Shown here one piece after another: positions 1 through 64,000 of a stretch of 64,000 nt of DNA. How positions within the stretch are numbered: position 1 is the stretch's first letter; every line of letters starts with the position of its first letter. The position numbers and the translations under genes are program-made. The notes below the pieces were generated by a model that saw nothing but the letters and a program-made list of their open reading frames with translations, searched no databases and was not told the origin of the DNA. This DNA is from Myxococcales bacterium (lineage in GTDB: Bacteria > Myxococcota_A > UBA9042 > JABWCM01 > BTVJ01), in the NCBI GenBank assembly GCA_045863395.1, contig BTVJ01000036.1:8856-72855 (forward strand). The letters run 5' to 3'.

Positions 1-921
1 CAGCGGCTCCCCTGCGGAGATCGGGACGTGCCGCATCCGCTTCCCGGTACCCACGAGGAGGCCGTCGGGGTCCGGGAGGACCGCACCATGATAGAAACCG
101 AGGTGGACCCCGTCCCGTCGCGGCTTCAGGTAACAGACGAGGCGGCCATCCCCGTAGGCCACCACCCGCCACCCGGAGATCACGCGCTCCTCCGAATCCG
201 GGAGCGCCTGCCGCACGACGGCCCGCACGTCCAGGAACAGGCGCCGTGCCCGCTCGTCCAGCGCCGCGATCAGAGGCTCCAGCTCCGGCGACTCATCCCC
301 GGTCTGCCTGAGCTCCCGCACCTGGCGGAACCAGCGCCCCAGCACGCCCATGAACCGCTCGATGACTCGCCCCGCGTCGGCGTGGTCCGGGTCGGACATG
401 TCCTGCATGAGCAGCCCCGCGTACCCCCCGAACAGGGTCCCGGCGATGCCCTTCAGCTCGTCCTCGGTGACCATGTCCTCGAGCAGCGGCCGCAGGATCT
501 CGGCCACTGCCGTCCGCGCGCGCCGGTAGAACTTGGACAGCGCCTCGCGCACCTCCGGCTCCCGTCGCGCGAGGACCGTCAGCTCCAGCCACAGGGGCAC
601 GATGACCCGCCCCCGGTGCAGCTCGCGGGACAGCCCCTCCGTGAACACCCGCATGACGTCCTCGCGCCCGGTCGCGGTCTGGAACTGCTCGTAGAGCTGA
701 TCCATCACCTCCCGCGACCAGGTCTCGAGGATGTCGATGAACACCTCTTGCTTGGAGGTGTAGTGCCAGTAGAAGCTGCCCTTGGAGCTGCCGGCGGCCT
801 CGCAGATGCCGTCGACGGTGGTGTCGTTGTACCCGAAGTCCCGCAGGCAGCGGTACGCGGCCTTGCGGAGCTGCTCACGCTTCTCCTCGCCGCTCCGCCC
901 CTTGCGCTCGGTCCTGGGCAC
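1..921 (-). CDS. TetR/AcrR-family regulator fused to a C-terminal DUF1801 (YdhG-like) domain; runs off the window start
   Basis: Missing from the ORF track because it has no stop in the window. My minus-strand translation from GTG at 921 (RBS AGGGAGG) gives a TetR HTH (AAYRCLRDFGYNDTTVDGICEAAGSSKGSFYWHYTSKQEVF). It continues without a stop into RVVAYGDGRLVCYLKP..VHLGFYHGAVLPDPDGLLVGTGKRMRHVPI, a typical DUF1801 motif. Confidence 0.85.
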   Translation of the reverse strand, partial: MPRTERKGRSGEEKREQLRKAAYRCLRDFGYNDTTVDGICEAAGSSKGSFYWHYTSKQEVFIDILETWSREVMDQLYEQFQTATGREDVMRVFTEGLSRELHRGRVIVPLWLELTVLARREPEVREALSKFYRRARTAVAEILRPLLEDMVTEDELKGIAGTLFGGYAGLLMQDMSDPDHADAGRVIERFMGVLGRWFRQVRELRQTGDESPELEPLIAALDERARRLFLDVRAVVRQALPDSEERVISGWRVVAYGDGRLVCYLKPRRDGVHLGFYHGAVLPDPDGLLVGTGKRMRHVPISAGEPL

Positions 922-946
922 CGCAGGCCTCCCTGGTCTGGCGCCC

Positions 947-976
947 CTCGTACTCGACGAACGTTCGGGATGTCAA
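947..976 (-). promoter_or_regulatory. Sigma70-type promoter of the TetR gene with a palindromic operator in the spacer
   Basis: Minus strand reads TTGACA-18nt-TACGAG. The spacer holds the perfect palindrome CGAACGTTCG (958-967). Confidence 0.5.
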
Positions 977-999
977 GTGGCCCCCCCGAGCCCCGAGAG

Positions 1000-2223
1000 C
1001 TACCGCCCCCAGGCCCGCCGCCCCTGGGAGGGACGCCGCTGCTGCCGGGGCGCCGGCGCGCGGACCTCGCCGCGGGGCACCGACGACTCGTAGGGGTGGC
1101 CGGAGATCACGCGCACCCGCTGAGAGATCAGGCGCTCGATGTCACGCAGGTAGGCCCGCTCCTCGGCGTCGCAGAAGGAGATCGCCATGCCGCTCGCCCC
1201 GGCCCGCGCCGTGCGACCGATGCGGTGCACGTAGCTCTCCGGCTCGTTGGGCAGATCGAAGTTGATCACGTGGCTGATGCCCTCCACGTCGATGCCGCGC
1301 GCCGCGATGTCCGTGGCGACCAGCACGCGGGTGCGGCCGGCGCGGAAGTTCTCGAGTGCCCGCTGCCGCGCGTTCTGCGACTTGTTGCCGTGAATCGCCT
1401 CGGCGGACACCGCGCTCCGCTCCAGCGCCCGGGCCACCTTGTCGGCGCCGTGCTTGGTCCGCGTGAACACGAGCGCCCGCTCGACGCCGGCCTGCTGGAG
1501 GATCTCCTGCAGCAGCATGGGCTTGTCCGCCTTCTCCACCATGAGCACGCGCTGCTCGATGCGCTCGGCCGTCGACGACACGGGCGTCACCTCGACGCGC
1601 ACCGGGTCCCGCAGGATGCGACCGGCGATGGTCGCCACCTCGTCGGGCATGGTCGCAGAGAAGAGCAGGGTCTGGCGCTGGTCGGGCACCGCGGCGATCA
1701 CCCGCCGCACGTCGTGGATGAAGCCCATGTCGAGCATGCGGTCCGCCTCGTCCAGCACGAACACGGACACCGAGTCCAGACGCACGTGGCCCTGGTTCAT
1801 CAGGTCGAGCAGGCGGCCGGGGGTGGCGACCAGCACGTCGACGCCGCGCTGGAGGGCCCGCACCTGGGCCCCCTGGTTCACGCCGCCGTAGATCACGGCG
1901 GTGGTGGTGCGCATGTGCGCGCCGTAGGCCCCGAAGCGCTCGGCGATCTGGATGGCCAGCTCGCGGGTCGGGGTCAGCACGAGGGTCCGCGCCGACCGGG
2001 GCTGCGCCACGGTGCGCGCCTCGACGAGCCGGTGCAGGATGGGCAGCGCGAACGCGGCGGTCTTGCCGGTGCCGGTCTGCGCGCACCCGAGCAGGTCACG
2101 CCCCTCGAGGAGGTGCGGGATGGCCTGGACCTGGATGGGCGTGGGGGTCTCGTAGCCCTCCTCCGCGACTGCGCGGAGGAGCGCCGGGTGGAGCGAGAGC
2201 TCCTGGAACGTCTGAATCTGCAT
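1000..2223 (-). CDS. rhlE: DEAD-box ATP-dependent RNA helicase (RhlE-like)
   Basis: Q motif (PTPIQ), [31 protein letters not shown] and HRIGRTAR. Start taken at ATG 2223 (MQIQTF) with RBS AGGAAG. Confidence 0.93.
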
Positions 2224-2544
2224 GTACTTCCTGGAGTGGTGTGCCGGCCGCAAAACGCGGCCACACGAGCTGAGCTCACTGCGCGCGCACGGGCGGCGAG
2301 GCTCGAAATCGGGAGGAGCAGGGCCTTGGGAAAAGGCGGCGACCGCACGAGGTGGGACGCTTGCGCGCTGTCTTCCGGAGCGGGACTCTCATGTCCCGGG
2401 GAGCTTCTTGCCTGAGTCGCGGCACGATGTCAAGAAGCGCCATGAGCTGGGGCCTACCCTGCAGTGCACCTCCTCGGTGTCACCCCCCGGGACCATCACC
2501 CAGTCGCAGACATTGCAGATATCGAGATCCACGTATACGTTTGT

Positions 2545-2572
2545 TGCAACCGCGCACCCGCTGCACCTCGTC
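2545..2572 (+). promoter_or_regulatory. Possible ECF-sigma promoter
   Basis: TGCAAC-18nt-CGTC, ending 28 nt before ATG 2600. Resembles the AAC/CGT consensus of ECF promoters. Confidence 0.3.
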
Positions 2573-2599
2573 CCCTGCGCGCCGATCGGGAGGAGCACC

Positions 2600-3367
2600 A
2601 TGAGGACCGCCGTCGTCGCACTCCTCGCCAGCCTCTCCGCGACCCTCGGCTCGTGCGAGTCGGATCCGGCATCTCCCGCCACCCCGTGCAACGAGAGCGC
2701 GGAGTGCGGGGGCGGCCAGGTCTGCGTCCACGCGGGAACGGGTGAGGTGCTCGGGTCCCTGGCCCTCAAGGCGGACTGCACCTGCGACTACAACCCGGTG
2801 TGCGAGGCAGCCATGAAGTGCAGCTCCGGGAAGTGCTCCTGCGACCCGGAGTGCAACCACGGGGAGGCCTGCGGCGCCGACGGCCACTGCGACACCTGGT
2901 GCCCGACCGGCGTCGACGCCGACTGCGCCGGGTCGCCTGACGACGGGAAGTACTGTGCCTCCGAGCCGGCGCCACCGACCTCGTTGGACGCGGGCACCGG
3001 AGGTGCCGACGTGACCGGGGCGGGCGCACAGCCGGACCCCGTCCAGCCGACCTTCGCCGGCACCTGCGCGCCGAGCCCGTCCAGCGCGGCGCCCGGAGTG
3101 GGCGGCTCGGGCGGCGACCCGGGTGCGTGCGGGGACCCTGGCGCCAAGACCAAGGCCTCCTGCAAAGAGGACGGCGAGTGTGGCCCCGTGCTGACCTGCA
3201 TGAAGCCCTGCCCGAGCTGCGAGAAGACCTGCAACCTCCCCTGCGGCACCGGAGACGAAGGAGACGCCTTGTGCGCGTCCTATGGAGCCGGGATCTGCCC
3301 CGAGAAGACCTGCACCATGTGCTTCCCGGTGTGCAGCAAGCCCCCCACGCGGTGCACACCCCTCTGA
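2600..3367 (+). CDS. Cys-rich lipoprotein, hypothetical
   Basis: RBS GGAGGAG; signal peptide with lipobox (MRTAVVALLASLSATLGSC); two Cys-rich modules separated by a Pro/Gly/Ala linker. Confidence 0.8.
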   Translation: MRTAVVALLASLSATLGSCESDPASPATPCNESAECGGGQVCVHAGTGEVLGSLALKADCTCDYNPVCEAAMKCSSGKCSCDPECNHGEACGADGHCDTWCPTGVDADCAGSPDDGKYCASEPAPPTSLDAGTGGADVTGAGAQPDPVQPTFAGTCAPSPSSAAPGVGGSGGDPGACGDPGAKTKASCKEDGECGPVLTCMKPCPSCEKTCNLPCGTGDEGDALCASYGAGICPEKTCTMCFPVCSKPPTRCTPL

Positions 3368-3407
3368 ACCGTCCGCACGGAGGACGGCGCGCACTGCGCG
3401 GGATCCC

Positions 3408-5243
3408 TCAGCGCCGCGTCCACACCCGCAGCGCCTGCTCCTGCCCGGATGTGCCCAGCGCGAGGCGGGTCCCGCCGCCATTCAGCGCGACGGACATTCC
3501 ATAGCCATCGAAGGCGCGGAGCTCGGACATCGTCCCCCCGGGGAGCGCCCAGATGCGAGCGCGTGCGTCGAGGCACGCGGCGACCAGCTCCCCGAGCGGC
3601 GAGAAGGTCACGTCGTTGCAGCCGAGGTCTCCAGCCGCGAACTGGCGGATCTCCACGAGGTCCGCCGACCACAGACGCACCGGCGTCGGACCGCGGAAGG
3701 CCTCCGTCGTCGCGAGGACCGACCCGTCCGCCGACCAGGCCACCGCCGTGTAGGCGCGGGGCTCCTGGGTCGACGCGCGCCCCTCGTCCTCCCCTGGGTC
3801 CCAGGTCCGCAGGACGCCGTCCTCCCCCACCGAGGCGATGCGGGGGCCCCACGCCACCGACGTCGCGCCGCCGGGGTGGCCGCTCCACGTGCGGAGGAGC
3901 GCGCCCGTGGTGGCGTCCCACAGGCGCACCCGCCCGTCGCTCGCCGACGTCACCACGCGCCCCCCATCGGGCGCCCACGCCACGTCCGTGGCCCCCCCTT
4001 CGTGGCCACCGAGCGTGAGGGGAGCGCCACCACCCTCCAGGTTCCACAGCACGACCCGGGTGTCGCCCGCCGTCGCGAGGCGCCCCTCCGGCGAGAAGGA
4101 CACCGAGGACACGGCCCCCCGGTGCGCGGGGATCACGCCCCGGCGCCGCGGAGACGCCCACACGGTGAGGCCCCCATCCGCGTGCCCGGCGACCACCACG
4201 TCGCCCCGGGGCGAGAAGGCGACGGCGCGCACCGCCGCGTGCTGACCCCGCGCCGACGCCATCACCGCCCCGTCCGGCCCCCGCAGCTCCAGCCCCCCGT
4301 GGATGTCCCCCGTGAGCACCCAGCCCCGCTCGGCGCGCAGCGCAATGGTCGCCGGCTGGGCTCCGTTCCAGTCGCGGGAGACAGGTCCCCTCCCCACGCG
4401 CGCCTGCTTCGCCACGTCCCAGCGGTCGAGCCCGTCCATGGTCGCGACGAGCAGCTCGTCCCCGCTCGTCCCCAGAAGCGCCACCGCGGTGACCCCGACC
4501 CCGTCGAAGTTCGCCCCTGGCTCGCGCACCGCGACGGTCCCCACCAGGAGGCCGGTCCCCACGTCCCACACCAGGGCCTCGTCGGCAGCGGCCGCGGCCC
4601 GGCGTCCATCCAGGCTCCAGGCCAGGCCGTTCGGGGGCAGGAAGTACGCTGACGGGTGCGCTCCCACCCGAGCCGTTGCCAGAGAGAACGCCCGAATCAG
4701 CTCCAGGGTACGGGCATCGCGCAGCTCCACGGCGCCGAACTCGTCTCCGCGGCCCACGAGCAGCCCGCCCGGCCCCCCCGCCAATGCGCGCACACCCTCC
4801 CCCCCGGCCACCGAGCGCGGCTCCGCGGAGCCCGCCTCCCACCGGCGCAGCGACCCGTCCGCCAGACCCACCACCAGACCACCCGAGGCCCAGGCCAGCG
4901 CGCCCACGGACCCACCGGGGTTCAGCTCCCGCGCAACGCCCTCGCGCGCCACCACGGCCAGCTCCCGACCCTCTCCATGAAGCAAAGCGACCGTCCCGTC
5001 CGGAGACAGCGCCACCACCGCCCCACTGCACGGCGCCCACTCCCTCTGCCCACGAAGCTCAAGACCGGGCAGGCTCCACCAGCGCAAGGTCCCGTCCCAG
5101 GACGCGCTCACGGCAGCGTCCCCGGCGACGTCGACGGCCGCGATGGCCGCGTCGTGCCAGGGCGTGCTCCAGAGCGCCCACTCCGCCCGGGCGGTGGCTG
5201 GCGCAAGAAGCAGCCACACCGCCACGCACCCGATACGCTTCAT
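3408..5243 (-). CDS. Secreted WD40-repeat (beta-propeller) protein
   Basis: Signal peptide MKRIGCVAVWLLLAPATARA; many WD40 repeats such as GHEGGATDVAWAPDGGRVVTSASDGRVRLWD. Confidence 0.88.
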   Translation of the reverse strand: MKRIGCVAVWLLLAPATARAEWALWSTPWHDAAIAAVDVAGDAAVSASWDGTLRWWSLPGLELRGQREWAPCSGAVVALSPDGTVALLHGEGRELAVVAREGVARELNPGGSVGALAWASGGLVVGLADGSLRRWEAGSAEPRSVAGGEGVRALAGGPGGLLVGRGDEFGAVELRDARTLELIRAFSLATARVGAHPSAYFLPPNGLAWSLDGRRAAAAADEALVWDVGTGLLVGTVAVREPGANFDGVGVTAVALLGTSGDELLVATMDGLDRWDVAKQARVGRGPVSRDWNGAQPATIALRAERGWVLTGDIHGGLELRGPDGAVMASARGQHAAVRAVAFSPRGDVVVAGHADGGLTVWASPRRRGVIPAHRGAVSSVSFSPEGRLATAGDTRVVLWNLEGGGAPLTLGGHEGGATDVAWAPDGGRVVTSASDGRVRLWDATTGALLRTWSGHPGGATSVAWGPRIASVGEDGVLRTWDPGEDEGRASTQEPRAYTAVAWSADGSVLATTEAFRGPTPVRLWSADLVEIRQFAAGDLGCNDVTFSPLGELVAACLDARARIWALPGGTMSELRAFDGYGMSVALNGGGTRLALGTSGQEQALRVWTRR

Positions 5244-5326
5244 ACGAGCCCCAGGTCGGTGAGCCCCCCGAACGTCCGCAGGCTGCCATCCGTGCGGTTC
5301 AAGAGGGGAGGTATCCGCGCCAGACG

Positions 5327-5845
5327 TCAGGTGGACTGGCTGATCTCGTCGGTGGTCAGGATGGGCGAGGCGTCGATGTCCCCAGCCTCCATGAGGTCCA
5401 CGACCCGCTGCAGGGCGTCGAGCAGCGCGACGCGCTCGGTCGCATCGAGGCGGGACAGCCGTCGCAGGAACGCATCCTGCAGCGGGGTCGGCAGGTGAGT
5501 GAAGAGCTCCGCCCCGCGCGGAGTCATGGAGAGGCACACCTTGCGCCGGTCGCGGGACCGTCGCTCCCGCACGACGAGGCCGTCACGCTCGAGGCGGTCG
5601 AGGATCCCGGACACGGTGGCTGGCGAGAGGTGGACCCGCTGGCTGACCAGCGCCGGCGTGACCTCATCCTCCTGGGCGTCTCCCACGGCCTTGAGGCAGA
5701 GGAGCTGGGGCACGGTGAGACCTACCTCCCGGGACATCATCCGGGAATGATCGGACACCTTGCGGATGATCCGCCTGATGGAGCGCAGGATCTCATACGA
5801 GCTGCCCTCGTCGCGCGGTCCCTCTTCGTGGGTCACGGCAGGCAC
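5327..5845 (-). CDS. MarR-family transcriptional regulator
   Basis: GLTVPQLLCL..LSPATVSGILDRLERDGLVVRERRSRDRRKVCLSMTPRG. Start taken at GTG 5845 after GGAAGGAG. Confidence 0.9.
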   Translation of the reverse strand: MPAVTHEEGPRDEGSSYEILRSIRRIIRKVSDHSRMMSREVGLTVPQLLCLKAVGDAQEDEVTPALVSQRVHLSPATVSGILDRLERDGLVVRERRSRDRRKVCLSMTPRGAELFTHLPTPLQDAFLRRLSRLDATERVALLDALQRVVDLMEAGDIDASPILTTDEISQST

Positions 5846-5940
5846 TCTCCTTCCACCGGGGTGACGGCGGCGCATGCACACCCGTCAGCGCCGCCCCACA
5901 GATCGACGATTCAGAGGGTAGAGGACGCCTCGCGGGGGCG

Positions 5941-6159
5941 TCACGCGGGCTTCTTGTCCTTCAGACGGCGCTTGTCGAGCTCGAACACCACGTTCCCCTG
6001 AGCGATCTCGCGCAGGGCCGTCACGAGCGCCTTGTTCTTGGTGCGGATGGTGGGGTCCGCTCCCTGCATGAGCTGGCGGGCGCGCCGTGTGGCGAGGTTG
6101 ACGAGAGCGAACCGGTTGTCCACGTGCTGCAGACAATCCTCGATGGTGACGCGAGCCAT
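5941..6159 (-). CDS. rpoZ: RNA polymerase omega subunit
   Basis: [50 protein letters not shown]. Confidence 0.96.
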
Positions 6160-6213
6160 GCTTCCTCCTGAGTGGTCTCTGACGGCGCCCGCCGGACGCC
6201 GACAAGGCGGCAC

Positions 6214-6243
6214 AATCTAGTGGGCGCGCCGCCTCGGTGTCAA
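6214..6243 (-). promoter_or_regulatory. Sigma70-type promoter of rpoZ
   Basis: Minus strand TTGACA-18nt-TAGATT. Confidence 0.55.
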
Positions 6244-6425
6244 TGACGGGCTGGACCGGGTGCTGAAACCGCCGGGCCCAGCCGTTCTGGAGGCCTGCCC
6301 GCCGCGCCCCATCATCTTGATCCCTGTCACTGCGATTGACAGGTCCGCCCGCCCTCCGCTACACCTGCTCGGGTGTCCGTGGCGGGCGACCGCACACCCT
6401 CACAGCCCCGACGGGAGCCAGCGTC

Positions 6426-7355
6426 ATGAAGTGCCGAGCGATCACCGCAGCCATCGCCCTCACGGGTGTGATCGCGTGCGGTCCCGATCGGCCGGACCCC
6501 GCGGCGCACCCGGACGAGGTGATGAGCACGGCGCGCGGGCGCCGCCTGGGCGTCGTCCAGCTCGTGCACAGCGAAGGCCACCGGCTGCACGGGACCTCCC
6601 GCCTGCTGGTGAGCGCCGCGTTCGTCCGCACGGACGGGCTGGACAGAGGCACGGTCGCCAGGGTCCTGGGGCTGCCGGACATCCCCGACGCGGCAGACTT
6701 CGAGTCGGCCCAGTGCGCCGTCTCGTCTACGTCGGTGTCCGCCTCCATGGACGAGGCCGGGGGTGCGCCCGCGGTGGAGCTGCTGGACGCCGGCGCGCTG
6801 GAGCTTCGCGCCGGCCCCGAGACGATCACCGTCCCGAGCCAGTACTTCCCCGACGTGGTCTCCAACATCGCGGGCGTGACCTACGAGGCGACCGTGCGCA
6901 GCCGCAGCGCCCTCCCCACCACGAGCCAGGGACTCCGCGCCACCATCGCCGCGTCGGGCAGCGTGGACGTCGGGGCCTTCGAGGTGTCGCTCCAGGTCCC
7001 CGCGCGCCTGCGCCTCGTCGAGGTGGGCGGGCGCGCCGTGCGCCACGGGGTGGTCATGGCCGAGCTGACCGGTGAGCTCGGCCTGAGCTGGGAGCCTCCG
7101 AGCCGCGACTCGGACCTGCTGGTCGTGGAGGTCGCGCGCCAGTCCTTCGGCTCCGTGTCGACCGTCCGGTGCCTCGCCCCCGACAACGGGGCCTTCGCCG
7201 TGCCCGGCGAGATGCTCGCGCGCCTCCCACCCTCGGGGCCAGACACGACGGACCGCCTGTCCGTCCGGCGCATCATGCTGCAGCCCTTCGATGCACCCGG
7301 GCTCCACGAGGGTCTCGCCGTCTACGTCACCGAGGACGCCGTGCTCCTGCGCTGA
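6426..7355 (+). CDS. Hypothetical lipoprotein (beta-rich)
   Basis: Lipobox MKCRAITAAIALTGVIAC; upstream TTGACA at 6336; high-GC codon usage. Confidence 0.75.
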   Translation: MKCRAITAAIALTGVIACGPDRPDPAAHPDEVMSTARGRRLGVVQLVHSEGHRLHGTSRLLVSAAFVRTDGLDRGTVARVLGLPDIPDAADFESAQCAVSSTSVSASMDEAGGAPAVELLDAGALELRAGPETITVPSQYFPDVVSNIAGVTYEATVRSRSALPTTSQGLRATIAASGSVDVGAFEVSLQVPARLRLVEVGGRAVRHGVVMAELTGELGLSWEPPSRDSDLLVVEVARQSFGSVSTVRCLAPDNGAFAVPGEMLARLPPSGPDTTDRLSVRRIMLQPFDAPGLHEGLAVYVTEDAVLLR

Positions 7356-7368
7356 CCCGGGGCCCCCC

Positions 7369-8190
7369 TCAGCGCTTCTTGGCCCCACCCTTCAGCAGCT
7401 TGGCCAGGAATGGCAGGTTCTTCTCGAGGAAGGACTGGCTCTTGGTGCCCGTCGGCCGCGCAGGGCCCCCCTTCCCCTCGCGCATGGTGAGCAGCCGCAG
7501 CTCTCTCTGGGCCTCCACGTAGTTGGGCTTGACGGCCAGGGCCGCCTCCAGCGCCGAGCGCGCCTTCGTGCTGTCGCCCATGGCCTTGTAGAACTGGGCC
7601 ATGTAGTAGTGTGGCCGGGCGTCGTCCTTGTCCAGGCTCCGGGCACGCGTCCAGAGGGCCAGGGCCTCGTCCATGCGAGCCTTCTCGGCGAGGGCGTCGT
7701 TGTTGAAGACCGCCCACCCGAGGTCGGTCATGATGCCCGCGTCGTCGGGGGACAGCTTGATGGCCTGCCGCAGGAAGTGCTCCGCCTGGGCATAGCCTCG
7801 CATCTGCAGAAGGCGCTGCGCCTTGTGCTGGAAGATCTTGGCCTCCTCGATGTGTGCCTTGCCGGCCCCTCGGTTCGCCGGGCCGGCCTGGGACTTGCCG
7901 CTCTCCGCCGCCTGGACGGCAGCCTGGCGTTTCGCCGGATCCATGAGGACGGTGTACGCATCGGACACGAACTTGAACAGCTCGCTGGCCCGCGCCTTGG
8001 AGTCGGCGTCGAGGCCCGTGCGCCCGATCTTGTCCGGGTGGATCTGCTTCGCCAGGGCGAAGTACTCCTTCTGGATCGTCGCCGCGTCGGCCTTCGGGGT
8101 CAGGCCGAGGACCCCGAAGTAGTCGCGCGCGACCACCCGCCCGTGGCGCTCGTCGATCAGCTCCCGCAGCTTCTGGTCACTGTCGCTCAT
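7369..8190 (-). CDS. DnaJ-domain plus TPR protein
   Basis: J-domain DYFGVLGL..IQKEYFALAKQIHPDK..AYTVLMDPAKR, followed by TPR helices ([31 protein letters not shown]). Confidence 0.88.
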   Translation of the reverse strand: MSDSDQKLRELIDERHGRVVARDYFGVLGLTPKADAATIQKEYFALAKQIHPDKIGRTGLDADSKARASELFKFVSDAYTVLMDPAKRQAAVQAAESGKSQAGPANRGAGKAHIEEAKIFQHKAQRLLQMRGYAQAEHFLRQAIKLSPDDAGIMTDLGWAVFNNDALAEKARMDEALALWTRARSLDKDDARPHYYMAQFYKAMGDSTKARSALEAALAVKPNYVEAQRELRLLTMREGKGGPARPTGTKSQSFLEKNLPFLAKLLKGGAKKR

Positions 8191-8326
8191 GGAGTCCTGG
8201 CGCCCCCCGCTGGATTGTGCGCGCCCCCACCGCGCCGAGGGATTGTAGGAGCGGTTCCGCCCGGGAGCAAGCGCCTTCACCGCGCGGCCTGTGGAAGCGA
8301 GGCCTCAGTTGTGGTAGTTCCTCACT

Positions 8327-10225
8327 GTGCTCCACGCGTCCACCGCTCCCGTGTCCGCCGCGCTGCGCGCCACCCTGGTGGCGGCGCTCTCGCTCGCGGC
8401 CTGCGACGCGCCCCCGGTCGAGGCGCCCACCATCGAGCTGCCCTCCCTGAGCGTCACCGCCTGGTCTCCCGACGTGGTGCTCCCGGGGAGCACCCTGCGA
8501 CTCCAGGGGGCGGGCTTCCTCCCGCCGGAGACCGCGACGACCGTCGCCCGGCTCGATGGCACGGTCGGCGGCTCCAAGGTCGTCTGGGAGGGTCCGGCGG
8601 CGGTTGCGGGTCCCACGGAGCTGCTCGTGACGGTGGACGACGCCCTGCTCTCCCGTATCCCCGCCGACGGCCCCCCGCTCGTCGGGACGCTGCGGATCAC
8701 GAGGACGCTGCTGACCGACGGTTCAGGCTCCTGGTTCGAGGTGCCGGTGACGATCCACGCCAAGGTGAACCTGCGCCCGGTCGTCAAGGGCCTCGCCCCC
8801 GCCGTGCTCTTCCCCGGCGACGCGGTCACGGTGGACGGCGCCGACTTCCTGCTCCCCGGGGAGGGCACGAGCGCCGTCGTCTTCACGGGCACGGTGGCCA
8901 CGGACAACCCGCCGGCCACCCGAACGCTGACGGAGGTCTTCATCCCCGGGACGACGACCACCCGCACCATGCTCCGCTTCACGCTGACCCCGGACCTCTT
9001 CGGCATCCGCCCCGGGCGCATCCAGGGGTCCCTCCGGGTCGTCAACGTCGCAAGCTCGGGCGACGCCATGGGGAGCGAGGTGCTCGCCGGGATCGACCGC
9101 CCCCTGGAGCGCCCGTACCTGGACGCAGTGACGCCGACCACCGTCAGCCGCGGCCAGATCCTGCGCTTCGACGGGCGGGGCTTCCTCCCGACGGACGCCG
9201 CCTACGAGGCGACGACGCTGCTGCTGGTCGAGGGCACGTTCCGCACCAAGGCCGGCAAGAAGGTGACCTTCTCGGGCCTCGACAGCCTCTCCCTGTTCCC
9301 GGATCGCGTCACCGCCAACACCTCCATGGACTACGTGCTGCGGGTCAACATGAACCTCAACGGGGAGCTCCAGGGCCTCGGCCTGACGGCAGGCACACTG
9401 GAGGGCACGGTCTCGCCTTGGATCCTCACGGGCTCGGAGAGCGTCCTGGGCAAGGGCATCCCGATCGCGGTGACCGTGCTCCCACAGAGACAGATAGTGT
9501 GGCTCAAGTACCTGCCCGGCTTCTCGGCGAGCCTTGAGCACTTCGGGCTGCGCGCGGTGGAGCGGCGCATCAAGGACCGGATCCTCGCCGTCTGCGACCG
9601 CGACTATGTGGGCGTCAACATCGCCTTCCGCGAGGACAAGCCCACCGACTTCGCGGAGTATGGCGTCGTGGAGGTCGGCGGCGCGGACCCCAACAGCGCC
9701 GATCTCTTCGGCCTCGACAACACCGAGGGCAAGGACGTCGGCAACCTGCGCTTCAACGACGTGATAGGCGGCCTCAACGCGGAGACCGAGACCCAGGGGT
9801 ACTACGGTTACGGCGGCATCTTCATGGAGTCCTTCCTTGGACTGAGCCCGACCCTGGGGCACGGGAGCCTGCCCATCCGGGACCCGCGGTTCGACGACCT
9901 GTTCGGCGCCTTCATCCCGGAGCTGGGGGGCGAGCCCGTCCAGCCGTCCGAGGTGCAGGGCGGCCCCCGAGAGGTGCTGGTGGCCGAGGCGGTGCGGGTG
10001 CTTGGCAACCTGGTCGGCAACACGATCACCCACGAGGTCGGCCACAGCCTGGGGCTGGCCGCCATCGACGGAGAGTTCCACAACGTGGGCGACAACCCGG
10101 GCTGGATCATGGACGCAGGCGCCTTCCGCCCCTTCGCCGAGCGGGCCGAGATCGATGGCCAGGGACCCGGGATCTTCGCCCCCTTCGACCGGGCCTACCT
10201 GGAGTCGGTCCTTCCGCAGGAGTAG
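8327..10225 (+). CDS. Lipoprotein with IPT/TIG-like Ig repeats and a C-terminal zinc metallopeptidase (metzincin-like) domain
   Basis: Lipobox LSLAAC; three repeats of the type P..V.PG..L.L.G.GFL; HEVGHSLGL zinc motif and WIMD Met-turn. Confidence 0.75.
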   Translation: MLHASTAPVSAALRATLVAALSLAACDAPPVEAPTIELPSLSVTAWSPDVVLPGSTLRLQGAGFLPPETATTVARLDGTVGGSKVVWEGPAAVAGPTELLVTVDDALLSRIPADGPPLVGTLRITRTLLTDGSGSWFEVPVTIHAKVNLRPVVKGLAPAVLFPGDAVTVDGADFLLPGEGTSAVVFTGTVATDNPPATRTLTEVFIPGTTTTRTMLRFTLTPDLFGIRPGRIQGSLRVVNVASSGDAMGSEVLAGIDRPLERPYLDAVTPTTVSRGQILRFDGRGFLPTDAAYEATTLLLVEGTFRTKAGKKVTFSGLDSLSLFPDRVTANTSMDYVLRVNMNLNGELQGLGLTAGTLEGTVSPWILTGSESVLGKGIPIAVTVLPQRQIVWLKYLPGFSASLEHFGLRAVERRIKDRILAVCDRDYVGVNIAFREDKPTDFAEYGVVEVGGADPNSADLFGLDNTEGKDVGNLRFNDVIGGLNAETETQGYYGYGGIFMESFLGLSPTLGHGSLPIRDPRFDDLFGAFIPELGGEPVQPSEVQGGPREVLVAEAVRVLGNLVGNTITHEVGHSLGLAAIDGEFHNVGDNPGWIMDAGAFRPFAERAEIDGQGPGIFAPFDRAYLESVLPQE

Positions 10226-10231
10226 GTCTCG

Positions 10232-10756
10232 ATGCTACCGCGGCACTCCCTGGCCGTCCTCTCCCTGATCGCTGTCGTGGGCGCCTGCCGCGACGGTCGC
10301 AGCGAGCCCCCCCCGCGCAAGGAGGCCGCACCCACCGTCGCACCACCGCAGGTGGAGCCAGTGGCCGAGCCCCGCGTGGTGCTCCGAGCACCGGACGGCC
10401 GCGAGGTGGCGGTACGCTCCGAGATCGTGGCGACGCCGGCGGAGCGCCAGCGAGGGCTGATGTACCGCAAGACGCTGGACCCCGACGCGGGCATGCTGTT
10501 CCTCATGGGCACGGAGCAGCCCCACCGCTTCTGGATGAAGAACACCTACGTACCGCTGGACATGATCTGGATCGGGCGGGACCTGCGGGTGGTGGGAGTC
10601 ACGGAGAACGCCCGCCCCCTGACCCTGGACCTTCGGGGCATCGACGCGCCGTCCACCTACGTCCTGGAGGTGAACGCCCACTTCGCCCGGCGCCACGGGA
10701 TCACGCCGGACTGGACCGTGGAGCTGCCGCCCGAGGCGCGAGCCATAGGGCCTTGA
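10232..10756 (+). CDS. DUF192-domain lipoprotein
   Basis: TPAERQRGLMYRK.L..DAGMLF..FWMKNTYVPLDMIWI..YVLEVNA; lipobox VVGAC. Confidence 0.92.
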   Translation: MLPRHSLAVLSLIAVVGACRDGRSEPPPRKEAAPTVAPPQVEPVAEPRVVLRAPDGREVAVRSEIVATPAERQRGLMYRKTLDPDAGMLFLMGTEQPHRFWMKNTYVPLDMIWIGRDLRVVGVTENARPLTLDLRGIDAPSTYVLEVNAHFARRHGITPDWTVELPPEARAIGP

Positions 10757-10768
10757 TTTGCAGTGAAA

Positions 10769-10798
10769 TTGACACGACGCGCCACCCTCTTCTATACA
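10769..10798 (+). promoter_or_regulatory. Sigma70-type promoter upstream of zapA
   Basis: TTGACA-18nt-TATACA in an AT-rich patch. Confidence 0.5.
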
Positions 10799-10856
10799 CA
10801 ACGGGGTGGTGAGTGCCTTGGACTCTCTTGACTTCAATCCCTCCCGAGGCTGCCGG

Positions 10857-11138
10857 ATGCGCACCGTCGATGTCACCGTCATGGGGCGAACGTTCTCCAT
10901 CCGCACGGATGAGACCGACGCACACGTCAAGGCCGTGACCGACACCGTCAACAAGCGGTTCGAGGAGCTGGGCGGGGGCGCGATGACCTCCCAGAACATA
11001 CTGATGCTGACGGCGCTCACCCTCGCCGACGAGCTCATCAAGGAGCGGACCCGCCACAAGGCGTTGAAAGAGGCCGTCCGCCTCCGTGGGAGCGCGCTGG
11101 TCAGCCGGATCGAGCAGCGAGGGCAAGGGCAGAGCTGA
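10857..11138 (+). CDS. zapA: Cell division protein ZapA
   Basis: VDVTVMGRTFSIRTDETDAHVKAVTDTVNKRFEEL..ILMLTALTLADEL; typical position upstream of 6S RNA and rny. Confidence 0.9.
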   Translation: MRTVDVTVMGRTFSIRTDETDAHVKAVTDTVNKRFEELGGGAMTSQNILMLTALTLADELIKERTRHKALKEAVRLRGSALVSRIEQRGQGQS

Positions 11139-11246
11139 GCCCCCGCACCTGTGGACTCCACGGGCGTGATGAGCGCCCGTTTGTGCTATTGCCTGGCTGC
11201 CCGCCACCGAGAGGGGGCGCATGCCCGCTCGGGCTCCCGTGCCCGA

Positions 11247-11424
11247 GGCGTGTTGCGCTGCACCGGGGGCAGGCGCTCGGGCGACGGGATGGAACGTGAG
11301 CGGAATCCCCGAGGGAGCCGGGCCCGGCAAGGCTGCGCTCGCCAGCGCGGCGCCCGTCCCGTCCCTCGCGCTCTGCCACGGGTCGCCCCGCCCCACTGGG
11401 GCCCATGCACCCCACGCACACGCC
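11247..11424 (+). ncRNA. ssrS: Probable 6S RNA
   Basis: 178-nt rod-like hairpin. 5' GGCGTGTTGCG pairs with 3' CGCACACGCC, and inner GGCAGGCGC..GACGGGATGG pairs with CCGTCCCGTC..GCGCTCTGCC, with internal bulges. It lies between zapA and rny, the canonical ssrS position. Ends approximate. Confidence 0.65.
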
Positions 11425-11528
11425 CATCCCTTCGCGAACGTCGTAACCTCGCTCCTCGGTGGTCTACCGACCGTCGGGGGCTTTGCTCATAGGGCCAGCC
11501 TTGCGCTGGACGGGGAGGACTCTCACCC

Positions 11529-13250
11529 ATGGAGACCGTGATCACAGCCATCGTCGCCCTGGCGGCGGGGCTCGCCGGGGGCTTCCTGGCAGCCCGCAAG
11601 CGGGTCGAGGATCAGACGGAGCAGGCCCGGCGCCAGGCAGAGCACATCCTGGAGGAGGCCCGCAAGCAGTCGGAAGAGCACGTGCGACGTGCGGAGGAGC
11701 TGGGCCGCAAGGCAACCCAGATCGCCGAGAAGGCGGAGGCCGAGCGCCTCAAGGCGGCTGAGGACGAGCTGCGGAAGGCCCAGGAGGCCCGACGGGAGGC
11801 GTCGGAGGCAAAGCGAGACGGGGAGGAGCTCCGGCGCCGGAGCCAGGAGGCCCTCGCGCGCGCCGAGGAGGAGGCGGCGCGCACCCTGGCGCGCGCCCAC
11901 GCGACGGAGGCCGAGTCCAAGGAGCAGCGAGCCGAGGTCCTGCGCCTCCAGACCCGCCTCGTCGAGAAGGAGCAGCACATCGACCGCAAGGCGGACCTGC
12001 TGAACGGCCGGGAGGCGGACCTGCTGCGCCGTGACCGGGAGACCGCCGAGCGCGAGCGCCGCAGCCAGGCGCGTGAGGCCGAGGTCGGGCAGCTCCACGG
12101 CGCGGCCCACGCCCGCCTGGAGGAGGTCGCGGGGCTGACCCGCGCGGAGGCCACCCGCCGCATCGTCGAGGACGTGGAGGAGGACGCACGCATCGAGGCC
12201 GCCCGCCGCCTCAAGCGCATCGAGGAGGAGACCCGCGCGGACGCGGACCGGCGCGCCAAGCGCCTGATCTCGACGGCGGTCATGCGCTACGCGGGGGAGT
12301 ACGTCTTCGACCGGGTGGTCAGCGTCGTGGCCCTCCCGTCGGACGACATGAAGGGCCGCATCATCGGGAGAGAGGGGCGCAACATCCGGGCCTTCGAGAC
12401 GGCGACCGGCACGGACGTGATCATCGACGACACGCCGGAGGCGGTGGTGCTCTCCTGCTTCAACCCGGTGCGCCGCGAGGTGGCCCGGCTCTCGCTGGAG
12501 GCGCTGATCAAGGACGGCCGCATCCACCCGACCCGCATCGAGGAGGTGGTCGAGAAGACCCGCGCGGAGGTGGACCAGACCATCCAGGAGGCAGGCGAGT
12601 ACGCGGTCTTCGAGCTCGGGCTCCAGACGGTGCACGCCGACCTGGTCAAGGTCATCGGGCGCCTCAAGTACCGCACGAGCTACGCCCAGAACGTGCTGGC
12701 GCACAGCATCGAGGTGGGCTTCCTGGCGGGGATCATGGCCGGGGAGCTCGGCCTCGACGTGAAGATGGCGCGGCGGGCGGGCCTGCTCCACGACATCGGC
12801 AAGGCCGTGGACCACGAGGTCGAGGGCCCGCACGCGATGATCGGTGCCCAGCTCTGCCGCAAGTACGGGGAGTCGCCGGAGGTCGTGAAGGCGGTGGCTG
12901 CCCACCACGAGGACGAGCCCGCGGACACGATCCTGGCGCAGCTCGTCTACGCCGCCGACGCACTGAGCAGCGCGCGCCCGGGCGCGCGCCGCGAGACCAT
13001 GGAGAACTACATCAAGCGCCTGGAGGACCTCGAGGCCATCGGCCGCTCCTTCGACGGCGTGGAGCGCTCCTTCGCCATCCAGGCAGGCCGCGAGATCCGC
13101 GTCATGGTGGAGAACAGCGAGGTCTCCGACGAGGCGGCCGTGCTGCTCTGCCGCGACATCGCCAAGCGCATCGAGGAGAAGCTCACCTACCCCGGCCAGA
13201 TCAAGGTCACCGTCATCCGGGAGACCCGGGCCGTGGACTACGCGAAATAG
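11529..13250 (+). CDS. rny: Ribonuclease Y
   Basis: N-terminal TM and coiled coil, KH domain ([19 protein letters not shown]), HD domain ([15 protein letters not shown]), C-terminal [20 protein letters not shown]. Confidence 0.97.
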
Positions 13251-13294
13251 GGGCGTCCTGGCGAAATCCGAACAGGCTTGCTCGCTCTACCCTC

Positions 13295-14608
13295 TCAGCG
13301 CACGCGCACCAGCACGTAGCTCTTCTTTCCGCTGCGCAAGACCGCCGTACTCTCGCTGGCGAGTGTGTCCGTGGTCAGGCGCGCCTCGGCGGAGCCCACC
13401 CGGTGGTTGTTGAGATAGACGCCGCCCCCCTGGACGAGTCGGCGCGCCTCGCCCTTGCTCTTGCAGAGGCCCGCGGACACCAGCGCGTCGACCAGTGGCC
13501 ACCCCTCGCCCGCCAGGGACTCCCTGGACAGGTCGATGCTGGGTACGTCCGCAAAGATGCCGAGGATGGTCGCCTCGTCCAGGCCGTCCAAGGGCGCGCC
13601 GAACAGCACCTGGCTCGCACGGATCGCCTTGTCGGCCTCGGTCTCGCCATGGACCAGTGCGGTGACCTCGCGGGCCAGGGCCCGCTGGGCCTCTCGCGCC
13701 CCAGGGTCGCGGCTGAGGGCTGCCTCCAGCTCCCCGAGGCGCTCGTCCTCCAGGAGCGTGAAGGTGCGCAGGTAGCTCATCACGTCCCGGTCATCGGTGC
13801 GGACCCAGAACTGGTACATCTCGTAGGGGCTCGTGCGGGCCGCGTCGAGCCACACGGTGCCCGCCTCGGTCTTGCCGAACTTGCCGCCCGACGAGGTCTT
13901 CAGCAGCGGAAAGGTCATGCCGTGGGCGCGCCCACCCCGCAGGCGGCGGACGAGGTCGATGCCGGCGGTGATGTTGCCCCACTGGTCGCTCCCGCCGATC
14001 TGCAGGGAGCAGCCGAAGCGGTCGTACAGGTGCAGGTAGTCGGCGGCCTGGAGCAGCATGTAGGAGAACTCGGTGAAGGACATTCCGTGCTCGCGGTCCT
14101 CGATGCGGCTGCGCACGCTCTCCTTCTGGAGCATGGCGTTGACGCGGAAGTGCTTGCCGATGTCCCGGAGGAAGTCGATCAGCGAGAACGAGCACAGCCA
14201 CTCGGCGTTGTTGACCAGCACGGCGGGGTTGTCGCGGGCGTCGAAGTCCAGGAAGCGCGCGAGCTGCGCCCGGATGCCCTCGACGTTCTCCTCGATGGTC
14301 TCCCGCGTCAGGAGCTGGCGCTCCGTCGTCTTGCCGCTCGGGTCGCCGATGAGGCCCGTGCCGCCTCCGACTACGGCTATCGGGCGGTGGCCGGCGCGCT
14401 GGAGCCGGACGAGCCCGAGGATGGGCACGAGCGTCCCGACGTGCAGGCTGCTCGCGGTGGGATCGAAGCCGCAGTAGGCGGTGAGCCGCTCCCGATCCAG
14501 CGCACCTGCCTCGATCTCTGGGGTGGCCTGCTCCACCACCCCTCGGCTGCGGAGCCGCTCGAAGAGCCCCGGGACGTTGCCTGTGTCACTCGCGCTTCCA
14601 TGATCCAT
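13295..14608 (-). CDS. tyrS: Tyrosine--tRNA ligase
   Basis: YCGFDPTASSLHVG (HIGH-like), QIGGSDQWGNI, KFGKT (KMSKS-like) and a C-terminal S4 domain. Confidence 0.97.
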   Translation of the reverse strand: MDHGSASDTGNVPGLFERLRSRGVVEQATPEIEAGALDRERLTAYCGFDPTASSLHVGTLVPILGLVRLQRAGHRPIAVVGGGTGLIGDPSGKTTERQLLTRETIEENVEGIRAQLARFLDFDARDNPAVLVNNAEWLCSFSLIDFLRDIGKHFRVNAMLQKESVRSRIEDREHGMSFTEFSYMLLQAADYLHLYDRFGCSLQIGGSDQWGNITAGIDLVRRLRGGRAHGMTFPLLKTSSGGKFGKTEAGTVWLDAARTSPYEMYQFWVRTDDRDVMSYLRTFTLLEDERLGELEAALSRDPGAREAQRALAREVTALVHGETEADKAIRASQVLFGAPLDGLDEATILGIFADVPSIDLSRESLAGEGWPLVDALVSAGLCKSKGEARRLVQGGGVYLNNHRVGSAEARLTTDTLASESTAVLRSGKKSYVLVRVR

Positions 14609-14631
14609 GGCTCACCTCGTCAAGGGCCAGC

Positions 14632-14660
14632 GTCATACGGAGAGGTGCGCCATGTGTCAA
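14632..14660 (-). promoter_or_regulatory. Sigma70-type promoter of tyrS
   Basis: Minus strand TTGACA-17nt-TATGAC. Confidence 0.5.
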
Positions 14661-14734
14661 GACGGTTACGACGGAAGGTGGCGCCCAGGCGCGCCGCGTG
14701 TATACAGGAGGGTACACGGCCGTCCGATCCCTTA

Positions 14735-14910
14735 GAGGGTGTATTCAAAATGGCCCTGCTACGCGCGCGGTCGCATCCCGCTTGGCCGCGTCGCGGGCCT
14801 CCCGACGAGGGGACGAGTACCACGAGTACGCGCCCCCTCGTCGGGAAGCCCGCTCCTTGCCATGCGGGCGCGCCCACGCGCTCGCGACGGGCCATTTTGA
14901 ATACACCCTC
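14735..14910. mobile_element. MITE (non-autonomous miniature inverted-repeat element), possibly derived from the IS5 family
   Basis: Perfect 22-bp terminal inverted repeats GAGGGTGTATTCAAAATGGCCC (14735-14756 and 14889-14910), TTA on both flanks (14732-14734, 14911-14913), nested internal inverted repeats, and no transposase. Confidence 0.8.
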
Positions 14911-14948
14911 TTACCGCAACGCCCCGACCACGAGAGGTTGACTGGACG

Positions 14949-15743
14949 ATGAATCAGCTCGTTGCCATCGCGTGCAGCACCCCGCAGGCGATCCCCCTGG
15001 CCATGGAGGCCGCCACGCCCTTCCTGGAGGCCGCGCCCGCCACCGAGGACTTCGCCAGCGGCGTCGCCACCTTCGGCCCCGACGGACAGCCCCTCGTCAG
15101 CCGTCGGCCCGCCGGCGGGCGCCGGGACGACGAGCTCAGGAGGGCGCTCGCCGGGGGCTTTGTCCTGCACCAGCTCACGAAGAACCTGGACGGACCCTTC
15201 CGGGGCGAGGACAGCCCGCCCTACCGCTACCGCCGCTGGGTCGGCGCTCTCTTGGACCGTATCGAGCCGGGCACACGCCCGTCGGACCCGGTCCTCGCCG
15301 TCCCGCCGCACATCGCGCGCAACATCCGCGGGCGGCGGGCGGCCGAGGAGGTGTTCCACCTGTTCGTCGCCTTCATGCACAGCTTCCACAACGTGGACGC
15401 GGCCACCCCGGACCCCGCAGTGACCCGCCGCGCGCTGCGCAGCGCCCTGTCGCTCATCCCGGGGCGCTGGGGCTCCACGGGCGGCGCGGCCATGGTGGTG
15501 TGCGACGGGCGCCTCATGGTGGCCACGAGCCACGACTGGCCCCTGTGGTTCGCCACCCTCGGAGACATGACGGACGGGCGGACGACCTTCGACGCGACGA
15601 CGCGGCTCCCGATGCGCTCGGTGCCGCCCCGCGCCGTCGTCCTGACCGACCGCCCCATGGACGGGCCAGGGTGGCGGCGCGTGCCCGACGGCGGCTTCCT
15701 GCTCGCTGACCGCGCGGGGCGCTGGGAGCTCGCAGAGGCGTGA
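14949..15743 (+). CDS. Degenerate class II glutamine amidotransferase (YafJ/EgtC-like Ntn fold) homologue
   Basis: Remnant motifs EDSPPYRYRRW (compare NTHPF.Y..W), ARNIRGRRAAEEVFHLF (compare I.G.TDSE..F.L) and MVVCDGRLMVAT. No Cys at position 2. Confidence 0.6.
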   Translation: MNQLVAIACSTPQAIPLAMEAATPFLEAAPATEDFASGVATFGPDGQPLVSRRPAGGRRDDELRRALAGGFVLHQLTKNLDGPFRGEDSPPYRYRRWVGALLDRIEPGTRPSDPVLAVPPHIARNIRGRRAAEEVFHLFVAFMHSFHNVDAATPDPAVTRRALRSALSLIPGRWGSTGGAAMVVCDGRLMVATSHDWPLWFATLGDMTDGRTTFDATTRLPMRSVPPRAVVLTDRPMDGPGWRRVPDGGFLLADRAGRWELAEA

Positions 15744-15744
15744 G

Positions 15745-17310
15745 CTAGCCCTTGCGGTCGTCCCACTTGAACCAGATCAGCCCCACCAGCACGACGAGCA
15801 GCAGCGCGCCCAGGCCGATGACCATCCACTTGCGGGAGGTCCCGACCTCGGCGGCCGGCGCCGGAGCCGAGGGCTGCGCCTCGGCCGCCGCGGCAGGGAC
15901 AGCGGCGGTCGCCGAGGCGGTCGCCGAGGCAGTCGGCGGGGGGGTCGGCGAAGGAGCCGGCGGCGCTGCGGGCTCCGGTGCGGGGGCGACGGCGAGCGGA
16001 GGAGGAGGCGATGGCGCGGCCCCCTCCCGGATGCGAGGCTCGGGAACCACGGCCTGAGCCACCGCGTCGGGGCAGGGCTTCGAGCAGCCGGCCGCGTCCG
16101 CGTCCTTGTAGCCGTCGACGGTACCGCAGGCGTTGGCGATGCCGGCCCACCGCTCCAGCCCCTTGGCCCCCACGACGTCCGTCTTGTTGCCGCAGATCAC
16201 GTTGTCATGGAGCTGGTGTGCGACGCAGCCCTCGGCGCCGTAGCTGCGCTTCGCCGCCGCCTGGCACTGCTGCTCGTAGGCGATGAGCTGCTCCTTGGTG
16301 CCCACGTCCACCTCACGCACGAGCTCCGTCTCGCCCTTGCGCATCTTGTTCGTCAGGTCGTTGGCGAGGCACACGTAGTTGGGCACGCAGCCCGGGATCC
16401 CGATGGCGTCCGTGACCTGGGGGGCGCACCGATCCATGAACACGTCCCACTCGGCGCCACCTTGGGCGTTCTCCTGTCCCGTCGGGCGGATCAGGATGTC
16501 GTGCCCAGCCGCCCGGAGGTCCGGCAGCCAGGCCTCGTGCACCTGGCAGCCGTGGCAGCCGCTCGAGTAGAACAGCGCCGTGCCCGCGCGCGCGCCCGGC
16601 AGGGGCGGCTTGCAGACGCATGGGTCCCAGGGGCCCGCGGCGCCGTCGCCCGAGCCCGACGCCGCCGGGCTGGAGAGCCGCACGCCGACGCTCCCGCCCG
16701 TGATCACGTTGTTCTTCAGCACCGGCAAGGCGTCACAGGCCGCGATGCCCACCTGCGCTCCTTGGACGTGGGTGCCCGTGACGACGGCGCCCCGGTTGTC
16801 GAGGGTCGCGCCCGCCGGGCACGCGCCGCTGTCGTCCGCGCCGAAGGCGATGCCCACCTTGCCCTTGGACACGATGGAGCGGGTGACGCGCAAGCCCTCC
16901 GTCCCGATGGCACGGATGCCCGCGACCTCCGCCTCGACGGTGTTGTGGAACAGGGTCACCTGCTTCGCCCCGGCGACCTCGATGCCCACGTCGGCGCCGG
17001 CGACCTGGACGTTCTTCACCAGCACACCGCTGGCCTCCACCCGCACGGCGACTGGGCTCTTGCCGCCCACGGACCGGATGTCCCGCTCCAGGCCGTCGAG
17101 GCGAGCGTCCTGCCCCTTGATGACCACGCAGGGGCCGCCGCCCTCGTGGACGATGTCGTCGGAGAGCTCCGCGCGGGCCCCGGTGGTCGCGAGGGCGGCA
17201 GTGCAGCTCTCGCAGGACGAGCAGCGGGTGGCGAACTGGGCGGAGGCCGGCGCCGGGGAGAGCGCTGCCCCTGTGACGAGCAGAGCAGCGAGGCGAATGG
17301 AGATCGTCAT
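15745..17310 (-). CDS. Secreted, C-terminally anchored right-handed beta-helix protein with an inserted CxxC module
   Basis: Signal peptide; beta-helix repeats (VLVKNVQVAGADVGIEV, TLFHNTVE, VLKNNVITG); ALFYSSGCHGC; Pro/Ala linker; C-terminal TM followed by a short charged tail. Confidence 0.75.
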   Translation of the reverse strand: MTISIRLAALLVTGAALSPAPASAQFATRCSSCESCTAALATTGARAELSDDIVHEGGGPCVVIKGQDARLDGLERDIRSVGGKSPVAVRVEASGVLVKNVQVAGADVGIEVAGAKQVTLFHNTVEAEVAGIRAIGTEGLRVTRSIVSKGKVGIAFGADDSGACPAGATLDNRGAVVTGTHVQGAQVGIAACDALPVLKNNVITGGSVGVRLSSPAASGSGDGAAGPWDPCVCKPPLPGARAGTALFYSSGCHGCQVHEAWLPDLRAAGHDILIRPTGQENAQGGAEWDVFMDRCAPQVTDAIGIPGCVPNYVCLANDLTNKMRKGETELVREVDVGTKEQLIAYEQQCQAAAKRSYGAEGCVAHQLHDNVICGNKTDVVGAKGLERWAGIANACGTVDGYKDADAAGCSKPCPDAVAQAVVPEPRIREGAAPSPPPPLAVAPAPEPAAPPAPSPTPPPTASATASATAAVPAAAAEAQPSAPAPAAEVGTSRKWMVIGLGALLLVVLVGLIWFKWDDRKG

Positions 17311-17521
17311 GGGGAGTCCTCCGTCGGGGTCTCAGGGCGTCGCTCGGCGCGACAGGCGGCGAAGTCTCGCACGGGAGACATCAATGCCACAACCCGCGTT
17401 CTGCTTCCCGGCGACCCGCTCCAGGAGCTCTGCCACGGCGCGCGGCCCGCTCCCCGGGCTGGGCTCGTGGTCCGCGACCCCTTTCCTTGTCATGGGTGCG
17501 GGGCGCGCTATCATCGGCGCC

Positions 17522-18745
17522 ATGTTGACCGGCCCCCTGGGACTGCTCGCCCTGGTGTGCGTCTGGCTCGTGGGCCACGCCGTGGTCGTGCGCCTGGACG
17601 GCAGGGGAGTGCCCGTTCGCGGCGTCGAGTACGTGGCGGCGGGTCTCCTGGCCTCCCTGCTCTCCGTCGGGGCGGACGGCCCGACGCTCGCGGGGGCCCT
17701 GGCCCCGCTGCTCGCAGTCATCCTCGTGGTGGTCGGGCTGGAGGTGGGCCTGAGGTTCCGCTTGCGCGCCCTGGCCGAGCTGCGCGCAGACGCCTTCCAA
17801 GGGGCGGCGCTGCTGGCGGGAGTGACGCTGCTGCTGGTGGGCGGCGCCACCATCGCGACCCTGGTCTGGCTCGGCCGCCACGACGCCCTGGAGATCGGCG
17901 CCGTGACCCTCGCGCTCGGCTCGGCCGCCATACCGAGCGCGTCCCGCACCCTGGCCTCGCTCATCCGAAGGACTCGCGCCTCCGGCTGGATGTCCGAGAT
18001 GCTCGTCGCCGTGAGCTGGCTGTGCGAGGTGATCGCCGTGCTGCTCTACGGCCTCCTGTTCTGCGTCATGCACGCGGGGACGGTCAAGCTCGGCCGCCCA
18101 CTGACGGGCGTCGAGTGGGCCGTGCTCTCCCTCGTGCTCGGGGCCGGGCTCGGGGCGGTCACGGCCGCGCTCATGGGCAACGACCGAGACCCGGACCGCC
18201 TCCTCGTCGTGCTCGTGGGCATGGGGCTCCTCCTGGCTGGCTCGGCGTGGTTCCTGAACCTGAGCCCCCTGTTCCTGGGCACGGTCGCGGGCATGGCCAT
18301 CGCCAACCTGTCTCCGGGGAGGGAGCGGCTCCTGGATCTGACGGGCCTCCTGGCCAGACCGCTGGTGCCGGTCCTCGGCTTCTTCGCGGCGGCACTGTGG
18401 GCGCTCCCGACCGCCGCGGAGTGGGTCCTGGTCGCGGCCTTCCTGGTGTCGCGCCTGCCGGCCCGCTGGCTCGGGGGGGTGCTCGTAGAGGCCGCCTCGA
18501 CCCACCCGGCGGCGGACACCCGGGGCATGGGGCGGGGCTTCGTCTCACAAGGAGCGCTCTCCGTGGGCATGGCCCTCGGCTTCCACCAGGCCTTCCCGCA
18601 CATCCACGGCGCCGCCGTCCTCACGGCGGTGCTGCTGGGCGCGGCGCTGTCGGCGGTCCGGGAGGAGAGGCTGGCCCGGGACCTGCTGGTGGACGCAGGA
18701 GACATCCCCCTGGAGCTCGCGCCGGGCACGGAGGCACCCGCATGA
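17522..18745 (+). CDS. Cation:proton antiporter (CPA/Kef-like) membrane protein
   Basis: About 12 hydrophobic segments; VGLEVGLRFRLRAL, LNLSPLFLGTVAGMAIAN and GRGFVSQGALSVGMAL motifs. Stop overlaps the trkA start (ATGA). Confidence 0.7.
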   Translation: MLTGPLGLLALVCVWLVGHAVVVRLDGRGVPVRGVEYVAAGLLASLLSVGADGPTLAGALAPLLAVILVVVGLEVGLRFRLRALAELRADAFQGAALLAGVTLLLVGGATIATLVWLGRHDALEIGAVTLALGSAAIPSASRTLASLIRRTRASGWMSEMLVAVSWLCEVIAVLLYGLLFCVMHAGTVKLGRPLTGVEWAVLSLVLGAGLGAVTAALMGNDRDPDRLLVVLVGMGLLLAGSAWFLNLSPLFLGTVAGMAIANLSPGRERLLDLTGLLARPLVPVLGFFAAALWALPTAAEWVLVAAFLVSRLPARWLGGVLVEAASTHPAADTRGMGRGFVSQGALSVGMALGFHQAFPHIHGAAVLTAVLLGAALSAVREERLARDLLVDAGDIPLELAPGTEAPA

Positions 18746-20100
18746 ACATCGTGGTCGCCGGGATGGGGGAGGTGGGGCGCTACATCGCGTCGCGGCTGAT
18801 CCGCGACGGGCACGACGTCACGGTCATCGACGCGCGGAGCGACGCGGTTGCCCGCGCCGAGGAGACGCTGGACGTGCTCTCCGTGCGCGGCCACGCGGCC
18901 AACGCCGCCAGCCTGCGCGCGGCCCGCGTTGATCGGGCCGACCTGTTCATCGGGGTCACGGACCGGGGCGAGGTCAACATGATCTCCTGCCTGCGGGCCA
19001 AGATGCTCGGCTGCAAGAAGACCTTCGCGCGGGTGCAGGAGCGCGACTACTTCGAGGACGAGCGCGGCGTCTACACGGACATGTTCGGCATCGACCTGGT
19101 GATCAACCCCACCTTCCTGCTCGCCCAGGAGATCCACAAGCTGATCCGTACCCAAGGGGCGGTGGCGGTGGAGGACTTCGCCGACAACCAGATCGAGATG
19201 GTCCAGATCGCGGTGGACATGGACGCGGCCCCCATCGGCCGCCCCCTCCGCGAGCTGCGCCTGCCGGCGGGCACGCTGGTCGCGGGGGTGCTGCGCCGCG
19301 ACGAGCTGATCATCCCCCACGGCGGCGACGTGCTGCTCTACAACGACCAGGTGCTCGCCATCGGGCGCATCGAGGAGATCCCCAAGCTGGAGCACATGTT
19401 CGGTCGGGACCGCGACCGCATGAACCGCCGCACCTTCATCATGGGGGGTGGCGAGACCGGCCTGTCGCTGGCGCTGACCCTGTGCGCGGAGGGCACGGAC
19501 GTGGTGCTCATCGAGCCCTCCCGGGAGAAGGCCCAGGCCCTGGCGGAGAAGCTGCCGCGCGCCACCGTGCTCCACGGCGACGGGACCGACGTGCACATGC
19601 TCGAGGAGGAGGGCATCCACCGCTGCGACGTCTTCGCCGCCGTCGGCGCCGTGGACGAGCACAACCTCATGGCCGCGCTCCTCGCCAAGGACCTCGGGGC
19701 GGCGCGATGCATCACGCTGGTCAACCGCCCCGACTACATCAACGTCTGTGGGCGCCTGGGGCTGGAGGCCACGCTGAGCCCCCGGCTCGTCGTCGCGCGC
19801 GAGGTCCTGCGCCACCTCCCCAAGGGCCAGGTGCTGACGACGACCCCGGTGCTGGGCGGTCGGGGCCTGTTCGTGGAGATTCGGGTCGGCGAGAGCTCGC
19901 GTATGGCCGGGAGGCCCCTCCGAGACGTCCAGTTCCCCCGCGGCGCCCTGCTGTGCGCCGCGTTCGCCACCGGCGGCGGCGCCTTCATCCCGAACGGCGA
20001 CACGGTGCTCCAGCCCGACTGGCGCGCCGTCGCGTTCTGCCGCCCCGCCATGCTGCCCGCCGTCCAGCGCCTCTTCGAGCCGCGCTGGCTGGCGGTCTGA
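18742..20100 (+). CDS. trkA: Trk system K+ transporter regulatory subunit
   Basis: MNIVVAGMGEVG; two RCK-N/RCK-C pairs (IMGGGETG; LHGDGTD..LEEEGI). True start is ATG 18742 rather than 16207. Confidence 0.93.
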   Translation: MNIVVAGMGEVGRYIASRLIRDGHDVTVIDARSDAVARAEETLDVLSVRGHAANAASLRAARVDRADLFIGVTDRGEVNMISCLRAKMLGCKKTFARVQERDYFEDERGVYTDMFGIDLVINPTFLLAQEIHKLIRTQGAVAVEDFADNQIEMVQIAVDMDAAPIGRPLRELRLPAGTLVAGVLRRDELIIPHGGDVLLYNDQVLAIGRIEEIPKLEHMFGRDRDRMNRRTFIMGGGETGLSLALTLCAEGTDVVLIEPSREKAQALAEKLPRATVLHGDGTDVHMLEEEGIHRCDVFAAVGAVDEHNLMAALLAKDLGAARCITLVNRPDYINVCGRLGLEATLSPRLVVAREVLRHLPKGQVLTTTPVLGGRGLFVEIRVGESSRMAGRPLRDVQFPRGALLCAAFATGGGAFIPNGDTVLQPDWRAVAFCRPAMLPAVQRLFEPRWLAV

Positions 20101-20107
20101 GGCACCG

Positions 20108-21556
20108 ATGAGCTTCCGCCAGGTCTTCCGGCTCCTGGGCGTCCTGATCGGGGTCCAGGGGGCCTTGATGCTGGTCCCCGCCGTGTGGTCCGCCTGGGCC
20201 GGCGAGCGGGACAGCGCCTGGGCGCTCGGCGCAGCGGCGGCCATCACCATGACGGTGGGCGGCGTCGGGGTCTACGCCGGCCGCCGGACGCGGGGACGGG
20301 ACCTGCACCGGCGCGAGGCCCTGCTCACCGTCGCCCTCGGGTGGATCGGCGCCTCGGCGGCCGGCGCCCTCCCCTACCTGCTGGACGGCGCGTTCACGTC
20401 GTTCGTGGACGCCTTCTTCGAGACGGCGAGCGGACTGACCACCACCGGCTCCACCGTGATGACGAGCATCGAGGACAAGGGGCGCGGGGTGCTCCTGTGG
20501 CGCTCGCTCACCCAGTGGACGGGGGGGATGGGCATCGTGGTGCTGTTCATCGCCATCTTCCCGGAGCTGGGCGTCGGGGGGAAGCACCTGTTCCGCTCCG
20601 AGGTCCCCGGGCCCATCACGGAGGGCCTGCGCCCCAAGATCCGCGAGACGTCGTCCGCGCTCTGGCGCATCTACCTGACGCTCACCGCGGCCTGCGCAGG
20701 GCTCCTCCTGCTCGCCGGACTGGATGGCTACGACGCCGTCAACCACGCGCTGACGACCATGGCCACCGGCGGCTTCTCGACCCGAGACGCCAGCATCGCG
20801 GCGTATGACAGCCCTCTCGTCGATGGCGTCACGACGGTCTTCATGGTCTTCGCGGGGATCAACTTCTCTCTTTATTACGCCACCATTCGAGGGGGGGGCA
20901 GGCAGGCCCTGGGCGACCGGGAGCTGCGGGCCTACCTGGTGCTCCTGCTCGTCGCGACCCTCCTCGTCACGCTGGACATCCTGCCCCGCCACCAGGAGCT
21001 GGACCGGGCCTTCCGCTTCGCCGTGTTCCAGGTCGCGTCGGTGATGACCACCACGGGCTTCGCCACCGACGACTTCGACGTCTACCCGAGCTTCTCGCGG
21101 CTCCTGCTGGTCGCCCTGATGTTCGTGGGGGGGTGCGCCGGGTCCACGGCGGGAGGCATGAAGGTCTACCGCTTCATCGTGCTCGCGAAGGCGTCGGTCG
21201 CGGAGATCCAGAAGGTCTTCCGCCCGCAGGCCGTGCTCCCGGTCCGGGTCGGGGGCTTCGTGGTGCCTGAGGACACCGTCCGCGCGGTGCTCGGCTTCTT
21301 CGTGCTCAACCTGGCGATCTTCCTCGCGGCGAGCCTCTACATGGCCTGGCTCGGCCTCGACGTCGTCTCCGCGACGACGTCGGTGGCAGCGACCCTCTAC
21401 AACATCGGCCCGGGCCTCGCGCAGGTCGGGGCCATCCAGAACTTCGCCCTCGTCCCTGACAGCGGGAAGGTCCTGCTGTCCGCCTGCATGATCCTTGGAC
21501 GGCTGGAGCTCATGACGCTGCTCGTGCTGATGCTCCCCGCCTTCTGGAGGCGGTAG
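20108..21556 (+). CDS. trkH: Trk system K+ uptake membrane protein
   Basis: Four P-loop filter motifs (TTTGST, ATGGFS, TTTGFA, YNIGPG), GGCAGSTAGGMK and MILGRLE. Confidence 0.95.
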   Translation: MSFRQVFRLLGVLIGVQGALMLVPAVWSAWAGERDSAWALGAAAAITMTVGGVGVYAGRRTRGRDLHRREALLTVALGWIGASAAGALPYLLDGAFTSFVDAFFETASGLTTTGSTVMTSIEDKGRGVLLWRSLTQWTGGMGIVVLFIAIFPELGVGGKHLFRSEVPGPITEGLRPKIRETSSALWRIYLTLTAACAGLLLLAGLDGYDAVNHALTTMATGGFSTRDASIAAYDSPLVDGVTTVFMVFAGINFSLYYATIRGGGRQALGDRELRAYLVLLLVATLLVTLDILPRHQELDRAFRFAVFQVASVMTTTGFATDDFDVYPSFSRLLLVALMFVGGCAGSTAGGMKVYRFIVLAKASVAEIQKVFRPQAVLPVRVGGFVVPEDTVRAVLGFFVLNLAIFLAASLYMAWLGLDVVSATTSVAATLYNIGPGLAQVGAIQNFALVPDSGKVLLSACMILGRLELMTLLVLMLPAFWRR

Positions 21557-24500
21557 ATGCGGCGGCTGCTGATCGTAGCCGGGCTCCTCGCGCTTCCGCT
21601 GTTGGCGCCGTGGTTCGTGCCGGGCCGGACGCTGGGGGCGGACGGCGCCGCGGTAGGAGCCCTCGGGCTCCTGCTGCTGGCGGCGTTCGTCGCGGCGGAG
21701 CTGACGGCCGCCGCACGGGCTACGCGGGTGATGGGCGCGGTGCTGGCGGGCCTGCTGCTCGGACCCGCCGGCCTGGTCGTCACCGAAGCGCAGGCAGACC
21801 TGGAGCCGCTGCGCGACCTGGCTGGCGGGCTGCTCGCCCTGCTCGCGGGAGCGACCGTGCCGCTGCGAGGCGGGCGCCGGTGGGTGATCGCGGCGACGCA
21901 GATCGTGGCCTGCCTCCTGATCCTCGGGCCGCTCACTGCCACGCTGGCTCCGGCGCTGCCCTCGTTCACCGGCGCCACGCCGGGCGTGCTGGCGCTGGCT
22001 GGCCTGCTCGGGGCGCTGGTCCTCTCCTTCGACTCCCCTCTCGCGACGGTCGCTGCGCGCCTGGAGCTGCGCGCCACCGGCAAGGTCTCCGACGCGGCCC
22101 AGGCCCTGTCCGTGGGGCGCACCACCGGCGCCGCCGCTCTGTGCCTGGTCGCGCTCGGTGCCGTGCGCATCGGGGCCGAGCCAGAGGGGCTCGGCTGGGC
22201 CACGTCCCTCGCCGTGACGGCCGGAGGGGCCGTCGCCGCCGCCGGGATCATCTCCCTGTGGCTCCACCGGACGAGCGGTGAGCTCGTCGTCCTGCTGGTA
22301 GGCGCCCTGGGCGCCGCTGCCGCTGCCCGCCTGGGCGGGGCCGACCCGGTGCTCATGCTCCTGCTGACCGGCCTCCTGGTCCGCGCATGGTGCCCTGAGC
22401 ACGAGGTCCTCGCCCACCTGGCGGAGCGGGCGTCCTATCCGGCGGCCCTCGTGCTGTTCGCCCTGGCAGGCGCGACCGTGGACACGTCCCGTCTGCCAGC
22501 GCTCGGGGCCCTCGCCGCGACCCTGGCCGCGGTGCGTGTCCTGGTGCTGCTCTCCTCGACGATGCTCGCGGCCCGCGCGACCCAGCGCCTGCCGGCCCGC
22601 GCGCTCGCAGGCACCCAGCTCAGCGCGGGGGTGCTGGCCATTGGCGCTGCCGGAGGCGTCGCCGCCCTTCCCGTCCCCTGGGCGGCGGATCTCGGCGCCC
22701 TGCTGGCCTTGACGGCGGCCATCGGGCTCCTGACGGGCCTGCCGGTGTTGCGGGCGGCCCTGGATCGGGCGGGCGAGACCGAGCGGGCGCGGCGAGCCCA
22801 GCGGCGGACGGAGCAGACGGAGCCCGACGAGAGGGCGACGGCGCCGCACGCGGCCGGGCGCCCGGCGATCCCGGAGCCCGAGGGGCTGCACCCCAACCTG
22901 GATCGCATCCTTGCCGAGCTGCGCAACCGCCTGTTCGACATCCACGAGCGCTTCGTCACGGACGTTCTGGACGAGCGCCTCCACGACGCGCGGCGGCTGG
23001 CGGGGACCCTGCGGGGCCTCGCGGAGGCGCGCCTCGTCCAGCTCGAAGACGAGGTCATGGCTGCTCAGGACGCGGAGCAGCGCGACACCCACCTGCGCCG
23101 CGCGGCCGAGGAGATCGCCCGCGACTGGCGGGACGCGGTGGCCTGGCACGCGGCCTCGCTCCAGGAGCGGGGACCGGAGACCGGCCCGCTCCTCGCTCTG
23201 GTCCGCTCGGTGGAGGACCTGGTGCTGTCCATGCCGCCCGTGCGCATCCCCATCCGGGACGCGGCGTTCGAGCGCCTGCCCGACGACCCGGTCCGCGTGC
23301 GCCTGCGCAAGCTGGCGGGGAGGCTGCGGATCCGGCTCGGGGCCAGGCTCCGCCGCCGCCTGCTGCTCCGCGAGGTGCCGCTCGCCCGCCTCGGCCGCGT
23401 CGCGCTGAGCGGCCCGCTGCCCCTGGAGATCGAGCGGACGGTCGCACCCTTCCTGGGCCACCGCACCGTGCGCCTCTGGCAGCTCCTCGTCGAGGCCCAC
23501 GAGGACCTGGGGCAGCGCCTGCAGAACGCCGAGGGGACGCAGGCCGGCGGCACCATCCCGCACACCCGCGAGGCCGTCCGCGGGGAGCTGGACGCCCTCG
23601 TCCAGGATCTGGAGACCTACCGAGACGAGATCGCGGACCGGATGCTCCTCGCCCTGGGCTCTGGGTTCGCCGAGCTGCTGCGCCTGGCCGCCATCGCGGG
23701 GACGCCGCTCCTGCCCCGGCGCGAGACCGACCCGTCTCGCATCTGGGAGTCGAACCGCCAGGCGCGCGACGCCATCTCGGACTCCCTGGACCGCTGGTGG
23801 CTCGCTGCGCGCGGCGCGAGCGGCGCGCTGATGCTCCGCCTGGACGTCGCGGCCATGCGCCGTGGCGCGCTCACGCGCACGACGGAGGCCGCGACGCGCC
23901 TGCGCGGCACGGTGGGGCGGACACTCCTGCGGCAGCCGCGCCGTCTCCTCACCGAATGCACGGCCCAGCGAAACCGCCTGGACGCGACGCTCACACCCGG
24001 TGGTACGAGGGCGGCCATGCAGCAGGCGCTGGATGGCGCCCGGGACGTCCTGGTCGCAGCCGCCGACACGGCAGAGCTGGAGCGCATCCGTGACCAGGGT
24101 GGCCTCCACGGGCTGCTGGCCGAGGTGCACCGAAACCTGCGCCTGCTGTGCGACAAGCTCCCGCCCACCGTGGACGTCCTGCCACCCAACGGTGAGTTCG
24201 GGCCCGACGTCCCACCGACCGCCACGACACTCGCCCCGTTCCCCCTGCGCGACGTGGCGATGACGCTGTTCGGGCAGCACGCCGCGGCGCGGCTGGCCAG
24301 CGTGGAGCCGTCCATCGAGCGGGGGGTGGAGAGCACCTTCATGGTGCTCGTCGATGGCGCCAACACGGTGCGCTTCCACCTGGACGCCGCCATCGCGGAG
24401 CTGGGGCAGGCGGCCGAGGACGCGCCGGTGCCCGAAGACGTGTTGCAGACCGCTCGGGACTTCGCGCTCGGCGGCATCGAGCGCACGGCGGACAACGTCG

Positions 24501-25876
24501 AGGCCTTCGCTGAGGCCGTCGGCGCCGAGCTGGACGTCCACGTGCGCGACATCGAGCGGGTCCTCTCCGACGCCGTGGACCGCCTGAGCGCCATCGTCCG
24601 GCGCTGCGACCCGCGGGAGGCGACCGTGCTCCTGGGCGGGGGGGAGGCGCCCCCAGCCGCCGAGGAGCGCCCGGGTCCCGTCCAGCGCCTGCGGGCAGCC
24701 CTGGCGCGCCGACCGACCACGCGCCACCTGGCGCGACGCATTGGCGAACGCATCGGCCTCGCTCCCGCCGCGGAGGTGCTCCTCGGTGCCGCAGAGGCCA
24801 ACCTCACGGACGGGGCTCCGCCAGGCATCCCGGAGACCTACGCCCGCCTGTTCCTCCCCGCCCCGGTGGGCATGGAGACCCTCTTCGTGCCCCGCCCGGA
24901 GGAGATGGCCACCCTGGAGGCGGCGGTGAAGAGGTGGCTCGGCGACCAGCCGACAGCGGTGCTCATCGCGGCGCCGGCCGGGATCGGACGCAGGAGCCTG
25001 CTGGAGCGGGCCCTGCGGACCACGCTCTCGGAGTTCCCGTCGCAGCGACGCCGCATCGGCGCGCGCGTGACGTCCGAGCGAGACGCCCTGCGGGAGCTGA
25101 GCCGCCTGGTCGGGAGCCAGCGCGATCTGTCGGAGGAGGAGCTGCGGGCCAAGCTCAGCTCGGCGGGCCGCACGGTCCGCGTGGTCGAGGACGCCCACCG
25201 CCTCTACCTGCCGCATCCAGCGACCCTGGGAGGAATGGAGCGGTTTCTGAGCGCCCTGGCCGAATCGGGTCCCCACGTTCTGTGGATCGTCACCGTGGAG
25301 GCCCACGCCCGCGCGCAGCTCGACATCCTCCTGCGCTTCTCTGACGTGTTCACCCACGTCATCGAGATGCGGGCGTTCGACCGCGCCGCCACCGAACGGC
25401 TGGTCATGGCGCGCCACCACGTGAGCGGCGCCGGGCTCCGCTTCCTGCCTCCGTCCGGGCGGCGCCGGACCCAGGAGCAGCTCCAGCGCGCCCTGTTCGA
25501 TGGCCTCTACAGAGGCTCGGGTGGCCACCCGACGCTGGCCCTCTTCCTGTGGCTGCGGGCCCTGCGGCGGTGGGACGAGGAGGGGAGCGTCGTCGAGGTC
25601 GCGGTCACCGACCCGCCTCGCTTCGACTTCCTCGGGCGCCTGGAGTGGGAGCGCCTCCTGGACCTGAAGCGCCTCCTGCTGTTCGGCGCGATGACCCCGG
25701 CGGGCTTCGCGATGGCCCACCGGGTGCCGGTCCCGGACGCGGAGATGCGCCTGCGCGCCCTGGAGCGGGCGGCGCTGGTGCGCCAGGAGCGCGTGGGCCA
25801 CGAGGTGCGGTTCTCGCTCAACGCCGTGCTCGTCCACCCGCTGACGCTGCTGCTGGAGGAGAGGAACCTGCTGTGA
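21557..25876 (+). CDS. 1439-aa fusion: N-terminal CPA-like membrane domain, long helical region, degenerate P-loop NTPase and C-terminal winged helix
   Basis: First ~400 aa are multi-TM (LVLFALAGATVD; LSAGVLAIGAA). Then an amphipathic helical region, LFVPRPEEMATLEAAVKRW..AVLIAAPAGIGRRSLL (Walker A-like), VVEDAHRL (Walker B-like), SGGHPTLALFLW and a wHTH-like end. Confidence 0.75.
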   Translation: MRRLLIVAGLLALPLLAPWFVPGRTLGADGAAVGALGLLLLAAFVAAELTAAARATRVMGAVLAGLLLGPAGLVVTEAQADLEPLRDLAGGLLALLAGATVPLRGGRRWVIAATQIVACLLILGPLTATLAPALPSFTGATPGVLALAGLLGALVLSFDSPLATVAARLELRATGKVSDAAQALSVGRTTGAAALCLVALGAVRIGAEPEGLGWATSLAVTAGGAVAAAGIISLWLHRTSGELVVLLVGALGAAAAARLGGADPVLMLLLTGLLVRAWCPEHEVLAHLAERASYPAALVLFALAGATVDTSRLPALGALAATLAAVRVLVLLSSTMLAARATQRLPARALAGTQLSAGVLAIGAAGGVAALPVPWAADLGALLALTAAIGLLTGLPVLRAALDRAGETERARRAQRRTEQTEPDERATAPHAAGRPAIPEPEGLHPNLDRILAELRNRLFDIHERFVTDVLDERLHDARRLAGTLRGLAEARLVQLEDEVMAAQDAEQRDTHLRRAAEEIARDWRDAVAWHAASLQERGPETGPLLALVRSVEDLVLSMPPVRIPIRDAAFERLPDDPVRVRLRKLAGRLRIRLGARLRRRLLLREVPLARLGRVALSGPLPLEIERTVAPFLGHRTVRLWQLLVEAHEDLGQRLQNAEGTQAGGTIPHTREAVRGELDALVQDLETYRDEIADRMLLALGSGFAELLRLAAIAGTPLLPRRETDPSRIWESNRQARDAISDSLDRWWLAARGASGALMLRLDVAAMRRGALTRTTEAATRLRGTVGRTLLRQPRRLLTECTAQRNRLDATLTPGGTRAAMQQALDGARDVLVAAADTAELERIRDQGGLHGLLAEVHRNLRLLCDKLPPTVDVLPPNGEFGPDVPPTATTLAPFPLRDVAMTLFGQHAAARLASVEPSIERGVESTFMVLVDGANTVRFHLDAAIAELGQAAEDAPVPEDVLQTARDFALGGIERTADNVEAFAEAVGAELDVHVRDIERVLSDAVDRLSAIVRRCDPREATVLLGGGEAPPAAEERPGPVQRLRAALARRPTTRHLARRIGERIGLAPAAEVLLGAAEANLTDGAPPGIPETYARLFLPAPVGMETLFVPRPEEMATLEAAVKRWLGDQPTAVLIAAPAGIGRRSLLERALRTTLSEFPSQRRRIGARVTSERDALRELSRLVGSQRDLSEEELRAKLSSAGRTVRVVEDAHRLYLPHPATLGGMERFLSALAESGPHVLWIVTVEAHARAQLDILLRFSDVFTHVIEMRAFDRAATERLVMARHHVSGAGLRFLPPSGRRRTQEQLQRALFDGLYRGSGGHPTLALFLWLRALRRWDEEGSVVEVAVTDPPRFDFLGRLEWERLLDLKRLLLFGAMTPAGFAMAHRVPVPDAEMRLRALERAALVRQERVGHEVRFSLNAVLVHPLTLLLEERNLL

Positions 25877-26643
25877 CTCCCTTGGGACCATCCACCGGCA
25901 CGCTCGCCATCGCGCTCACCCAGGCGGAGATCGACGTGGCCGAGCTGCTGCTCGTCGTCCTCTCCGTGGGGGCCGTACTGGCAGGCGCCTTTGCCCTGAG
26001 CGCCCGGCTGGCGCGGGAGGGGGCCGCCCGCAGGGAGCGCCGGGTGCTGGCCGGTGTGCGCGTCGGCGTGTGGGTCCTCGCGGGCCTCTCGAGCGCAGCG
26101 CTGGTCGCCGCCCTGGCCCCGGGGGGCGTCCCGCTCCTGGTGCTGGCGCTGCTGCTCGCCCTGGCGCTTGCGTCGGTGGACGCCCTGCGAAACGCCGTCG
26201 CGGGCGCGATCCTGGCGGTCCGCCGACCCTTCCGGGTCGGGGATCTGGTGGTCATCGGGGACACGGCCGGCTTGGTGCGACGGGTGGGTCTCCTGACCGT
26301 CGAGCTGGAGACCGACGACCAGAGCGTCATCGAGGTCCCGACCCGCCGGATCCTCGAGGTGGCCGTCCGGCACCCGCGCCCGACGACGCGGCGCGGGGTC
26401 CCCGTGTCCCTGATCTACCCGCTGCCCCCCGCGGCGGACCCCCGCAAGGCACGCCAGGCCGCGCTCGCGGCGGCCATCCTCTCCCGGTACGCCGCCCCCC
26501 ACCGCGCCCCCACGGTGGTCCTGCTGCCGCCCGACCCCACGACGACCACCTGGCGCCTCCACATCCAGGGCGCCGCCTTCGACCCGGCCCACACGGCGGC
26601 GTGGCAGAGCGACGTCACGGACCTGCTGCGCGACTCGCTCTGA
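25873..26643 (+). CDS. MscS-family mechanosensitive channel
   Basis: Three TMs, then LRNAVAGAILAVRRPFRVGDLVVIGDTAGLVRRVGLLTVEL..IEVPT. GTG start overlaps the upstream TGA. Confidence 0.88.
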   Translation: MTPLGPSTGTLAIALTQAEIDVAELLLVVLSVGAVLAGAFALSARLAREGAARRERRVLAGVRVGVWVLAGLSSAALVAALAPGGVPLLVLALLLALALASVDALRNAVAGAILAVRRPFRVGDLVVIGDTAGLVRRVGLLTVELETDDQSVIEVPTRRILEVAVRHPRPTTRRGVPVSLIYPLPPAADPRKARQAALAAAILSRYAAPHRAPTVVLLPPDPTTTTWRLHIQGAAFDPAHTAAWQSDVTDLLRDSL

Positions 26644-26649
26644 CCACGA

Positions 26650-27975
26650 CTAGGCGCTCGCGCGAAGGACCACGGGGGCGGGGCGGATGTCGGCGCCCGG
26701 GGCGCAGAGGACGCGGTCGCGCCCCTCGCGCTTCGCCTTGTAGAGGGCCTCGTCGGCGACGCGCACCAGCGCGTCGAGGGTGGTCCCGTGGGTGGTGTCG
26801 GCGACACCGAAGCTGGCGGTGACGGTGGGGACGCCGGCGCGGGCGGTCGCCGCGGGCAGCTCGGCACGGGCCCGCTCCATGACGGCCGCACCCTCTGCGG
26901 CATCGACCCCAACCACGACGATCACGAACTCCTCGCCACCGAAGCGGGCGACGATGTCGTCGGGGCGCATGGAGGCCTTGAGGGACCGCGCAAGCGTCTG
27001 AAGGGTCCGATCACCCACGCTGTGCCCGAAGGTGTCGTTGAGCTTCTTGAAGTGGTCGATGTCGGCCATGGCCACGGCGAATGGCTGGCCCGCCTTGAGC
27101 AGGGTGTCGACGCGGCTCTCCAGGCTGCGGCGGTTGTAGAGGCCAGTCAGCGGATCCGTGGTCGCCGCGCGCTCGGATGCCTCCATGGCCCGCAGCACAC
27201 CAAGGCGGCTCCCGGTATGGGCCGCGATCATGGTCAGGTCGTGCAGGGTCTGAGAGGGCGGCGGCTGGCCATCATCTCCCGTCGCGTGGATGACGCCAAC
27301 GGTGCGCCCCCCGATGCTCACCGGAACGCAGCCCGCCGACCGCGCCTCGCCCTGGCGCTCCGCCAGGAAGGGGCACGCGTCCAGGGCGCTGGCGCTCGGG
27401 AACGTCTGGGGGCTTCCCTGGCGCGTGGCGGGGCACAGTCTGGGGCTTCCCACCTCGCAGCGCGATCCGGGGGCGTCGCACGCCGACCCCGACGCCACGG
27501 CGCGCCGCAGGTGGGCCTGGGACGAGTCGGCCAGCAGAAGCTCGACGGCGTACCCACCCGAGACCTGCTCCATGGCCCGCTGGGCGATGCGCAGCGTGCG
27601 GGGCTCGTCGTCGGCCATCTCGAAGGCCCGCCGGAGCTGGGCCTCGATGCCCTGCTGGTGCGAGCGCTTCTCCAGCTCGGCGGTCCGCTCCAGCAGTTGG
27701 CAGTGTTGAACCGCGAACCGGCGAGCCAGGGGGCCGGCGATCAGGACCCGGCCCGCGAGCCCGACGACGATCACCAGGAACCCGGTGTCGAAGGCGACCT
27801 GGTGCCACCAGGGCCTGTCTGCCAGGTGCAGCTCGATGAGCAGCATGGCGAGGAGCTCCGTGGCCGCCGTGAGGGTCAACAGCAGCGCAAACGCGATCTG
27901 CAGGGTGCGCCAGAGGCGCTTCGGGTCGGTGAGGGCGACGTCATGTGGCGTCACACCGCTGCTCATCCCAGACAT
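26650..27975 (-). CDS. Membrane-anchored GAF-GGDEF diguanylate cyclase
   Basis: Two TMs, GAF-like region, TDPLTGLYNRR, DIDHFKKLNDTFGHSVGD, RPDD I-site and ARFGGEEF. Confidence 0.93.
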   Translation of the reverse strand: MSGMSSGVTPHDVALTDPKRLWRTLQIAFALLLTLTAATELLAMLLIELHLADRPWWHQVAFDTGFLVIVVGLAGRVLIAGPLARRFAVQHCQLLERTAELEKRSHQQGIEAQLRRAFEMADDEPRTLRIAQRAMEQVSGGYAVELLLADSSQAHLRRAVASGSACDAPGSRCEVGSPRLCPATRQGSPQTFPSASALDACPFLAERQGEARSAGCVPVSIGGRTVGVIHATGDDGQPPPSQTLHDLTMIAAHTGSRLGVLRAMEASERAATTDPLTGLYNRRSLESRVDTLLKAGQPFAVAMADIDHFKKLNDTFGHSVGDRTLQTLARSLKASMRPDDIVARFGGEEFVIVVVGVDAAEGAAVMERARAELPAATARAGVPTVTASFGVADTTHGTTLDALVRVADEALYKAKREGRDRVLCAPGADIRPAPVVLRASA

Positions 27976-28170
27976 CGAGGTCCTCCACTCGTCGTGCGCG
28001 AACCCCTTGGATCCGCGCCGGCCGCCTCCACTGGCTCACTGCTCGCGCCGGACCATCGGATGAACTGCCCGATCCCTTGACGTTTTTCTTGGTGTGCACC
28101 GACGGAGGCCTCCAGGTGGGCCCGCCATGGCCTCGCCCGGGCAGGACGCTGCGCGTGACCACGGGGCGGA

Positions 28171-28240
28171 GGGGGTCAGCGCAGGGGGTGACGCGGGGGT
28201 CAGGTGACGCGGGGGTCAGGTATACTCACATCTCATATCT
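28171..28240. repeat. Short tandem/palindromic repeat (16-bp unit GGTGACGCGGGGGTCA x2 plus partial copies) followed by an AT-rich tail
   Basis: Exact units at 28187-28202 and 28203-28218, partial GGGGGTCA at 28171-28178, then TATACTCACATCTCATATCT. Confidence 0.6.
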
Positions 28241-28266
28241 TCCGGCGCCCCCCGTGGCGCCGCCCC

Positions 28267-28665
28267 TCAGCCCTTGCGGAAGCGCAGGGACAGGGAGTTG
28301 ACGCAGTAGCGGAGGCCCGTGGGGCGGGGCCCATCGTGGAACACGTGGCCAAGGTGGCTGCCGCAGCGGGCGCAGGTGATCTCGGTACGGATCATGCCGT
28401 GGCTCAGGTCGCGTTGCTCGCCAATCGCGCCTCCCTCGACGGGGGAGTGGAAGCTGGGCCACCCGCTCCCCGAGTCGTACTTCGCCGACGAGTCGAACAG
28501 CGCCTCCCCACAGGCTCCGCAGAGGTAGGTCCCCTCATCCTTGGTGGCGAGGAGCTCCCCCGTGAAGGGGCGCTCCGTCCCTCGCTCCCGCAGGACGCGG
28601 TAGCGCTCTGCACCGAGTTCTGCCAGCCACTGCTCCTCGGACTTCCTGACCCCGTCGTCGCTCAT
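28267..28665 (-). CDS. msrB: Peptide-methionine (R)-S-oxide reductase
   Basis: [50 protein letters not shown]. Confidence 0.97.
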
Positions 28666-28716
28666 GCGCTCACCTCCGATGCGGCAGGGTACGGATCAGG
28701 TGCCCGCAGTCCAGGC

Positions 28717-31035
28717 TCACCGCCGCGCGAGCACGTGGATGGGCCCGATGTGGACGCGCCCCTCGTCGTCACTGCCGGCCCCGCGCGGCGGGATGCGCTC
28801 GCCGTCCCCCTCCTTGTCCCACAGCCCGAACACGACCTCGTAGACGCCCGGGGGGAGGTCCGCGGGAATCCGCACCCAAGACCGGTCCCGCACGAAGTCC
28901 CCCGGCCTCCAGGCCGACACGGGCCACGCGCCGGCGACGGGCTCGTGGTCCAGGTTGATGTGGCGGTCCCCGCCCACGAGGTGCATGAACAGCGCCCAAC
29001 CGGGCCCCGCCTGAGCCAACACCTCGAAGTCCACGATGACCTGGACCGAGTCGCCCGGCTCGATCACCCGCGGCTCGACGCTCCACCCCCGCAGCCGCAC
29101 CGCGTCACCAAACCGGACGTCCGCCGCCGTGTCCACTGGCCCGGCCCCCCGCGTGACGAAGCGCTCGAGCAGCCGCTGCCGCTGCGCCTCATAGAGGCCC
29201 AGGGACCGCGCCTGCCAGTCGAGCATCGCAGCCCTGGCCTCGGAGAGCTCCCCTTCGCTGACCTCCGCCGCCAGGTCCACGGTCTGCCCCGGGTCGGTGG
29301 CCACGTCGTAGACCTCCATGGGCCGGCGGTCGAAGTGGTGGATGTAGGTGCGACCACCCCGCCGCATCCCGAGGCAGTAGGCCTCGTAGTGACACGCGAA
29401 GTACAGCGCCTCGTGCCCCGGCGAGGAGAGCAGGCTCCGCCCGGTCAGCGGCCCCGCCTCCACCCGCATCCCAAGGAGCTCCAGCACCGTCGGCACCACG
29501 TCCACGTTCTGCCGCAGCCCCTCGACGACTGTCCCCGGCTCGACGCCCGGTCCGGCGAGCACGAGCGGGACGCGGAGCCCCTCTTCGTAGAGGACCGCGT
29601 CGTGCTGGTAGCGCCCATGCTCGCCGAAGCCCTCCCCGTGATCCCCGATGACCACGAAGATCGTGTCATCGGCCAGGCCCCTGCGTTCCAGGCCCTCGAC
29701 CACCTTGCCCAGGAACCGGTCCACGTACCGGACCGTGTCCAGGTACCGGTCCAGCTCGGCGTTGCCGGTCCCCCAGCGGCGCCGGGCGAAGCCGGCCGGG
29801 ACGGTGTACTCGTGGTGTGGCACCACCGTCGCCAGCGTCAGCAGGAAGGGCCCGCCCTGGCGCTCCGCCCAGCCGAGGGCCGGCTCGACGAGCACGTCGT
29901 CCTCGTAGCCGAAGTAGGAGCACCGGTCGAACCCTTCGGTCAACAGCGACTCCGGGCCCTTGTAGGTGGAGAAGCCGAAGCTGCGCGCGAGCAGATCGCC
30001 CCGCTCGTAGGCCTCGTCCACCGACTGGAACAAGGCCGTCGCCCACCCGCGCTCACCGAGCAGCGCGGGCAGGCACTCCACCGGCATCGCGTCCGGGAGC
30101 GCCTCATCGTTGGCCACCACCACCTTGGGCGGGATCCCGCAGAGCAGCGGCACCAGGGACTTGGTCGTGTGCGGGATAGTGGTGTAGGCCTCGCGCACGA
30201 GCGCGCCGCGGGCGGCGAGGCGGGCGAGGTTGGGGGTCGTGTCGAGCGTTGGCGCATAGGGAGTCGTGGATTGGGCGCGAGTGGACTCCAGCACGACGAT
30301 GACCACGTTGTGCCGCGGGGCCCCGTCCGCCACCGCCAGCCGAAGGGGCTCCACCGGCTCGACGCGCGGGGTGACGAGCGCACCCGCGCCGAACAGCCCC
30401 TGGAACACGTTGGCGACGGCCGGCGGGCGGAGCGGCTCCAGAGGGCCGGGGAGCCGGCCCCCGAGGGCCAGGAGACTGGTAGACAGGAGCAACAACGAAA
30501 CCCCTGCGACGATCCGACGGATGCGCGAAGGTCCCGACGACGCCGATTGTCCCAGACGAGCCCGCACGACCGGCAACACCCCCACGCCGATCGGTGCCAT
30601 GATCAGGCAGGCGGCGAGGCCCATGGCCACCCACGCCCAGGTCGGAGTGGAGGCGAGCAGGACGGGACGCAGCTCCTCGAAGTGGGTCAGCCCGTGGCGC
30701 AACAAGCGGCCATCGAAGAGCGCCCCCGTGGTGACGAAGAAGCCGTGCTCGGCGACCGCAAGCACCGTCGCCCCACCCAGCACGAGCCCGACCCCAGCGA
30801 GGGCCAGCCACCGCCAGGCGCCCCGTGCGGCGTGGAGGAGCAGCAGGGACCCGAGACCGAGCGCGGCGAGCAGGACGACGTCCGACGAGACCGCCACGAG
30901 GCTGTACCAGCCCAGCCCCCTCCCGAGCACGGCCACCTTGTGCAGCTTGCAGCCGACGAGCACAAATGCCAGCGGCACCCACGCGGTCCCGACTGCCAGG
31001 AGCGTTCCACTCGTGGGAAGGGAGACTGCACCCAT
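28717..31035 (-). CDS. LTA-synthase/sulfatase-family membrane enzyme with a C-terminal Ig-like (Wzt-C-like) domain; start uncertain (31035, 31095 or 31164)
   Basis: About 5 N-terminal TMs; NVVIVVLESTR, TTIPHTTKSL (Thr nucleophile position), PHHEY and GDHGEGFGEH; C-terminal FGDAVRLRGW..WRPGDFVRD..PPGVYEVVFGLW. Confidence 0.85.
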   Translation of the reverse strand: MGAVSLPTSGTLLAVGTAWVPLAFVLVGCKLHKVAVLGRGLGWYSLVAVSSDVVLLAALGLGSLLLLHAARGAWRWLALAGVGLVLGGATVLAVAEHGFFVTTGALFDGRLLRHGLTHFEELRPVLLASTPTWAWVAMGLAACLIMAPIGVGVLPVVRARLGQSASSGPSRIRRIVAGVSLLLLSTSLLALGGRLPGPLEPLRPPAVANVFQGLFGAGALVTPRVEPVEPLRLAVADGAPRHNVVIVVLESTRAQSTTPYAPTLDTTPNLARLAARGALVREAYTTIPHTTKSLVPLLCGIPPKVVVANDEALPDAMPVECLPALLGERGWATALFQSVDEAYERGDLLARSFGFSTYKGPESLLTEGFDRCSYFGYEDDVLVEPALGWAERQGGPFLLTLATVVPHHEYTVPAGFARRRWGTGNAELDRYLDTVRYVDRFLGKVVEGLERRGLADDTIFVVIGDHGEGFGEHGRYQHDAVLYEEGLRVPLVLAGPGVEPGTVVEGLRQNVDVVPTVLELLGMRVEAGPLTGRSLLSSPGHEALYFACHYEAYCLGMRRGGRTYIHHFDRRPMEVYDVATDPGQTVDLAAEVSEGELSEARAAMLDWQARSLGLYEAQRQRLLERFVTRGAGPVDTAADVRFGDAVRLRGWSVEPRVIEPGDSVQVIVDFEVLAQAGPGWALFMHLVGGDRHINLDHEPVAGAWPVSAWRPGDFVRDRSWVRIPADLPPGVYEVVFGLWDKEGDGERIPPRGAGSDDEGRVHIGPIHVLARR

Positions 31036-31309
31036 CCACCGAGAGATCGCCCCACCAAGTGGCCCACGCGAGAGACTCCCAGCCCGACCGCTCATGTACA
31101 CCCATGGGTCCGCGGCGCGAGACCGCGAGTAACGGAGGGACGGACGGCTCGACCCGAGCTGCAACGCTACGCCAGTCGGAGCCGGCAGTCCAGTAGTGCT
31201 CGACGGCGCGTTCTCGCTCGATTGAGCCCTGGCGCGTCACCAAGACACTCCGCAAACGCTGGCGCCGCGCCCCGGCTTCGTGTCATCCTTGCGCGGCCTC
31301 GGAGGGACC

Positions 31310-33730
31310 ATGAACGCTCAGCGGAGACTCCTCACGCTCGCGCTGCTCGCCGCAGCGGCGTGCGCCCCGGACGAAGATCCCACGGATTGGGGCACCCGGG
31401 AGGGCCCCCTCGCGGCATACTGCACGGCCAACGTCACGGGCAAGGGCGCGAAGGAGGTCGAGGGCGACTACCTCGCCCACGTGATCACCTGCGAGAACGG
31501 GGGCGCCCCGTTCGAGGCGCTGAAGGCTCAGGCGGTCGCGGCGCGGAGCTACCTCTACTACAAGCTCTCGACGTCGGGCGCCATCGGAGACGGGCAGAAC
31601 GATCAGGTCTACACCTGCAACGCCCAGCCCGCTGCCCACCACTACAAGGCCGTGGAAGAGACGGCGGGCCAGGTCCTCCGCTACCAGGGCACCCAGGTCG
31701 CCGCGTTCTATGTGGCGGGGGCCAAGCCCTCGGCCGGCGACTGCGTGGCGAAGGGCGGCGACCCGGACCCCTACACCACCGAGAAGTGGGTGACCTACAA
31801 CTGGGGCAAGTCCGGTGGCGGCGTCACCCAGACACCGCTCGGCTGGGTCAACCAGGGGAACAAGGCCAACCGCGGCTGCAAGAGCCAGAACGGCGCCCGG
31901 TGCCTGGCCGACCACGGCTGGGGCTACGTGGACATCCTCAAGTTCTACTATGGCATGGACATCGAGCTGGTCACGGCAGAGGGAGCCTGCGTGGGCGAAG
32001 CCCCACCACCACCGCCTCCACCACCGCCCCCCCCACCGCCCTATGAGCCCACTTGGCGGCACGTGGCGCAGCGCCCCGACGGATCGGGCTTCACCCTGGA
32101 CGGCACCGGCGCCCTCCACCCCTTCGGAGGCGCTCCACCGATCACCGACGGACCATCCTGGAAGGAGCAGGACGTCGCCCGCTCCTTTGCGCTGCGCCCC
32201 GACGGCCAGAGCGGCTGGGTCCTGGACCTCTACGGCGGCCTCCACCCCTTTGGCGGCGCCCCGGAGGCCGGCGCGACCTGGTACGACACGAGCGGAGACA
32301 AGGCGCGCGCCCTGGCGCTCGTCGACGACGCCGGCTGGGTCCTCGACGGCTTCGGCAACCTCCACCCCTTCGGCGGCGCCCCGACGGTGAGCGCGCAGAC
32401 GTTCAGTGTGGACATCGCCCGCGACGTGGTCGTGAGCCGCGACGGCGCCTCCGGGTGGGTGCTGGACGGCTGGGGAGCCACCCACCCCTTCGGCGGCGCG
32501 CCGCCGCTCCCGGCAGGCCCCGATCTCGGCGGTCAGGACCTCGCCCGAGCGCTGCTCTTGAGCTTCGACGAGCAGTCCGGGTGGATCCTGACCTCGGACG
32601 GCGCCCTCCACCCCTTCGGCGGCGCGCTCCCCATCGTCCAAGGCCCCTCCTGGCCCGGCACGACCTTCGCGGCCAGCGCGGCGCTCGGACGAGACGCGGT
32701 CAGCGGCATCGTGCTCGACAGGGACGGCGGCATCTCCCCCTTCGCCGCCGAGCCGGGCGCGCGGGCGCTGCTCCTCCGTGACGACGGGGCCAGTGGCTGG
32801 ATCGTGCATGCGACGGGGCGCCTCGACCCCTTCGGCTCGGCCCCCGAGGCAGGCCTCCCGCCTCCCTTCGCGCAGACCGCCGAGGCGCGGGACGGCGGGC
32901 TCCTCCCGGGCCACGACGCAGGCTGGGTGCTCGGCCGCTCCGGCGCGCTCCTCCCCTTCGGTGGGGCCCCGTCCCTGCTGGACGGCCCGCTCTTCGGCGA
33001 CGCCAACGTCGCGCGGCGCCTGCTGCTCCGCAAGGACGGCGCCTCGGGTTGGATGCTCCTCGGCACAGGGGCTCTCGCCCCGTTCGGCGGTGCGCCAGAC
33101 TGCCAGCCCGCCCCCCTCTGGACGGCCGACGTGGCTCGCGACGCGGCCGTCCTGCCCGGCGATCTCTCCGGCTACGTCCTGGACGCCGCCGGCGGCCTCT
33201 CACCGTTCGGAGGCGCGCCCCCTGCCCCCCTCGCGGCCCCGCCCGGCGTGCCCGCGCGGGCCATGGCCCTGCGCGACGGAGGCGGCTACGTGCTGTTCGG
33301 CGACGGTCGTGTGCTCCCCTTCGGCGGCGCGCCGCCCGTGTCGGCCGCCCCCTCCTGGCCCGGGTGGGACGTGGCGGTGGACCTGGCGCTCCTGCCGACC
33401 GGTGGCGGGTGGGTCGCCGACGTGTACGGCGAGCTCCACCTCTTCGTGACCAGTGAGCCCGGGGCCCCTCCCCCGCCGCCCACCGGAGAGCCCGACGCAG
33501 GCGCTTGGGCTCCTCCACCCGGCGACGAGGACGCCAAGAGCTTCGTCGTCGGGTCGACGGGGCCCGGGGAGAGCCTGGCGCCCGATGCCGTCGGCCAGCA
33601 GCCCACCGCGACCTACGCATCGTCGGCCGACGGGGGGTGCAGCGGCTCACGGGGTCCCTCGTCATGGCTCGCCCTCTGCCTTGCTCTCGGTCTCCTCGTC
33701 CGCTCCCGCCGCACCCCCACCAAGAGCTGA
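31310..33730 (+). CDS. Lipoprotein with a SpoIID/LytB lytic transglycosylase domain, propeller-like repeats and a MYXO-CTERM-like tail
   Basis: YLAHVITCE..FEALKAQAVAARSY..DQVY; SQNGARCLADHGWGYVDILKFYY; about a dozen GWxLDxxGxLHPFGGAP repeats; C-terminal GGCS..WLALCLALGLLVRSRR. Confidence 0.82.
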   Translation: MNAQRRLLTLALLAAAACAPDEDPTDWGTREGPLAAYCTANVTGKGAKEVEGDYLAHVITCENGGAPFEALKAQAVAARSYLYYKLSTSGAIGDGQNDQVYTCNAQPAAHHYKAVEETAGQVLRYQGTQVAAFYVAGAKPSAGDCVAKGGDPDPYTTEKWVTYNWGKSGGGVTQTPLGWVNQGNKANRGCKSQNGARCLADHGWGYVDILKFYYGMDIELVTAEGACVGEAPPPPPPPPPPPPPYEPTWRHVAQRPDGSGFTLDGTGALHPFGGAPPITDGPSWKEQDVARSFALRPDGQSGWVLDLYGGLHPFGGAPEAGATWYDTSGDKARALALVDDAGWVLDGFGNLHPFGGAPTVSAQTFSVDIARDVVVSRDGASGWVLDGWGATHPFGGAPPLPAGPDLGGQDLARALLLSFDEQSGWILTSDGALHPFGGALPIVQGPSWPGTTFAASAALGRDAVSGIVLDRDGGISPFAAEPGARALLLRDDGASGWIVHATGRLDPFGSAPEAGLPPPFAQTAEARDGGLLPGHDAGWVLGRSGALLPFGGAPSLLDGPLFGDANVARRLLLRKDGASGWMLLGTGALAPFGGAPDCQPAPLWTADVARDAAVLPGDLSGYVLDAAGGLSPFGGAPPAPLAAPPGVPARAMALRDGGGYVLFGDGRVLPFGGAPPVSAAPSWPGWDVAVDLALLPTGGGWVADVYGELHLFVTSEPGAPPPPPTGEPDAGAWAPPPGDEDAKSFVVGSTGPGESLAPDAVGQQPTATYASSADGGCSGSRGPSSWLALCLALGLLVRSRRTPTKS

Positions 33731-33921
33731 GTCCCCCTCGACTGCCCAGATGCCAACCCCTGCGCCCGGGACGACCGCGAGCTCGCGAAGAGCCGGCGCC
33801 ACCACCCCGTGGAGCCCTGCGCCTGCAATCCAAACGACGGCCGCCAACAGGAGCCGGGTGTCTGGGGGGTGGGGGAAGACGAACCCCCTCCGTGCGAGCG
33901 TTGGCGCACCACGGTCTGGTG

Positions 33922-36900
33922 TCAGCGCCGCGTACCCGCCTCGATCAACGTTCCGGTAGACTCCAACAGCGTGTCGCGCACCGGGTCAGCAGCACCCCGC
34001 AGCGTGCTCCGCAGATCGGCCGCGGTCAGACGGAGGGTGCTCACGCTGTCGGCGGGGATGCGCACCGTACCGAGGAGGTCCTGGGTGACTCCGCCGCCGG
34101 CCGTCCGCACCAGGTCGGCCGCAGGGCGATACGCGGTGCCGACCACGTCCTGCGCGTCCACGAAGGCGGTCTGGAGCAGGTCGCGCGTGTCGAGCCGTTG
34201 GGTGCGGAGGATGTCCTGCGTCCTCCCGGCGGCCGCGTCGATGGCCTCGGAGACCGTGTTCGGGTCGCGGAGACCGGAGCCCTTGACCCAGCTCTCGACC
34301 TCCTCCACCGCCGCCGCGAAGAACTCGTCGATCTCGGCATCCTTGTACTCGTCGAGGATGAGCCCGTAGGTGTTCTCGTACTTGCGCGCGACGTCCAGCA
34401 CCTTCCGCTCGAAGCCGATCACTTTCGGATCTGCCACGTCGAGTCCGCCCTTGAGGATGCTGCGCGCGTAGCCCGGCGGGAGGATCACGGTCTGGATCTG
34501 CGCCGCGATCTCGTTCGCCGTCACCATCGCCGCCTTCTGCACGAGGCCCTGCTGCGCAAACTCGATACCCCCTGCGAAGAGGTTGTAGTACGCCGTGGGG
34601 TTGGACTGTTTGACCAGCGCCCGGGCCCGCCGCAGGAACCGCCGCTCCAGATTGCGCGCGAGCTCCGCACGCCGGCTCGCCTGCCGGAGCGCCGCCACCG
34701 GCGCTGGGGCGTCGAGCTGTCCGGCGCCGCGAATCCCCAGGAAGGACCCGCCGGCACTCACCAGGGTCGCGCCGACGCTCATCCAGGACAGGCTCCCCGT
34801 CTGGAGATACTCCCTGCGCAGCGAGATCACGTCACCGGCGAGCTGGCCCAGGATGGAACCGATGGAGTTCGGCGCCGCAACGAAGATGGGCAGCGTGATG
34901 ATGATGGCGATGAGGTCGAAGGACTTCTTGTTCTCTTGAATCACGTCCCCAAAGGTCGTCTGCGCGTGCCAGAAGTCGCCGAGCCAGTCCTGGTGGAAGT
35001 CCTTCTCGAAGCCGAGACCCGCCGTATACGAGGTTCCATCGAAGGGCTGCAGCTCCGACGTGGGTGAGACCCAGCGAAAGACGCGCTGCGTGTCGGCGAT
35101 GTAGGGCTGCGGCTTGGCGTTGGTCAGCAGCAGGTTGGTGCCCCGCGGCACGATCTGCCCGCTCTCCCGATCGAGAAAGCCGACGAACCCCAGATCGAGG
35201 TCCTGGATGGGCACTGCCTCGACACCGTAGGCCGCCGTGAAGTATGGCATATCCCCGTCGGGCGTCCGCACGAACCGTGACGTCCCGCTGAGCAGCAGCT
35301 TGCCCTTGGTGTCGAGTGTCTCCCCTTCGAACTTGTACACGTACTCCTGGATCAGGTCATCGCCCAGGTATACGAATCGCCGCGGGCGCTCCGAACGCAG
35401 CGTGGATGGCGCATCGTAGGTCTCGAGCACCCGGCGGTCGAGCGCGTCGTACTGCAGCCGCCGCCGGCTCGCCACGCAGGTCCCGAAGTTGCAGTTCTTC
35501 CCGATGATTGACTTGTCGTCGGTCGTGATCAGCCGGTCAAACAGATCGTAAGTGTGGCGATCCCGGTCGCCGATGTCGGCCCCAGACAGAGTGACTCCCT
35601 CGCGCAGGCGGCCGGACGGCGTGTGCAGATAGGCCCAGAAGCTGCGGTTCTTGGGCGGCACCGTGTTGAACCCGATGGTGGTGTCCGTCGCCTCCGGCGG
35701 ACTGCTGACGACGCTGCCCAGGAAGTTCATCTCGTCGCCCTGCAACGTGCACTTCGTGCCCAGCGGGTCGGACTCGTTGACCCTGCACATCATCAGGTGC
35801 CGCACGTGACAGACCCGCTCCTCCACGCCCTGCTCGGCGCACAGCGTCGAGGCCGCGGACTCGTCTCTGTAGGTGAACCGCACATGGGTGAGCTCCTGCA
35901 GCTTCTTCGGGAGGGTCGGGTCCCAGCTCACGGTCAGGTGCTCTCGCCGCCGGGCCCCATCATACGTCGTGAGGCCGAGCAGGAGCTGTGCCTTTCCGGT
36001 CGCTGCGCCATAGGTGGTGGTCAGCGTGCGGCGGGTGAGGCCCAGGCCGTCCGTGTCGTTGAGCAGGTAGCTGCTCGGCAGGGGCCGCGCCTGGAAGGTC
36101 GTGTAGGAGAACAACCCACCCAGGTTCGTCGCCGGATTGTAGAGGGCGGGGTCCACGTGGCTCTTTCCGATCAAGACCTGTGGCAGCAGCGCCACGTCTC
36201 CCACCGGCTTCAGATCGTTCTGGAAGGCCCGGTTCGTGGTGATCACCGGGTCTCCTCGCAGGAAGACGCGGCGGCTCTCGTAGAACGGGAGCACCTCGCT
36301 GTCCTGGAAGTGCTGCACGAGATACGGGGCGCCGATGTCGTCGTAGCCATAGACCGACCGAATCGCCCCCGCAGCCAGGATCGTAGCCTTCTTGCTGGCG
36401 ATTCGATCCCCCGAGTACTTCCAATCTATGAAGGAGGTCCCCAGATCGACGCGGGTGAGCCGGTCGAGCGCGTCGTGCTCCCAATAGGACAGCTCCGGCG
36501 AGTCCGCCGCATCCCAGTACAGCGCGGTCCGGTTGCCCCTGGCGTCGACCCGCGAGCGGGTCACGACCGTCGCGAGGCGACGCTGCTCCAGCTCAGCGGC
36601 GGTCAGGTTGCCCACGTCGCCCTTGTGGAGCGTGTGGCGCTCCTCGAGGACCGACCCGCCAGAGTCGTGGAACCAGCGGACGGTGGTGTATGCCAGGGCA
36701 CCCTCCCGCTCCTGGGCGCCGGTCATCGCGCCCAGGGCGTCGTAGCGGTAGATCTTGGCGGCCGACTGACCCGCCTCCGCATAGGCAGACGGCGCGTCGC
36801 CCGGCGCCCATGGGGCCGTAGCCTCGACCCGCGTCGCTCGCCCCAGCGTGTCCCAGGTGGTCGTGCGGACGATCCCCGTCGGGCTGGTCTCTGACAGGAG

Positions 36901-39900
36901 GTTCCCGGCCGCGTCCCGGACGTGCTCGACGACGGCGGTGCCTTCACGCCCGTTCGGCCACGTCCGCCGGATGCGCCCGAAGGCGTCGTGCGCCCACGAG
37001 GTCCGCTCCTGCACCGCGCCTCCGGTGTCGGGCAGCGTGGCAAACGCCCCACCCACGATCCGCTCCTCGTCCGTCGGCGTGCGACCCCGCCAGGTGGTCC
37101 GCGTGCCCCGAGCCCCCTTGTCGTTGCGAGGCCCCTCGAGACGTGTCTGGCCCAGTCGGTCGTAGCGTCGCTCCCAAATGGCGCCGCGCTTGTCGATCCA
37201 GGCCCGCTTGCGCCCCCGGGCGTCGTAGACGATCTGCTCGGACTGTCCCTCGCCCCGCAGGATCTTCGTCTTCCGTCCGGCGGTGTCGAGCTGCCAGGTC
37301 TCGGTCACCGTCACCGTCGCCTCGCCCGTGTCGGTCTGGGTGTGCCCCGTGACGCGGCCTGCGCCGTCGAAGGCCCAGGTGATCTGGGAGCCCCCGGTCA
37401 CACCGCCCGCCGAGCGCCGCGCCAGGCAGGCCTCGCCCAGGGCCGTGTGCGCCGTCTCGAAGGTCTCGCCGTCATCGCGCCGGCGGAGCGTCACCAGGTC
37501 GCGGTCGTCGTAGCCGTAGGTCTCCGTCGTGCTGGTGGGGCCGGGCGCGTCCGTCAGCTTGCTCGGGTCCTGGCGAACGAACCGGTGCTGCGTGCGCTCG
37601 GCGACACGCCCCCAGGCGTCGTAGGCGTAGGCCTCCGACGCGAGCTTGCGGCTCGTGCAGCCGGCGCCAGTCAGCGGCTCGGGGCCGGCGTTGGCTGCGC
37701 CGTCGTCGCCGAAGATCTCGCGCTTCGCCGGGTTGTCGTCGGCGTCGTAGGGGCCGAGCACCGTCTTCAGGATGGGGGTCGTCGGACCCAGGCACGAGGC
37801 CGGGTCGTAGACGCGCTCCTCGAGCAGGCGCCCGTGGCCGTCCCAGACCTTCTCGATGAGGTGGAGCGCGCCGGGTGTCGAGCGCGGGTCGACGAGCACG
37901 GCCAGCCGGTCCTCCACGTCGAGGTAGCGGTCCGTCTCCCGCGCCGAGGCGTAGGGAGACTCCACCTCCGCGTCCTCGAAGCCGTCGCTCTCACGCACGA
38001 AGAGCGGGTTCTGGTGCGTGTCGTAGGTCGTCTTGCGGATGACCACCTTTGGCCCATAGGAGGCCAGGGTGGCCGGGTCCGGGTCGGGCAGGTCAGAGAG
38101 CAGCTCGAGGGCGCCCTGACCCTTCTTCAGCGTCGTCGCGATGAGGTCGAAGGTCGCCGCGTCGACGCCTCCACCGGGCGTGAGGCGGCGAATGGGGTTG
38201 CCGCGACCGTCGAGCCCGAGCACCTCGAAGTCTCGGTCGAGCCCGCCGTCCGGATTCTCCAGCGTGCCGACGCGCCTGCCCGCGAGGTCGTAGAAGTGCT
38301 CGACCCTCTCGATGCGGGCGTTGACGTTCCCGAACACGGAGGCAAACGACGACGACAGGGTGGAGAACGTGTCCCGCGCGTCGTGCTCGACCGCCTTCGG
38401 CAGGTCGCGGGGCGTCCACGTCGTGGTCACCGTGGCCGCGATGCCGGCCGGGTCGAGCACCTCCTTCACCACCCGATCCTTCATGTCGTAGGTGCGCTCC
38501 TCGACGATCCCCGCGCCGCCGTTCTTGCGCGTGGTCCGCACGGTGTTGCCGCGCCCGTCGACCTCGTAGGCCCTCTCGAAGGCGACCGGGACGGACGCGC
38601 ACTCGGGCGGCACCGCGCCGGTCTCGGTCTCTCCGATCAGGTGGCCGAGCGCTGGCTTCGGGACCTTGCCGCGGTGGAAGGCGGTGGGGTTGGCGCCCCC
38701 TCCCGCGTCCACGCCGTACGCATACTCGGTGCGGCGTCGCTCGTTCCCGCCGAGCAGCACCGCGGCAGACGAGAGCAGGCCCCGCTGCGCTCCTGACGGA
38801 ACGTAGGCGTACTCGTCGGTCCAGGCGTCCCCGGACACGGGCGCCCGGTCGCGGCGCAGGTGCCGGCAGACCTCTCCCGGCTTGCCCAGGGGGTCCGCGC
38901 CTCCCACGGTCCAGAGGGTCTCGCGACCGGACGGCGTCACCTCGCGCACCAGGAGCTGGCAGGCGGGGTCGTACTCCCAGGTCCAGGTCTTGGGCGCCGT
39001 GTCTCCAGCCGGGATCACCTGCCTCGTGAGCGCCCTGCCGCGGTCGTTGTAGGTGAACACCGTCCTCCGGCCGCTCGGGTGGAGCTCCTCCTCGACCTGG
39101 CCGTGGGCGGTGTAGGTGTACTCCCAGGTCAACGTCGTCTCGGTGCGGCCCGGCGGGAAGAGCTTCCCGTCCCAGACCTCGCGGGGGTAGCTCAGCGACG
39201 CCACCACGCTCGGGCCTCCGGCGCCGAGCGGGGCGAGCGCGTAGGTGCGCGGCGTGCCGCGGCCGTCGGTGACGACCACGGTAGCCGCGGATGGTGCCGC
39301 GAACGTATAGACCATGCCACGGCGGAGGCCCGGGCCCTGGCCGTCGTCCTGGCCGATGACCTGCCGGACGACGTGGCCGTCTCCGTCATACTCGACGCGC
39401 AGCGCCGGCTCCACGTCGCCGGGCAGGCGCACCGTGAGCAGGCGCCCATCGGCGTCGTAGGTGTACCGCGTGGTCTCGTCGATCTTCAGGGCCGCGTCTG
39501 GCGATGCAAACAGGCGCTGCACCCGGTCGAGCACCACGCCACCATCAGGGAGGGTGGCGTAGCCGTAGCGGATCTCCCGCCCGAAGGGGTCGGTGAGCTT
39601 CGCGATGCGCGGGGCCCGCTGCGCACCGCTCCCCGCGTCCTCCCACGCGACCTTCCACTCCCGGTTGCGCGTGTCGACGATGCGGGTGAGCTGGCGCACC
39701 TGGGTGATCGGATGAATGGGACCCTCGTACAGGAGCTCGATCTCGCGGAACCGCGGGTCGATGATGCGGATGAGCTGCCCGCGGCAGTTGAAGATGCGGC
39801 GCGTGCCACCGGGCTCGCGTAGCTCGTAGAACCGCCGCTCGCCCGCGCTGCCCTGCGCGCCCCCAGACCAGTAGGGGTGCTCCTCCATCGCGGACTCGCC

Positions 39901-42900
39901 GTCCAGCAGCTTGACCGTGTAGGCGCGCAGCGTCTCGAAGCGACCGGGAGGCGCCTCGTAGGTGACGACGTCGGCGATGAAGCCGCCGCCGGGGGCGAAG
40001 GCGACCGGCCCCTCGGTGGCCGGGTCGAGCACCAGGTAGCCATTGGCGCCGCCGCCGAAGGCCGTCCCCACCACCCCGGCCGCCCCCGGGTGGGTGAACA
40101 CGTCCACCCGCCCCGAGCCATCGTGCAGCGCCAGGTCGAGGAAGGACTCCGGGGTCTCCAGGGTGGTCGGTGATGGCTCGCCTGCCACAGGAATCACGCG
40201 CTGGTCCAGCGACAGGGTCCACCCTCCGAGGACGCCGCCACCCGTGGGCCGGGCGGCGCTCCGGTAGGTACGCCCGAGCACCATGTCGAGGCCGAGCCCC
40301 TTCACGGTGAGGTCCACCTCGGACAGCTCGAGTGACCGGTCGTGCAGCAGGACGCCCTCACCGGCACGGGCGGGGCTCTGGGCGGCCGGGAGCGATGTGT
40401 CGGGGCTGATCGGGTGCGGCGGCGTGCAGGCGACGAACCCTTCCTCCGAGGGCGCACAGGCATCGGGGTCCTCGAACACCACCGCCACCGTCGTGGGAGG
40501 GCCGGCCTGGCCGTTGGCGTCGAGCGCCGACACGGCCACCAAGGCGGTGCCCGCTTCCTCTGAGGTGACCCAGGCACACTTCCCGGCCGCAACGACCACC
40601 ACGTTCGGGTCGTCGGACTCGTCGAGCGTACCCGTCGGCGACGTGATGGTCGCCTTGCCGCCCGTCAGCGTGTACCGGACCTTCCCCGTGGAGCCCTTCG
40701 CGCAGACCTGCACGGTGTCCCCGGCGGCCGCGCTCGGGTTGGTGGAGCCGTCCAAGGCCTTCACCTCGACGACGAGGGGGCGACCGAGCACCTTGTAGAC
40801 CTTCTCGCGGGTCGGCTTGCCCAGGTGGTCGCAGGAGGTGTGGCGCTTCTGGCGCAGGAGGTCATAGACCGTCTGCGGGTAGCCTGCGCCGCCCCCCGTC
40901 GTCCCCATGGCGCCGGGCACGTAGAGCTCATTCCAGCGCGTGCAGCGGACGAAGCGGGTCACGGTCGTGATCCCGTTGAAAGTGCTCGACACGTCCTTGA
41001 CCAGCACCGACGCCGTGTCGCACTCGACGAACACGCCGCGCCCCTCGGTGGTCAGCGCGATCTTGACCTGGCTCGAGTCCTTGGCGGGGCCGCTGGGAGC
41101 GAAGCGCAGCTCGTTCACGGTGTAGCCGGACTTGGTCATCATGTCGTTCCAAGCCGCGACGCGCTTCTGAACGTCGCAGTCATTGGTGACGAGGACGGGC
41201 GAGCCGTTCACGAACCCGGTCTGGGACGCGACGCACGAGTCCCAGATGCCGCCGGGCGGATCGCCGAGCAGCTCGGGTCCGAAGATGTCGGTGTCCTTCA
41301 CCGGGGTCCCGAGCGGGTAGCGCGGGCACGCCTCGGTGGGCGTGCAGCCCTCGATCTGCTCCATGGGGGCCTCGAAGGATGCGGCGGGCACCGGTCCCAG
41401 CAAGGTGTCCGCGGGGACCAGCAGGCGCACGATCACGTGGCGCGGCTTCGCGCTCCCGTCGTAGGTGTCGAGCACGGAGAGCAGGCGGCCGTCGCCGATG
41501 GGGAACAGCCCGTGGCCGATGCGCGGCGTGGGACCCTCAGGGGTCTGCTGGCTGCCGGGCACGACCACCGGATGCAGCTCCATGAGCGCTGCCGTGCGCG
41601 CGACCACGTCTGCGACGTCTCCGAGGCGCCCCGACAGCAGGTGGTCGGCGTTCGTCGCCGCCCAGCCGGGGGCGGCGCCGGGGAACAGGCCGAGGATGAC
41701 GCGCGGATCGTCGAAGGCGGGCACCTGGAAGACGACGTCCTTGCCAGGCTCGGCGGTCAGGTCGTGGAGCGTGAGGCGGCTACAGACCTGATTGGGGGCG
41801 GAGCTCGTGCACTGGTAGGTGCCCATCAGCGCGCGGCCGTTGCCCTCCAGGGCGAGCACGCTCTCCCCCCGCACGATGGAGCCCTGGCGCCTGGCCCCGA
41901 AGTAGGTCGCGGCCGGCAGCGGATAGACCCGGTGGCCCTCCGGGACGAGCGAGGCGCCCGCCACGCGCAGCTCGGTGACTTCCAGGGCGTAGCGCTTCGC
42001 CGAGAAGACGTAGTCGCCGCAGCCCGTCATGTCGAGCAGTCCCTTGCAGCCCTTGCAGGGGCATGGGACGAGGGTGGCGTTGGGCGAGCAGGCCAGTCCG
42101 GCGCCGCCCTGGGCGTTCGGCTGCTCGTCGCAGCAGGCCTCGGTCCACGTCTCCGCGGGGCAGCCGCCCGGGGCGCTCCCGCCCGCATCCACCACCTTGG
42201 GGTCGAGCCCGTAGAGGGTCGCCCGCTCCTCGCAGTCCGACTGGCTGGTGGTCGGCGGCTCGCCGACGACGACGGCGCGGTAGCAGGTGCCGCTCCCGCA
42301 CGGGTAGCGCTCGACGTGGAGCTGCCCGTCGCGCTCGCGATCCACCGCCAGGTTGTCGAACTGCGTCCTCCCGAAGGTGGTCGAGGGGGTGACGACGGTG
42401 TCGTGGATCATCACGCTCGCGAGGTCGTCGCGCAGGAGCGTGAAGGAAGGAGAGAACACCCGGAGGCGCGGCGCCGTGAAGTTGAAGTTGGCGCAGGTGG
42501 CTCCGAGTGGAGCCGTGGTGGCGACGAGCACCCAGAGGCGGTCCGCGTCGTCGAGCGCGAAGTCGCGCACCGGGTCCTGGTGGACCGCGGCGGGCAGCTC
42601 GGTCGCGACGATGGCCTCGCCGTCCTTGGGGATGGGCGTCTGGTAGAGCTTCGCCTCCTTCGGGTAACCGCTCGCGACGTGCAGCAGGATGAGCCGCCCG
42701 TCCGAGGTGAGCCGAGCGCGGAAGCCGACGCCCTGCTGGCCGGGGCCCCCAACCCCGAGCGGCGCCGTCAACGGGAGGGCCACGGTCCACAGGACCGCCC
42801 CGGACGTCGGATCGAGCCCCACGACGGCCGGGTGGTCGCGGTTCACGCCACCCTCGGTGTAGGTGACGCGCACGATGGCGACGAGCTGCTCCGTGGTGCC

Positions 42901-44502
42901 GCCGTCGAGCAGCACGTGCAGCAGGTCGGTCAGCAGGACGCCGGTGGGGACACGGGCGGGCGTCGTCGGCCCTTCCGGCAGCAGGTCGACCAGCTCCTGC
43001 GGGGACAGGTCGAACGAGCCCAAGGCGGCCAGGGCCTCGCCGGCGTCGAGGCGGACGATCTCGCTGCGGAAGAGCTGCGGGGCCGCGGAGGTGGTGAGGC
43101 GGCGCCCGAGGCCGAGCCAGCCCGCACCGGCGCCGTCGTCGGCGAAGGTCACCGTAACCACGTCCTGGGCGGGAAGTGGGTCGGCGCCGGGCGCGTCGGG
43201 GTCGTAGAGAAGCCCACACGAGGCGCCAGGACAGGTCTCGGGAGTGCTCGCGAGGGGGTCTCCGAACTCGCACCCGCTCGCTACCAGCGGGCCGCCACCC
43301 TGGTGCGCGGCGCTGAGCGTGAACGCGCTGCCCAGCTTCAGCTTCGAGAAGGGGCGGTCACGACGCGACGATGACTGAGGCCATGTGCCGGCGAGCTTGG
43401 CGCCGCGATCACATGCGTCGCCCGCGCCGTCGCCGTCTGCGTCCTCCTGGCCCGGGTCGGCGACGGTCGGGCACGTGTCGCAGGGGTCGCCGGCGCCGTC
43501 TCCGTCGAGGTCGGCCTGGCCCGGGTTGGGGTGAACGGGGCAGTTGTCGTCCGCGGTGGGGATGCCGTCGTCGTCCGGGTCGCCCGCCGGATCGGAGGTG
43601 TCCAGCGTGTCCGCGGTGGTGTCGGCAGCATCGCCAGGACCCGCGTCCCCACCGGACGTGTCCACCTGGGTCGTGTCAGGGCCGCCGGAGGCATCGGTGA
43701 CCCCCGCGTCGTCGCTGGCGTCGGGGACGGTGGGGAGCGGCGTGCCCGCAAAGCCGTAGCTGAAGTGGTCGACCAGGGCCACCACATCACCGAGGCCCGC
43801 GGTGGTGTCGAGGGCCTCCCACAGTGGTGTGTCACCGGGTGTCCAGTAGATGCCGACGTTCCCCGTTACGCCGAGCGCGAAGTGGACCTCGGCCGGGACC
43901 GCGAGGTCGAGCCCGTGGGGGGTGATCTCATAGATGGCCGTCGCAGGGTCCACGTCGGCCGGGCCCGCCAGGTCTGCATAGTCCAGCGCGATGGCGGTGG
44001 GCTTGCTCAGCGCTCCAGGCGGGATGACCAGGGTGAGCTCGCCGAGCGAGATGACGCCACCGGCCGGTCCGATCAGCTCGGACGCAGCGTCGGGGCTCGT
44101 GTCGGAGAGGGCATCGAGGAGAGCGCCGCCAGTGTCTGCCTCCTGGCTGTCTGCGATGTCCGCGACGTCGGTGGCGTCGGCGACATCGGTCGTGGCGACG
44201 TCCGAGCTCACCGCGTCGGGGACGGAGACGTCTGGTTCCGGCGTGGCGTCCACCGCGTCGACCAACGCTCCATCCGGCCCAAGCCCGTCGGCGGGGGCCC
44301 CGGTGTCGGGCGTGCGGCCTGGCACGTCGCCGAGCGTGTCATCCGCGCCTCCCCCCCCGGCGCCCCCGTCGGCGGCCGCGTCGAGAGCGGCACTGTCGGC
44401 GGCGCCACCCTGGTCGGGCTCGTCGGGGCACGCCGGCAGCAAGGCGACGAACAGCGTGATGAGAACGGACATGCCACCAGCACGACGCGGGCACACTTCC
44501 AT
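33922..44502 (-). CDS. Giant (~3520 aa) lipid-anchored YD/RHS-repeat protein with ZU5-like, thrombospondin type-3 and DUF6531-like domains
   Basis: Start ATG 44502 (RBS GGAG) or 44472; lipobox VALLPAC; ZU5-like IGPAGGVI..LVIPPGAL..VDHFS; TSP3 DDDGIPTADDNCP..DGDGAGDACD; DUF6531-like EVDLTVKGLGLDMVLGRTYRS..GWT; many YD repeats (YTYDADGRLLTV, YDALDRRV). Confidence 0.85.
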   Translation of the reverse strand: MEVCPRRAGGMSVLITLFVALLPACPDEPDQGGAADSAALDAAADGGAGGGGADDTLGDVPGRTPDTGAPADGLGPDGALVDAVDATPEPDVSVPDAVSSDVATTDVADATDVADIADSQEADTGGALLDALSDTSPDAASELIGPAGGVISLGELTLVIPPGALSKPTAIALDYADLAGPADVDPATAIYEITPHGLDLAVPAEVHFALGVTGNVGIYWTPGDTPLWEALDTTAGLGDVVALVDHFSYGFAGTPLPTVPDASDDAGVTDASGGPDTTQVDTSGGDAGPGDAADTTADTLDTSDPAGDPDDDGIPTADDNCPVHPNPGQADLDGDGAGDPCDTCPTVADPGQEDADGDGAGDACDRGAKLAGTWPQSSSRRDRPFSKLKLGSAFTLSAAHQGGGPLVASGCEFGDPLASTPETCPGASCGLLYDPDAPGADPLPAQDVVTVTFADDGAGAGWLGLGRRLTTSAAPQLFRSEIVRLDAGEALAALGSFDLSPQELVDLLPEGPTTPARVPTGVLLTDLLHVLLDGGTTEQLVAIVRVTYTEGGVNRDHPAVVGLDPTSGAVLWTVALPLTAPLGVGGPGQQGVGFRARLTSDGRLILLHVASGYPKEAKLYQTPIPKDGEAIVATELPAAVHQDPVRDFALDDADRLWVLVATTAPLGATCANFNFTAPRLRVFSPSFTLLRDDLASVMIHDTVVTPSTTFGRTQFDNLAVDRERDGQLHVERYPCGSGTCYRAVVVGEPPTTSQSDCEERATLYGLDPKVVDAGGSAPGGCPAETWTEACCDEQPNAQGGAGLACSPNATLVPCPCKGCKGLLDMTGCGDYVFSAKRYALEVTELRVAGASLVPEGHRVYPLPAATYFGARRQGSIVRGESVLALEGNGRALMGTYQCTSSAPNQVCSRLTLHDLTAEPGKDVVFQVPAFDDPRVILGLFPGAAPGWAATNADHLLSGRLGDVADVVARTAALMELHPVVVPGSQQTPEGPTPRIGHGLFPIGDGRLLSVLDTYDGSAKPRHVIVRLLVPADTLLGPVPAASFEAPMEQIEGCTPTEACPRYPLGTPVKDTDIFGPELLGDPPGGIWDSCVASQTGFVNGSPVLVTNDCDVQKRVAAWNDMMTKSGYTVNELRFAPSGPAKDSSQVKIALTTEGRGVFVECDTASVLVKDVSSTFNGITTVTRFVRCTRWNELYVPGAMGTTGGGAGYPQTVYDLLRQKRHTSCDHLGKPTREKVYKVLGRPLVVEVKALDGSTNPSAAAGDTVQVCAKGSTGKVRYTLTGGKATITSPTGTLDESDDPNVVVVAAGKCAWVTSEEAGTALVAVSALDANGQAGPPTTVAVVFEDPDACAPSEEGFVACTPPHPISPDTSLPAAQSPARAGEGVLLHDRSLELSEVDLTVKGLGLDMVLGRTYRSAARPTGGGVLGGWTLSLDQRVIPVAGEPSPTTLETPESFLDLALHDGSGRVDVFTHPGAAGVVGTAFGGGANGYLVLDPATEGPVAFAPGGGFIADVVTYEAPPGRFETLRAYTVKLLDGESAMEEHPYWSGGAQGSAGERRFYELREPGGTRRIFNCRGQLIRIIDPRFREIELLYEGPIHPITQVRQLTRIVDTRNREWKVAWEDAGSGAQRAPRIAKLTDPFGREIRYGYATLPDGGVVLDRVQRLFASPDAALKIDETTRYTYDADGRLLTVRLPGDVEPALRVEYDGDGHVVRQVIGQDDGQGPGLRRGMVYTFAAPSAATVVVTDGRGTPRTYALAPLGAGGPSVVASLSYPREVWDGKLFPPGRTETTLTWEYTYTAHGQVEEELHPSGRRTVFTYNDRGRALTRQVIPAGDTAPKTWTWEYDPACQLLVREVTPSGRETLWTVGGADPLGKPGEVCRHLRRDRAPVSGDAWTDEYAYVPSGAQRGLLSSAAVLLGGNERRRTEYAYGVDAGGGANPTAFHRGKVPKPALGHLIGETETGAVPPECASVPVAFERAYEVDGRGNTVRTTRKNGGAGIVEERTYDMKDRVVKEVLDPAGIAATVTTTWTPRDLPKAVEHDARDTFSTLSSSFASVFGNVNARIERVEHFYDLAGRRVGTLENPDGGLDRDFEVLGLDGRGNPIRRLTPGGGVDAATFDLIATTLKKGQGALELLSDLPDPDPATLASYGPKVVIRKTTYDTHQNPLFVRESDGFEDAEVESPYASARETDRYLDVEDRLAVLVDPRSTPGALHLIEKVWDGHGRLLEERVYDPASCLGPTTPILKTVLGPYDADDNPAKREIFGDDGAANAGPEPLTGAGCTSRKLASEAYAYDAWGRVAERTQHRFVRQDPSKLTDAPGPTSTTETYGYDDRDLVTLRRRDDGETFETAHTALGEACLARRSAGGVTGGSQITWAFDGAGRVTGHTQTDTGEATVTVTETWQLDTAGRKTKILRGEGQSEQIVYDARGRKRAWIDKRGAIWERRYDRLGQTRLEGPRNDKGARGTRTTWRGRTPTDEERIVGGAFATLPDTGGAVQERTSWAHDAFGRIRRTWPNGREGTAVVEHVRDAAGNLLSETSPTGIVRTTTWDTLGRATRVEATAPWAPGDAPSAYAEAGQSAAKIYRYDALGAMTGAQEREGALAYTTVRWFHDSGGSVLEERHTLHKGDVGNLTAAELEQRRLATVVTRSRVDARGNRTALYWDAADSPELSYWEHDALDRLTRVDLGTSFIDWKYSGDRIASKKATILAAGAIRSVYGYDDIGAPYLVQHFQDSEVLPFYESRRVFLRGDPVITTNRAFQNDLKPVGDVALLPQVLIGKSHVDPALYNPATNLGGLFSYTTFQARPLPSSYLLNDTDGLGLTRRTLTTTYGAATGKAQLLLGLTTYDGARRREHLTVSWDPTLPKKLQELTHVRFTYRDESAASTLCAEQGVEERVCHVRHLMMCRVNESDPLGTKCTLQGDEMNFLGSVVSSPPEATDTTIGFNTVPPKNRSFWAYLHTPSGRLREGVTLSGADIGDRDRHTYDLFDRLITTDDKSIIGKNCNFGTCVASRRRLQYDALDRRVLETYDAPSTLRSERPRRFVYLGDDLIQEYVYKFEGETLDTKGKLLLSGTSRFVRTPDGDMPYFTAAYGVEAVPIQDLDLGFVGFLDRESGQIVPRGTNLLLTNAKPQPYIADTQRVFRWVSPTSELQPFDGTSYTAGLGFEKDFHQDWLGDFWHAQTTFGDVIQENKKSFDLIAIIITLPIFVAAPNSIGSILGQLAGDVISLRREYLQTGSLSWMSVGATLVSAGGSFLGIRGAGQLDAPAPVAALRQASRRAELARNLERRFLRRARALVKQSNPTAYYNLFAGGIEFAQQGLVQKAAMVTANEIAAQIQTVILPPGYARSILKGGLDVADPKVIGFERKVLDVARKYENTYGLILDEYKDAEIDEFFAAAVEEVESWVKGSGLRDPNTVSEAIDAAAGRTQDILRTQRLDTRDLLQTAFVDAQDVVGTAYRPAADLVRTAGGGVTQDLLGTVRIPADSVSTLRLTAADLRSTLRGAADPVRDTLLESTGTLIEAGTRR

Positions 44503-44575
44503 GGTGGACTCCGATGCAGGAGATGATCCGTCCATACGGATCACCCGGCCGACCGGATCGGAAGAAGCGCGTCCG

Positions 44576-45322
44576 CTACCGATCTCCCACGCGACGTGTC
44601 TGGCGCAGGACGTCCGGCGCTGCTCCATTCGACCCTCGCCTCGAGTTGTGGCAGAGTCGCCGCCGCCCGCCGCTGGTCGCCGGCAGGTGGGCGAACTGCC
44701 ACGGATGTGAGGCATGAAGCGATGGGTGTTCGGTTGCGCGATCCTGGTGCTCGCTGGTGGGTGCAAGAAGGAGGCGCCGCCGGCGCCCGCGAAGCCCGCC
44801 ACGGAGGCTGGCCCAGCGAAGGGCGAGGCCAAGGACGCGCCGGTGACGCTGCGCTCGCGCGGTGACAAGGCGCCGGGCGTGTGGGGTGGCCTGCGGCTCC
44901 TCGGGAACGCGAGCCGCAGCGTCCGCGAGGGTGTCGTGATCGAGCACGCCGGGTTGGAGGGGCCCGCGGTGGAGGTCGCGGCCCGCGGTGGCAATGACCG
45001 CCTCCCGCAGCGCGGGCTGCGCCTCCTCCAGGCGAACCAGGTCGACCGGCCACCGCACGATGCCGAGGACCACGCCCAGGGCCCGGAAGAGCGCGTCCTG
45101 CGCGAGCCCCTCGACGGGCAGATCCACGTCGGAGGTCTCCGGAGCCCATGCCCCGCTGACGAGGGAGCCGAAGAGGATCAACCGCCGCACCCCCCAGTCC
45201 CGCCGGAGCATGGCGGCCGCCTCGACGACACGGGCACGAACCGCAGCGGCGGCTCGGTCTCGCTCCGCGCGTTCTCCCGCGAGCCGCGCTCTCCATGATG
45301 TGATCAGTGGCTCGATCTCCAT
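44576..45322 (-). CDS. Minimal nucleotidyltransferase (MNT/MntA-type antitoxin) with aberrant C-terminal read-through; the real domain spans ~44975-45322
   Basis: GVRRLILFGSLVSG..SDVDLPVEGL..PVDLVRLEEA..LREAV (GSx10DxD motif). No HEPN partner follows. Confidence 0.75.
   Translation of the reverse strand: MEIEPLITSWRARLAGERAERDRAAAAVRARVVEAAAMLRRDWGVRRLILFGSLVSGAWAPETSDVDLPVEGLAQDALFRALGVVLGIVRWPVDLVRLEEAQPALREAVIATAGRDLHRGPLQPGVLDHDTLADAAARVPEEPQATPHARRLVTARAQRHRRVLGLALRWASLRGGLRGRRRRLLLAPTSEHQDRATEHPSLHASHPWQFAHLPATSGGRRRLCHNSRRGSNGAAPDVLRQTRRVGDR
44714..44995 (+). pseudogene. Truncated beta-helix-type lipoprotein fragment (ORF reads on to 45298 antisense to the MNT gene)
   Basis: Lipobox LAGGC, then APVTLRS..APGVWGGLRL..S.REGVVIEHAG (beta-helix-type motif). 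After ~44990 the frame is only the antisense shadow of the MNT gene. Confidence 0.5.
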
Positions 45323-45566
45323 GGCCGACGTGTCGACCCGCGGCGCCGGTACGTCAACGGTAGACCCCGTCGGTACCACGACGGTCGCTGCCATGTAGCG
45401 TGGACGCCGAAGACGACCGAGGTTCGTACCAAACAGCGGACACCGCCTCAGCTCGTGCTCGTCGGCGCCGGCCACGAGCACGGGTGCGATGCGACCGAGC
45501 GCCGCGGTGCCTCTCTTGGCGCCGGACGAGACCACAACCAAGGCCGGGAGTCAGGTGCAGGCACCG

Positions 45567-48500
45567 CTACTCCCGCACGACGCTTGCCTGCCGCTCCAGA
45601 CGGATCTGATACCCGTCGAGCTTGTTGTAGAGGGTCCGCCGGTCGATGCCCAGCAGCTCCGCGGTCTTCTTCTTGTTGCCCCCGCAGGCCTCCAAGGTGC
45701 GGATGATCGCCTCCCGCTCCAGCTCCGCGATGGTCATCCCGGGGCTGAAGGGCAGCCCGTCCCCGTCTCTCCCCACCGGCCGCGCGCTCACCCCCGACGC
45801 GGCCGCCACGATCTCGTGGAAGTGGGCGAAGCTCGCCGGCGTGAGCTGCTCCCCCTCCGCGAAGACGCTCGCGTTCTTGATGATGGTCTCCAGCTCCCGC
45901 ACGTTCCCCGGGAAGTCGTACCGCGCGAGCAGCGTCAGTGCGTCGGCGCTGATGCCCTTGATGCGCGTGAGCCCCGAGGCCCGGTTCTCCTTGATGAAGT
46001 GCTGCACCAGGAGCGGGATGTCGTCCTTGCGCTCCCGCAGCGCCGGTAGCTGGATGGGCACGACGTTGATCCGGTAGAAGAGGTCCTCGCGGAACTCCTT
46101 GCGCCGCACCTGCTCCTTCAGGTCCCGGTTCGTGGCCGCCACGATGCGCACGTCCACCTTGGTGGTGCGCGGGCTGCCCACCTTCTGCACCTCCCCCGAC
46201 TGGAGCACCCGCAGCAGCTTCACCTGCATCTCCAGCGGCATCTCACCGATCTCGTCGAGGAACAGGGTCCCCTTGTGGGCCACCTCGAAGAAGCCCCGCT
46301 TGTCGGCGCTCGCCCCGGTGAACGCCCCGCGAACGTGCCCGAACAGCTCGCTCTCGAAGAGGCTCGCGGGGATGCTCCCGCAGTTGACCGCCACGAACTC
46401 GTGGCTCCGCCGCGCGCCGTTGTAGTGGATGGCCCGCGCCACGAGCTCCTTCCCCGTGCCGCTCTCCCCACCGATCAACACCGGGATGTCGTTCTCCAAG
46501 AGCCGGTCGATGATGTAGAACACCTCGCGCAGCTTGGCGCTCTGACCGACCAGCGCCTCGTAGCGGTGCCGGCTCTCGAGCTGCTGCTGCTGCCGCGCCA
46601 TGCGGGTCTGGGTCTCCGCCAGCTCCAGGCTCGTCCTCTGCAGCTTCTCCTCGAGCTGCTTGTTCAGGTCCTCTACGCGCCGCTGGCTCTCTGCCAGGGC
46701 GTTCTTCTGCCGCAGGTTCTCCTCGAACAGCCGCGCGTTGCCGATGGCGATGGCCGCCTGGTCCGCGAAGGCCTCCATGAACGCCAGATCGACCTCCCCG
46801 AAGGCGCTCGCCTGGAAGCGGTTGTCGATGTAGAGCACGCCGATGGAGCGCCCCATGAGCCGCAGCGGCAGGCACAGGATCGACCGCAGCCGCAGGTTGT
46901 GGATGGACAGGTACTCCCGGTACCGCTCGTCCTCCATGGCGTCGACCGTGATGATGGGCTCCCCCTCCTCCATGACCCGCTCGGCGATGGACGTGCTGAT
47001 CTTGAACCGCCGGTTCTTGATGTTCTCCCGATCGATGTTGCGCGCCACCCGCACGGTGAGGCCATCGGGGCCGTCCTCCTCGCTGCCGAGCAGCAGGAAC
47101 CCCCGCTCGGCCCCCGTCAGCACGATGGCGGAGTCCATGATGAACTCCAACAGCCGCGTGACGTCGTGCTCCGTGTTCAGCCGCTTGTTGATCTCCAGGA
47201 GCTTCGCCATGTCGGCGCCGAACACGTCCGTGCGCTGCGCCCGCGCCGCGTGCCCTTCCAGCGCCTCGATCCAGCGCAGCTCGGCCATGGCCTCCCGCCG
47301 GTCGCGCACCCCCATGAAGGACTCGGCCAGCTTGGGTGGCAGCGGGCGCACCAGCCCCCGCAGGATCTCCAGCGCTGCGAGCCCGTGCTCGATGGCCTTG
47401 CGGGTCTCGCCCAGGTCGCGCAGCACACGCGCCGCCACGAAGCGCAGCGGCCACAGCACCTCGGGGCTGTCCAGCCCCTCTGCCGACCGCAGCGCGTCCT
47501 CGACCAGCTCACCGGCCCGATCCGGGGCGCCGTCGGCACGCACCCGCTCGGCCTCCGCCCGCAGCGTCAGCGCCCGGACCCGCAGATCCCGCGCACCGTG
47601 CCGCAGCGCCGCCTCCAGCGCCCGCCCCGCCCAAGCCGCCACGTCGTCGTGGGCCCCCCGATCCAGCGCGAGCTGCCCCAGCTCGAGCTGCACTTCCGTG
47701 ATCTCGTTGGCGCTCCCCAGCTCCTCGAACAGCGCGAGGGCCGCGCGCAGGTGCGCCTCCGGGTCGCCGCAGGCCCCCTCCAGCCGCTCGATCTCCCCCA
47801 ACAGCGACAGGTTGTACCCCTCGATGAACCGGTTCTTCTCGCTCCGGCACAAGGCCAGCGACCGCTCCACCAGCGCCCGCGCGCGGTCGAGCTGCCCCAG
47901 GTAGCGGTACACGTTCCCCAGGTTGTTGCAGTTCTTGAGCACCCCTCCACGATCCCCGAGCACCTCTGACAGCCGCAGCGACCGCTCGTAGTGCTCGATG
48001 GCCCGCTGGACATCGCCCCGCTCCTGGTAGACGACGCCCATGTTCATCAGCAGGGACCACTGGCGCGCCCGGTCTCCCGCACGCTCGGCCATCTCCAGCG
48101 CCCCCTGGTACTCCGCGAGGGCCTCGTCGTAGCGGTCCTTGCGGTGCTGGACGATGCCGAGGCACGTCCGAAGCGCCGCCACGTCCCCGGGGCGCCCGAG
48201 CGCCTCGTAGCGGGCGAGCGCCTCGCCCAGGGTCCCCTCCGCGTCCTCCAGGCGCCCCTGGTAGAAGGCCGCCAGGCCGAGCACGTGGGAGAGGCGCGCC
48301 CGCACCACTGGCTGCTGATCACCCTCGCCCAGCTCGCGGCGCGCCTCCTCCCCCTCCTCGATGGCGCGGGCGTAGTCGCCCCCATACAGCAGCGCCTGTG
48401 CGAGCCAGCTCCTCGCCTCGGCGCTGTCCAGCGGCCTGCGCCCGGCCAGGGTCGCGACCGCATCCCCCAGCCGGTCAGTGGCCAGGGCGAACGCACCGCG

Positions 48501-50789
48501 CCGAAGCTCCAGCACCCCGGCTCGCCTCAGCGCGTCGGCCCGCAGATCAGGGTCGGCCCCCACCTCCGCCAGCAGGCGCACGTAGGCCGCCTCGGCGCGG
48601 TCGAAGGCCGCGAGCTGGACAGCGGCATCCCCCTGCAGCACGAGCAGCCGCCGCCGCAGCGCTGCCCCTTGCACCCGCGTGTCGTCGATGGAGCCGATCA
48701 ACCTGTCCACGAGCGCAAACGCGGACCGAGCCGCCAGCCCCTCCGCCGTGTCTACGGCCACGGCCACCGCCTGATCCAGCCCTACCGGACCATCAGGCGC
48801 GCCGGCCGCCCGCAGCAGGTGAATCGCCCGCGCCACCCGGGGCTCGTCGCCGCTCTCCTGCTCCAGGAGCCCCGCCGCGACGACGTGCAGCCTCCACCGC
48901 TCGTCGGCGTCGACGAAGCCCAGCGCCGCCTCCCTCACGACGGGCGACGCCACGGTGCACGCGATGCGGTCGCCGCGCACGTCGCGGGACAGGAGGCCCA
49001 GCGACTCCAGCCGGTCGAGCGCGACCCGAACGCCGCCGAGGTCCTCCCCAAGCAAGGCCCCAAGGAGCGGAGGCGTGGCCGGAACCTCCAGCAGCGAGAT
49101 GGCCACCAGGGCCGACCGCGTCTTGGCGTCCAGTCGCTCGACCTTCCCCCGCAGCATGTCGTCCACCGTGCGCGGGAGCGCGGGCCGCGCGGGCATCTCG
49201 GGGGCAGCCGCCGCCTGCGTCGCCCCCACCGTGAGGTGACCGGCCTCGAAGAGGCCCCGCGTGGCCTCGACGAGCAGCAGCGGGTTGCCTCCGCTCAGCG
49301 CGTGCAGGACCACCGCCAGCCCATGAGACACGCGCCTGCCGGGAAACAGGCGCTCCAGCCACTGCCGCACGTGGTCGACGGCGAAGGGAGACAGCACGAT
49401 GTCGGCCCCCGCGTCGAGGGCGTCGGCGACCACGACCAGCAGCCGCGCCTCGGGGTCCACGCCGCCCTCCATCGCCCTCCCGATGGCCGCCATGACCTCC
49501 CGAGTCTCGCCGTCGCCGAGCTCCAGGCCATCGACGAGCAGCGTGGTCGGCGCCCGCCTCCCGAGTGACAGCAACAGCCGCGCGAGGGCGTCCACCCGGT
49601 TCGCGCGCGCGCGGACCGGGTCCTCGGCGACCAGGGCGGAGGCCTCGGATGGGGCCCACTCCGGCAGGACCCCGGCCAGCGCCGCGCGCTGGCCCTCGGA
49701 CAGGGCCTCCACCTCGGGCGCATCCCCGCCCGCGCCCAGTGCCCCGAGCAGCAGCCGCCGGACGGGCGCCAGCGTCGCCTCCCCGGGCGCGCACGTCGTC
49801 GCGATCACCCGCTTGCCCTCCCCCAGCAGGGAGTCTGCCAGCACACGCAGCAGCCTGGAGCGCCCCGAGCCCGGCGCGCCCGCGACGCGCACGAGCTGCG
49901 GAGGTGCCTCGAGCGCGGCAGCGGCCCGCCGGAGCGCCTCACCCTCTCCGCCGACGTCCACCCGGTCCACGCGGCTCACCCGCGCGGAGACGATCTCGAC
50001 CGTCAGGTGCGGTACGGGCCGCCCGAGCAGATCGGAGAGCTGGTCGAGGACCTCGGCGGCCGACGCGGGCCGCTCGGCGGCCGTCGGAGAGAGGAGGCGC
50101 CGCAGCAGCGGGGCGACCTTGCCCTTCGCCCCCACGGCCGCAGGCTGAGGCGGCGGCGCGTCGGGCAGGGTGCGCGGGTAGCGCGGGTACGGGTGCTTCC
50201 CGAAGAAGAGCTGCCACCCCAGTACGCCCAGACTGAACAGGTCGGACCGGGGCGAGACTGGGGCCCCGGCGAGGGTCTCGGGCGCCAGCCAGGGGAGCGC
50301 CCCGCTCACTCCGCCCCCAGCCGTCGGAGAGGACAGACCGAAGTCGAGCACCTTCACGCGGGGCGCCTCGCCGGTGGCCACCAGGATCACGTTGGCCGGG
50401 TTCAGGTCCCCGTGCACTCGCCCCTGCTCGTGGATGTGCAGCAGCGTCCGGGCAAGCTGAACCAGCACCTCGACCGCCTGCTCCTCGCCGACCTCGCCCG
50501 TGTCCACCCACTCGCCGAGCTGAGGCCCGTCGCACAGCTCCATGGTGAACGCCGGCCTCCCGCCCTCCGGGTCCTCGTGCAGGTCGTACACCTCGGGCAG
50601 GTGAGGGTGGGCCAGGCTCCGCAACAGCACCAGCTCGGCGCGGAAGAGGCCCGCCAGCTCGGGGCTCTTGACCCGCTTGAGGGCCAGGCTGCGGCCGGGG
50701 AAGAATCGATCCTCAACGAGGAAGACCTCCCCCATTCCCCCCTCTCCGATCTTGTGAAGGATCTCATACCGGTGCAGGATGGTCGTCAT
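45567..50789 (-). CDS. Ser/Thr kinase-STAND NTPase-TPR-GAF-sigma54 activator (AAA+)-Fis HTH fusion, 1740 aa
   Basis: [49 protein letters not shown] array; GAF ([16 protein letters not shown]); [44 protein letters not shown]. Start ATG 50789. Confidence 0.92.
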
Positions 50790-50844
50790 GGTCCCCTCGC
50801 CGCGTTTTGCTGACAATCGCGGCGGATCGTAGAGGAACTGCACA

Positions 50845-50864
50845 CGATTGCAAGTCTCCAATCG
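50845..50864. promoter_or_regulatory. Candidate enhancer (UAS) inverted repeat
   Basis: CGATTG-8nt-CAATCG, about 80-95 bp upstream of the sigma54 -24 element. Confidence 0.4.
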
Positions 50865-50939
50865 CAAGCGGGCGGACGGGCGCCGGTTGCCCTCCACAAA
50901 GATCAATGATATCCAGCACCGATCCGCCCCCCGGCCCGT

Positions 50940-50955
50940 TGGCACATGGGCTGCA
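50940..50955 (+). promoter_or_regulatory. Sigma54 (-24/-12) promoter
   Basis: TGGCAC-ATGGG-CTGCA with exact GG-N10-GC spacing, pointing at ORF 51012 and divergent from a sigma54 activator. Confidence 0.7.
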
Positions 50956-51011
50956 CTGCTGGCGTGGAGCGTGACACCCGTAGCATCGGCCAACCCGTTG
51001 GCGAGGCGTGA

Positions 51012-51461
51012 ATGAAGCGAGCCAGGCACATCGCAGCCGCCCTGTTCATCGCGTTGGCCCTCCCGTGCTGCGACGGTGGCGGGGAGGACGTGTGCATCAG
51101 CCCCGTGCCCACCCCGAACGCCTGCCCCAACGGCCAGGGCCCGGCGGCCGCCGACATGGACGCGGCGGAGTGGAGCGGCGGCGAGCCGACCCATGCGTCG
51201 GACACCGGCGGCGGAGGGGGCGGAGGCTTCGCTGGCAGGAGCGACGCGGGCTCCCTGGACCCGAACGCGGGCGCCGTGGACGGGGACCTCGACGCTGAGA
51301 AGGATGCCTCGACCGGGGACGCCGAGGCGACGTGCGGCGAAGACGCCGATGGCGGCTGCCCTGACACGGCGGATCCAGATTCCGGCGACGCAGACAACCA
51401 GGAGCCCGACGGCGACATCGCGTCGCCAGACCTCGACCTGCTGGGGGAGGACGCGCCATGA
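51012..51461 (+). CDS. Small acidic low-complexity lipoprotein with an ISPVPTPN motif (1)
   Basis: RBS GAGG; signal MKRARHIAAALFIALALPCC; CISPVPTPNACP; Asp/Gly-rich tail. Confidence 0.75.
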   Translation: MKRARHIAAALFIALALPCCDGGGEDVCISPVPTPNACPNGQGPAAADMDAAEWSGGEPTHASDTGGGGGGGFAGRSDAGSLDPNAGAVDGDLDAEKDASTGDAEATCGEDADGGCPDTADPDSGDADNQEPDGDIASPDLDLLGEDAP

Positions 51462-51988
51462 GCCACCGACTTTCAGGCCCCCTGAGCCTCGCCTTGCTGC
51501 TGGCCGCCTGCAACATCAGCCCGGTCCCGACGCCCAACAACACGGGCGAGGGCGCCAATGGCGGCGGTGGCTTCGGGAGCGCAGACGCGGGCTGGGAGGA
51601 CCCCGGCGGCGAGGGCAAGGGACAGGACACGGCGGGTGGAGGCTGGCTCGACTCGGGCGGCTCGGGGGACTGGGGCTCCGGTGGCAGCGACGCCGCCGGC
51701 GGCAGCGCCGACGCGATGGGGCCAGGCACGAACGACGCATCGTGGGACACGATGGGCGGTGGCACCGGCGACGCGGCGCACGAGGACGTGTCGGGCCCCA
51801 TCGACTGCGGCCCGTGGGAGTGGGACGCGGAAGATGGCGCCGACGTGCAGTGTTGGCCCGACGACATCGGAGCAGGGGTCGACGCAGACCCGTGGCCCGA
51901 CGACGCAGACCCGTGGCCCGACGACGCAGACCCGTGGCCCGACGACGCAGATCCCTGGGCCGACATCTTCGGAGACGACGACATCTGA
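51458..51988 (+). CDS. Small acidic low-complexity lipoprotein with an ISPVPTPN motif (2) and DADPWPD repeats
   Basis: ATGA overlap with the upstream gene; RBS GGAGG; lipobox LLAAC followed by NISPVPTPN; Asp/Gly/Trp-rich tail. Confidence 0.78.
   Translation: MSHRLSGPLSLALLLAACNISPVPTPNNTGEGANGGGGFGSADAGWEDPGGEGKGQDTAGGGWLDSGGSGDWGSGGSDAAGGSADAMGPGTNDASWDTMGGGTGDAAHEDVSGPIDCGPWEWDAEDGADVQCWPDDIGAGVDADPWPDDADPWPDDADPWPDDADPWADIFGDDDI
51881..51964 (+). repeat. 21-bp coding tandem repeat (DADPWPD x3 plus one variant)
   Basis: GACGCAGACCCGTGGCCCGAC exact at 51881, 51902 and 51923; variant at 51944. Confidence 0.9.
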
Positions 51989-52032
51989 CGCGCCCCGCCC
52001 TCTGGCGCCACCCCTCCCCCTCGCCACGCTGA

Positions 52033-53316
52033 GTGACTTTGCGGACACTCCAGGTCATCGCCCGGGTCGCCCAGGTCCTCTTCTGGTCCTTCGTCGCCTT
52101 CTGCCGCTTCGCCGTCGGAGCCCCGGCGGCCCTTCTGCCGTCGGGGGCGCGCCGCCGCAGGGCAGGCGCCCTCGCGGCCAACGTCTTTCGCCGCTGGCTC
52201 CAGGATCTGGGCGCGACCTTCATCAAGGTCGGCCAGATCCTCAGCACGCGCCCCGACATCCTCCCCGAGTACGCCATCGCGGAGCTGGCGCTGCTCCAGG
52301 ACCAGGTGCCTCCGTTCGCGTTCCCCATCGTCGAGCGCACCATCGAGGCGGAGCTAGGCCAGCCCGTCTCCCACCTCTTCCGCCACCTGGACCCGGTGCC
52401 CATCGCGTCGGCCTCGGTCGCCCAGGTCCACGCTGGAGAGCTCCCGACCGGGGAGCGCGTGGCGGTCAAGGTGCGCCGCCCGGACATCGTGCGCACGGCC
52501 GAGCTCGACGAGGTGATCATGAAGCTCCTGGCGCGCGCGGCCTCCCTCCTCCCAACGGTCCACTTCCTCTCACCGGTGGAGTCCGTGAGCGAGTTCTGCG
52601 CCGCCATCCGCGACCAGCTCGACCTGACCAAGGAGGCGGCCAACAACCGCCGCTTCCGCGCCAACTTCGCCAGCTCCCCGGAGGTGCGCTTCCCGGCGCT
52701 CCACGAGGCGCTGTGCTCCCCTTCGGTGCTCACCATGGAGCTGATCGACGGCGTCAAGGAGGGCAGCCTGTCCACCATCGACGCGGATCCGAAGCGCCTC
52801 GCGCGCATCGGGAGCAGAGCCGTCCTGCAGATGATCTTCCGCCACGGCTTCGTGCACGCGGACCTGCACCCGGGGAACATCCTCTTCGAGCCGGGAAACC
52901 GCGTGACCTTCATCGACCTGGGGATGGTCGGCCGCATCGACCCTGAGCGGCGCCGGGCCCTGGCCACCCTCTTCTTCGCCCTCGCGGCCAACGACGGGGC
53001 CACGGTCGCCCGCATCATGTTCGAGCAGAGCCCCCACAAGGTCGTGACCGACTACCAGGCCTACGAGGCGGACGTCACGGGCTTCATCGCCACGTTCTAC
53101 GCAAAGCGCCTCGGCGACGTGGAGGTCAGCCTCCTCATCGGGCACGTCTTCCGCATCATCCGGCGACACCGCATCCGCGCCGAGGCCGCGTTCACCATCA
53201 TCAACATCGCCTTCATCGTGATGGAGGGGCTGGGCAAGAAGCTCGACCCGACCATGGACCTCTTCACGGAGACGATGCCGTTCCTGGCGGAGCTCCTCGC
53301 CGAGCGCCCGTCTTGA
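52033..53316 (+). CDS. ABC1/UbiB (AarF) family atypical kinase
   Basis: LGATFIKVGQILSTRPD (KxGQ), PIASASVAQVH, VAVKVRRP, HADLHPGNI and IDLGM. Confidence 0.93.
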   Translation: MTLRTLQVIARVAQVLFWSFVAFCRFAVGAPAALLPSGARRRRAGALAANVFRRWLQDLGATFIKVGQILSTRPDILPEYAIAELALLQDQVPPFAFPIVERTIEAELGQPVSHLFRHLDPVPIASASVAQVHAGELPTGERVAVKVRRPDIVRTAELDEVIMKLLARAASLLPTVHFLSPVESVSEFCAAIRDQLDLTKEAANNRRFRANFASSPEVRFPALHEALCSPSVLTMELIDGVKEGSLSTIDADPKRLARIGSRAVLQMIFRHGFVHADLHPGNILFEPGNRVTFIDLGMVGRIDPERRRALATLFFALAANDGATVARIMFEQSPHKVVTDYQAYEADVTGFIATFYAKRLGDVEVSLLIGHVFRIIRRHRIRAEAAFTIINIAFIVMEGLGKKLDPTMDLFTETMPFLAELLAERPS

Positions 53317-53342
53317 CACTCCACAGCACCGGCGCGTACTTT
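53313..53342 (+). promoter_or_regulatory. Sigma70-type promoter of the PhoH-family gene
   Basis: TTGACA-18nt-TACTTT. Confidence 0.55.
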
Positions 53343-53399
53343 CGCTCGCCGGCCCGCGACCCAGGCGAGCGGCCTATCGTGCAAGGAGGCCCCGGTCAC

Positions 53400-54728
53400 A
53401 TGAAGAAGAACTTCATCCTCGACACAAACGTGCTGCTCCACGACGTGCGGGCCATCTTCGCCTTCGAGGACAACAACGTCTGCATCCCCATCTACGTGAT
53501 CGAGGAGCTGGACACCTTCAAGAAGGACATCAGCGAGCTCGGCCGGAACGCCCGCGAGGTGAGCCGCCAGCTCGACCGCTTCCGCGAGCAGGGCCGCCTC
53601 TCCGACGGCGTGACCCTCCCGAGCGGCGGCCGCCTCCAGGTGCTCTTCACCCAGGAGCGCCTCCCCGAGGCCTTCGCGGTCGCCCACGCGGCCGACAACG
53701 CCATCCTGGCCGTCGCGCTGGACCTGGCGAAGCGAGAGCCCCACTGCCCCACGATCTTCGTCACCAAGGACACGAACCTCCGCATCCGCGCCGACGCCCT
53801 GGGCATCCACGCCGAGGACTACGACCGGGAGCGCTACGACATCAGCGAGCTGTACCCGGGCGCCACGGAGGTCTCCATCTCTGGCGCCCAGATGCAGGCG
53901 CTGTTCGAGAAGGGCTCCATCCCGCTGGACGGGCTCAGCCCGAGCGACGGAGAGCCCTTCTACGCCAACGAGTACATCCTGCTCCGCAACCTGGATCGCC
54001 CGGGCCACACGTCCCTGGCCCGCGTCAACGGCGACGTCAACGAGGTGGGCCCCATCACGCCGTTCCGCGACACGGTGTGGGGCATCCGCCCCCGCAACAA
54101 GGAGCAGCACTACACCCTCGACGCACTGCTGCGGGACGACATCAAGATGGTGACCCTGGTCGGCAAGGCGGGCACGGGCAAGACCCTGCTGGCAGTGGCT
54201 GCGGGCCTCTACAAGGTCACCGACGAGAGCTCCTTCAGCAAGGTCCTGGTCAGCCGCCCCATCTTCCCGCTGGGGCGCGACATCGGCTACCTCCCCGGCG
54301 ACATCGAGCAGAAGCTCACGCCCTGGATGCAGCCGATCCACGACAACGTGGAGTTCCTGATGGGGCTGTCCAAGAGCGACAAGAAGCGGGGCCGCAGCTA
54401 CCACGAGCTCATGGACCAGGACCTGCTGGCCATCGAGCCGCTCACCTACATCCGCGGCAGGTCCATCCCCAACCAGTTCATGATCGTGGACGAGGCCCAG
54501 AACCTGACGCCCCACGAGGTGAAGACGGTGCTGACCCGCGTCGGCGACAACACGAAGATCGTGTTCACCGGCGACCCCTACCAGATCGACAACCCGTATG
54601 TGGACAGCGTGAACAACGGGCTGACCTACCTCGCCCAGAAGTTCAAGAGCGAGAAGATCGCCGCCCACGTGTCCCTGTTCAAGGGAGAGCGCTCGGAGCT
54701 GGCCGAGCTGGCCGCAAACCTGCTCTGA
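53400..54728 (+). CDS. PIN-PhoH fusion (PhoH2/YlaK-like) protein
   Basis: ILDTNVLLHD..VIEELD (PIN), GKAGTGKT, GYLPGDIEQK, YIRGRS, VDEAQN and TGDPYQID. Start ATG 53400 with RBS AAGGAGG. Confidence 0.93.
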   Translation: MKKNFILDTNVLLHDVRAIFAFEDNNVCIPIYVIEELDTFKKDISELGRNAREVSRQLDRFREQGRLSDGVTLPSGGRLQVLFTQERLPEAFAVAHAADNAILAVALDLAKREPHCPTIFVTKDTNLRIRADALGIHAEDYDRERYDISELYPGATEVSISGAQMQALFEKGSIPLDGLSPSDGEPFYANEYILLRNLDRPGHTSLARVNGDVNEVGPITPFRDTVWGIRPRNKEQHYTLDALLRDDIKMVTLVGKAGTGKTLLAVAAGLYKVTDESSFSKVLVSRPIFPLGRDIGYLPGDIEQKLTPWMQPIHDNVEFLMGLSKSDKKRGRSYHELMDQDLLAIEPLTYIRGRSIPNQFMIVDEAQNLTPHEVKTVLTRVGDNTKIVFTGDPYQIDNPYVDSVNNGLTYLAQKFKSEKIAAHVSLFKGERSELAELAANLL

Positions 54729-54833
54729 CGAGCTTCAGCCCGGCCCCGTCGCCGAGGCTCACCCCCTCCGCGCTCCGTGGCCTGGTCCCCCGGGTCGACG
54801 GAGGACGAGCAGGTGCGAGCGAGGGAGCGCCCG

Positions 54834-57626
54834 CTACCTCCGCAGGAACGTCGGCACCGGCGCAAAGTCCTCCGCCGCCAGCTTCTTCCGCAGGTTCAGC
54901 GTCAGGCGCGCGGGATTGTAGACCATCAGGTTGTGGGTGGTCGGCGTCGTGAGGATGAACTGCGCCCGCGTCACGTTCAGGAAGCGGGTGATGTCGTCGA
55001 TGCGCTCCACCGACAGGTGGGCGAAGGGCTCGTCGAGGATGAAGAACCCGCCGGGCTCCTCATCGTCCTGCATGGTGAGCGCCATCAGCAGGATGAGCGA
55101 CGCGATGACGCTCTGCCCTCCCGAGAGCTTGGGGTCGTTGATGGGCACGGGGGACTTGCCGTCGAAGCCGATGCGGATGTCGATGCCCGCCTTCTTGAGC
55201 ACCTCGTCGTCGTCGACGAGCTTCGGCACGTGCACCTCGACCTCGACCCGCGCCCGCTCCGCCAGCCCCATGATGTTACGGCGGTAGCGCTGCACCGTCT
55301 GCTCCATCACGCGGATGTAGCTCTTGCGGGCCCGCCGCAGCTCCATCTCGCCGCGCCGGTGCTCGGTCTGCCGCTCGGTCATCACGCGCTGCTGGCCGTC
55401 CAGGTCCGCCCGCGCCTTCTCGAAGACCTCTACGATCTGCGGGTCCTGGCACCCCTCGAAGCGGTCGATGGCCTCCCGCACCACCCGCAGCCGCGCCCCG
55501 AGCTGCTCCTCGGTCTCGGTCAGCGCCAGGGCGGCCTCGGTGCGCAAGAGCTCCGGCAGGGCCGCCTCGGCGAGCTTCACCTCCATGTCGACCCGCGCCC
55601 GCTTCGCCCGCCGGTGGGCCAGGTCCGCCCGCGCCTTCTCACTCTCTTGCGCGACCACCCGCGCCCTGTAGTCCAGCAGCCCGAGGTGCTTCTCCTTCTC
55701 CACAAGGGTGCCGTTGATGCCGTCGCTCTCGGTCATCGCGTCCATGAGGCGCACGCTGAGCTGCCGCTTCGTCTCGGCCAGCTCCGCCGACCGCGCCTCC
55801 AGGGCCGGGATCTCCGCCGCCCGTTCTGCCAATCGGGCCCGGGCCCGCTCCCGGTCGAGCGCCAGGTCGATGCGCGTGAGGGCCCGCCGCACCTCGCCCG
55901 CCTCGTGCTCCTTGCGGTTGATGGCCCCCTCCAGCTCTCCCTCTCGGCGCTGAATCTCGTCGAGGCGGGCCTTGCGCGCGCCCCCGCCGCAGTAAAGCTC
56001 CTGCACGGCGATGTGGACACCGCCGCGGGGGTCCTGCTTGTAGCCGTCCGGCGTGATGCTCACGGCGTCGCGCCCCAGCCTCATGCCGTCCGCCACCGAC
56101 TCGACCAGCATCACGCGGTCGAGCTGGCTCAGGATCCACGACGGCACGCGGTCGTCGCCCAACACCACCTGCGACAAGGCGCTGCGGGGCTTGGCGGCGG
56201 CGGCCTTCACCCTCTCGAAGGTGCTCACGTAGCACGGGTACTTGAGCTCGCGGGCCAGCTCCCGGGCCGGCAGCGACGCCTCGGGCGGAACGATCCAGGT
56301 GAAGCGGTCCCGCCCGAGCACGCTCTCTACCGCGAGCTGCCACTTGGGATCGACGATCTCCAGCACGTCCAGCACCAGGACCGCCTCGATGCGCGCCTGG
56401 GCGAGCCGCTCCCCCATGCGCCGCACCCAGGGCGGCGGCTCCCGGCGCGACGACTCGCTCAGGGTGCGCCGCTCGGCGCGCAGCTCAGCCTGCTCCCCTC
56501 GCAAGCGCTGGAGCTCCGCCCCGGCGCCGGCCTCGGCCACCAGCAGCCGCCGCCGCTCTGCCTCCAGCGCAACGGGATCCACCGGCTCCGCGTCGGCGTC
56601 CGCCCCCAGCTTCTCCCGCAGCTCCTCGATCTCCCGCAGCCGCACCCGCGCGGTGCGGTACTCCCCGTCCACCCCCTCCTTCTCGCGCAGGATCGCCTGC
56701 TGCTCCGCCCGCCGGTCCCCCACGCCGCTCTGCAGGCGCTCAATCTCTTGATGCGTACGCTCCCGGTCCGCGACGATCCCCGCCGCGTCCGCCTCCCTCG
56801 CCGCCATCGCGGCCAGCGCCTCGTCGATCTCCGCGTCCAAGAGCTCCCGCTGCTCGCAGAGGGACTTGTAGCGCACCGCGGGCAGCCGCACCTCCCGGAT
56901 CTGCCGCTCCTCGTCCACCAAATCCCGGAACCGCTCGTAGCTCTTCGCGTCCCGCTCCAGGAGCTGCACGTGCCGCGCGACCTCGTAGGCCTTCTCCTCC
57001 TGCTCCCGCAGCTCCCGCGCGCTGAGCAGGTAGCTCTCCCGCGCCGTCGCGTAGTTGTCCATCACCTGCTTGTCGCCCTGCATCTCCAGGACGTACTCCA
57101 GGAGCTGCTGGGGAGTCCGCCGGCAGAGCTTGTTGGTCTCCCCCTGCTCCAGCGCCAGGATCTTGAGCAGCGTCCGCGGCAGGTGAGCCTTCTCCAGGTC
57201 CGCGGCGTACTCCTCGGGAGACAGCAGGTTCGGCATGTCCCGCAGCGACTGGATCGGGGCGTCCCCGGGCAGGATCGCGTAGCGCCGGTTCCAGTGCCCG
57301 CTCTTGCGGGTCAGCACGCAGGCGAGGGTCGCCTCCTCTTGGAAGATCCCCCGGTGGGTGAAGGGCCGCTTCCCGAAGCCGCGCCGCAGCGGGTTCGACA
57401 CCACCCCCTTCACCACGGCGATGCCGGTCTCGCCGCGCATGTACTCGTTGACCTTGCGCGAGGTCGATAGCGTCCGGGCGCCGAGCAGGATGCGCATGGA
57501 GTCGAGGAAGGTCGTCTTCCCGGACCCGTTCGGCCCCGCGATCATCACGACCTGCTCGTCCACCGGGACCCGGATATGGTCCCAGAGGTCCCAGTTCATC
57601 AGCTCGATGGCCTTGAAGGAGAACAC
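54834..57626 (-). CDS. SMC-family ATPase (MksB/JetC-like), 930 aa
   Basis: Walker A GPNGSGKTT, Q-loop LEQGE, coiled coils, hinge-like segment (VDPKWQLAVESVLGRDRFTWIV..SITPDG), signature LSGGQ and Walker B/D-loop FILDEPFAHL. Confidence 0.88.
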   Translation of the reverse strand: MFSFKAIELMNWDLWDHIRVPVDEQVVMIAGPNGSGKTTFLDSMRILLGARTLSTSRKVNEYMRGETGIAVVKGVVSNPLRRGFGKRPFTHRGIFQEEATLACVLTRKSGHWNRRYAILPGDAPIQSLRDMPNLLSPEEYAADLEKAHLPRTLLKILALEQGETNKLCRRTPQQLLEYVLEMQGDKQVMDNYATARESYLLSARELREQEEKAYEVARHVQLLERDAKSYERFRDLVDEERQIREVRLPAVRYKSLCEQRELLDAEIDEALAAMAAREADAAGIVADRERTHQEIERLQSGVGDRRAEQQAILREKEGVDGEYRTARVRLREIEELREKLGADADAEPVDPVALEAERRRLLVAEAGAGAELQRLRGEQAELRAERRTLSESSRREPPPWVRRMGERLAQARIEAVLVLDVLEIVDPKWQLAVESVLGRDRFTWIVPPEASLPARELARELKYPCYVSTFERVKAAAAKPRSALSQVVLGDDRVPSWILSQLDRVMLVESVADGMRLGRDAVSITPDGYKQDPRGGVHIAVQELYCGGGARKARLDEIQRREGELEGAINRKEHEAGEVRRALTRIDLALDRERARARLAERAAEIPALEARSAELAETKRQLSVRLMDAMTESDGINGTLVEKEKHLGLLDYRARVVAQESEKARADLAHRRAKRARVDMEVKLAEAALPELLRTEAALALTETEEQLGARLRVVREAIDRFEGCQDPQIVEVFEKARADLDGQQRVMTERQTEHRRGEMELRRARKSYIRVMEQTVQRYRRNIMGLAERARVEVEVHVPKLVDDDEVLKKAGIDIRIGFDGKSPVPINDPKLSGGQSVIASLILLMALTMQDDEEPGGFFILDEPFAHLSVERIDDITRFLNVTRAQFILTTPTTHNLMVYNPARLTLNLRKKLAAEDFAPVPTFLRR

Positions 57627-57629
57627 GGC

Positions 57630-58592
57630 CTAGTCCCCCCCGTCCTTGGCGCCCTCGGTGTCCTCCAGAGCGCCCTCGCTCTCAGTGGCCTCCAGTGCGC
57701 CCTCCGGGTCCCCCATCACGCCCTCGTCGCCCACGGCGCCCCCGTCCTCGGCCGGACCCGCGGCCTCGGGCGCGTCCAGCTCCAGGTCGTCGAGCCAGGT
57801 CGGCACGTCCTCCTCAGCCTCCGCGGCGCCAAACCCCTCGGGGAAGCCGACATCGTCCTCGCTCGCCGCCACGCGCCGCAGCGGCAGCTCCGGCTGCCCC
57901 CGCGTCGCCTCCGCCCGGTCCTCGAAGGCGCTCCAGAGCACGCTGTCCTTGAGCTTGATCGCCATCCGCGTCCCGTCGACCAGCAGATCGAGCAGCGGCC
58001 CCTCGCCCACGTTGCCCGAGCGGTCTTCCGTCACGAAGCCCATGTTGCGGAGCTGCCCCAGGTACCGCGCGAAGTTCACCTTCCCGAACTTGCTGCCGAA
58101 CTCGGCGTAGAGCGCGTCCCGGTGCACGTGCAGGCGCACCGGCTTGCGCGGCTTGGACTCGGGGAACAGGTCGGCGTTGGGCTCGTCGGGGTCGAAGCGC
58201 CGCTCCTGCGCCACGCGCTTCGGCAGCACCAGCTTGGCCCACAAGATGACGAGCAGCGCGACCGCCCCCTTGTGGAGCCGCGCGTTCGTCGCCCAGTCGA
58301 AGGACACGTCCCCCTCGATGGCCGGCACGAGGCGCACGGCGAAGTGCTCGCTGTAGACGTTGTCGACCAGCTCCATGCCCACGGCGAGCAGGCGCGCCCG
58401 CACCCGGTCCCGCAGGTCGTCGTCGATGACCAGGTCCTTGCACGCGGTCTTGCGCAGGCTCGTGAAGATGAGCAGGTGGGAGCAGATCTCGCGCGCCCGG
58501 GCGTCCAGCTCCTCATCCGGGGCGAAGTCGCCCGGGGTCGGCGGGTTCCGGTCCTCCTCCTCGGGGGTCCATGCGTCGCGCTCTTCGGCCAT
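57630..58592 (-). CDS. Putative KITE subunit (MksE/JetB-like) with an acidic tail
   Basis: Directly upstream of the SMC (3-nt gap). VRARLLAVGMELV, ALLVILWAKLVLP and LGQLRNMGFV..VGEGPLLDL are consistent with tandem winged helices. The assignment relies on position and fold pattern. Confidence 0.6.
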   Translation of the reverse strand: MAEERDAWTPEEEDRNPPTPGDFAPDEELDARAREICSHLLIFTSLRKTACKDLVIDDDLRDRVRARLLAVGMELVDNVYSEHFAVRLVPAIEGDVSFDWATNARLHKGAVALLVILWAKLVLPKRVAQERRFDPDEPNADLFPESKPRKPVRLHVHRDALYAEFGSKFGKVNFARYLGQLRNMGFVTEDRSGNVGEGPLLDLLVDGTRMAIKLKDSVLWSAFEDRAEATRGQPELPLRRVAASEDDVGFPEGFGAAEAEEDVPTWLDDLELDAPEAAGPAEDGGAVGDEGVMGDPEGALEATESEGALEDTEGAKDGGD

Positions 58593-58629
58593 CCGCTCCC
58601 TCTCGACGCCCCCACATGGGGCGGACCGC

Positions 58630-58641
58630 GGCTTGTAGCAC
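58630..58641 (-). promoter_or_regulatory. Extended -10-like motif GTGCTACAAGCC (copy 1)
   Basis: Identical 12-mer also at 59979-59990. Lies in the 57-bp gap before the KITE-like gene. Confidence 0.45.
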
Positions 58642-58649
58642 AGGCCCGG

Positions 58650-59972
58650 TCAGCGATCCAAGGGGGTCGGCCGCACCCACCCGACGGAGATCTCGCTCAC
58701 CCCGTCCTTGAAGATGCGCTCGCCCTCCCCGCTCGCGTCCACCTGCGCCCGCAGCCCCCGCAGGCGCTGGATGAGAGGCTCGCCGCCCTCCTCCGGGAAC
58801 GCCATGGTGCCCTCGGTCATCGCGAGCAGCGACAGGCGATAGGCGCTCTCGGCCCAGCCGCCCCGGGGCACGAACTCCGCGAGCCGCACCGGCTCCCCGC
58901 TCCGCGCCACGGCCTCCATGTCCTCGACGAAGCGCGCGAGCCCCGCGAACCGCTGCTCCTCCTCGCCGAGCGCCGACAGCCGCGGCCCCTCGTCGGACCA
59001 CCCGCGCCGCTCGACGGGCTCCTCGCGCTCCATGAGGAAGAGCACGAACTCCGCCTCGGTGAGCACGTTGTCCGCGATGGCGAACAGCGGCTGCACCGGC
59101 GTCGACACGAAGCGCCGCCCGAACTCGGCCAGCGTCGGCACGTCGCACCGAATCAAGAACTGCGTGATGTCCGTGATGGACAGCCCGCTCTCGTCAAGGT
59201 GGATGCGCCGCCGCGCGATGTCGTTGAGGGCCCGCTGCAAGGCGCCATGCCACTGGTGCAGCTCGCTCAGGCTGCGCCCGACGGCCTGGGCGGTCTTGTA
59301 GGCCTCGAAGTCCTCGATGTCGAGGACGTCGACGGACTCCCGTGCCCGCCGCGACCAGGCCAGGTTGCGGTCGAGCTTGTCCCGCACCTCCAGGATCTTC
59401 ACCTCGGAGTGGCTCTGCATGGCGGTCTCGGCCTCGCCGATGACCTTGCGCAGGTTGTGCAGCAGGTGCCGCAGCGGCGCCCCCTGGTCCGCCCCGAGCT
59501 CCGTCGCCACCTCCACGCTGAACACGCCGAGCGCCAGGTCGCCCTCGGCGGGCGCGCTCCCGAGCAGCGTGGAGAGCAGCGAGTACACGGCCTCCCCCCG
59601 ATCAGAGAGCGCGTAGCGCCCCTCGCGCAGCGTCAGCCACCCGCTCTGCCGCAGCCCGCGGAACACGCGCGCCCGCTCAGCCGGAAGCAGCCACGGGAAG
59701 TGCCCGTGCAGCTCCTCCAGCGTGAACCCCGTCCGCTCCGACGAGGCCAGCTCGGCGATGACCGCCGTCCGCGCCACGAAGTCCGCCTCCCCGAGCCGCA
59801 CCAGCTCCCGCAAGAGCGGGAAGTAGGCGAGCAGCCCCCGCGCCCGCTCCCCGCCGGGCACCGACGCCGCGTCGAAGCCGGGGGGCAGCAGCTCCTCCAG
59901 CGCGGCGGACGGCGCCTCCTCCACGTCGGTGGGTCGCAGCAGCTCGTCGGCGATGGTGTCGGGGCGGCTCAT
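58650..59972 (-). CDS. Putative kleisin subunit (MksF/JetA-like)
   Basis: First gene of the three-gene SMC operon. N-terminal wHTH (FTLEELHGHF..VFRGLRQSGWLTLREGRYALSDRG), helical middle and C-terminal wH-like region. Start ATG 59972. Confidence 0.6.
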   Translation of the reverse strand: MSRPDTIADELLRPTDVEEAPSAALEELLPPGFDAASVPGGERARGLLAYFPLLRELVRLGEADFVARTAVIAELASSERTGFTLEELHGHFPWLLPAERARVFRGLRQSGWLTLREGRYALSDRGEAVYSLLSTLLGSAPAEGDLALGVFSVEVATELGADQGAPLRHLLHNLRKVIGEAETAMQSHSEVKILEVRDKLDRNLAWSRRARESVDVLDIEDFEAYKTAQAVGRSLSELHQWHGALQRALNDIARRRIHLDESGLSITDITQFLIRCDVPTLAEFGRRFVSTPVQPLFAIADNVLTEAEFVLFLMEREEPVERRGWSDEGPRLSALGEEEQRFAGLARFVEDMEAVARSGEPVRLAEFVPRGGWAESAYRLSLLAMTEGTMAFPEEGGEPLIQRLRGLRAQVDASGEGERIFKDGVSEISVGWVRPTPLDR

Positions 59973-59978
59973 GGGCCG

Positions 59979-59990
59979 GGCTTGTAGCAC
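59979..59990 (-). promoter_or_regulatory. Extended -10-like motif GTGCTACAAGCC (copy 2), likely a leaderless start
   Basis: TACAAG ends 8 nt before ATG 59972, with no Shine-Dalgarno in between. Confidence 0.45.
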
Positions 59991-60361
59991 GCCCGGGGCG
60001 GCGCCTTCAACGCCCGCAGGCGCGCACACTGCGTGCACACGGCCGCGTGTTCGCCACCCGCCACACGACGTCGAGGTGGCAGCCCAGCCAGTGAGGAGCG
60101 CGTGACGTCCGTGCCTCCCCGTTTCGACGCGCGGCCGGCGAAGCACATCGGCGCCCACGGTGGATCAGATCACCACTGCACGGGCCCTCCCACACATCGC
60201 GCCGATCCCGATCACGACCTGCCTCGTATTGACTCCGTTTTGATCGCTCAACCCCTGAGCATGGGTTGACGCGCGCTGGTCGCTCGCCGAAAGTGACGAC
60301 TTCCGACCAGTGTGACACTCGCGGCGCCACTCACCCGTGGCAACCCGTGGAGGATGCGCCG

Positions 60362-63300
60362 ATGAAAGTGCTGTTCTTGGTCCTGTCACTGGCCGGGCTT
60401 TCTACGACTGCCCTGGCCGCGGAAGTTGTGGCGGAGGTCAATGAGAGCGGCAACTCCAACCCGGTCCAGCTCCATGTCCACGATGGGAGCCTGTACTTCG
60501 TAGCCGAGGATACGCCGTTCTCCGTGAGGAGCCTCTGGCGCTTCGACCCGGCCTCGGGTCTCCCACCGGTGAAGCTGGCACAGGATCCAACATGGCTGTT
60601 CAACGACTCGAGTCGCCACCCCCGCTTCTTGACGAGCGCGGGGGGCCGCGTCCTCTTCATGGCGTACTCCACGACGACGGGCTATGCGCTGTGGGCGACC
60701 GACGGCACCCCGGCGGGGACGGGGATCATCGCCGACCCCGACCCGCAGACCGCCTCCGGCTTCCTGGACGGGACGAACCACGCATCCATCGCCGGCGTCT
60801 TCACCTTCGGTGTCAACGACGGAGTGCACGGGCTGGAGCTTTGGCGCTCCGATGGCACGACGGAGGGGACCCGGCTGGTGGTGGATGCGATCCCCGGGAC
60901 GCCCTCACTCAACCCCAGGTACATGACCGAGGTGGGCGACCGAACCTTCCTGAGCGGCTTCATCTACAATGCGGGCGGAGGCTTCGCCGGCACCCGGACC
61001 TACACCCTCGACATCGTCGCGGACACCGTGGCCCTCGCAGGCGAGGGGCTTGCGCCGCTCGACTTCGAGCCGGTGGCGATCCGGCCCTTCGGACCCGTGA
61101 CTGAAGCCCTGGGCGACGGGGAGGAGGAGCCGTCCCCCCGCGCCATCGTCTGGGGCAGCGGCAAGGGCCTCTACAACACGGACGGCACCTTGGGGGGGAC
61201 GCTCCAGCTTGCATCTCTCACCGGAACGATGAACGGGCACGGTCTGGAGATCGGGGGCGACGGCGCGATCTGGTTCTTCAACTCCACCGCCGCAGCGGGG
61301 AAGGAGCTCTGGCGATCCGACGGCACGCCGGAGGGGACCTCCATGGTGGCCGACATCCGCTTGGGCTCCAACCCGGGCATCCCCGCGGCGGGACTCAGCG
61401 CTCTCGTCCCCCGAGGGCCGGGCGTGTGCTTCGTCGGTCAGACAGACAGCCTGGATCGCGAGCCGTGGTGCAGCGACGGCACCGAGGAGGGGACGAAGCG
61501 CCTCGCCGACATCAACCCAGGTCCAAGCGGGTCGGATCCCGCCTGGCTCACGCCTGTGGGCGACGTACTGGCCTTCGTGGCCACCGCCGGGGCCGACCGG
61601 GAGCTCTACCTCCACGCGCCCGGCTCCGACGTCGTGAAGGTGGACCTGAACCCGGCGTCGTCCTCCGATCCAGACAACCTGGTGCTCCTCGACGGCACTC
61701 TCTTCCTCGTCGCCACCGTCCCGGGCCACGGAAGGGAGCTCCTCCGCGTCGTCCTGCCCACTGGCTGTGCCTTCCAGCCAGACGAACCTTGCGACACCGG
61801 CAACCCCTGTGACGAGAAAGGAGTGTGCATTGGCGGCACGTGCACGAGCACGTCCCCGGTGGACTGCGACGACCTGAACCCGTGTACGGACGACGCCTGC
61901 ATCGATCCTCTCGGCTGCACGCACGTCCCCAACAGCGCTCCGTGCTTCGACGGCGACCTCTGTACGGGTCCAGACCTGTGCGTAGAGGGCGCGTGCCAGA
62001 CCCTTGGCTTCAAGTCATGTGACGATCTGATCTTCTGCACGACGGACGCCTGTGTGGAGGGCGACTGCGTCCACACGCCCAACGACGCAGCCTGTGCGGA
62101 CCCCGCAGCCGGGCCCTGCGTGGAGCCGCTCTGTGTCGCCGACGTAGGCTGCAACCACGCCCCGATCACAGGACCCTGCGACGATGGCAAGGCGTGTACG
62201 GAGCCGGACACCTGCGACGGCCCGGTCTGCACCGGCCCCTCCATCTGCCTGGACATTCCGTGCCACCTGACGTCGTGCAACGAAGCAGGGACCTGCGACT
62301 ACAAACAGCAGAAGCCCGGCAGTGACTGCGCCACTCCGGGGATGGTCGGTGGCTGTGACGAGGAAGCGAGCTGCGTCGCCTCTTCGGACCTCGTCCTGAT
62401 ACAGATGAACGTCAACCGCTACATGGTGGCCCTTGGCGCCAGGGCGTACATTCCATTCCGGGTGAGATTCAAAGGGCCCACGCCAGCACTCAGCGTCCAG
62501 GTGAGCGCCTCGAGCAATCTTCCGCTCAACGACGCGTACATCACGTTCGGGACTCAGTCGAAGCCGTGTGACTCGAAGACGTGCCTGAGCGACTCGGTGG
62601 CCATGCCCCACGACGGCCAGCCGTGGAGCGATGACTACGATGGCTACTATCTGGAGGGACAGATCGACTTCCAGGTCACGGAGCTCGCGGTCTACAAGGT
62701 GAAGATCGAGACCTTCAGCGAGAATCGCGACTTCAACTTGGGCAAGAGTGACAACGACTTCGAGGCCGAGGTGGAGGCCCTGTATCAACCCGTCCTCTTC
62801 CTGGACGTCATTCCAGACGAATATCACAGAGACGTATTGCCCAAGGAGCATGCATTCACGGTCGTCGGGATTCAGAACCCGGGCGACCTGGACTTGAAAG
62901 TGATTCTCGAGGCACAGGCCCCCCCGGACAGTGAGGTCGACTTCCCGTTGCCCGACTGCTATGGCCTCGAGCCGTGGATAGCCCGTTGTGAAGTCATGAT
63001 CCCCGCCAAGAGCCCGACGCTCATCCTCCCACTCCTTGCGTCAGGAGAGATGACGGGACCACATGGCGTGACCATCTCGGCGCTCGACCTGGCCATACCC
63101 GATCTGCCGGACGGAACCCCGTACGACAAGTCTCAGATCAAGCCGGCGCATTTCTACTTCAACGTCTCCAACCCGGCTGCGAAGCTCGGGATCTCCGCGA
63201 CGAAGCCACCCGACGTCGACATCGGCGAGCTTGCCGAGTTCATGGTGACGGTTGAGAATCTCGGACTCGAGCCCATCGACAACGTCTCCTTGCATTTCGA

Positions 63301-64000
63301 CTCTTACGGTGCCTGGGAAGTCCACGACCGGAGTTACCTCGGACCGTTGACCTTCGACCATCTGGACCTGGACTGCAAGCCTGCGCCGAAACCAGTATGC
63401 AACCTGCCCATGCTTTATCCGGGCGTGTCGATCGACATACCCTTCGGGTTCATTGGGTCAGAGGCCGGAAACGGCCAATTGGTCTTCGAAGCGAGTGCGC
63501 CCGGGGTCGACTCGGCGAGCACCACCGTCGAGGTCACGACACTCGACCTCTGCTACAAGAAAAACGACGGTGAGTGGTGCGACGACGGCAACTACTGCAC
63601 CGAAGACGACAAGTGCAACAACCTCGTCTGCCAGGGCACCCCGGTCGGTGACTGCGCCAAGTCTCCGTGCGCCATCGGAGTGTGCGACAAGACCTGTGTG
63701 GTCACACTGCTGCCTGACCAGAGCTACTGCGTCAAGCCCGATGGTGAGGCGGGGCACTGCATGAATGGAGAGTGCATCAAGGAACGCCTCGTCCTCGAGG
63801 TGACCGGACCAGATCTGAACACGACAGTCCCGGTCGGGAAGCTCACCACGGCCACCGTGACACTAGAGAACGTTGGAGCCGTCCCAGTTTCCGTCGTGCT
63901 GGCAGTCGTCGCAGACAACCCCAGCAACGACATCTTCTTCTCCTTCGCGGGCGTATCAGTGCCGTGCCCCGGCCAGGTATGTACCACGAAGGAGGGTGTC
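60362..64000 (+). CDS. Large secreted protein with ELWxxDGT repeats, Cys-rich (Dictyostelium-type) repeats and Ig-like domains; runs off the window end
   Basis: Missing from the ORF track because it has no stop. RBS GGAGG; signal MKVLFLVLSLAGLSTTALA; ELWRSDGTTEGT, ELWRSDGTPEGT, EPWCSDGTEEGT; CDDLNPCTDDAC and CDDGNYCTEDDKC; beta-rich Ig/CARDB-like segments. Confidence 0.85.
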   Translation, partial: MKVLFLVLSLAGLSTTALAAEVVAEVNESGNSNPVQLHVHDGSLYFVAEDTPFSVRSLWRFDPASGLPPVKLAQDPTWLFNDSSRHPRFLTSAGGRVLFMAYSTTTGYALWATDGTPAGTGIIADPDPQTASGFLDGTNHASIAGVFTFGVNDGVHGLELWRSDGTTEGTRLVVDAIPGTPSLNPRYMTEVGDRTFLSGFIYNAGGGFAGTRTYTLDIVADTVALAGEGLAPLDFEPVAIRPFGPVTEALGDGEEEPSPRAIVWGSGKGLYNTDGTLGGTLQLASLTGTMNGHGLEIGGDGAIWFFNSTAAAGKELWRSDGTPEGTSMVADIRLGSNPGIPAAGLSALVPRGPGVCFVGQTDSLDREPWCSDGTEEGTKRLADINPGPSGSDPAWLTPVGDVLAFVATAGADRELYLHAPGSDVVKVDLNPASSSDPDNLVLLDGTLFLVATVPGHGRELLRVVLPTGCAFQPDEPCDTGNPCDEKGVCIGGTCTSTSPVDCDDLNPCTDDACIDPLGCTHVPNSAPCFDGDLCTGPDLCVEGACQTLGFKSCDDLIFCTTDACVEGDCVHTPNDAACADPAAGPCVEPLCVADVGCNHAPITGPCDDGKACTEPDTCDGPVCTGPSICLDIPCHLTSCNEAGTCDYKQQKPGSDCATPGMVGGCDEEASCVASSDLVLIQMNVNRYMVALGARAYIPFRVRFKGPTPALSVQVSASSNLPLNDAYITFGTQSKPCDSKTCLSDSVAMPHDGQPWSDDYDGYYLEGQIDFQVTELAVYKVKIETFSENRDFNLGKSDNDFEAEVEALYQPVLFLDVIPDEYHRDVLPKEHAFTVVGIQNPGDLDLKVILEAQAPPDSEVDFPLPDCYGLEPWIARCEVMIPAKSPTLILPLLASGEMTGPHGVTISALDLAIPDLPDGTPYDKSQIKPAHFYFNVSNPAAKLGISATKPPDVDIGELAEFMVTVENLGLEPIDNVSLHFDSYGAWEVHDRSYLGPLTFDHLDLDCKPAPKPVCNLPMLYPGVSIDIPFGFIGSEAGNGQLVFEASAPGVDSASTTVEVTTLDLCYKKNDGEWCDDGNYCTEDDKCNNLVCQGTPVGDCAKSPCAIGVCDKTCVVTLLPDQSYCVKPDGEAGHCMNGECIKERLVLEVTGPDLNTTVPVGKLTTATVTLENVGAVPVSVVLAVVADNPSNDIFFSFAGVSVPCPGQVCTTKEGV

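Follow-up and report, generated by a model that had tools for sequence, protein, structure and literature searches.

A giant kinase–STAND–TPR sigma54 activator encoded beside lipoproteins with a lineage-specific proline tag

The activator locus

In the window, the whole 64,000-nucleotide stretch of DNA analysed here, the gene for a 1740-residue sigma54 activator lies divergent from two lipoprotein genes and the gene for an atypical kinase (Table 1). The activator is composed of a Hanks kinase (Pkinase, residues 8–202), a STAND NTPase (AAA_16, 286–442), about eleven TPRs of 40 residues, a GAF domain (1207–1349), a coiled coil, a sigma54 AAA+ domain with GAFTGA (Sigma54_activat, 1413–1580; PF00158, E = 4e-71) and a Fis-type helix-turn-helix (HTH_8, 1687–1725; PF02954, E = 8e-16). 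An AAA+ domain with GAFTGA and a C-terminal helix-turn-helix are the marks of a sigma54 enhancer-binding protein, and the genome also encodes rpoN (TIGR02395 over cut-off). The activator scores under all NCBIfam equivalog cut-offs, the NifA model giving 380 versus 529 bits. As predicted from the sequence, it has no clear transmembrane segment (hydropathy maximum 1.63, 19-residue window).

Table 1. Features of the locus, in window coordinates
Feature	Position	Strand	Basis
Activator, 1740 aa	45567..50789	-	Pfam domain matches and translation
Candidate operator: 17-bp site, then 20-bp palindrome	50828..50864	.	By eye, in aligned promoters
Palindrome within the candidate operator	50845-50864		
Predicted sigma54 -24/-12 promoter, facing the lipoproteins	50940..50955	+	Motif match; similar sites in relatives
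Lipoprotein A, 149 aa, lipoprotein-type signal by eye	51012..51461	+	Translation
ISPVPTPN of lipoprotein A, residues 29-36	51096-51119		
Lipoprotein B, 176 aa, lipobox LAAC18, signal by eye	51458..51988	+	Translation
ISPVPTPN of lipoprotein B, residues 20-27	51515-51538		
Four 7-residue repeats ending lipoprotein B	51880-51964		
ABC1/UbiB-family atypical kinase	52033..53316	+	Pfam ABC1

The kinase has the elements of a Hanks-type Ser/Thr kinase (VAIK Lys, helix-C Glu, HxD..N, DFG and APE), and a fold search of its predicted model returns a PknB-like fold. Its catalytic loop, HGDLN, is non-RD with the catalytic residues intact; in a 25-row alignment, K38, H126, D128, N133, D149 and A169-P170 are invariant and E52 is nearly so. 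The AAA_16 match is over cut-off, residues D420 and G501 are nearly invariant, and a confident predicted model displays the STAND order of elements, namely P-loop, Walker B, GxP motif, helical and winged-helix domains, and then the repeat sensor. A fold search with the STAND-containing model gave kinase matches only. The Walker A motif, GAPGSGRS, has Arg instead of Lys, and the original prediction had singled out both this motif and the HGDLN loop, each of which is readable in the sequence. Across the family, the Walker A residue is R in 15 rows, K in 9 and H in 1, and a special meaning for the Arg was rejected. Judged from the alignment, the non-RD loop and the Arg Walker A are traits of the whole family and not of this copy alone.

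The activator and lipoprotein A genes are separated by a 222-nt divergent gap. The spaced -24/-12 site that had been predicted there lies at a distance of 150 nt from the start of the activator, with 56 nt between it and lipoprotein A; the genome has rpoN and a putative target for it, the promoter being assigned by sequence match. A palindrome had also been claimed upstream, and it is indeed present, with 6-bp arms and an 8-nt spacer, but it is weak taken alone, being one of 14 inverted pairs at the same threshold within 241 nt. In the aligned promoters, inspected by eye, the candidate operator that includes it occupies the position of tandem 17-bp inverted-repeat sites in relatives. Of the 73 strict -24/-12 sites in the genome, no other has a close match to the candidate operator, the next best having 6 mismatches. 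RNA-library contigs, which could derive from DNA and carry no information on strand, start or level, cover the locus, and one of 1104 nt extends over positions 50806-51909.

Lipoproteins A and B are encoded by genes that overlap by 4 nt, and neither has any Pfam or NCBIfam match. Lipoprotein A has an atypical lipobox (L-P-C-C) and an acidic, low-complexity tail (25% D+E), and the tail of lipoprotein B is likewise acidic. The sole feature that the two share is the peptide ISPVPTPN, hereafter the tag.

The ABC1 gene begins 44 nt past lipoprotein B, as had been noted together with the overlap, at a GTG without a clear ribosome site; the protein matches Pfam ABC1 and stays below the UbiB equivalog cut-off (TIGR01982, 347.5 versus 487.55 bits). 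The original prediction took this kinase for a member of the module, and the 44-nt gap and the lack of a terminator-like site in 50600-53600 would suit a single cassette of four genes, with the ABC1 kinase as modifier or transducer of the lipoproteins. Such a cassette is nevertheless very improbable: the 23 ABC1 matches in 20 relatives all lie away from activator loci, the closest ABC1 orthologues have other neighbours, and 13 relative loci with an adjacent lipoprotein run on into other genes. On the first two of these findings, a self-contained four-gene module was rejected. By this comparison of gene neighbourhoods, the ABC1 kinase does not belong to the conserved module; its gene may be read through from the lipoprotein promoter. 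In relative G001, the activator and ABC1 genes both lie near contig ends, with no overlap seen.

Conservation of the pair and distribution of the tag

The original prediction had proposed asking whether activator orthologues are divergent from short lipoproteins with a proline motif and a -24/-12 site. The orthologues do show this arrangement. Of the 40 long-activator loci of the class whose upstream DNA is sufficiently long, 23 have a divergent lipoprotein with x-P-x-P-x-P just past the lipobox, usually with a -24/-12 site, and 17 have no adjacent motif lipoprotein. A divergent motif lipoprotein also lies beside the activator in four cultured Sorangium strains and in other Polyangia and, out of sample, the pair is present in two genomes of other classes (G147 and G110). 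No motif lipoprotein was found near four long activators of other classes or near those of G066, G139 and G177; furthermore, G006, G009, G010, G016, G034 and G044 have a long activator and no tag profile match better than 0.01. In 66 lipoprotein N-termini, rows selected for the motif, the Cys and three Pro are the sole invariant columns. The bodies behind them vary, including acidic tails and Ig-like, FG-GAP, DUF4886 and purple acid phosphatase domains, and in many lineages the conserved neighbour of the activator is little more than tag and acidic tail. On this comparative evidence, the activator and the tag-bearing lipoproteins are a conserved gene pair.

In the genome under study (G000), ISPVPTPN is found three times, versus 0.00016 expected from composition in about 3.0 million predicted residues. 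The third exact copy is at residue 551 of a phosphatase (G000:C57 4125-6758, minus strand), far from the signal peptide; the Cys of a MYXO-CTERM-like tail follows 12 residues later. This tail has the pattern of Cys motif, transmembrane helix and basic tail, scores 15.5 bits with TIGR03901 (cut-off 20) and 15.3 bits with TIGR03382 (cut-off 15.85), and is followed in the same frame by a lipoprotein-like hydrolase; the account in PMC11980579 describes MYXO-CTERM as predicted to be lipidated and cleaved. The three copies of the tag differ at 4-5 of 24 nt, with every difference silent and Ser drawn from two codon boxes, and this silent-only divergence argues for selection on the tag peptide itself.

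Proline-rich linkers are common after lipoboxes in this genome, where 27 of 562 lipobox-like proteins have an early PxPxP, and weak tags score close to such generic linkers. The motif could accordingly be a neutral linker copied along with lipoprotein N-termini, the lipoproteins being ordinary targets of the activator. We consider this highly unlikely, since the peptide is identical despite silent divergence and unrelated signal peptides, one copy sits near a C-terminal anchor, and the variants are confined to clades.

Relatives carry 2-7 copies of their own variant (NPTPHP, VNPVPTP, ESNPQPSP or IAPLPSP) on unrelated lipoproteins, mostly without the -24/-12 promoter. Specifically, [VI]NPVPTP is found in 11 of 11 f7 genomes, with 2-5 copies each, and in none of 50 others, while for NPTPHP 11 genomes from five families give 30 matches, the remaining 50 genomes 9 and the control 7; none of the eight outside matches fetched is a lipoprotein. 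Lipoproteins of the ESNPQP type, although absent from the profile, were found with it in 7 of 10 f11 genomes. Single genomes tend to one spelling: all three copies found in G054 are SSPTPHP, and both copies are AAPTPHP in G025, IISPVPSP in G001 and VEPLPSP in G023. The uniformity is imperfect, with three NPTPHP and one SSPTPHP in G035, and with ISPQPEPP beside the activator and LNPQPEPP elsewhere in G147. The 3 f5 and 11 f8 genomes lack a long activator, with best E values of 1e-78 to 1e-89, and have no tag profile match better than 8e-4; two such matches were inspected and are not of the tag type. A first, degenerate S/N-P-V-P pattern was noisy, the only lipoproteins among 28 translated loci being the window's own and one f7 locus, and its f8 matches are not lipoprotein tags. 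When Sorangium and three other Polyangia were searched with one pattern, the adjacent copy alone turned up in 2 of 5 genomes, along with one match out of frame; this search does not demonstrate multi-copy tagging in these genomes.

Of the unlinked copies, 33 of 38 lack a strict -24/-12 site; the strict pattern also missed the activator-adjacent copy in G031, and site absence is therefore not firm. In G036 and G041, a short copy displaced from the activator retains the promoter and an operator-like site. As far as these genome searches reach, each tag variant is restricted to one activator clade and the tag is a genome-wide, lineage-specific mark. The description of the module as self-contained is not supported, since unlinked genes carry the tag as well.

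Candidate readers of the tag

The TPRs had been proposed to bind peptides. Among natural proteins, they match LGN/Pins TPR-peptide complexes best in both sequence and fold, a likeness that by analogy marks the fold as one of a peptide-binding type without telling which ligand it takes; the TPR of AfsR also matches (E = 4e-13). The core at residues 875-980 is the best-conserved stretch of the array, with N916 and N956 invariant. Covariation between motif and TPR residues is no better than for columns outside the TPRs, and the top mutual-information columns include GAF and linker positions, so kinship explains the match of variants to clades equally well. Co-folding of a TPR-GAF alignment (735-1400) with residues 18-50 of lipoprotein B scored 0.02 and 0.01, with a mark of 0.32, and was used neither way.

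The recurring tag is likely the peptide signal that the activator would read, and we see an even chance that the TPR region binds the tag and that the activator induces the tag-only lipoproteins, amplifying the signal. The activator would then be a cytoplasmic receptor whose TPR groove binds the lineage-specific proline tag. Tagged envelope proteins would be cut or handed over in such a way that the tag enters the cytoplasm, a candidate step: the genome encodes four class-5 peptide-binding proteins, SbmA/BacA was looked for and not found, and no dedicated protease or importer is linked to the pair. Myxobacterial lipoproteins can, according to the account in PMC8546572, reach a neighbour cell's cytoplasm. 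Binding may lift STAND autoinhibition and allow the AAA+ domains to oligomerise, in the way that MalT and AfsR are described in PMC10936776 as STAND activators held off by their own sensor domains. The tag-bound activator would turn on the sigma54 promoter of the tag-only lipoproteins, these, with little beyond tag and acidic tail, could amplify or relay the signal, and the kinase, gathered by the oligomer, may be a second output. Unlinked tagged enzymes, mostly without that promoter, would be standing signal sources for envelope damage, turnover or kin contact. It counts against this model that the loop would have no conserved target besides its own signal, and no obvious output. More tentatively, the tag may serve as a proline 'password' on several envelope proteins; clipped or passed to a neighbour, the peptide would reach the NLR-like kinase-STAND-TPR receptor, the kinase would fire and password-only lipoproteins would be induced, and an alarm or kin signal would amplify itself between cells.

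Alternatively, the reader of the tag could be an envelope protein that is encoded elsewhere and acts outside the cytoplasm (a protease for shedding, a factor for sorting or surface display, or an enzyme that modifies the tag). The activator would then only transcribe one tagged gene and would sense something else. All tagged proteins are exported, yet the activator has no membrane segment; the tag lies 1-16 residues after the lipobox or 12 before the MYXO-CTERM-like Cys, in every placement near a Cys that is, or possibly is, lipidated; and a co-evolving enzyme would likewise give one variant per genome. We nonetheless think an envelope reader rather unlikely. It leaves unexplained both the reduction of the conserved neighbour to tag and acidic tail amid free variation of the bodies and the missing tag in f5 and f8, two families without a long activator; in G000, the tag is on only 3 of several hundred exported proteins; and Ser and Thr are absent from some variants such as NPIPEPP, with one such residue in ATPIPIP.

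An import step would be unnecessary if the activator read the tag on unexported cytoplasmic precursors, the pair monitoring export or lipoprotein maturation as an alarm or negative-feedback checkpoint. This suits a cytoplasmic receptor and a tag that directly follows the signal peptide in nearly all copies, but it is improbable, with the phosphatase tag of G000 at residue 551, no export or quality-control gene among the conserved neighbours of the activator, and lineage-specific variants that purely internal monitoring would not lead one to expect.

Comparison with known systems

The activator and the tag, with binding between the two as the preferred reading, can be compared with four known systems. 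GAF-type enhancer-binding proteins (NifA, NorR and FhlA; PF00158 and PF02954) share the order GAF, AAA+ with GAFTGA and helix-turn-helix, as well as an adjacent divergent -24/-12 promoter with upstream inverted-repeat sites, whereas the activator has about 1190 additional N-terminal residues (kinase, STAND and TPR). MalT and AfsR similarly couple an NTPase and TPR sensor to transcription, AfsR together with the kinase AfsK, and the account in PMC10936776 describes a kinase input for AfsR; unlike these proteins, the activator has a sigma54 AAA+ domain as its output and carries the kinase within its own chain, the Walker A Lys of the family is often Arg, and the candidate ligand is a lipoprotein-borne peptide. 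LGN/Pins (GPSM2) has 40-residue TPRs with an Asn-lined groove and was solved with extended peptides, but it is a eukaryotic adaptor. Giant kinase-STAND-sigma54 regulators are common in myxobacteria; our literature search found no ligand for them and no description of a tag-activator pair.

The RRNPP systems (Rap-Phr, PlcR-PapR, NprR-NprX and AimR-AimP) are alike in that a cytoplasmic TPR receptor gene adjoins that of an exported precursor, as it does here, and in that the peptide is short and lineage-specific. The criteria given in PMC10075063 include a receptor of 250-500 aa and a propeptide of 10-100 aa secreted by Sec/SPI, sizes exceeded by the activator and by its precursors of 149 and 176 aa, which have lipoprotein-type signals. 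Further differences are the double-membraned host and the peptide itself, which is at the mature N-terminus and is also grafted on unlinked enzymes. The comparative data point to a 7-8-residue peptide as candidate ligand and to one target promoter, and they supply cognate and non-cognate pairs from nature; with cultured Sorangium carriers the question is therefore directly testable. If the preferred reading is true, Gram-negative social predators would have cytoplasmic peptide signalling, with the signal built into unrelated envelope enzymes rather than into a dedicated propeptide; if password reading is true as well, double-membraned bacteria would possess a peptide circuit that senses damage or kin.

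Architecture of the activator and its divergent promoter

Domain and sequence checks confirm the original prediction of a long activator with a GAFTGA motif, a −24/−12 site and a lipoprotein pair followed closely by an ABC1 kinase gene. The two acidic lipoprotein genes downstream of the promoter overlap by 4 nt, and 44 nt separate the second from the ABC1 kinase gene. The genome holding this locus (G000) encodes rpoN, and none of the others among its 73 strict −24/−12 sites carries anything close to the element upstream of this one.

Coordinates of the activator locus and neighbouring features
Feature	Position	Strand	Description
Activator, 1740 residues	50789-45567	minus	kinase, AAA_16 STAND, TPR array, GAF, sigma54 AAA+ with GAFTGA, HTH
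−24/−12 site	50940-50955		faces lipoproteins; sequence match
Lipoprotein A	51012-51461
Lipoprotein B	51458-51988
ABC1 kinase	52033-53316	plus
PIN-PhoH (PhoH2-like) gene	53400-54728	plus	83 nt past ABC1 kinase
Three genes	54834-60158	minus	MksFEB/JetABC order
~3600-aa open frame	33922-44994	minus	Rhs and thrombospondin type 3 repeats
Short frame	~44990-45323	minus	like minimal nucleotidyltransferase by eye

Its tested sequence features place the activator among both the sigma54 enhancer-binding proteins and the STAND proteins. AlphaFold predicts residues 1-760 and 735-1400 with confidence (pLDDT 88.8 and 90.5, respectively). In an alignment of 25 relatives, all catalytic residues of the kinase are preserved and the kinase is invariably non-RD; at the Walker A position, 15 rows have Arg, 9 have Lys and one has His. 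The TPR array comprises ~11 repeats of 40 residues each, among which the core (875-980) is the best-conserved stretch, with N916 and N956 invariant.

Conservation of the pair and position of the ABC1 kinase

Among 60 relatives, 40 long-activator loci had enough upstream DNA to be assessed, 12 further loci at contig ends being excluded. The proposal that activator orthologues lie divergent from motif lipoproteins holds at 23 of the 40, mostly with a −24/−12-like site; in each, x-P-x-P-x-P lies within ~10 residues of the lipobox Cys. For three of the 23, the lipoprotein was placed by pattern and profile coordinates, and apparent breaks affect the lipoprotein start in G019 and the activator frame in G019 and G054, both counted as positive. 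The other 17 loci lack a divergent motif lipoprotein; G043:C674 is counted among them, although the large lipoprotein opposite its activator bears a looser form of the motif. A tandem pair like that of the window occurs in G014 and one further record. Beyond the class, Sorangium (four strains, with NPIPEPP) and other Polyangia also have the pair, in some cases on the same strand and downstream, as do G147 and G110, found by a profile built without either. At locus L181, three ATPIPIP lipoproteins lie in tandem immediately downstream of the activator. Two activator clades coexist in several genomes of family f10; at second-clade loci L004, L005 and L009, a secreted TPR-like protein gene follows the activator, with no clear tag partner.

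Read by eye, a −24/−12-like site accompanies most activator-adjacent tag copies, and two 17-bp inverted-repeat sites, ~20 bp apart, lie upstream at many. In the NPTPHP clade (L032, L035-L039, L110), the best −24/−12 site facing the lipoprotein sits within the activator's kinase coding sequence, in a variable kinase loop ~200-400 nt upstream of the motif and upstream of the operator-like sites. This arrangement, found in seven of nine clade loci read, is weaker in G012 and G040 and also occurs in G058 and G035; a transcript from it would cross the activator start in antisense.

The ABC1 kinase had been proposed as a module member, and all four genes could form one cassette. However, none of its 23 matches in 20 relatives lies at an activator locus (in G001, the ABC1 and activator genes both lie near contig ends), and close orthologues have different gene neighbours, making a cassette very improbable. 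Judged by gene neighbourhood, the kinase is a bystander; because no terminator-like site precedes its gene, it may be read through from upstream. Among the genes beyond, the 930-aa SMC protein at 54834-60158 matches JetC models (E 6e-26), and no PADLOC model matched the other two. The stretches given for the short frame had no Pfam or PADLOC match, and an RNA-library contig from a related strain carries small indels relative to it.

A proline tag in lineage-specific variants

ISPVPTPN occurs three times in G000, once each in lipoproteins A and B, against 0.00016 expected. The copies differ only by silent nucleotide changes, with Ser drawn from both codon boxes; that the tag is a neutral linker is accordingly given very little credence. 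A purple acid phosphatase carries the third copy at residue 551, 12 residues ahead of the Cys of a MYXO-CTERM-like tail. The 877-aa frame comprising this phosphatase, tag and MYXO-CTERM-like segment (L001:4125-6758, minus, G000:C57) continues into an alpha/beta hydrolase preceded by another lipoprotein-like signal; a lost stop codon may have fused two genes here.

As its distribution indicates, the motif is a genome-wide tag, with relatives carrying variants of their own. [VI]NPVPTP has 26 matches, covering all 11 f7 genomes and none of 50 others, and 23 of them, on translation, follow a lipobox-like Cys. NPTPHP matches 30 times across 11 genomes from five families, in 25 cases within lipoproteins; the remaining 50 genomes gave 9 matches and the control 7. 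The same fine variant recurs within single genomes (SSPTPHP three times in G054; AAPTPHP in G025, IISPVPSP in G001 and VEPLPSP in G023, twice each), and G035 and G147 mix variants. In family f11, whose activators lack an adjacent partner, a profile recovered ESNPQP-type lipoproteins out of sample, at 18 of 30 loci examined, all within 7 of 10 genomes and at most seven per genome. Six genomes with a long activator gave no tag by profile search, and the 14 genomes of f5 and f8 have neither a long activator nor a tag-like match to the profile, which was built from other families and is to that extent a limited test of absence.

The tagged bodies are, by sequence, mutually unrelated. Pfam domains matched in 6 of 16 scanned (Ig-like, FG-GAP, DUF4886 and phosphatase); hydrolase-, vWA- and zinc-protease-like bodies were recognised by eye, and acidic tails also occur. 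A strict −24/−12 site is absent from 33 of 38 unlinked copies; in four f11 genomes, one ESNPQP copy per genome has a −24/−12 site, and in G036 and G041 a short copy detached from the activator retains the promoter and an operator-like site.

Candidate mechanisms and known systems

We give about even credence to a model in which the TPR array would bind the proline tag and the activator would then induce the tag-only lipoproteins, amplifying the signal, with unlinked tagged proteins as standing sources. LGN/Pins domains solved with extended peptides are the top natural matches to the TPR array by sequence and fold. Tag variants follow activator clades, and no tag-TPR residue pair could be distinguished from shared ancestry. 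Regarding peptide entry, G000 encodes class 5 peptide-binding proteins, SbmA/BacA was not found in it, and in Myxococcus, lipoproteins transferred by outer membrane exchange are described as able to enter the cytoplasm (PMC8546572). Alternatively, an envelope enzyme or sorting factor could read the tag, a possibility to which we assign clearly lower probability, or the activator could monitor unexported precursors, which seems less likely still.

The regulator-plus-tag system is real, conserved and apparently undescribed. A full-text literature search, with subscription papers mostly outside it, gave no description of the activator architecture or tag; supplementary kinase or regulator tables could list the architecture, as may older myxobacterial genome surveys.

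Activation in the tag-reading model would be ligand-gated, by analogy with the STAND precedents MalT and AfsR (PMC10936776). The activator system lies outside the size criteria of RRNPP signalling, but would work likewise if the tag-reading model holds.
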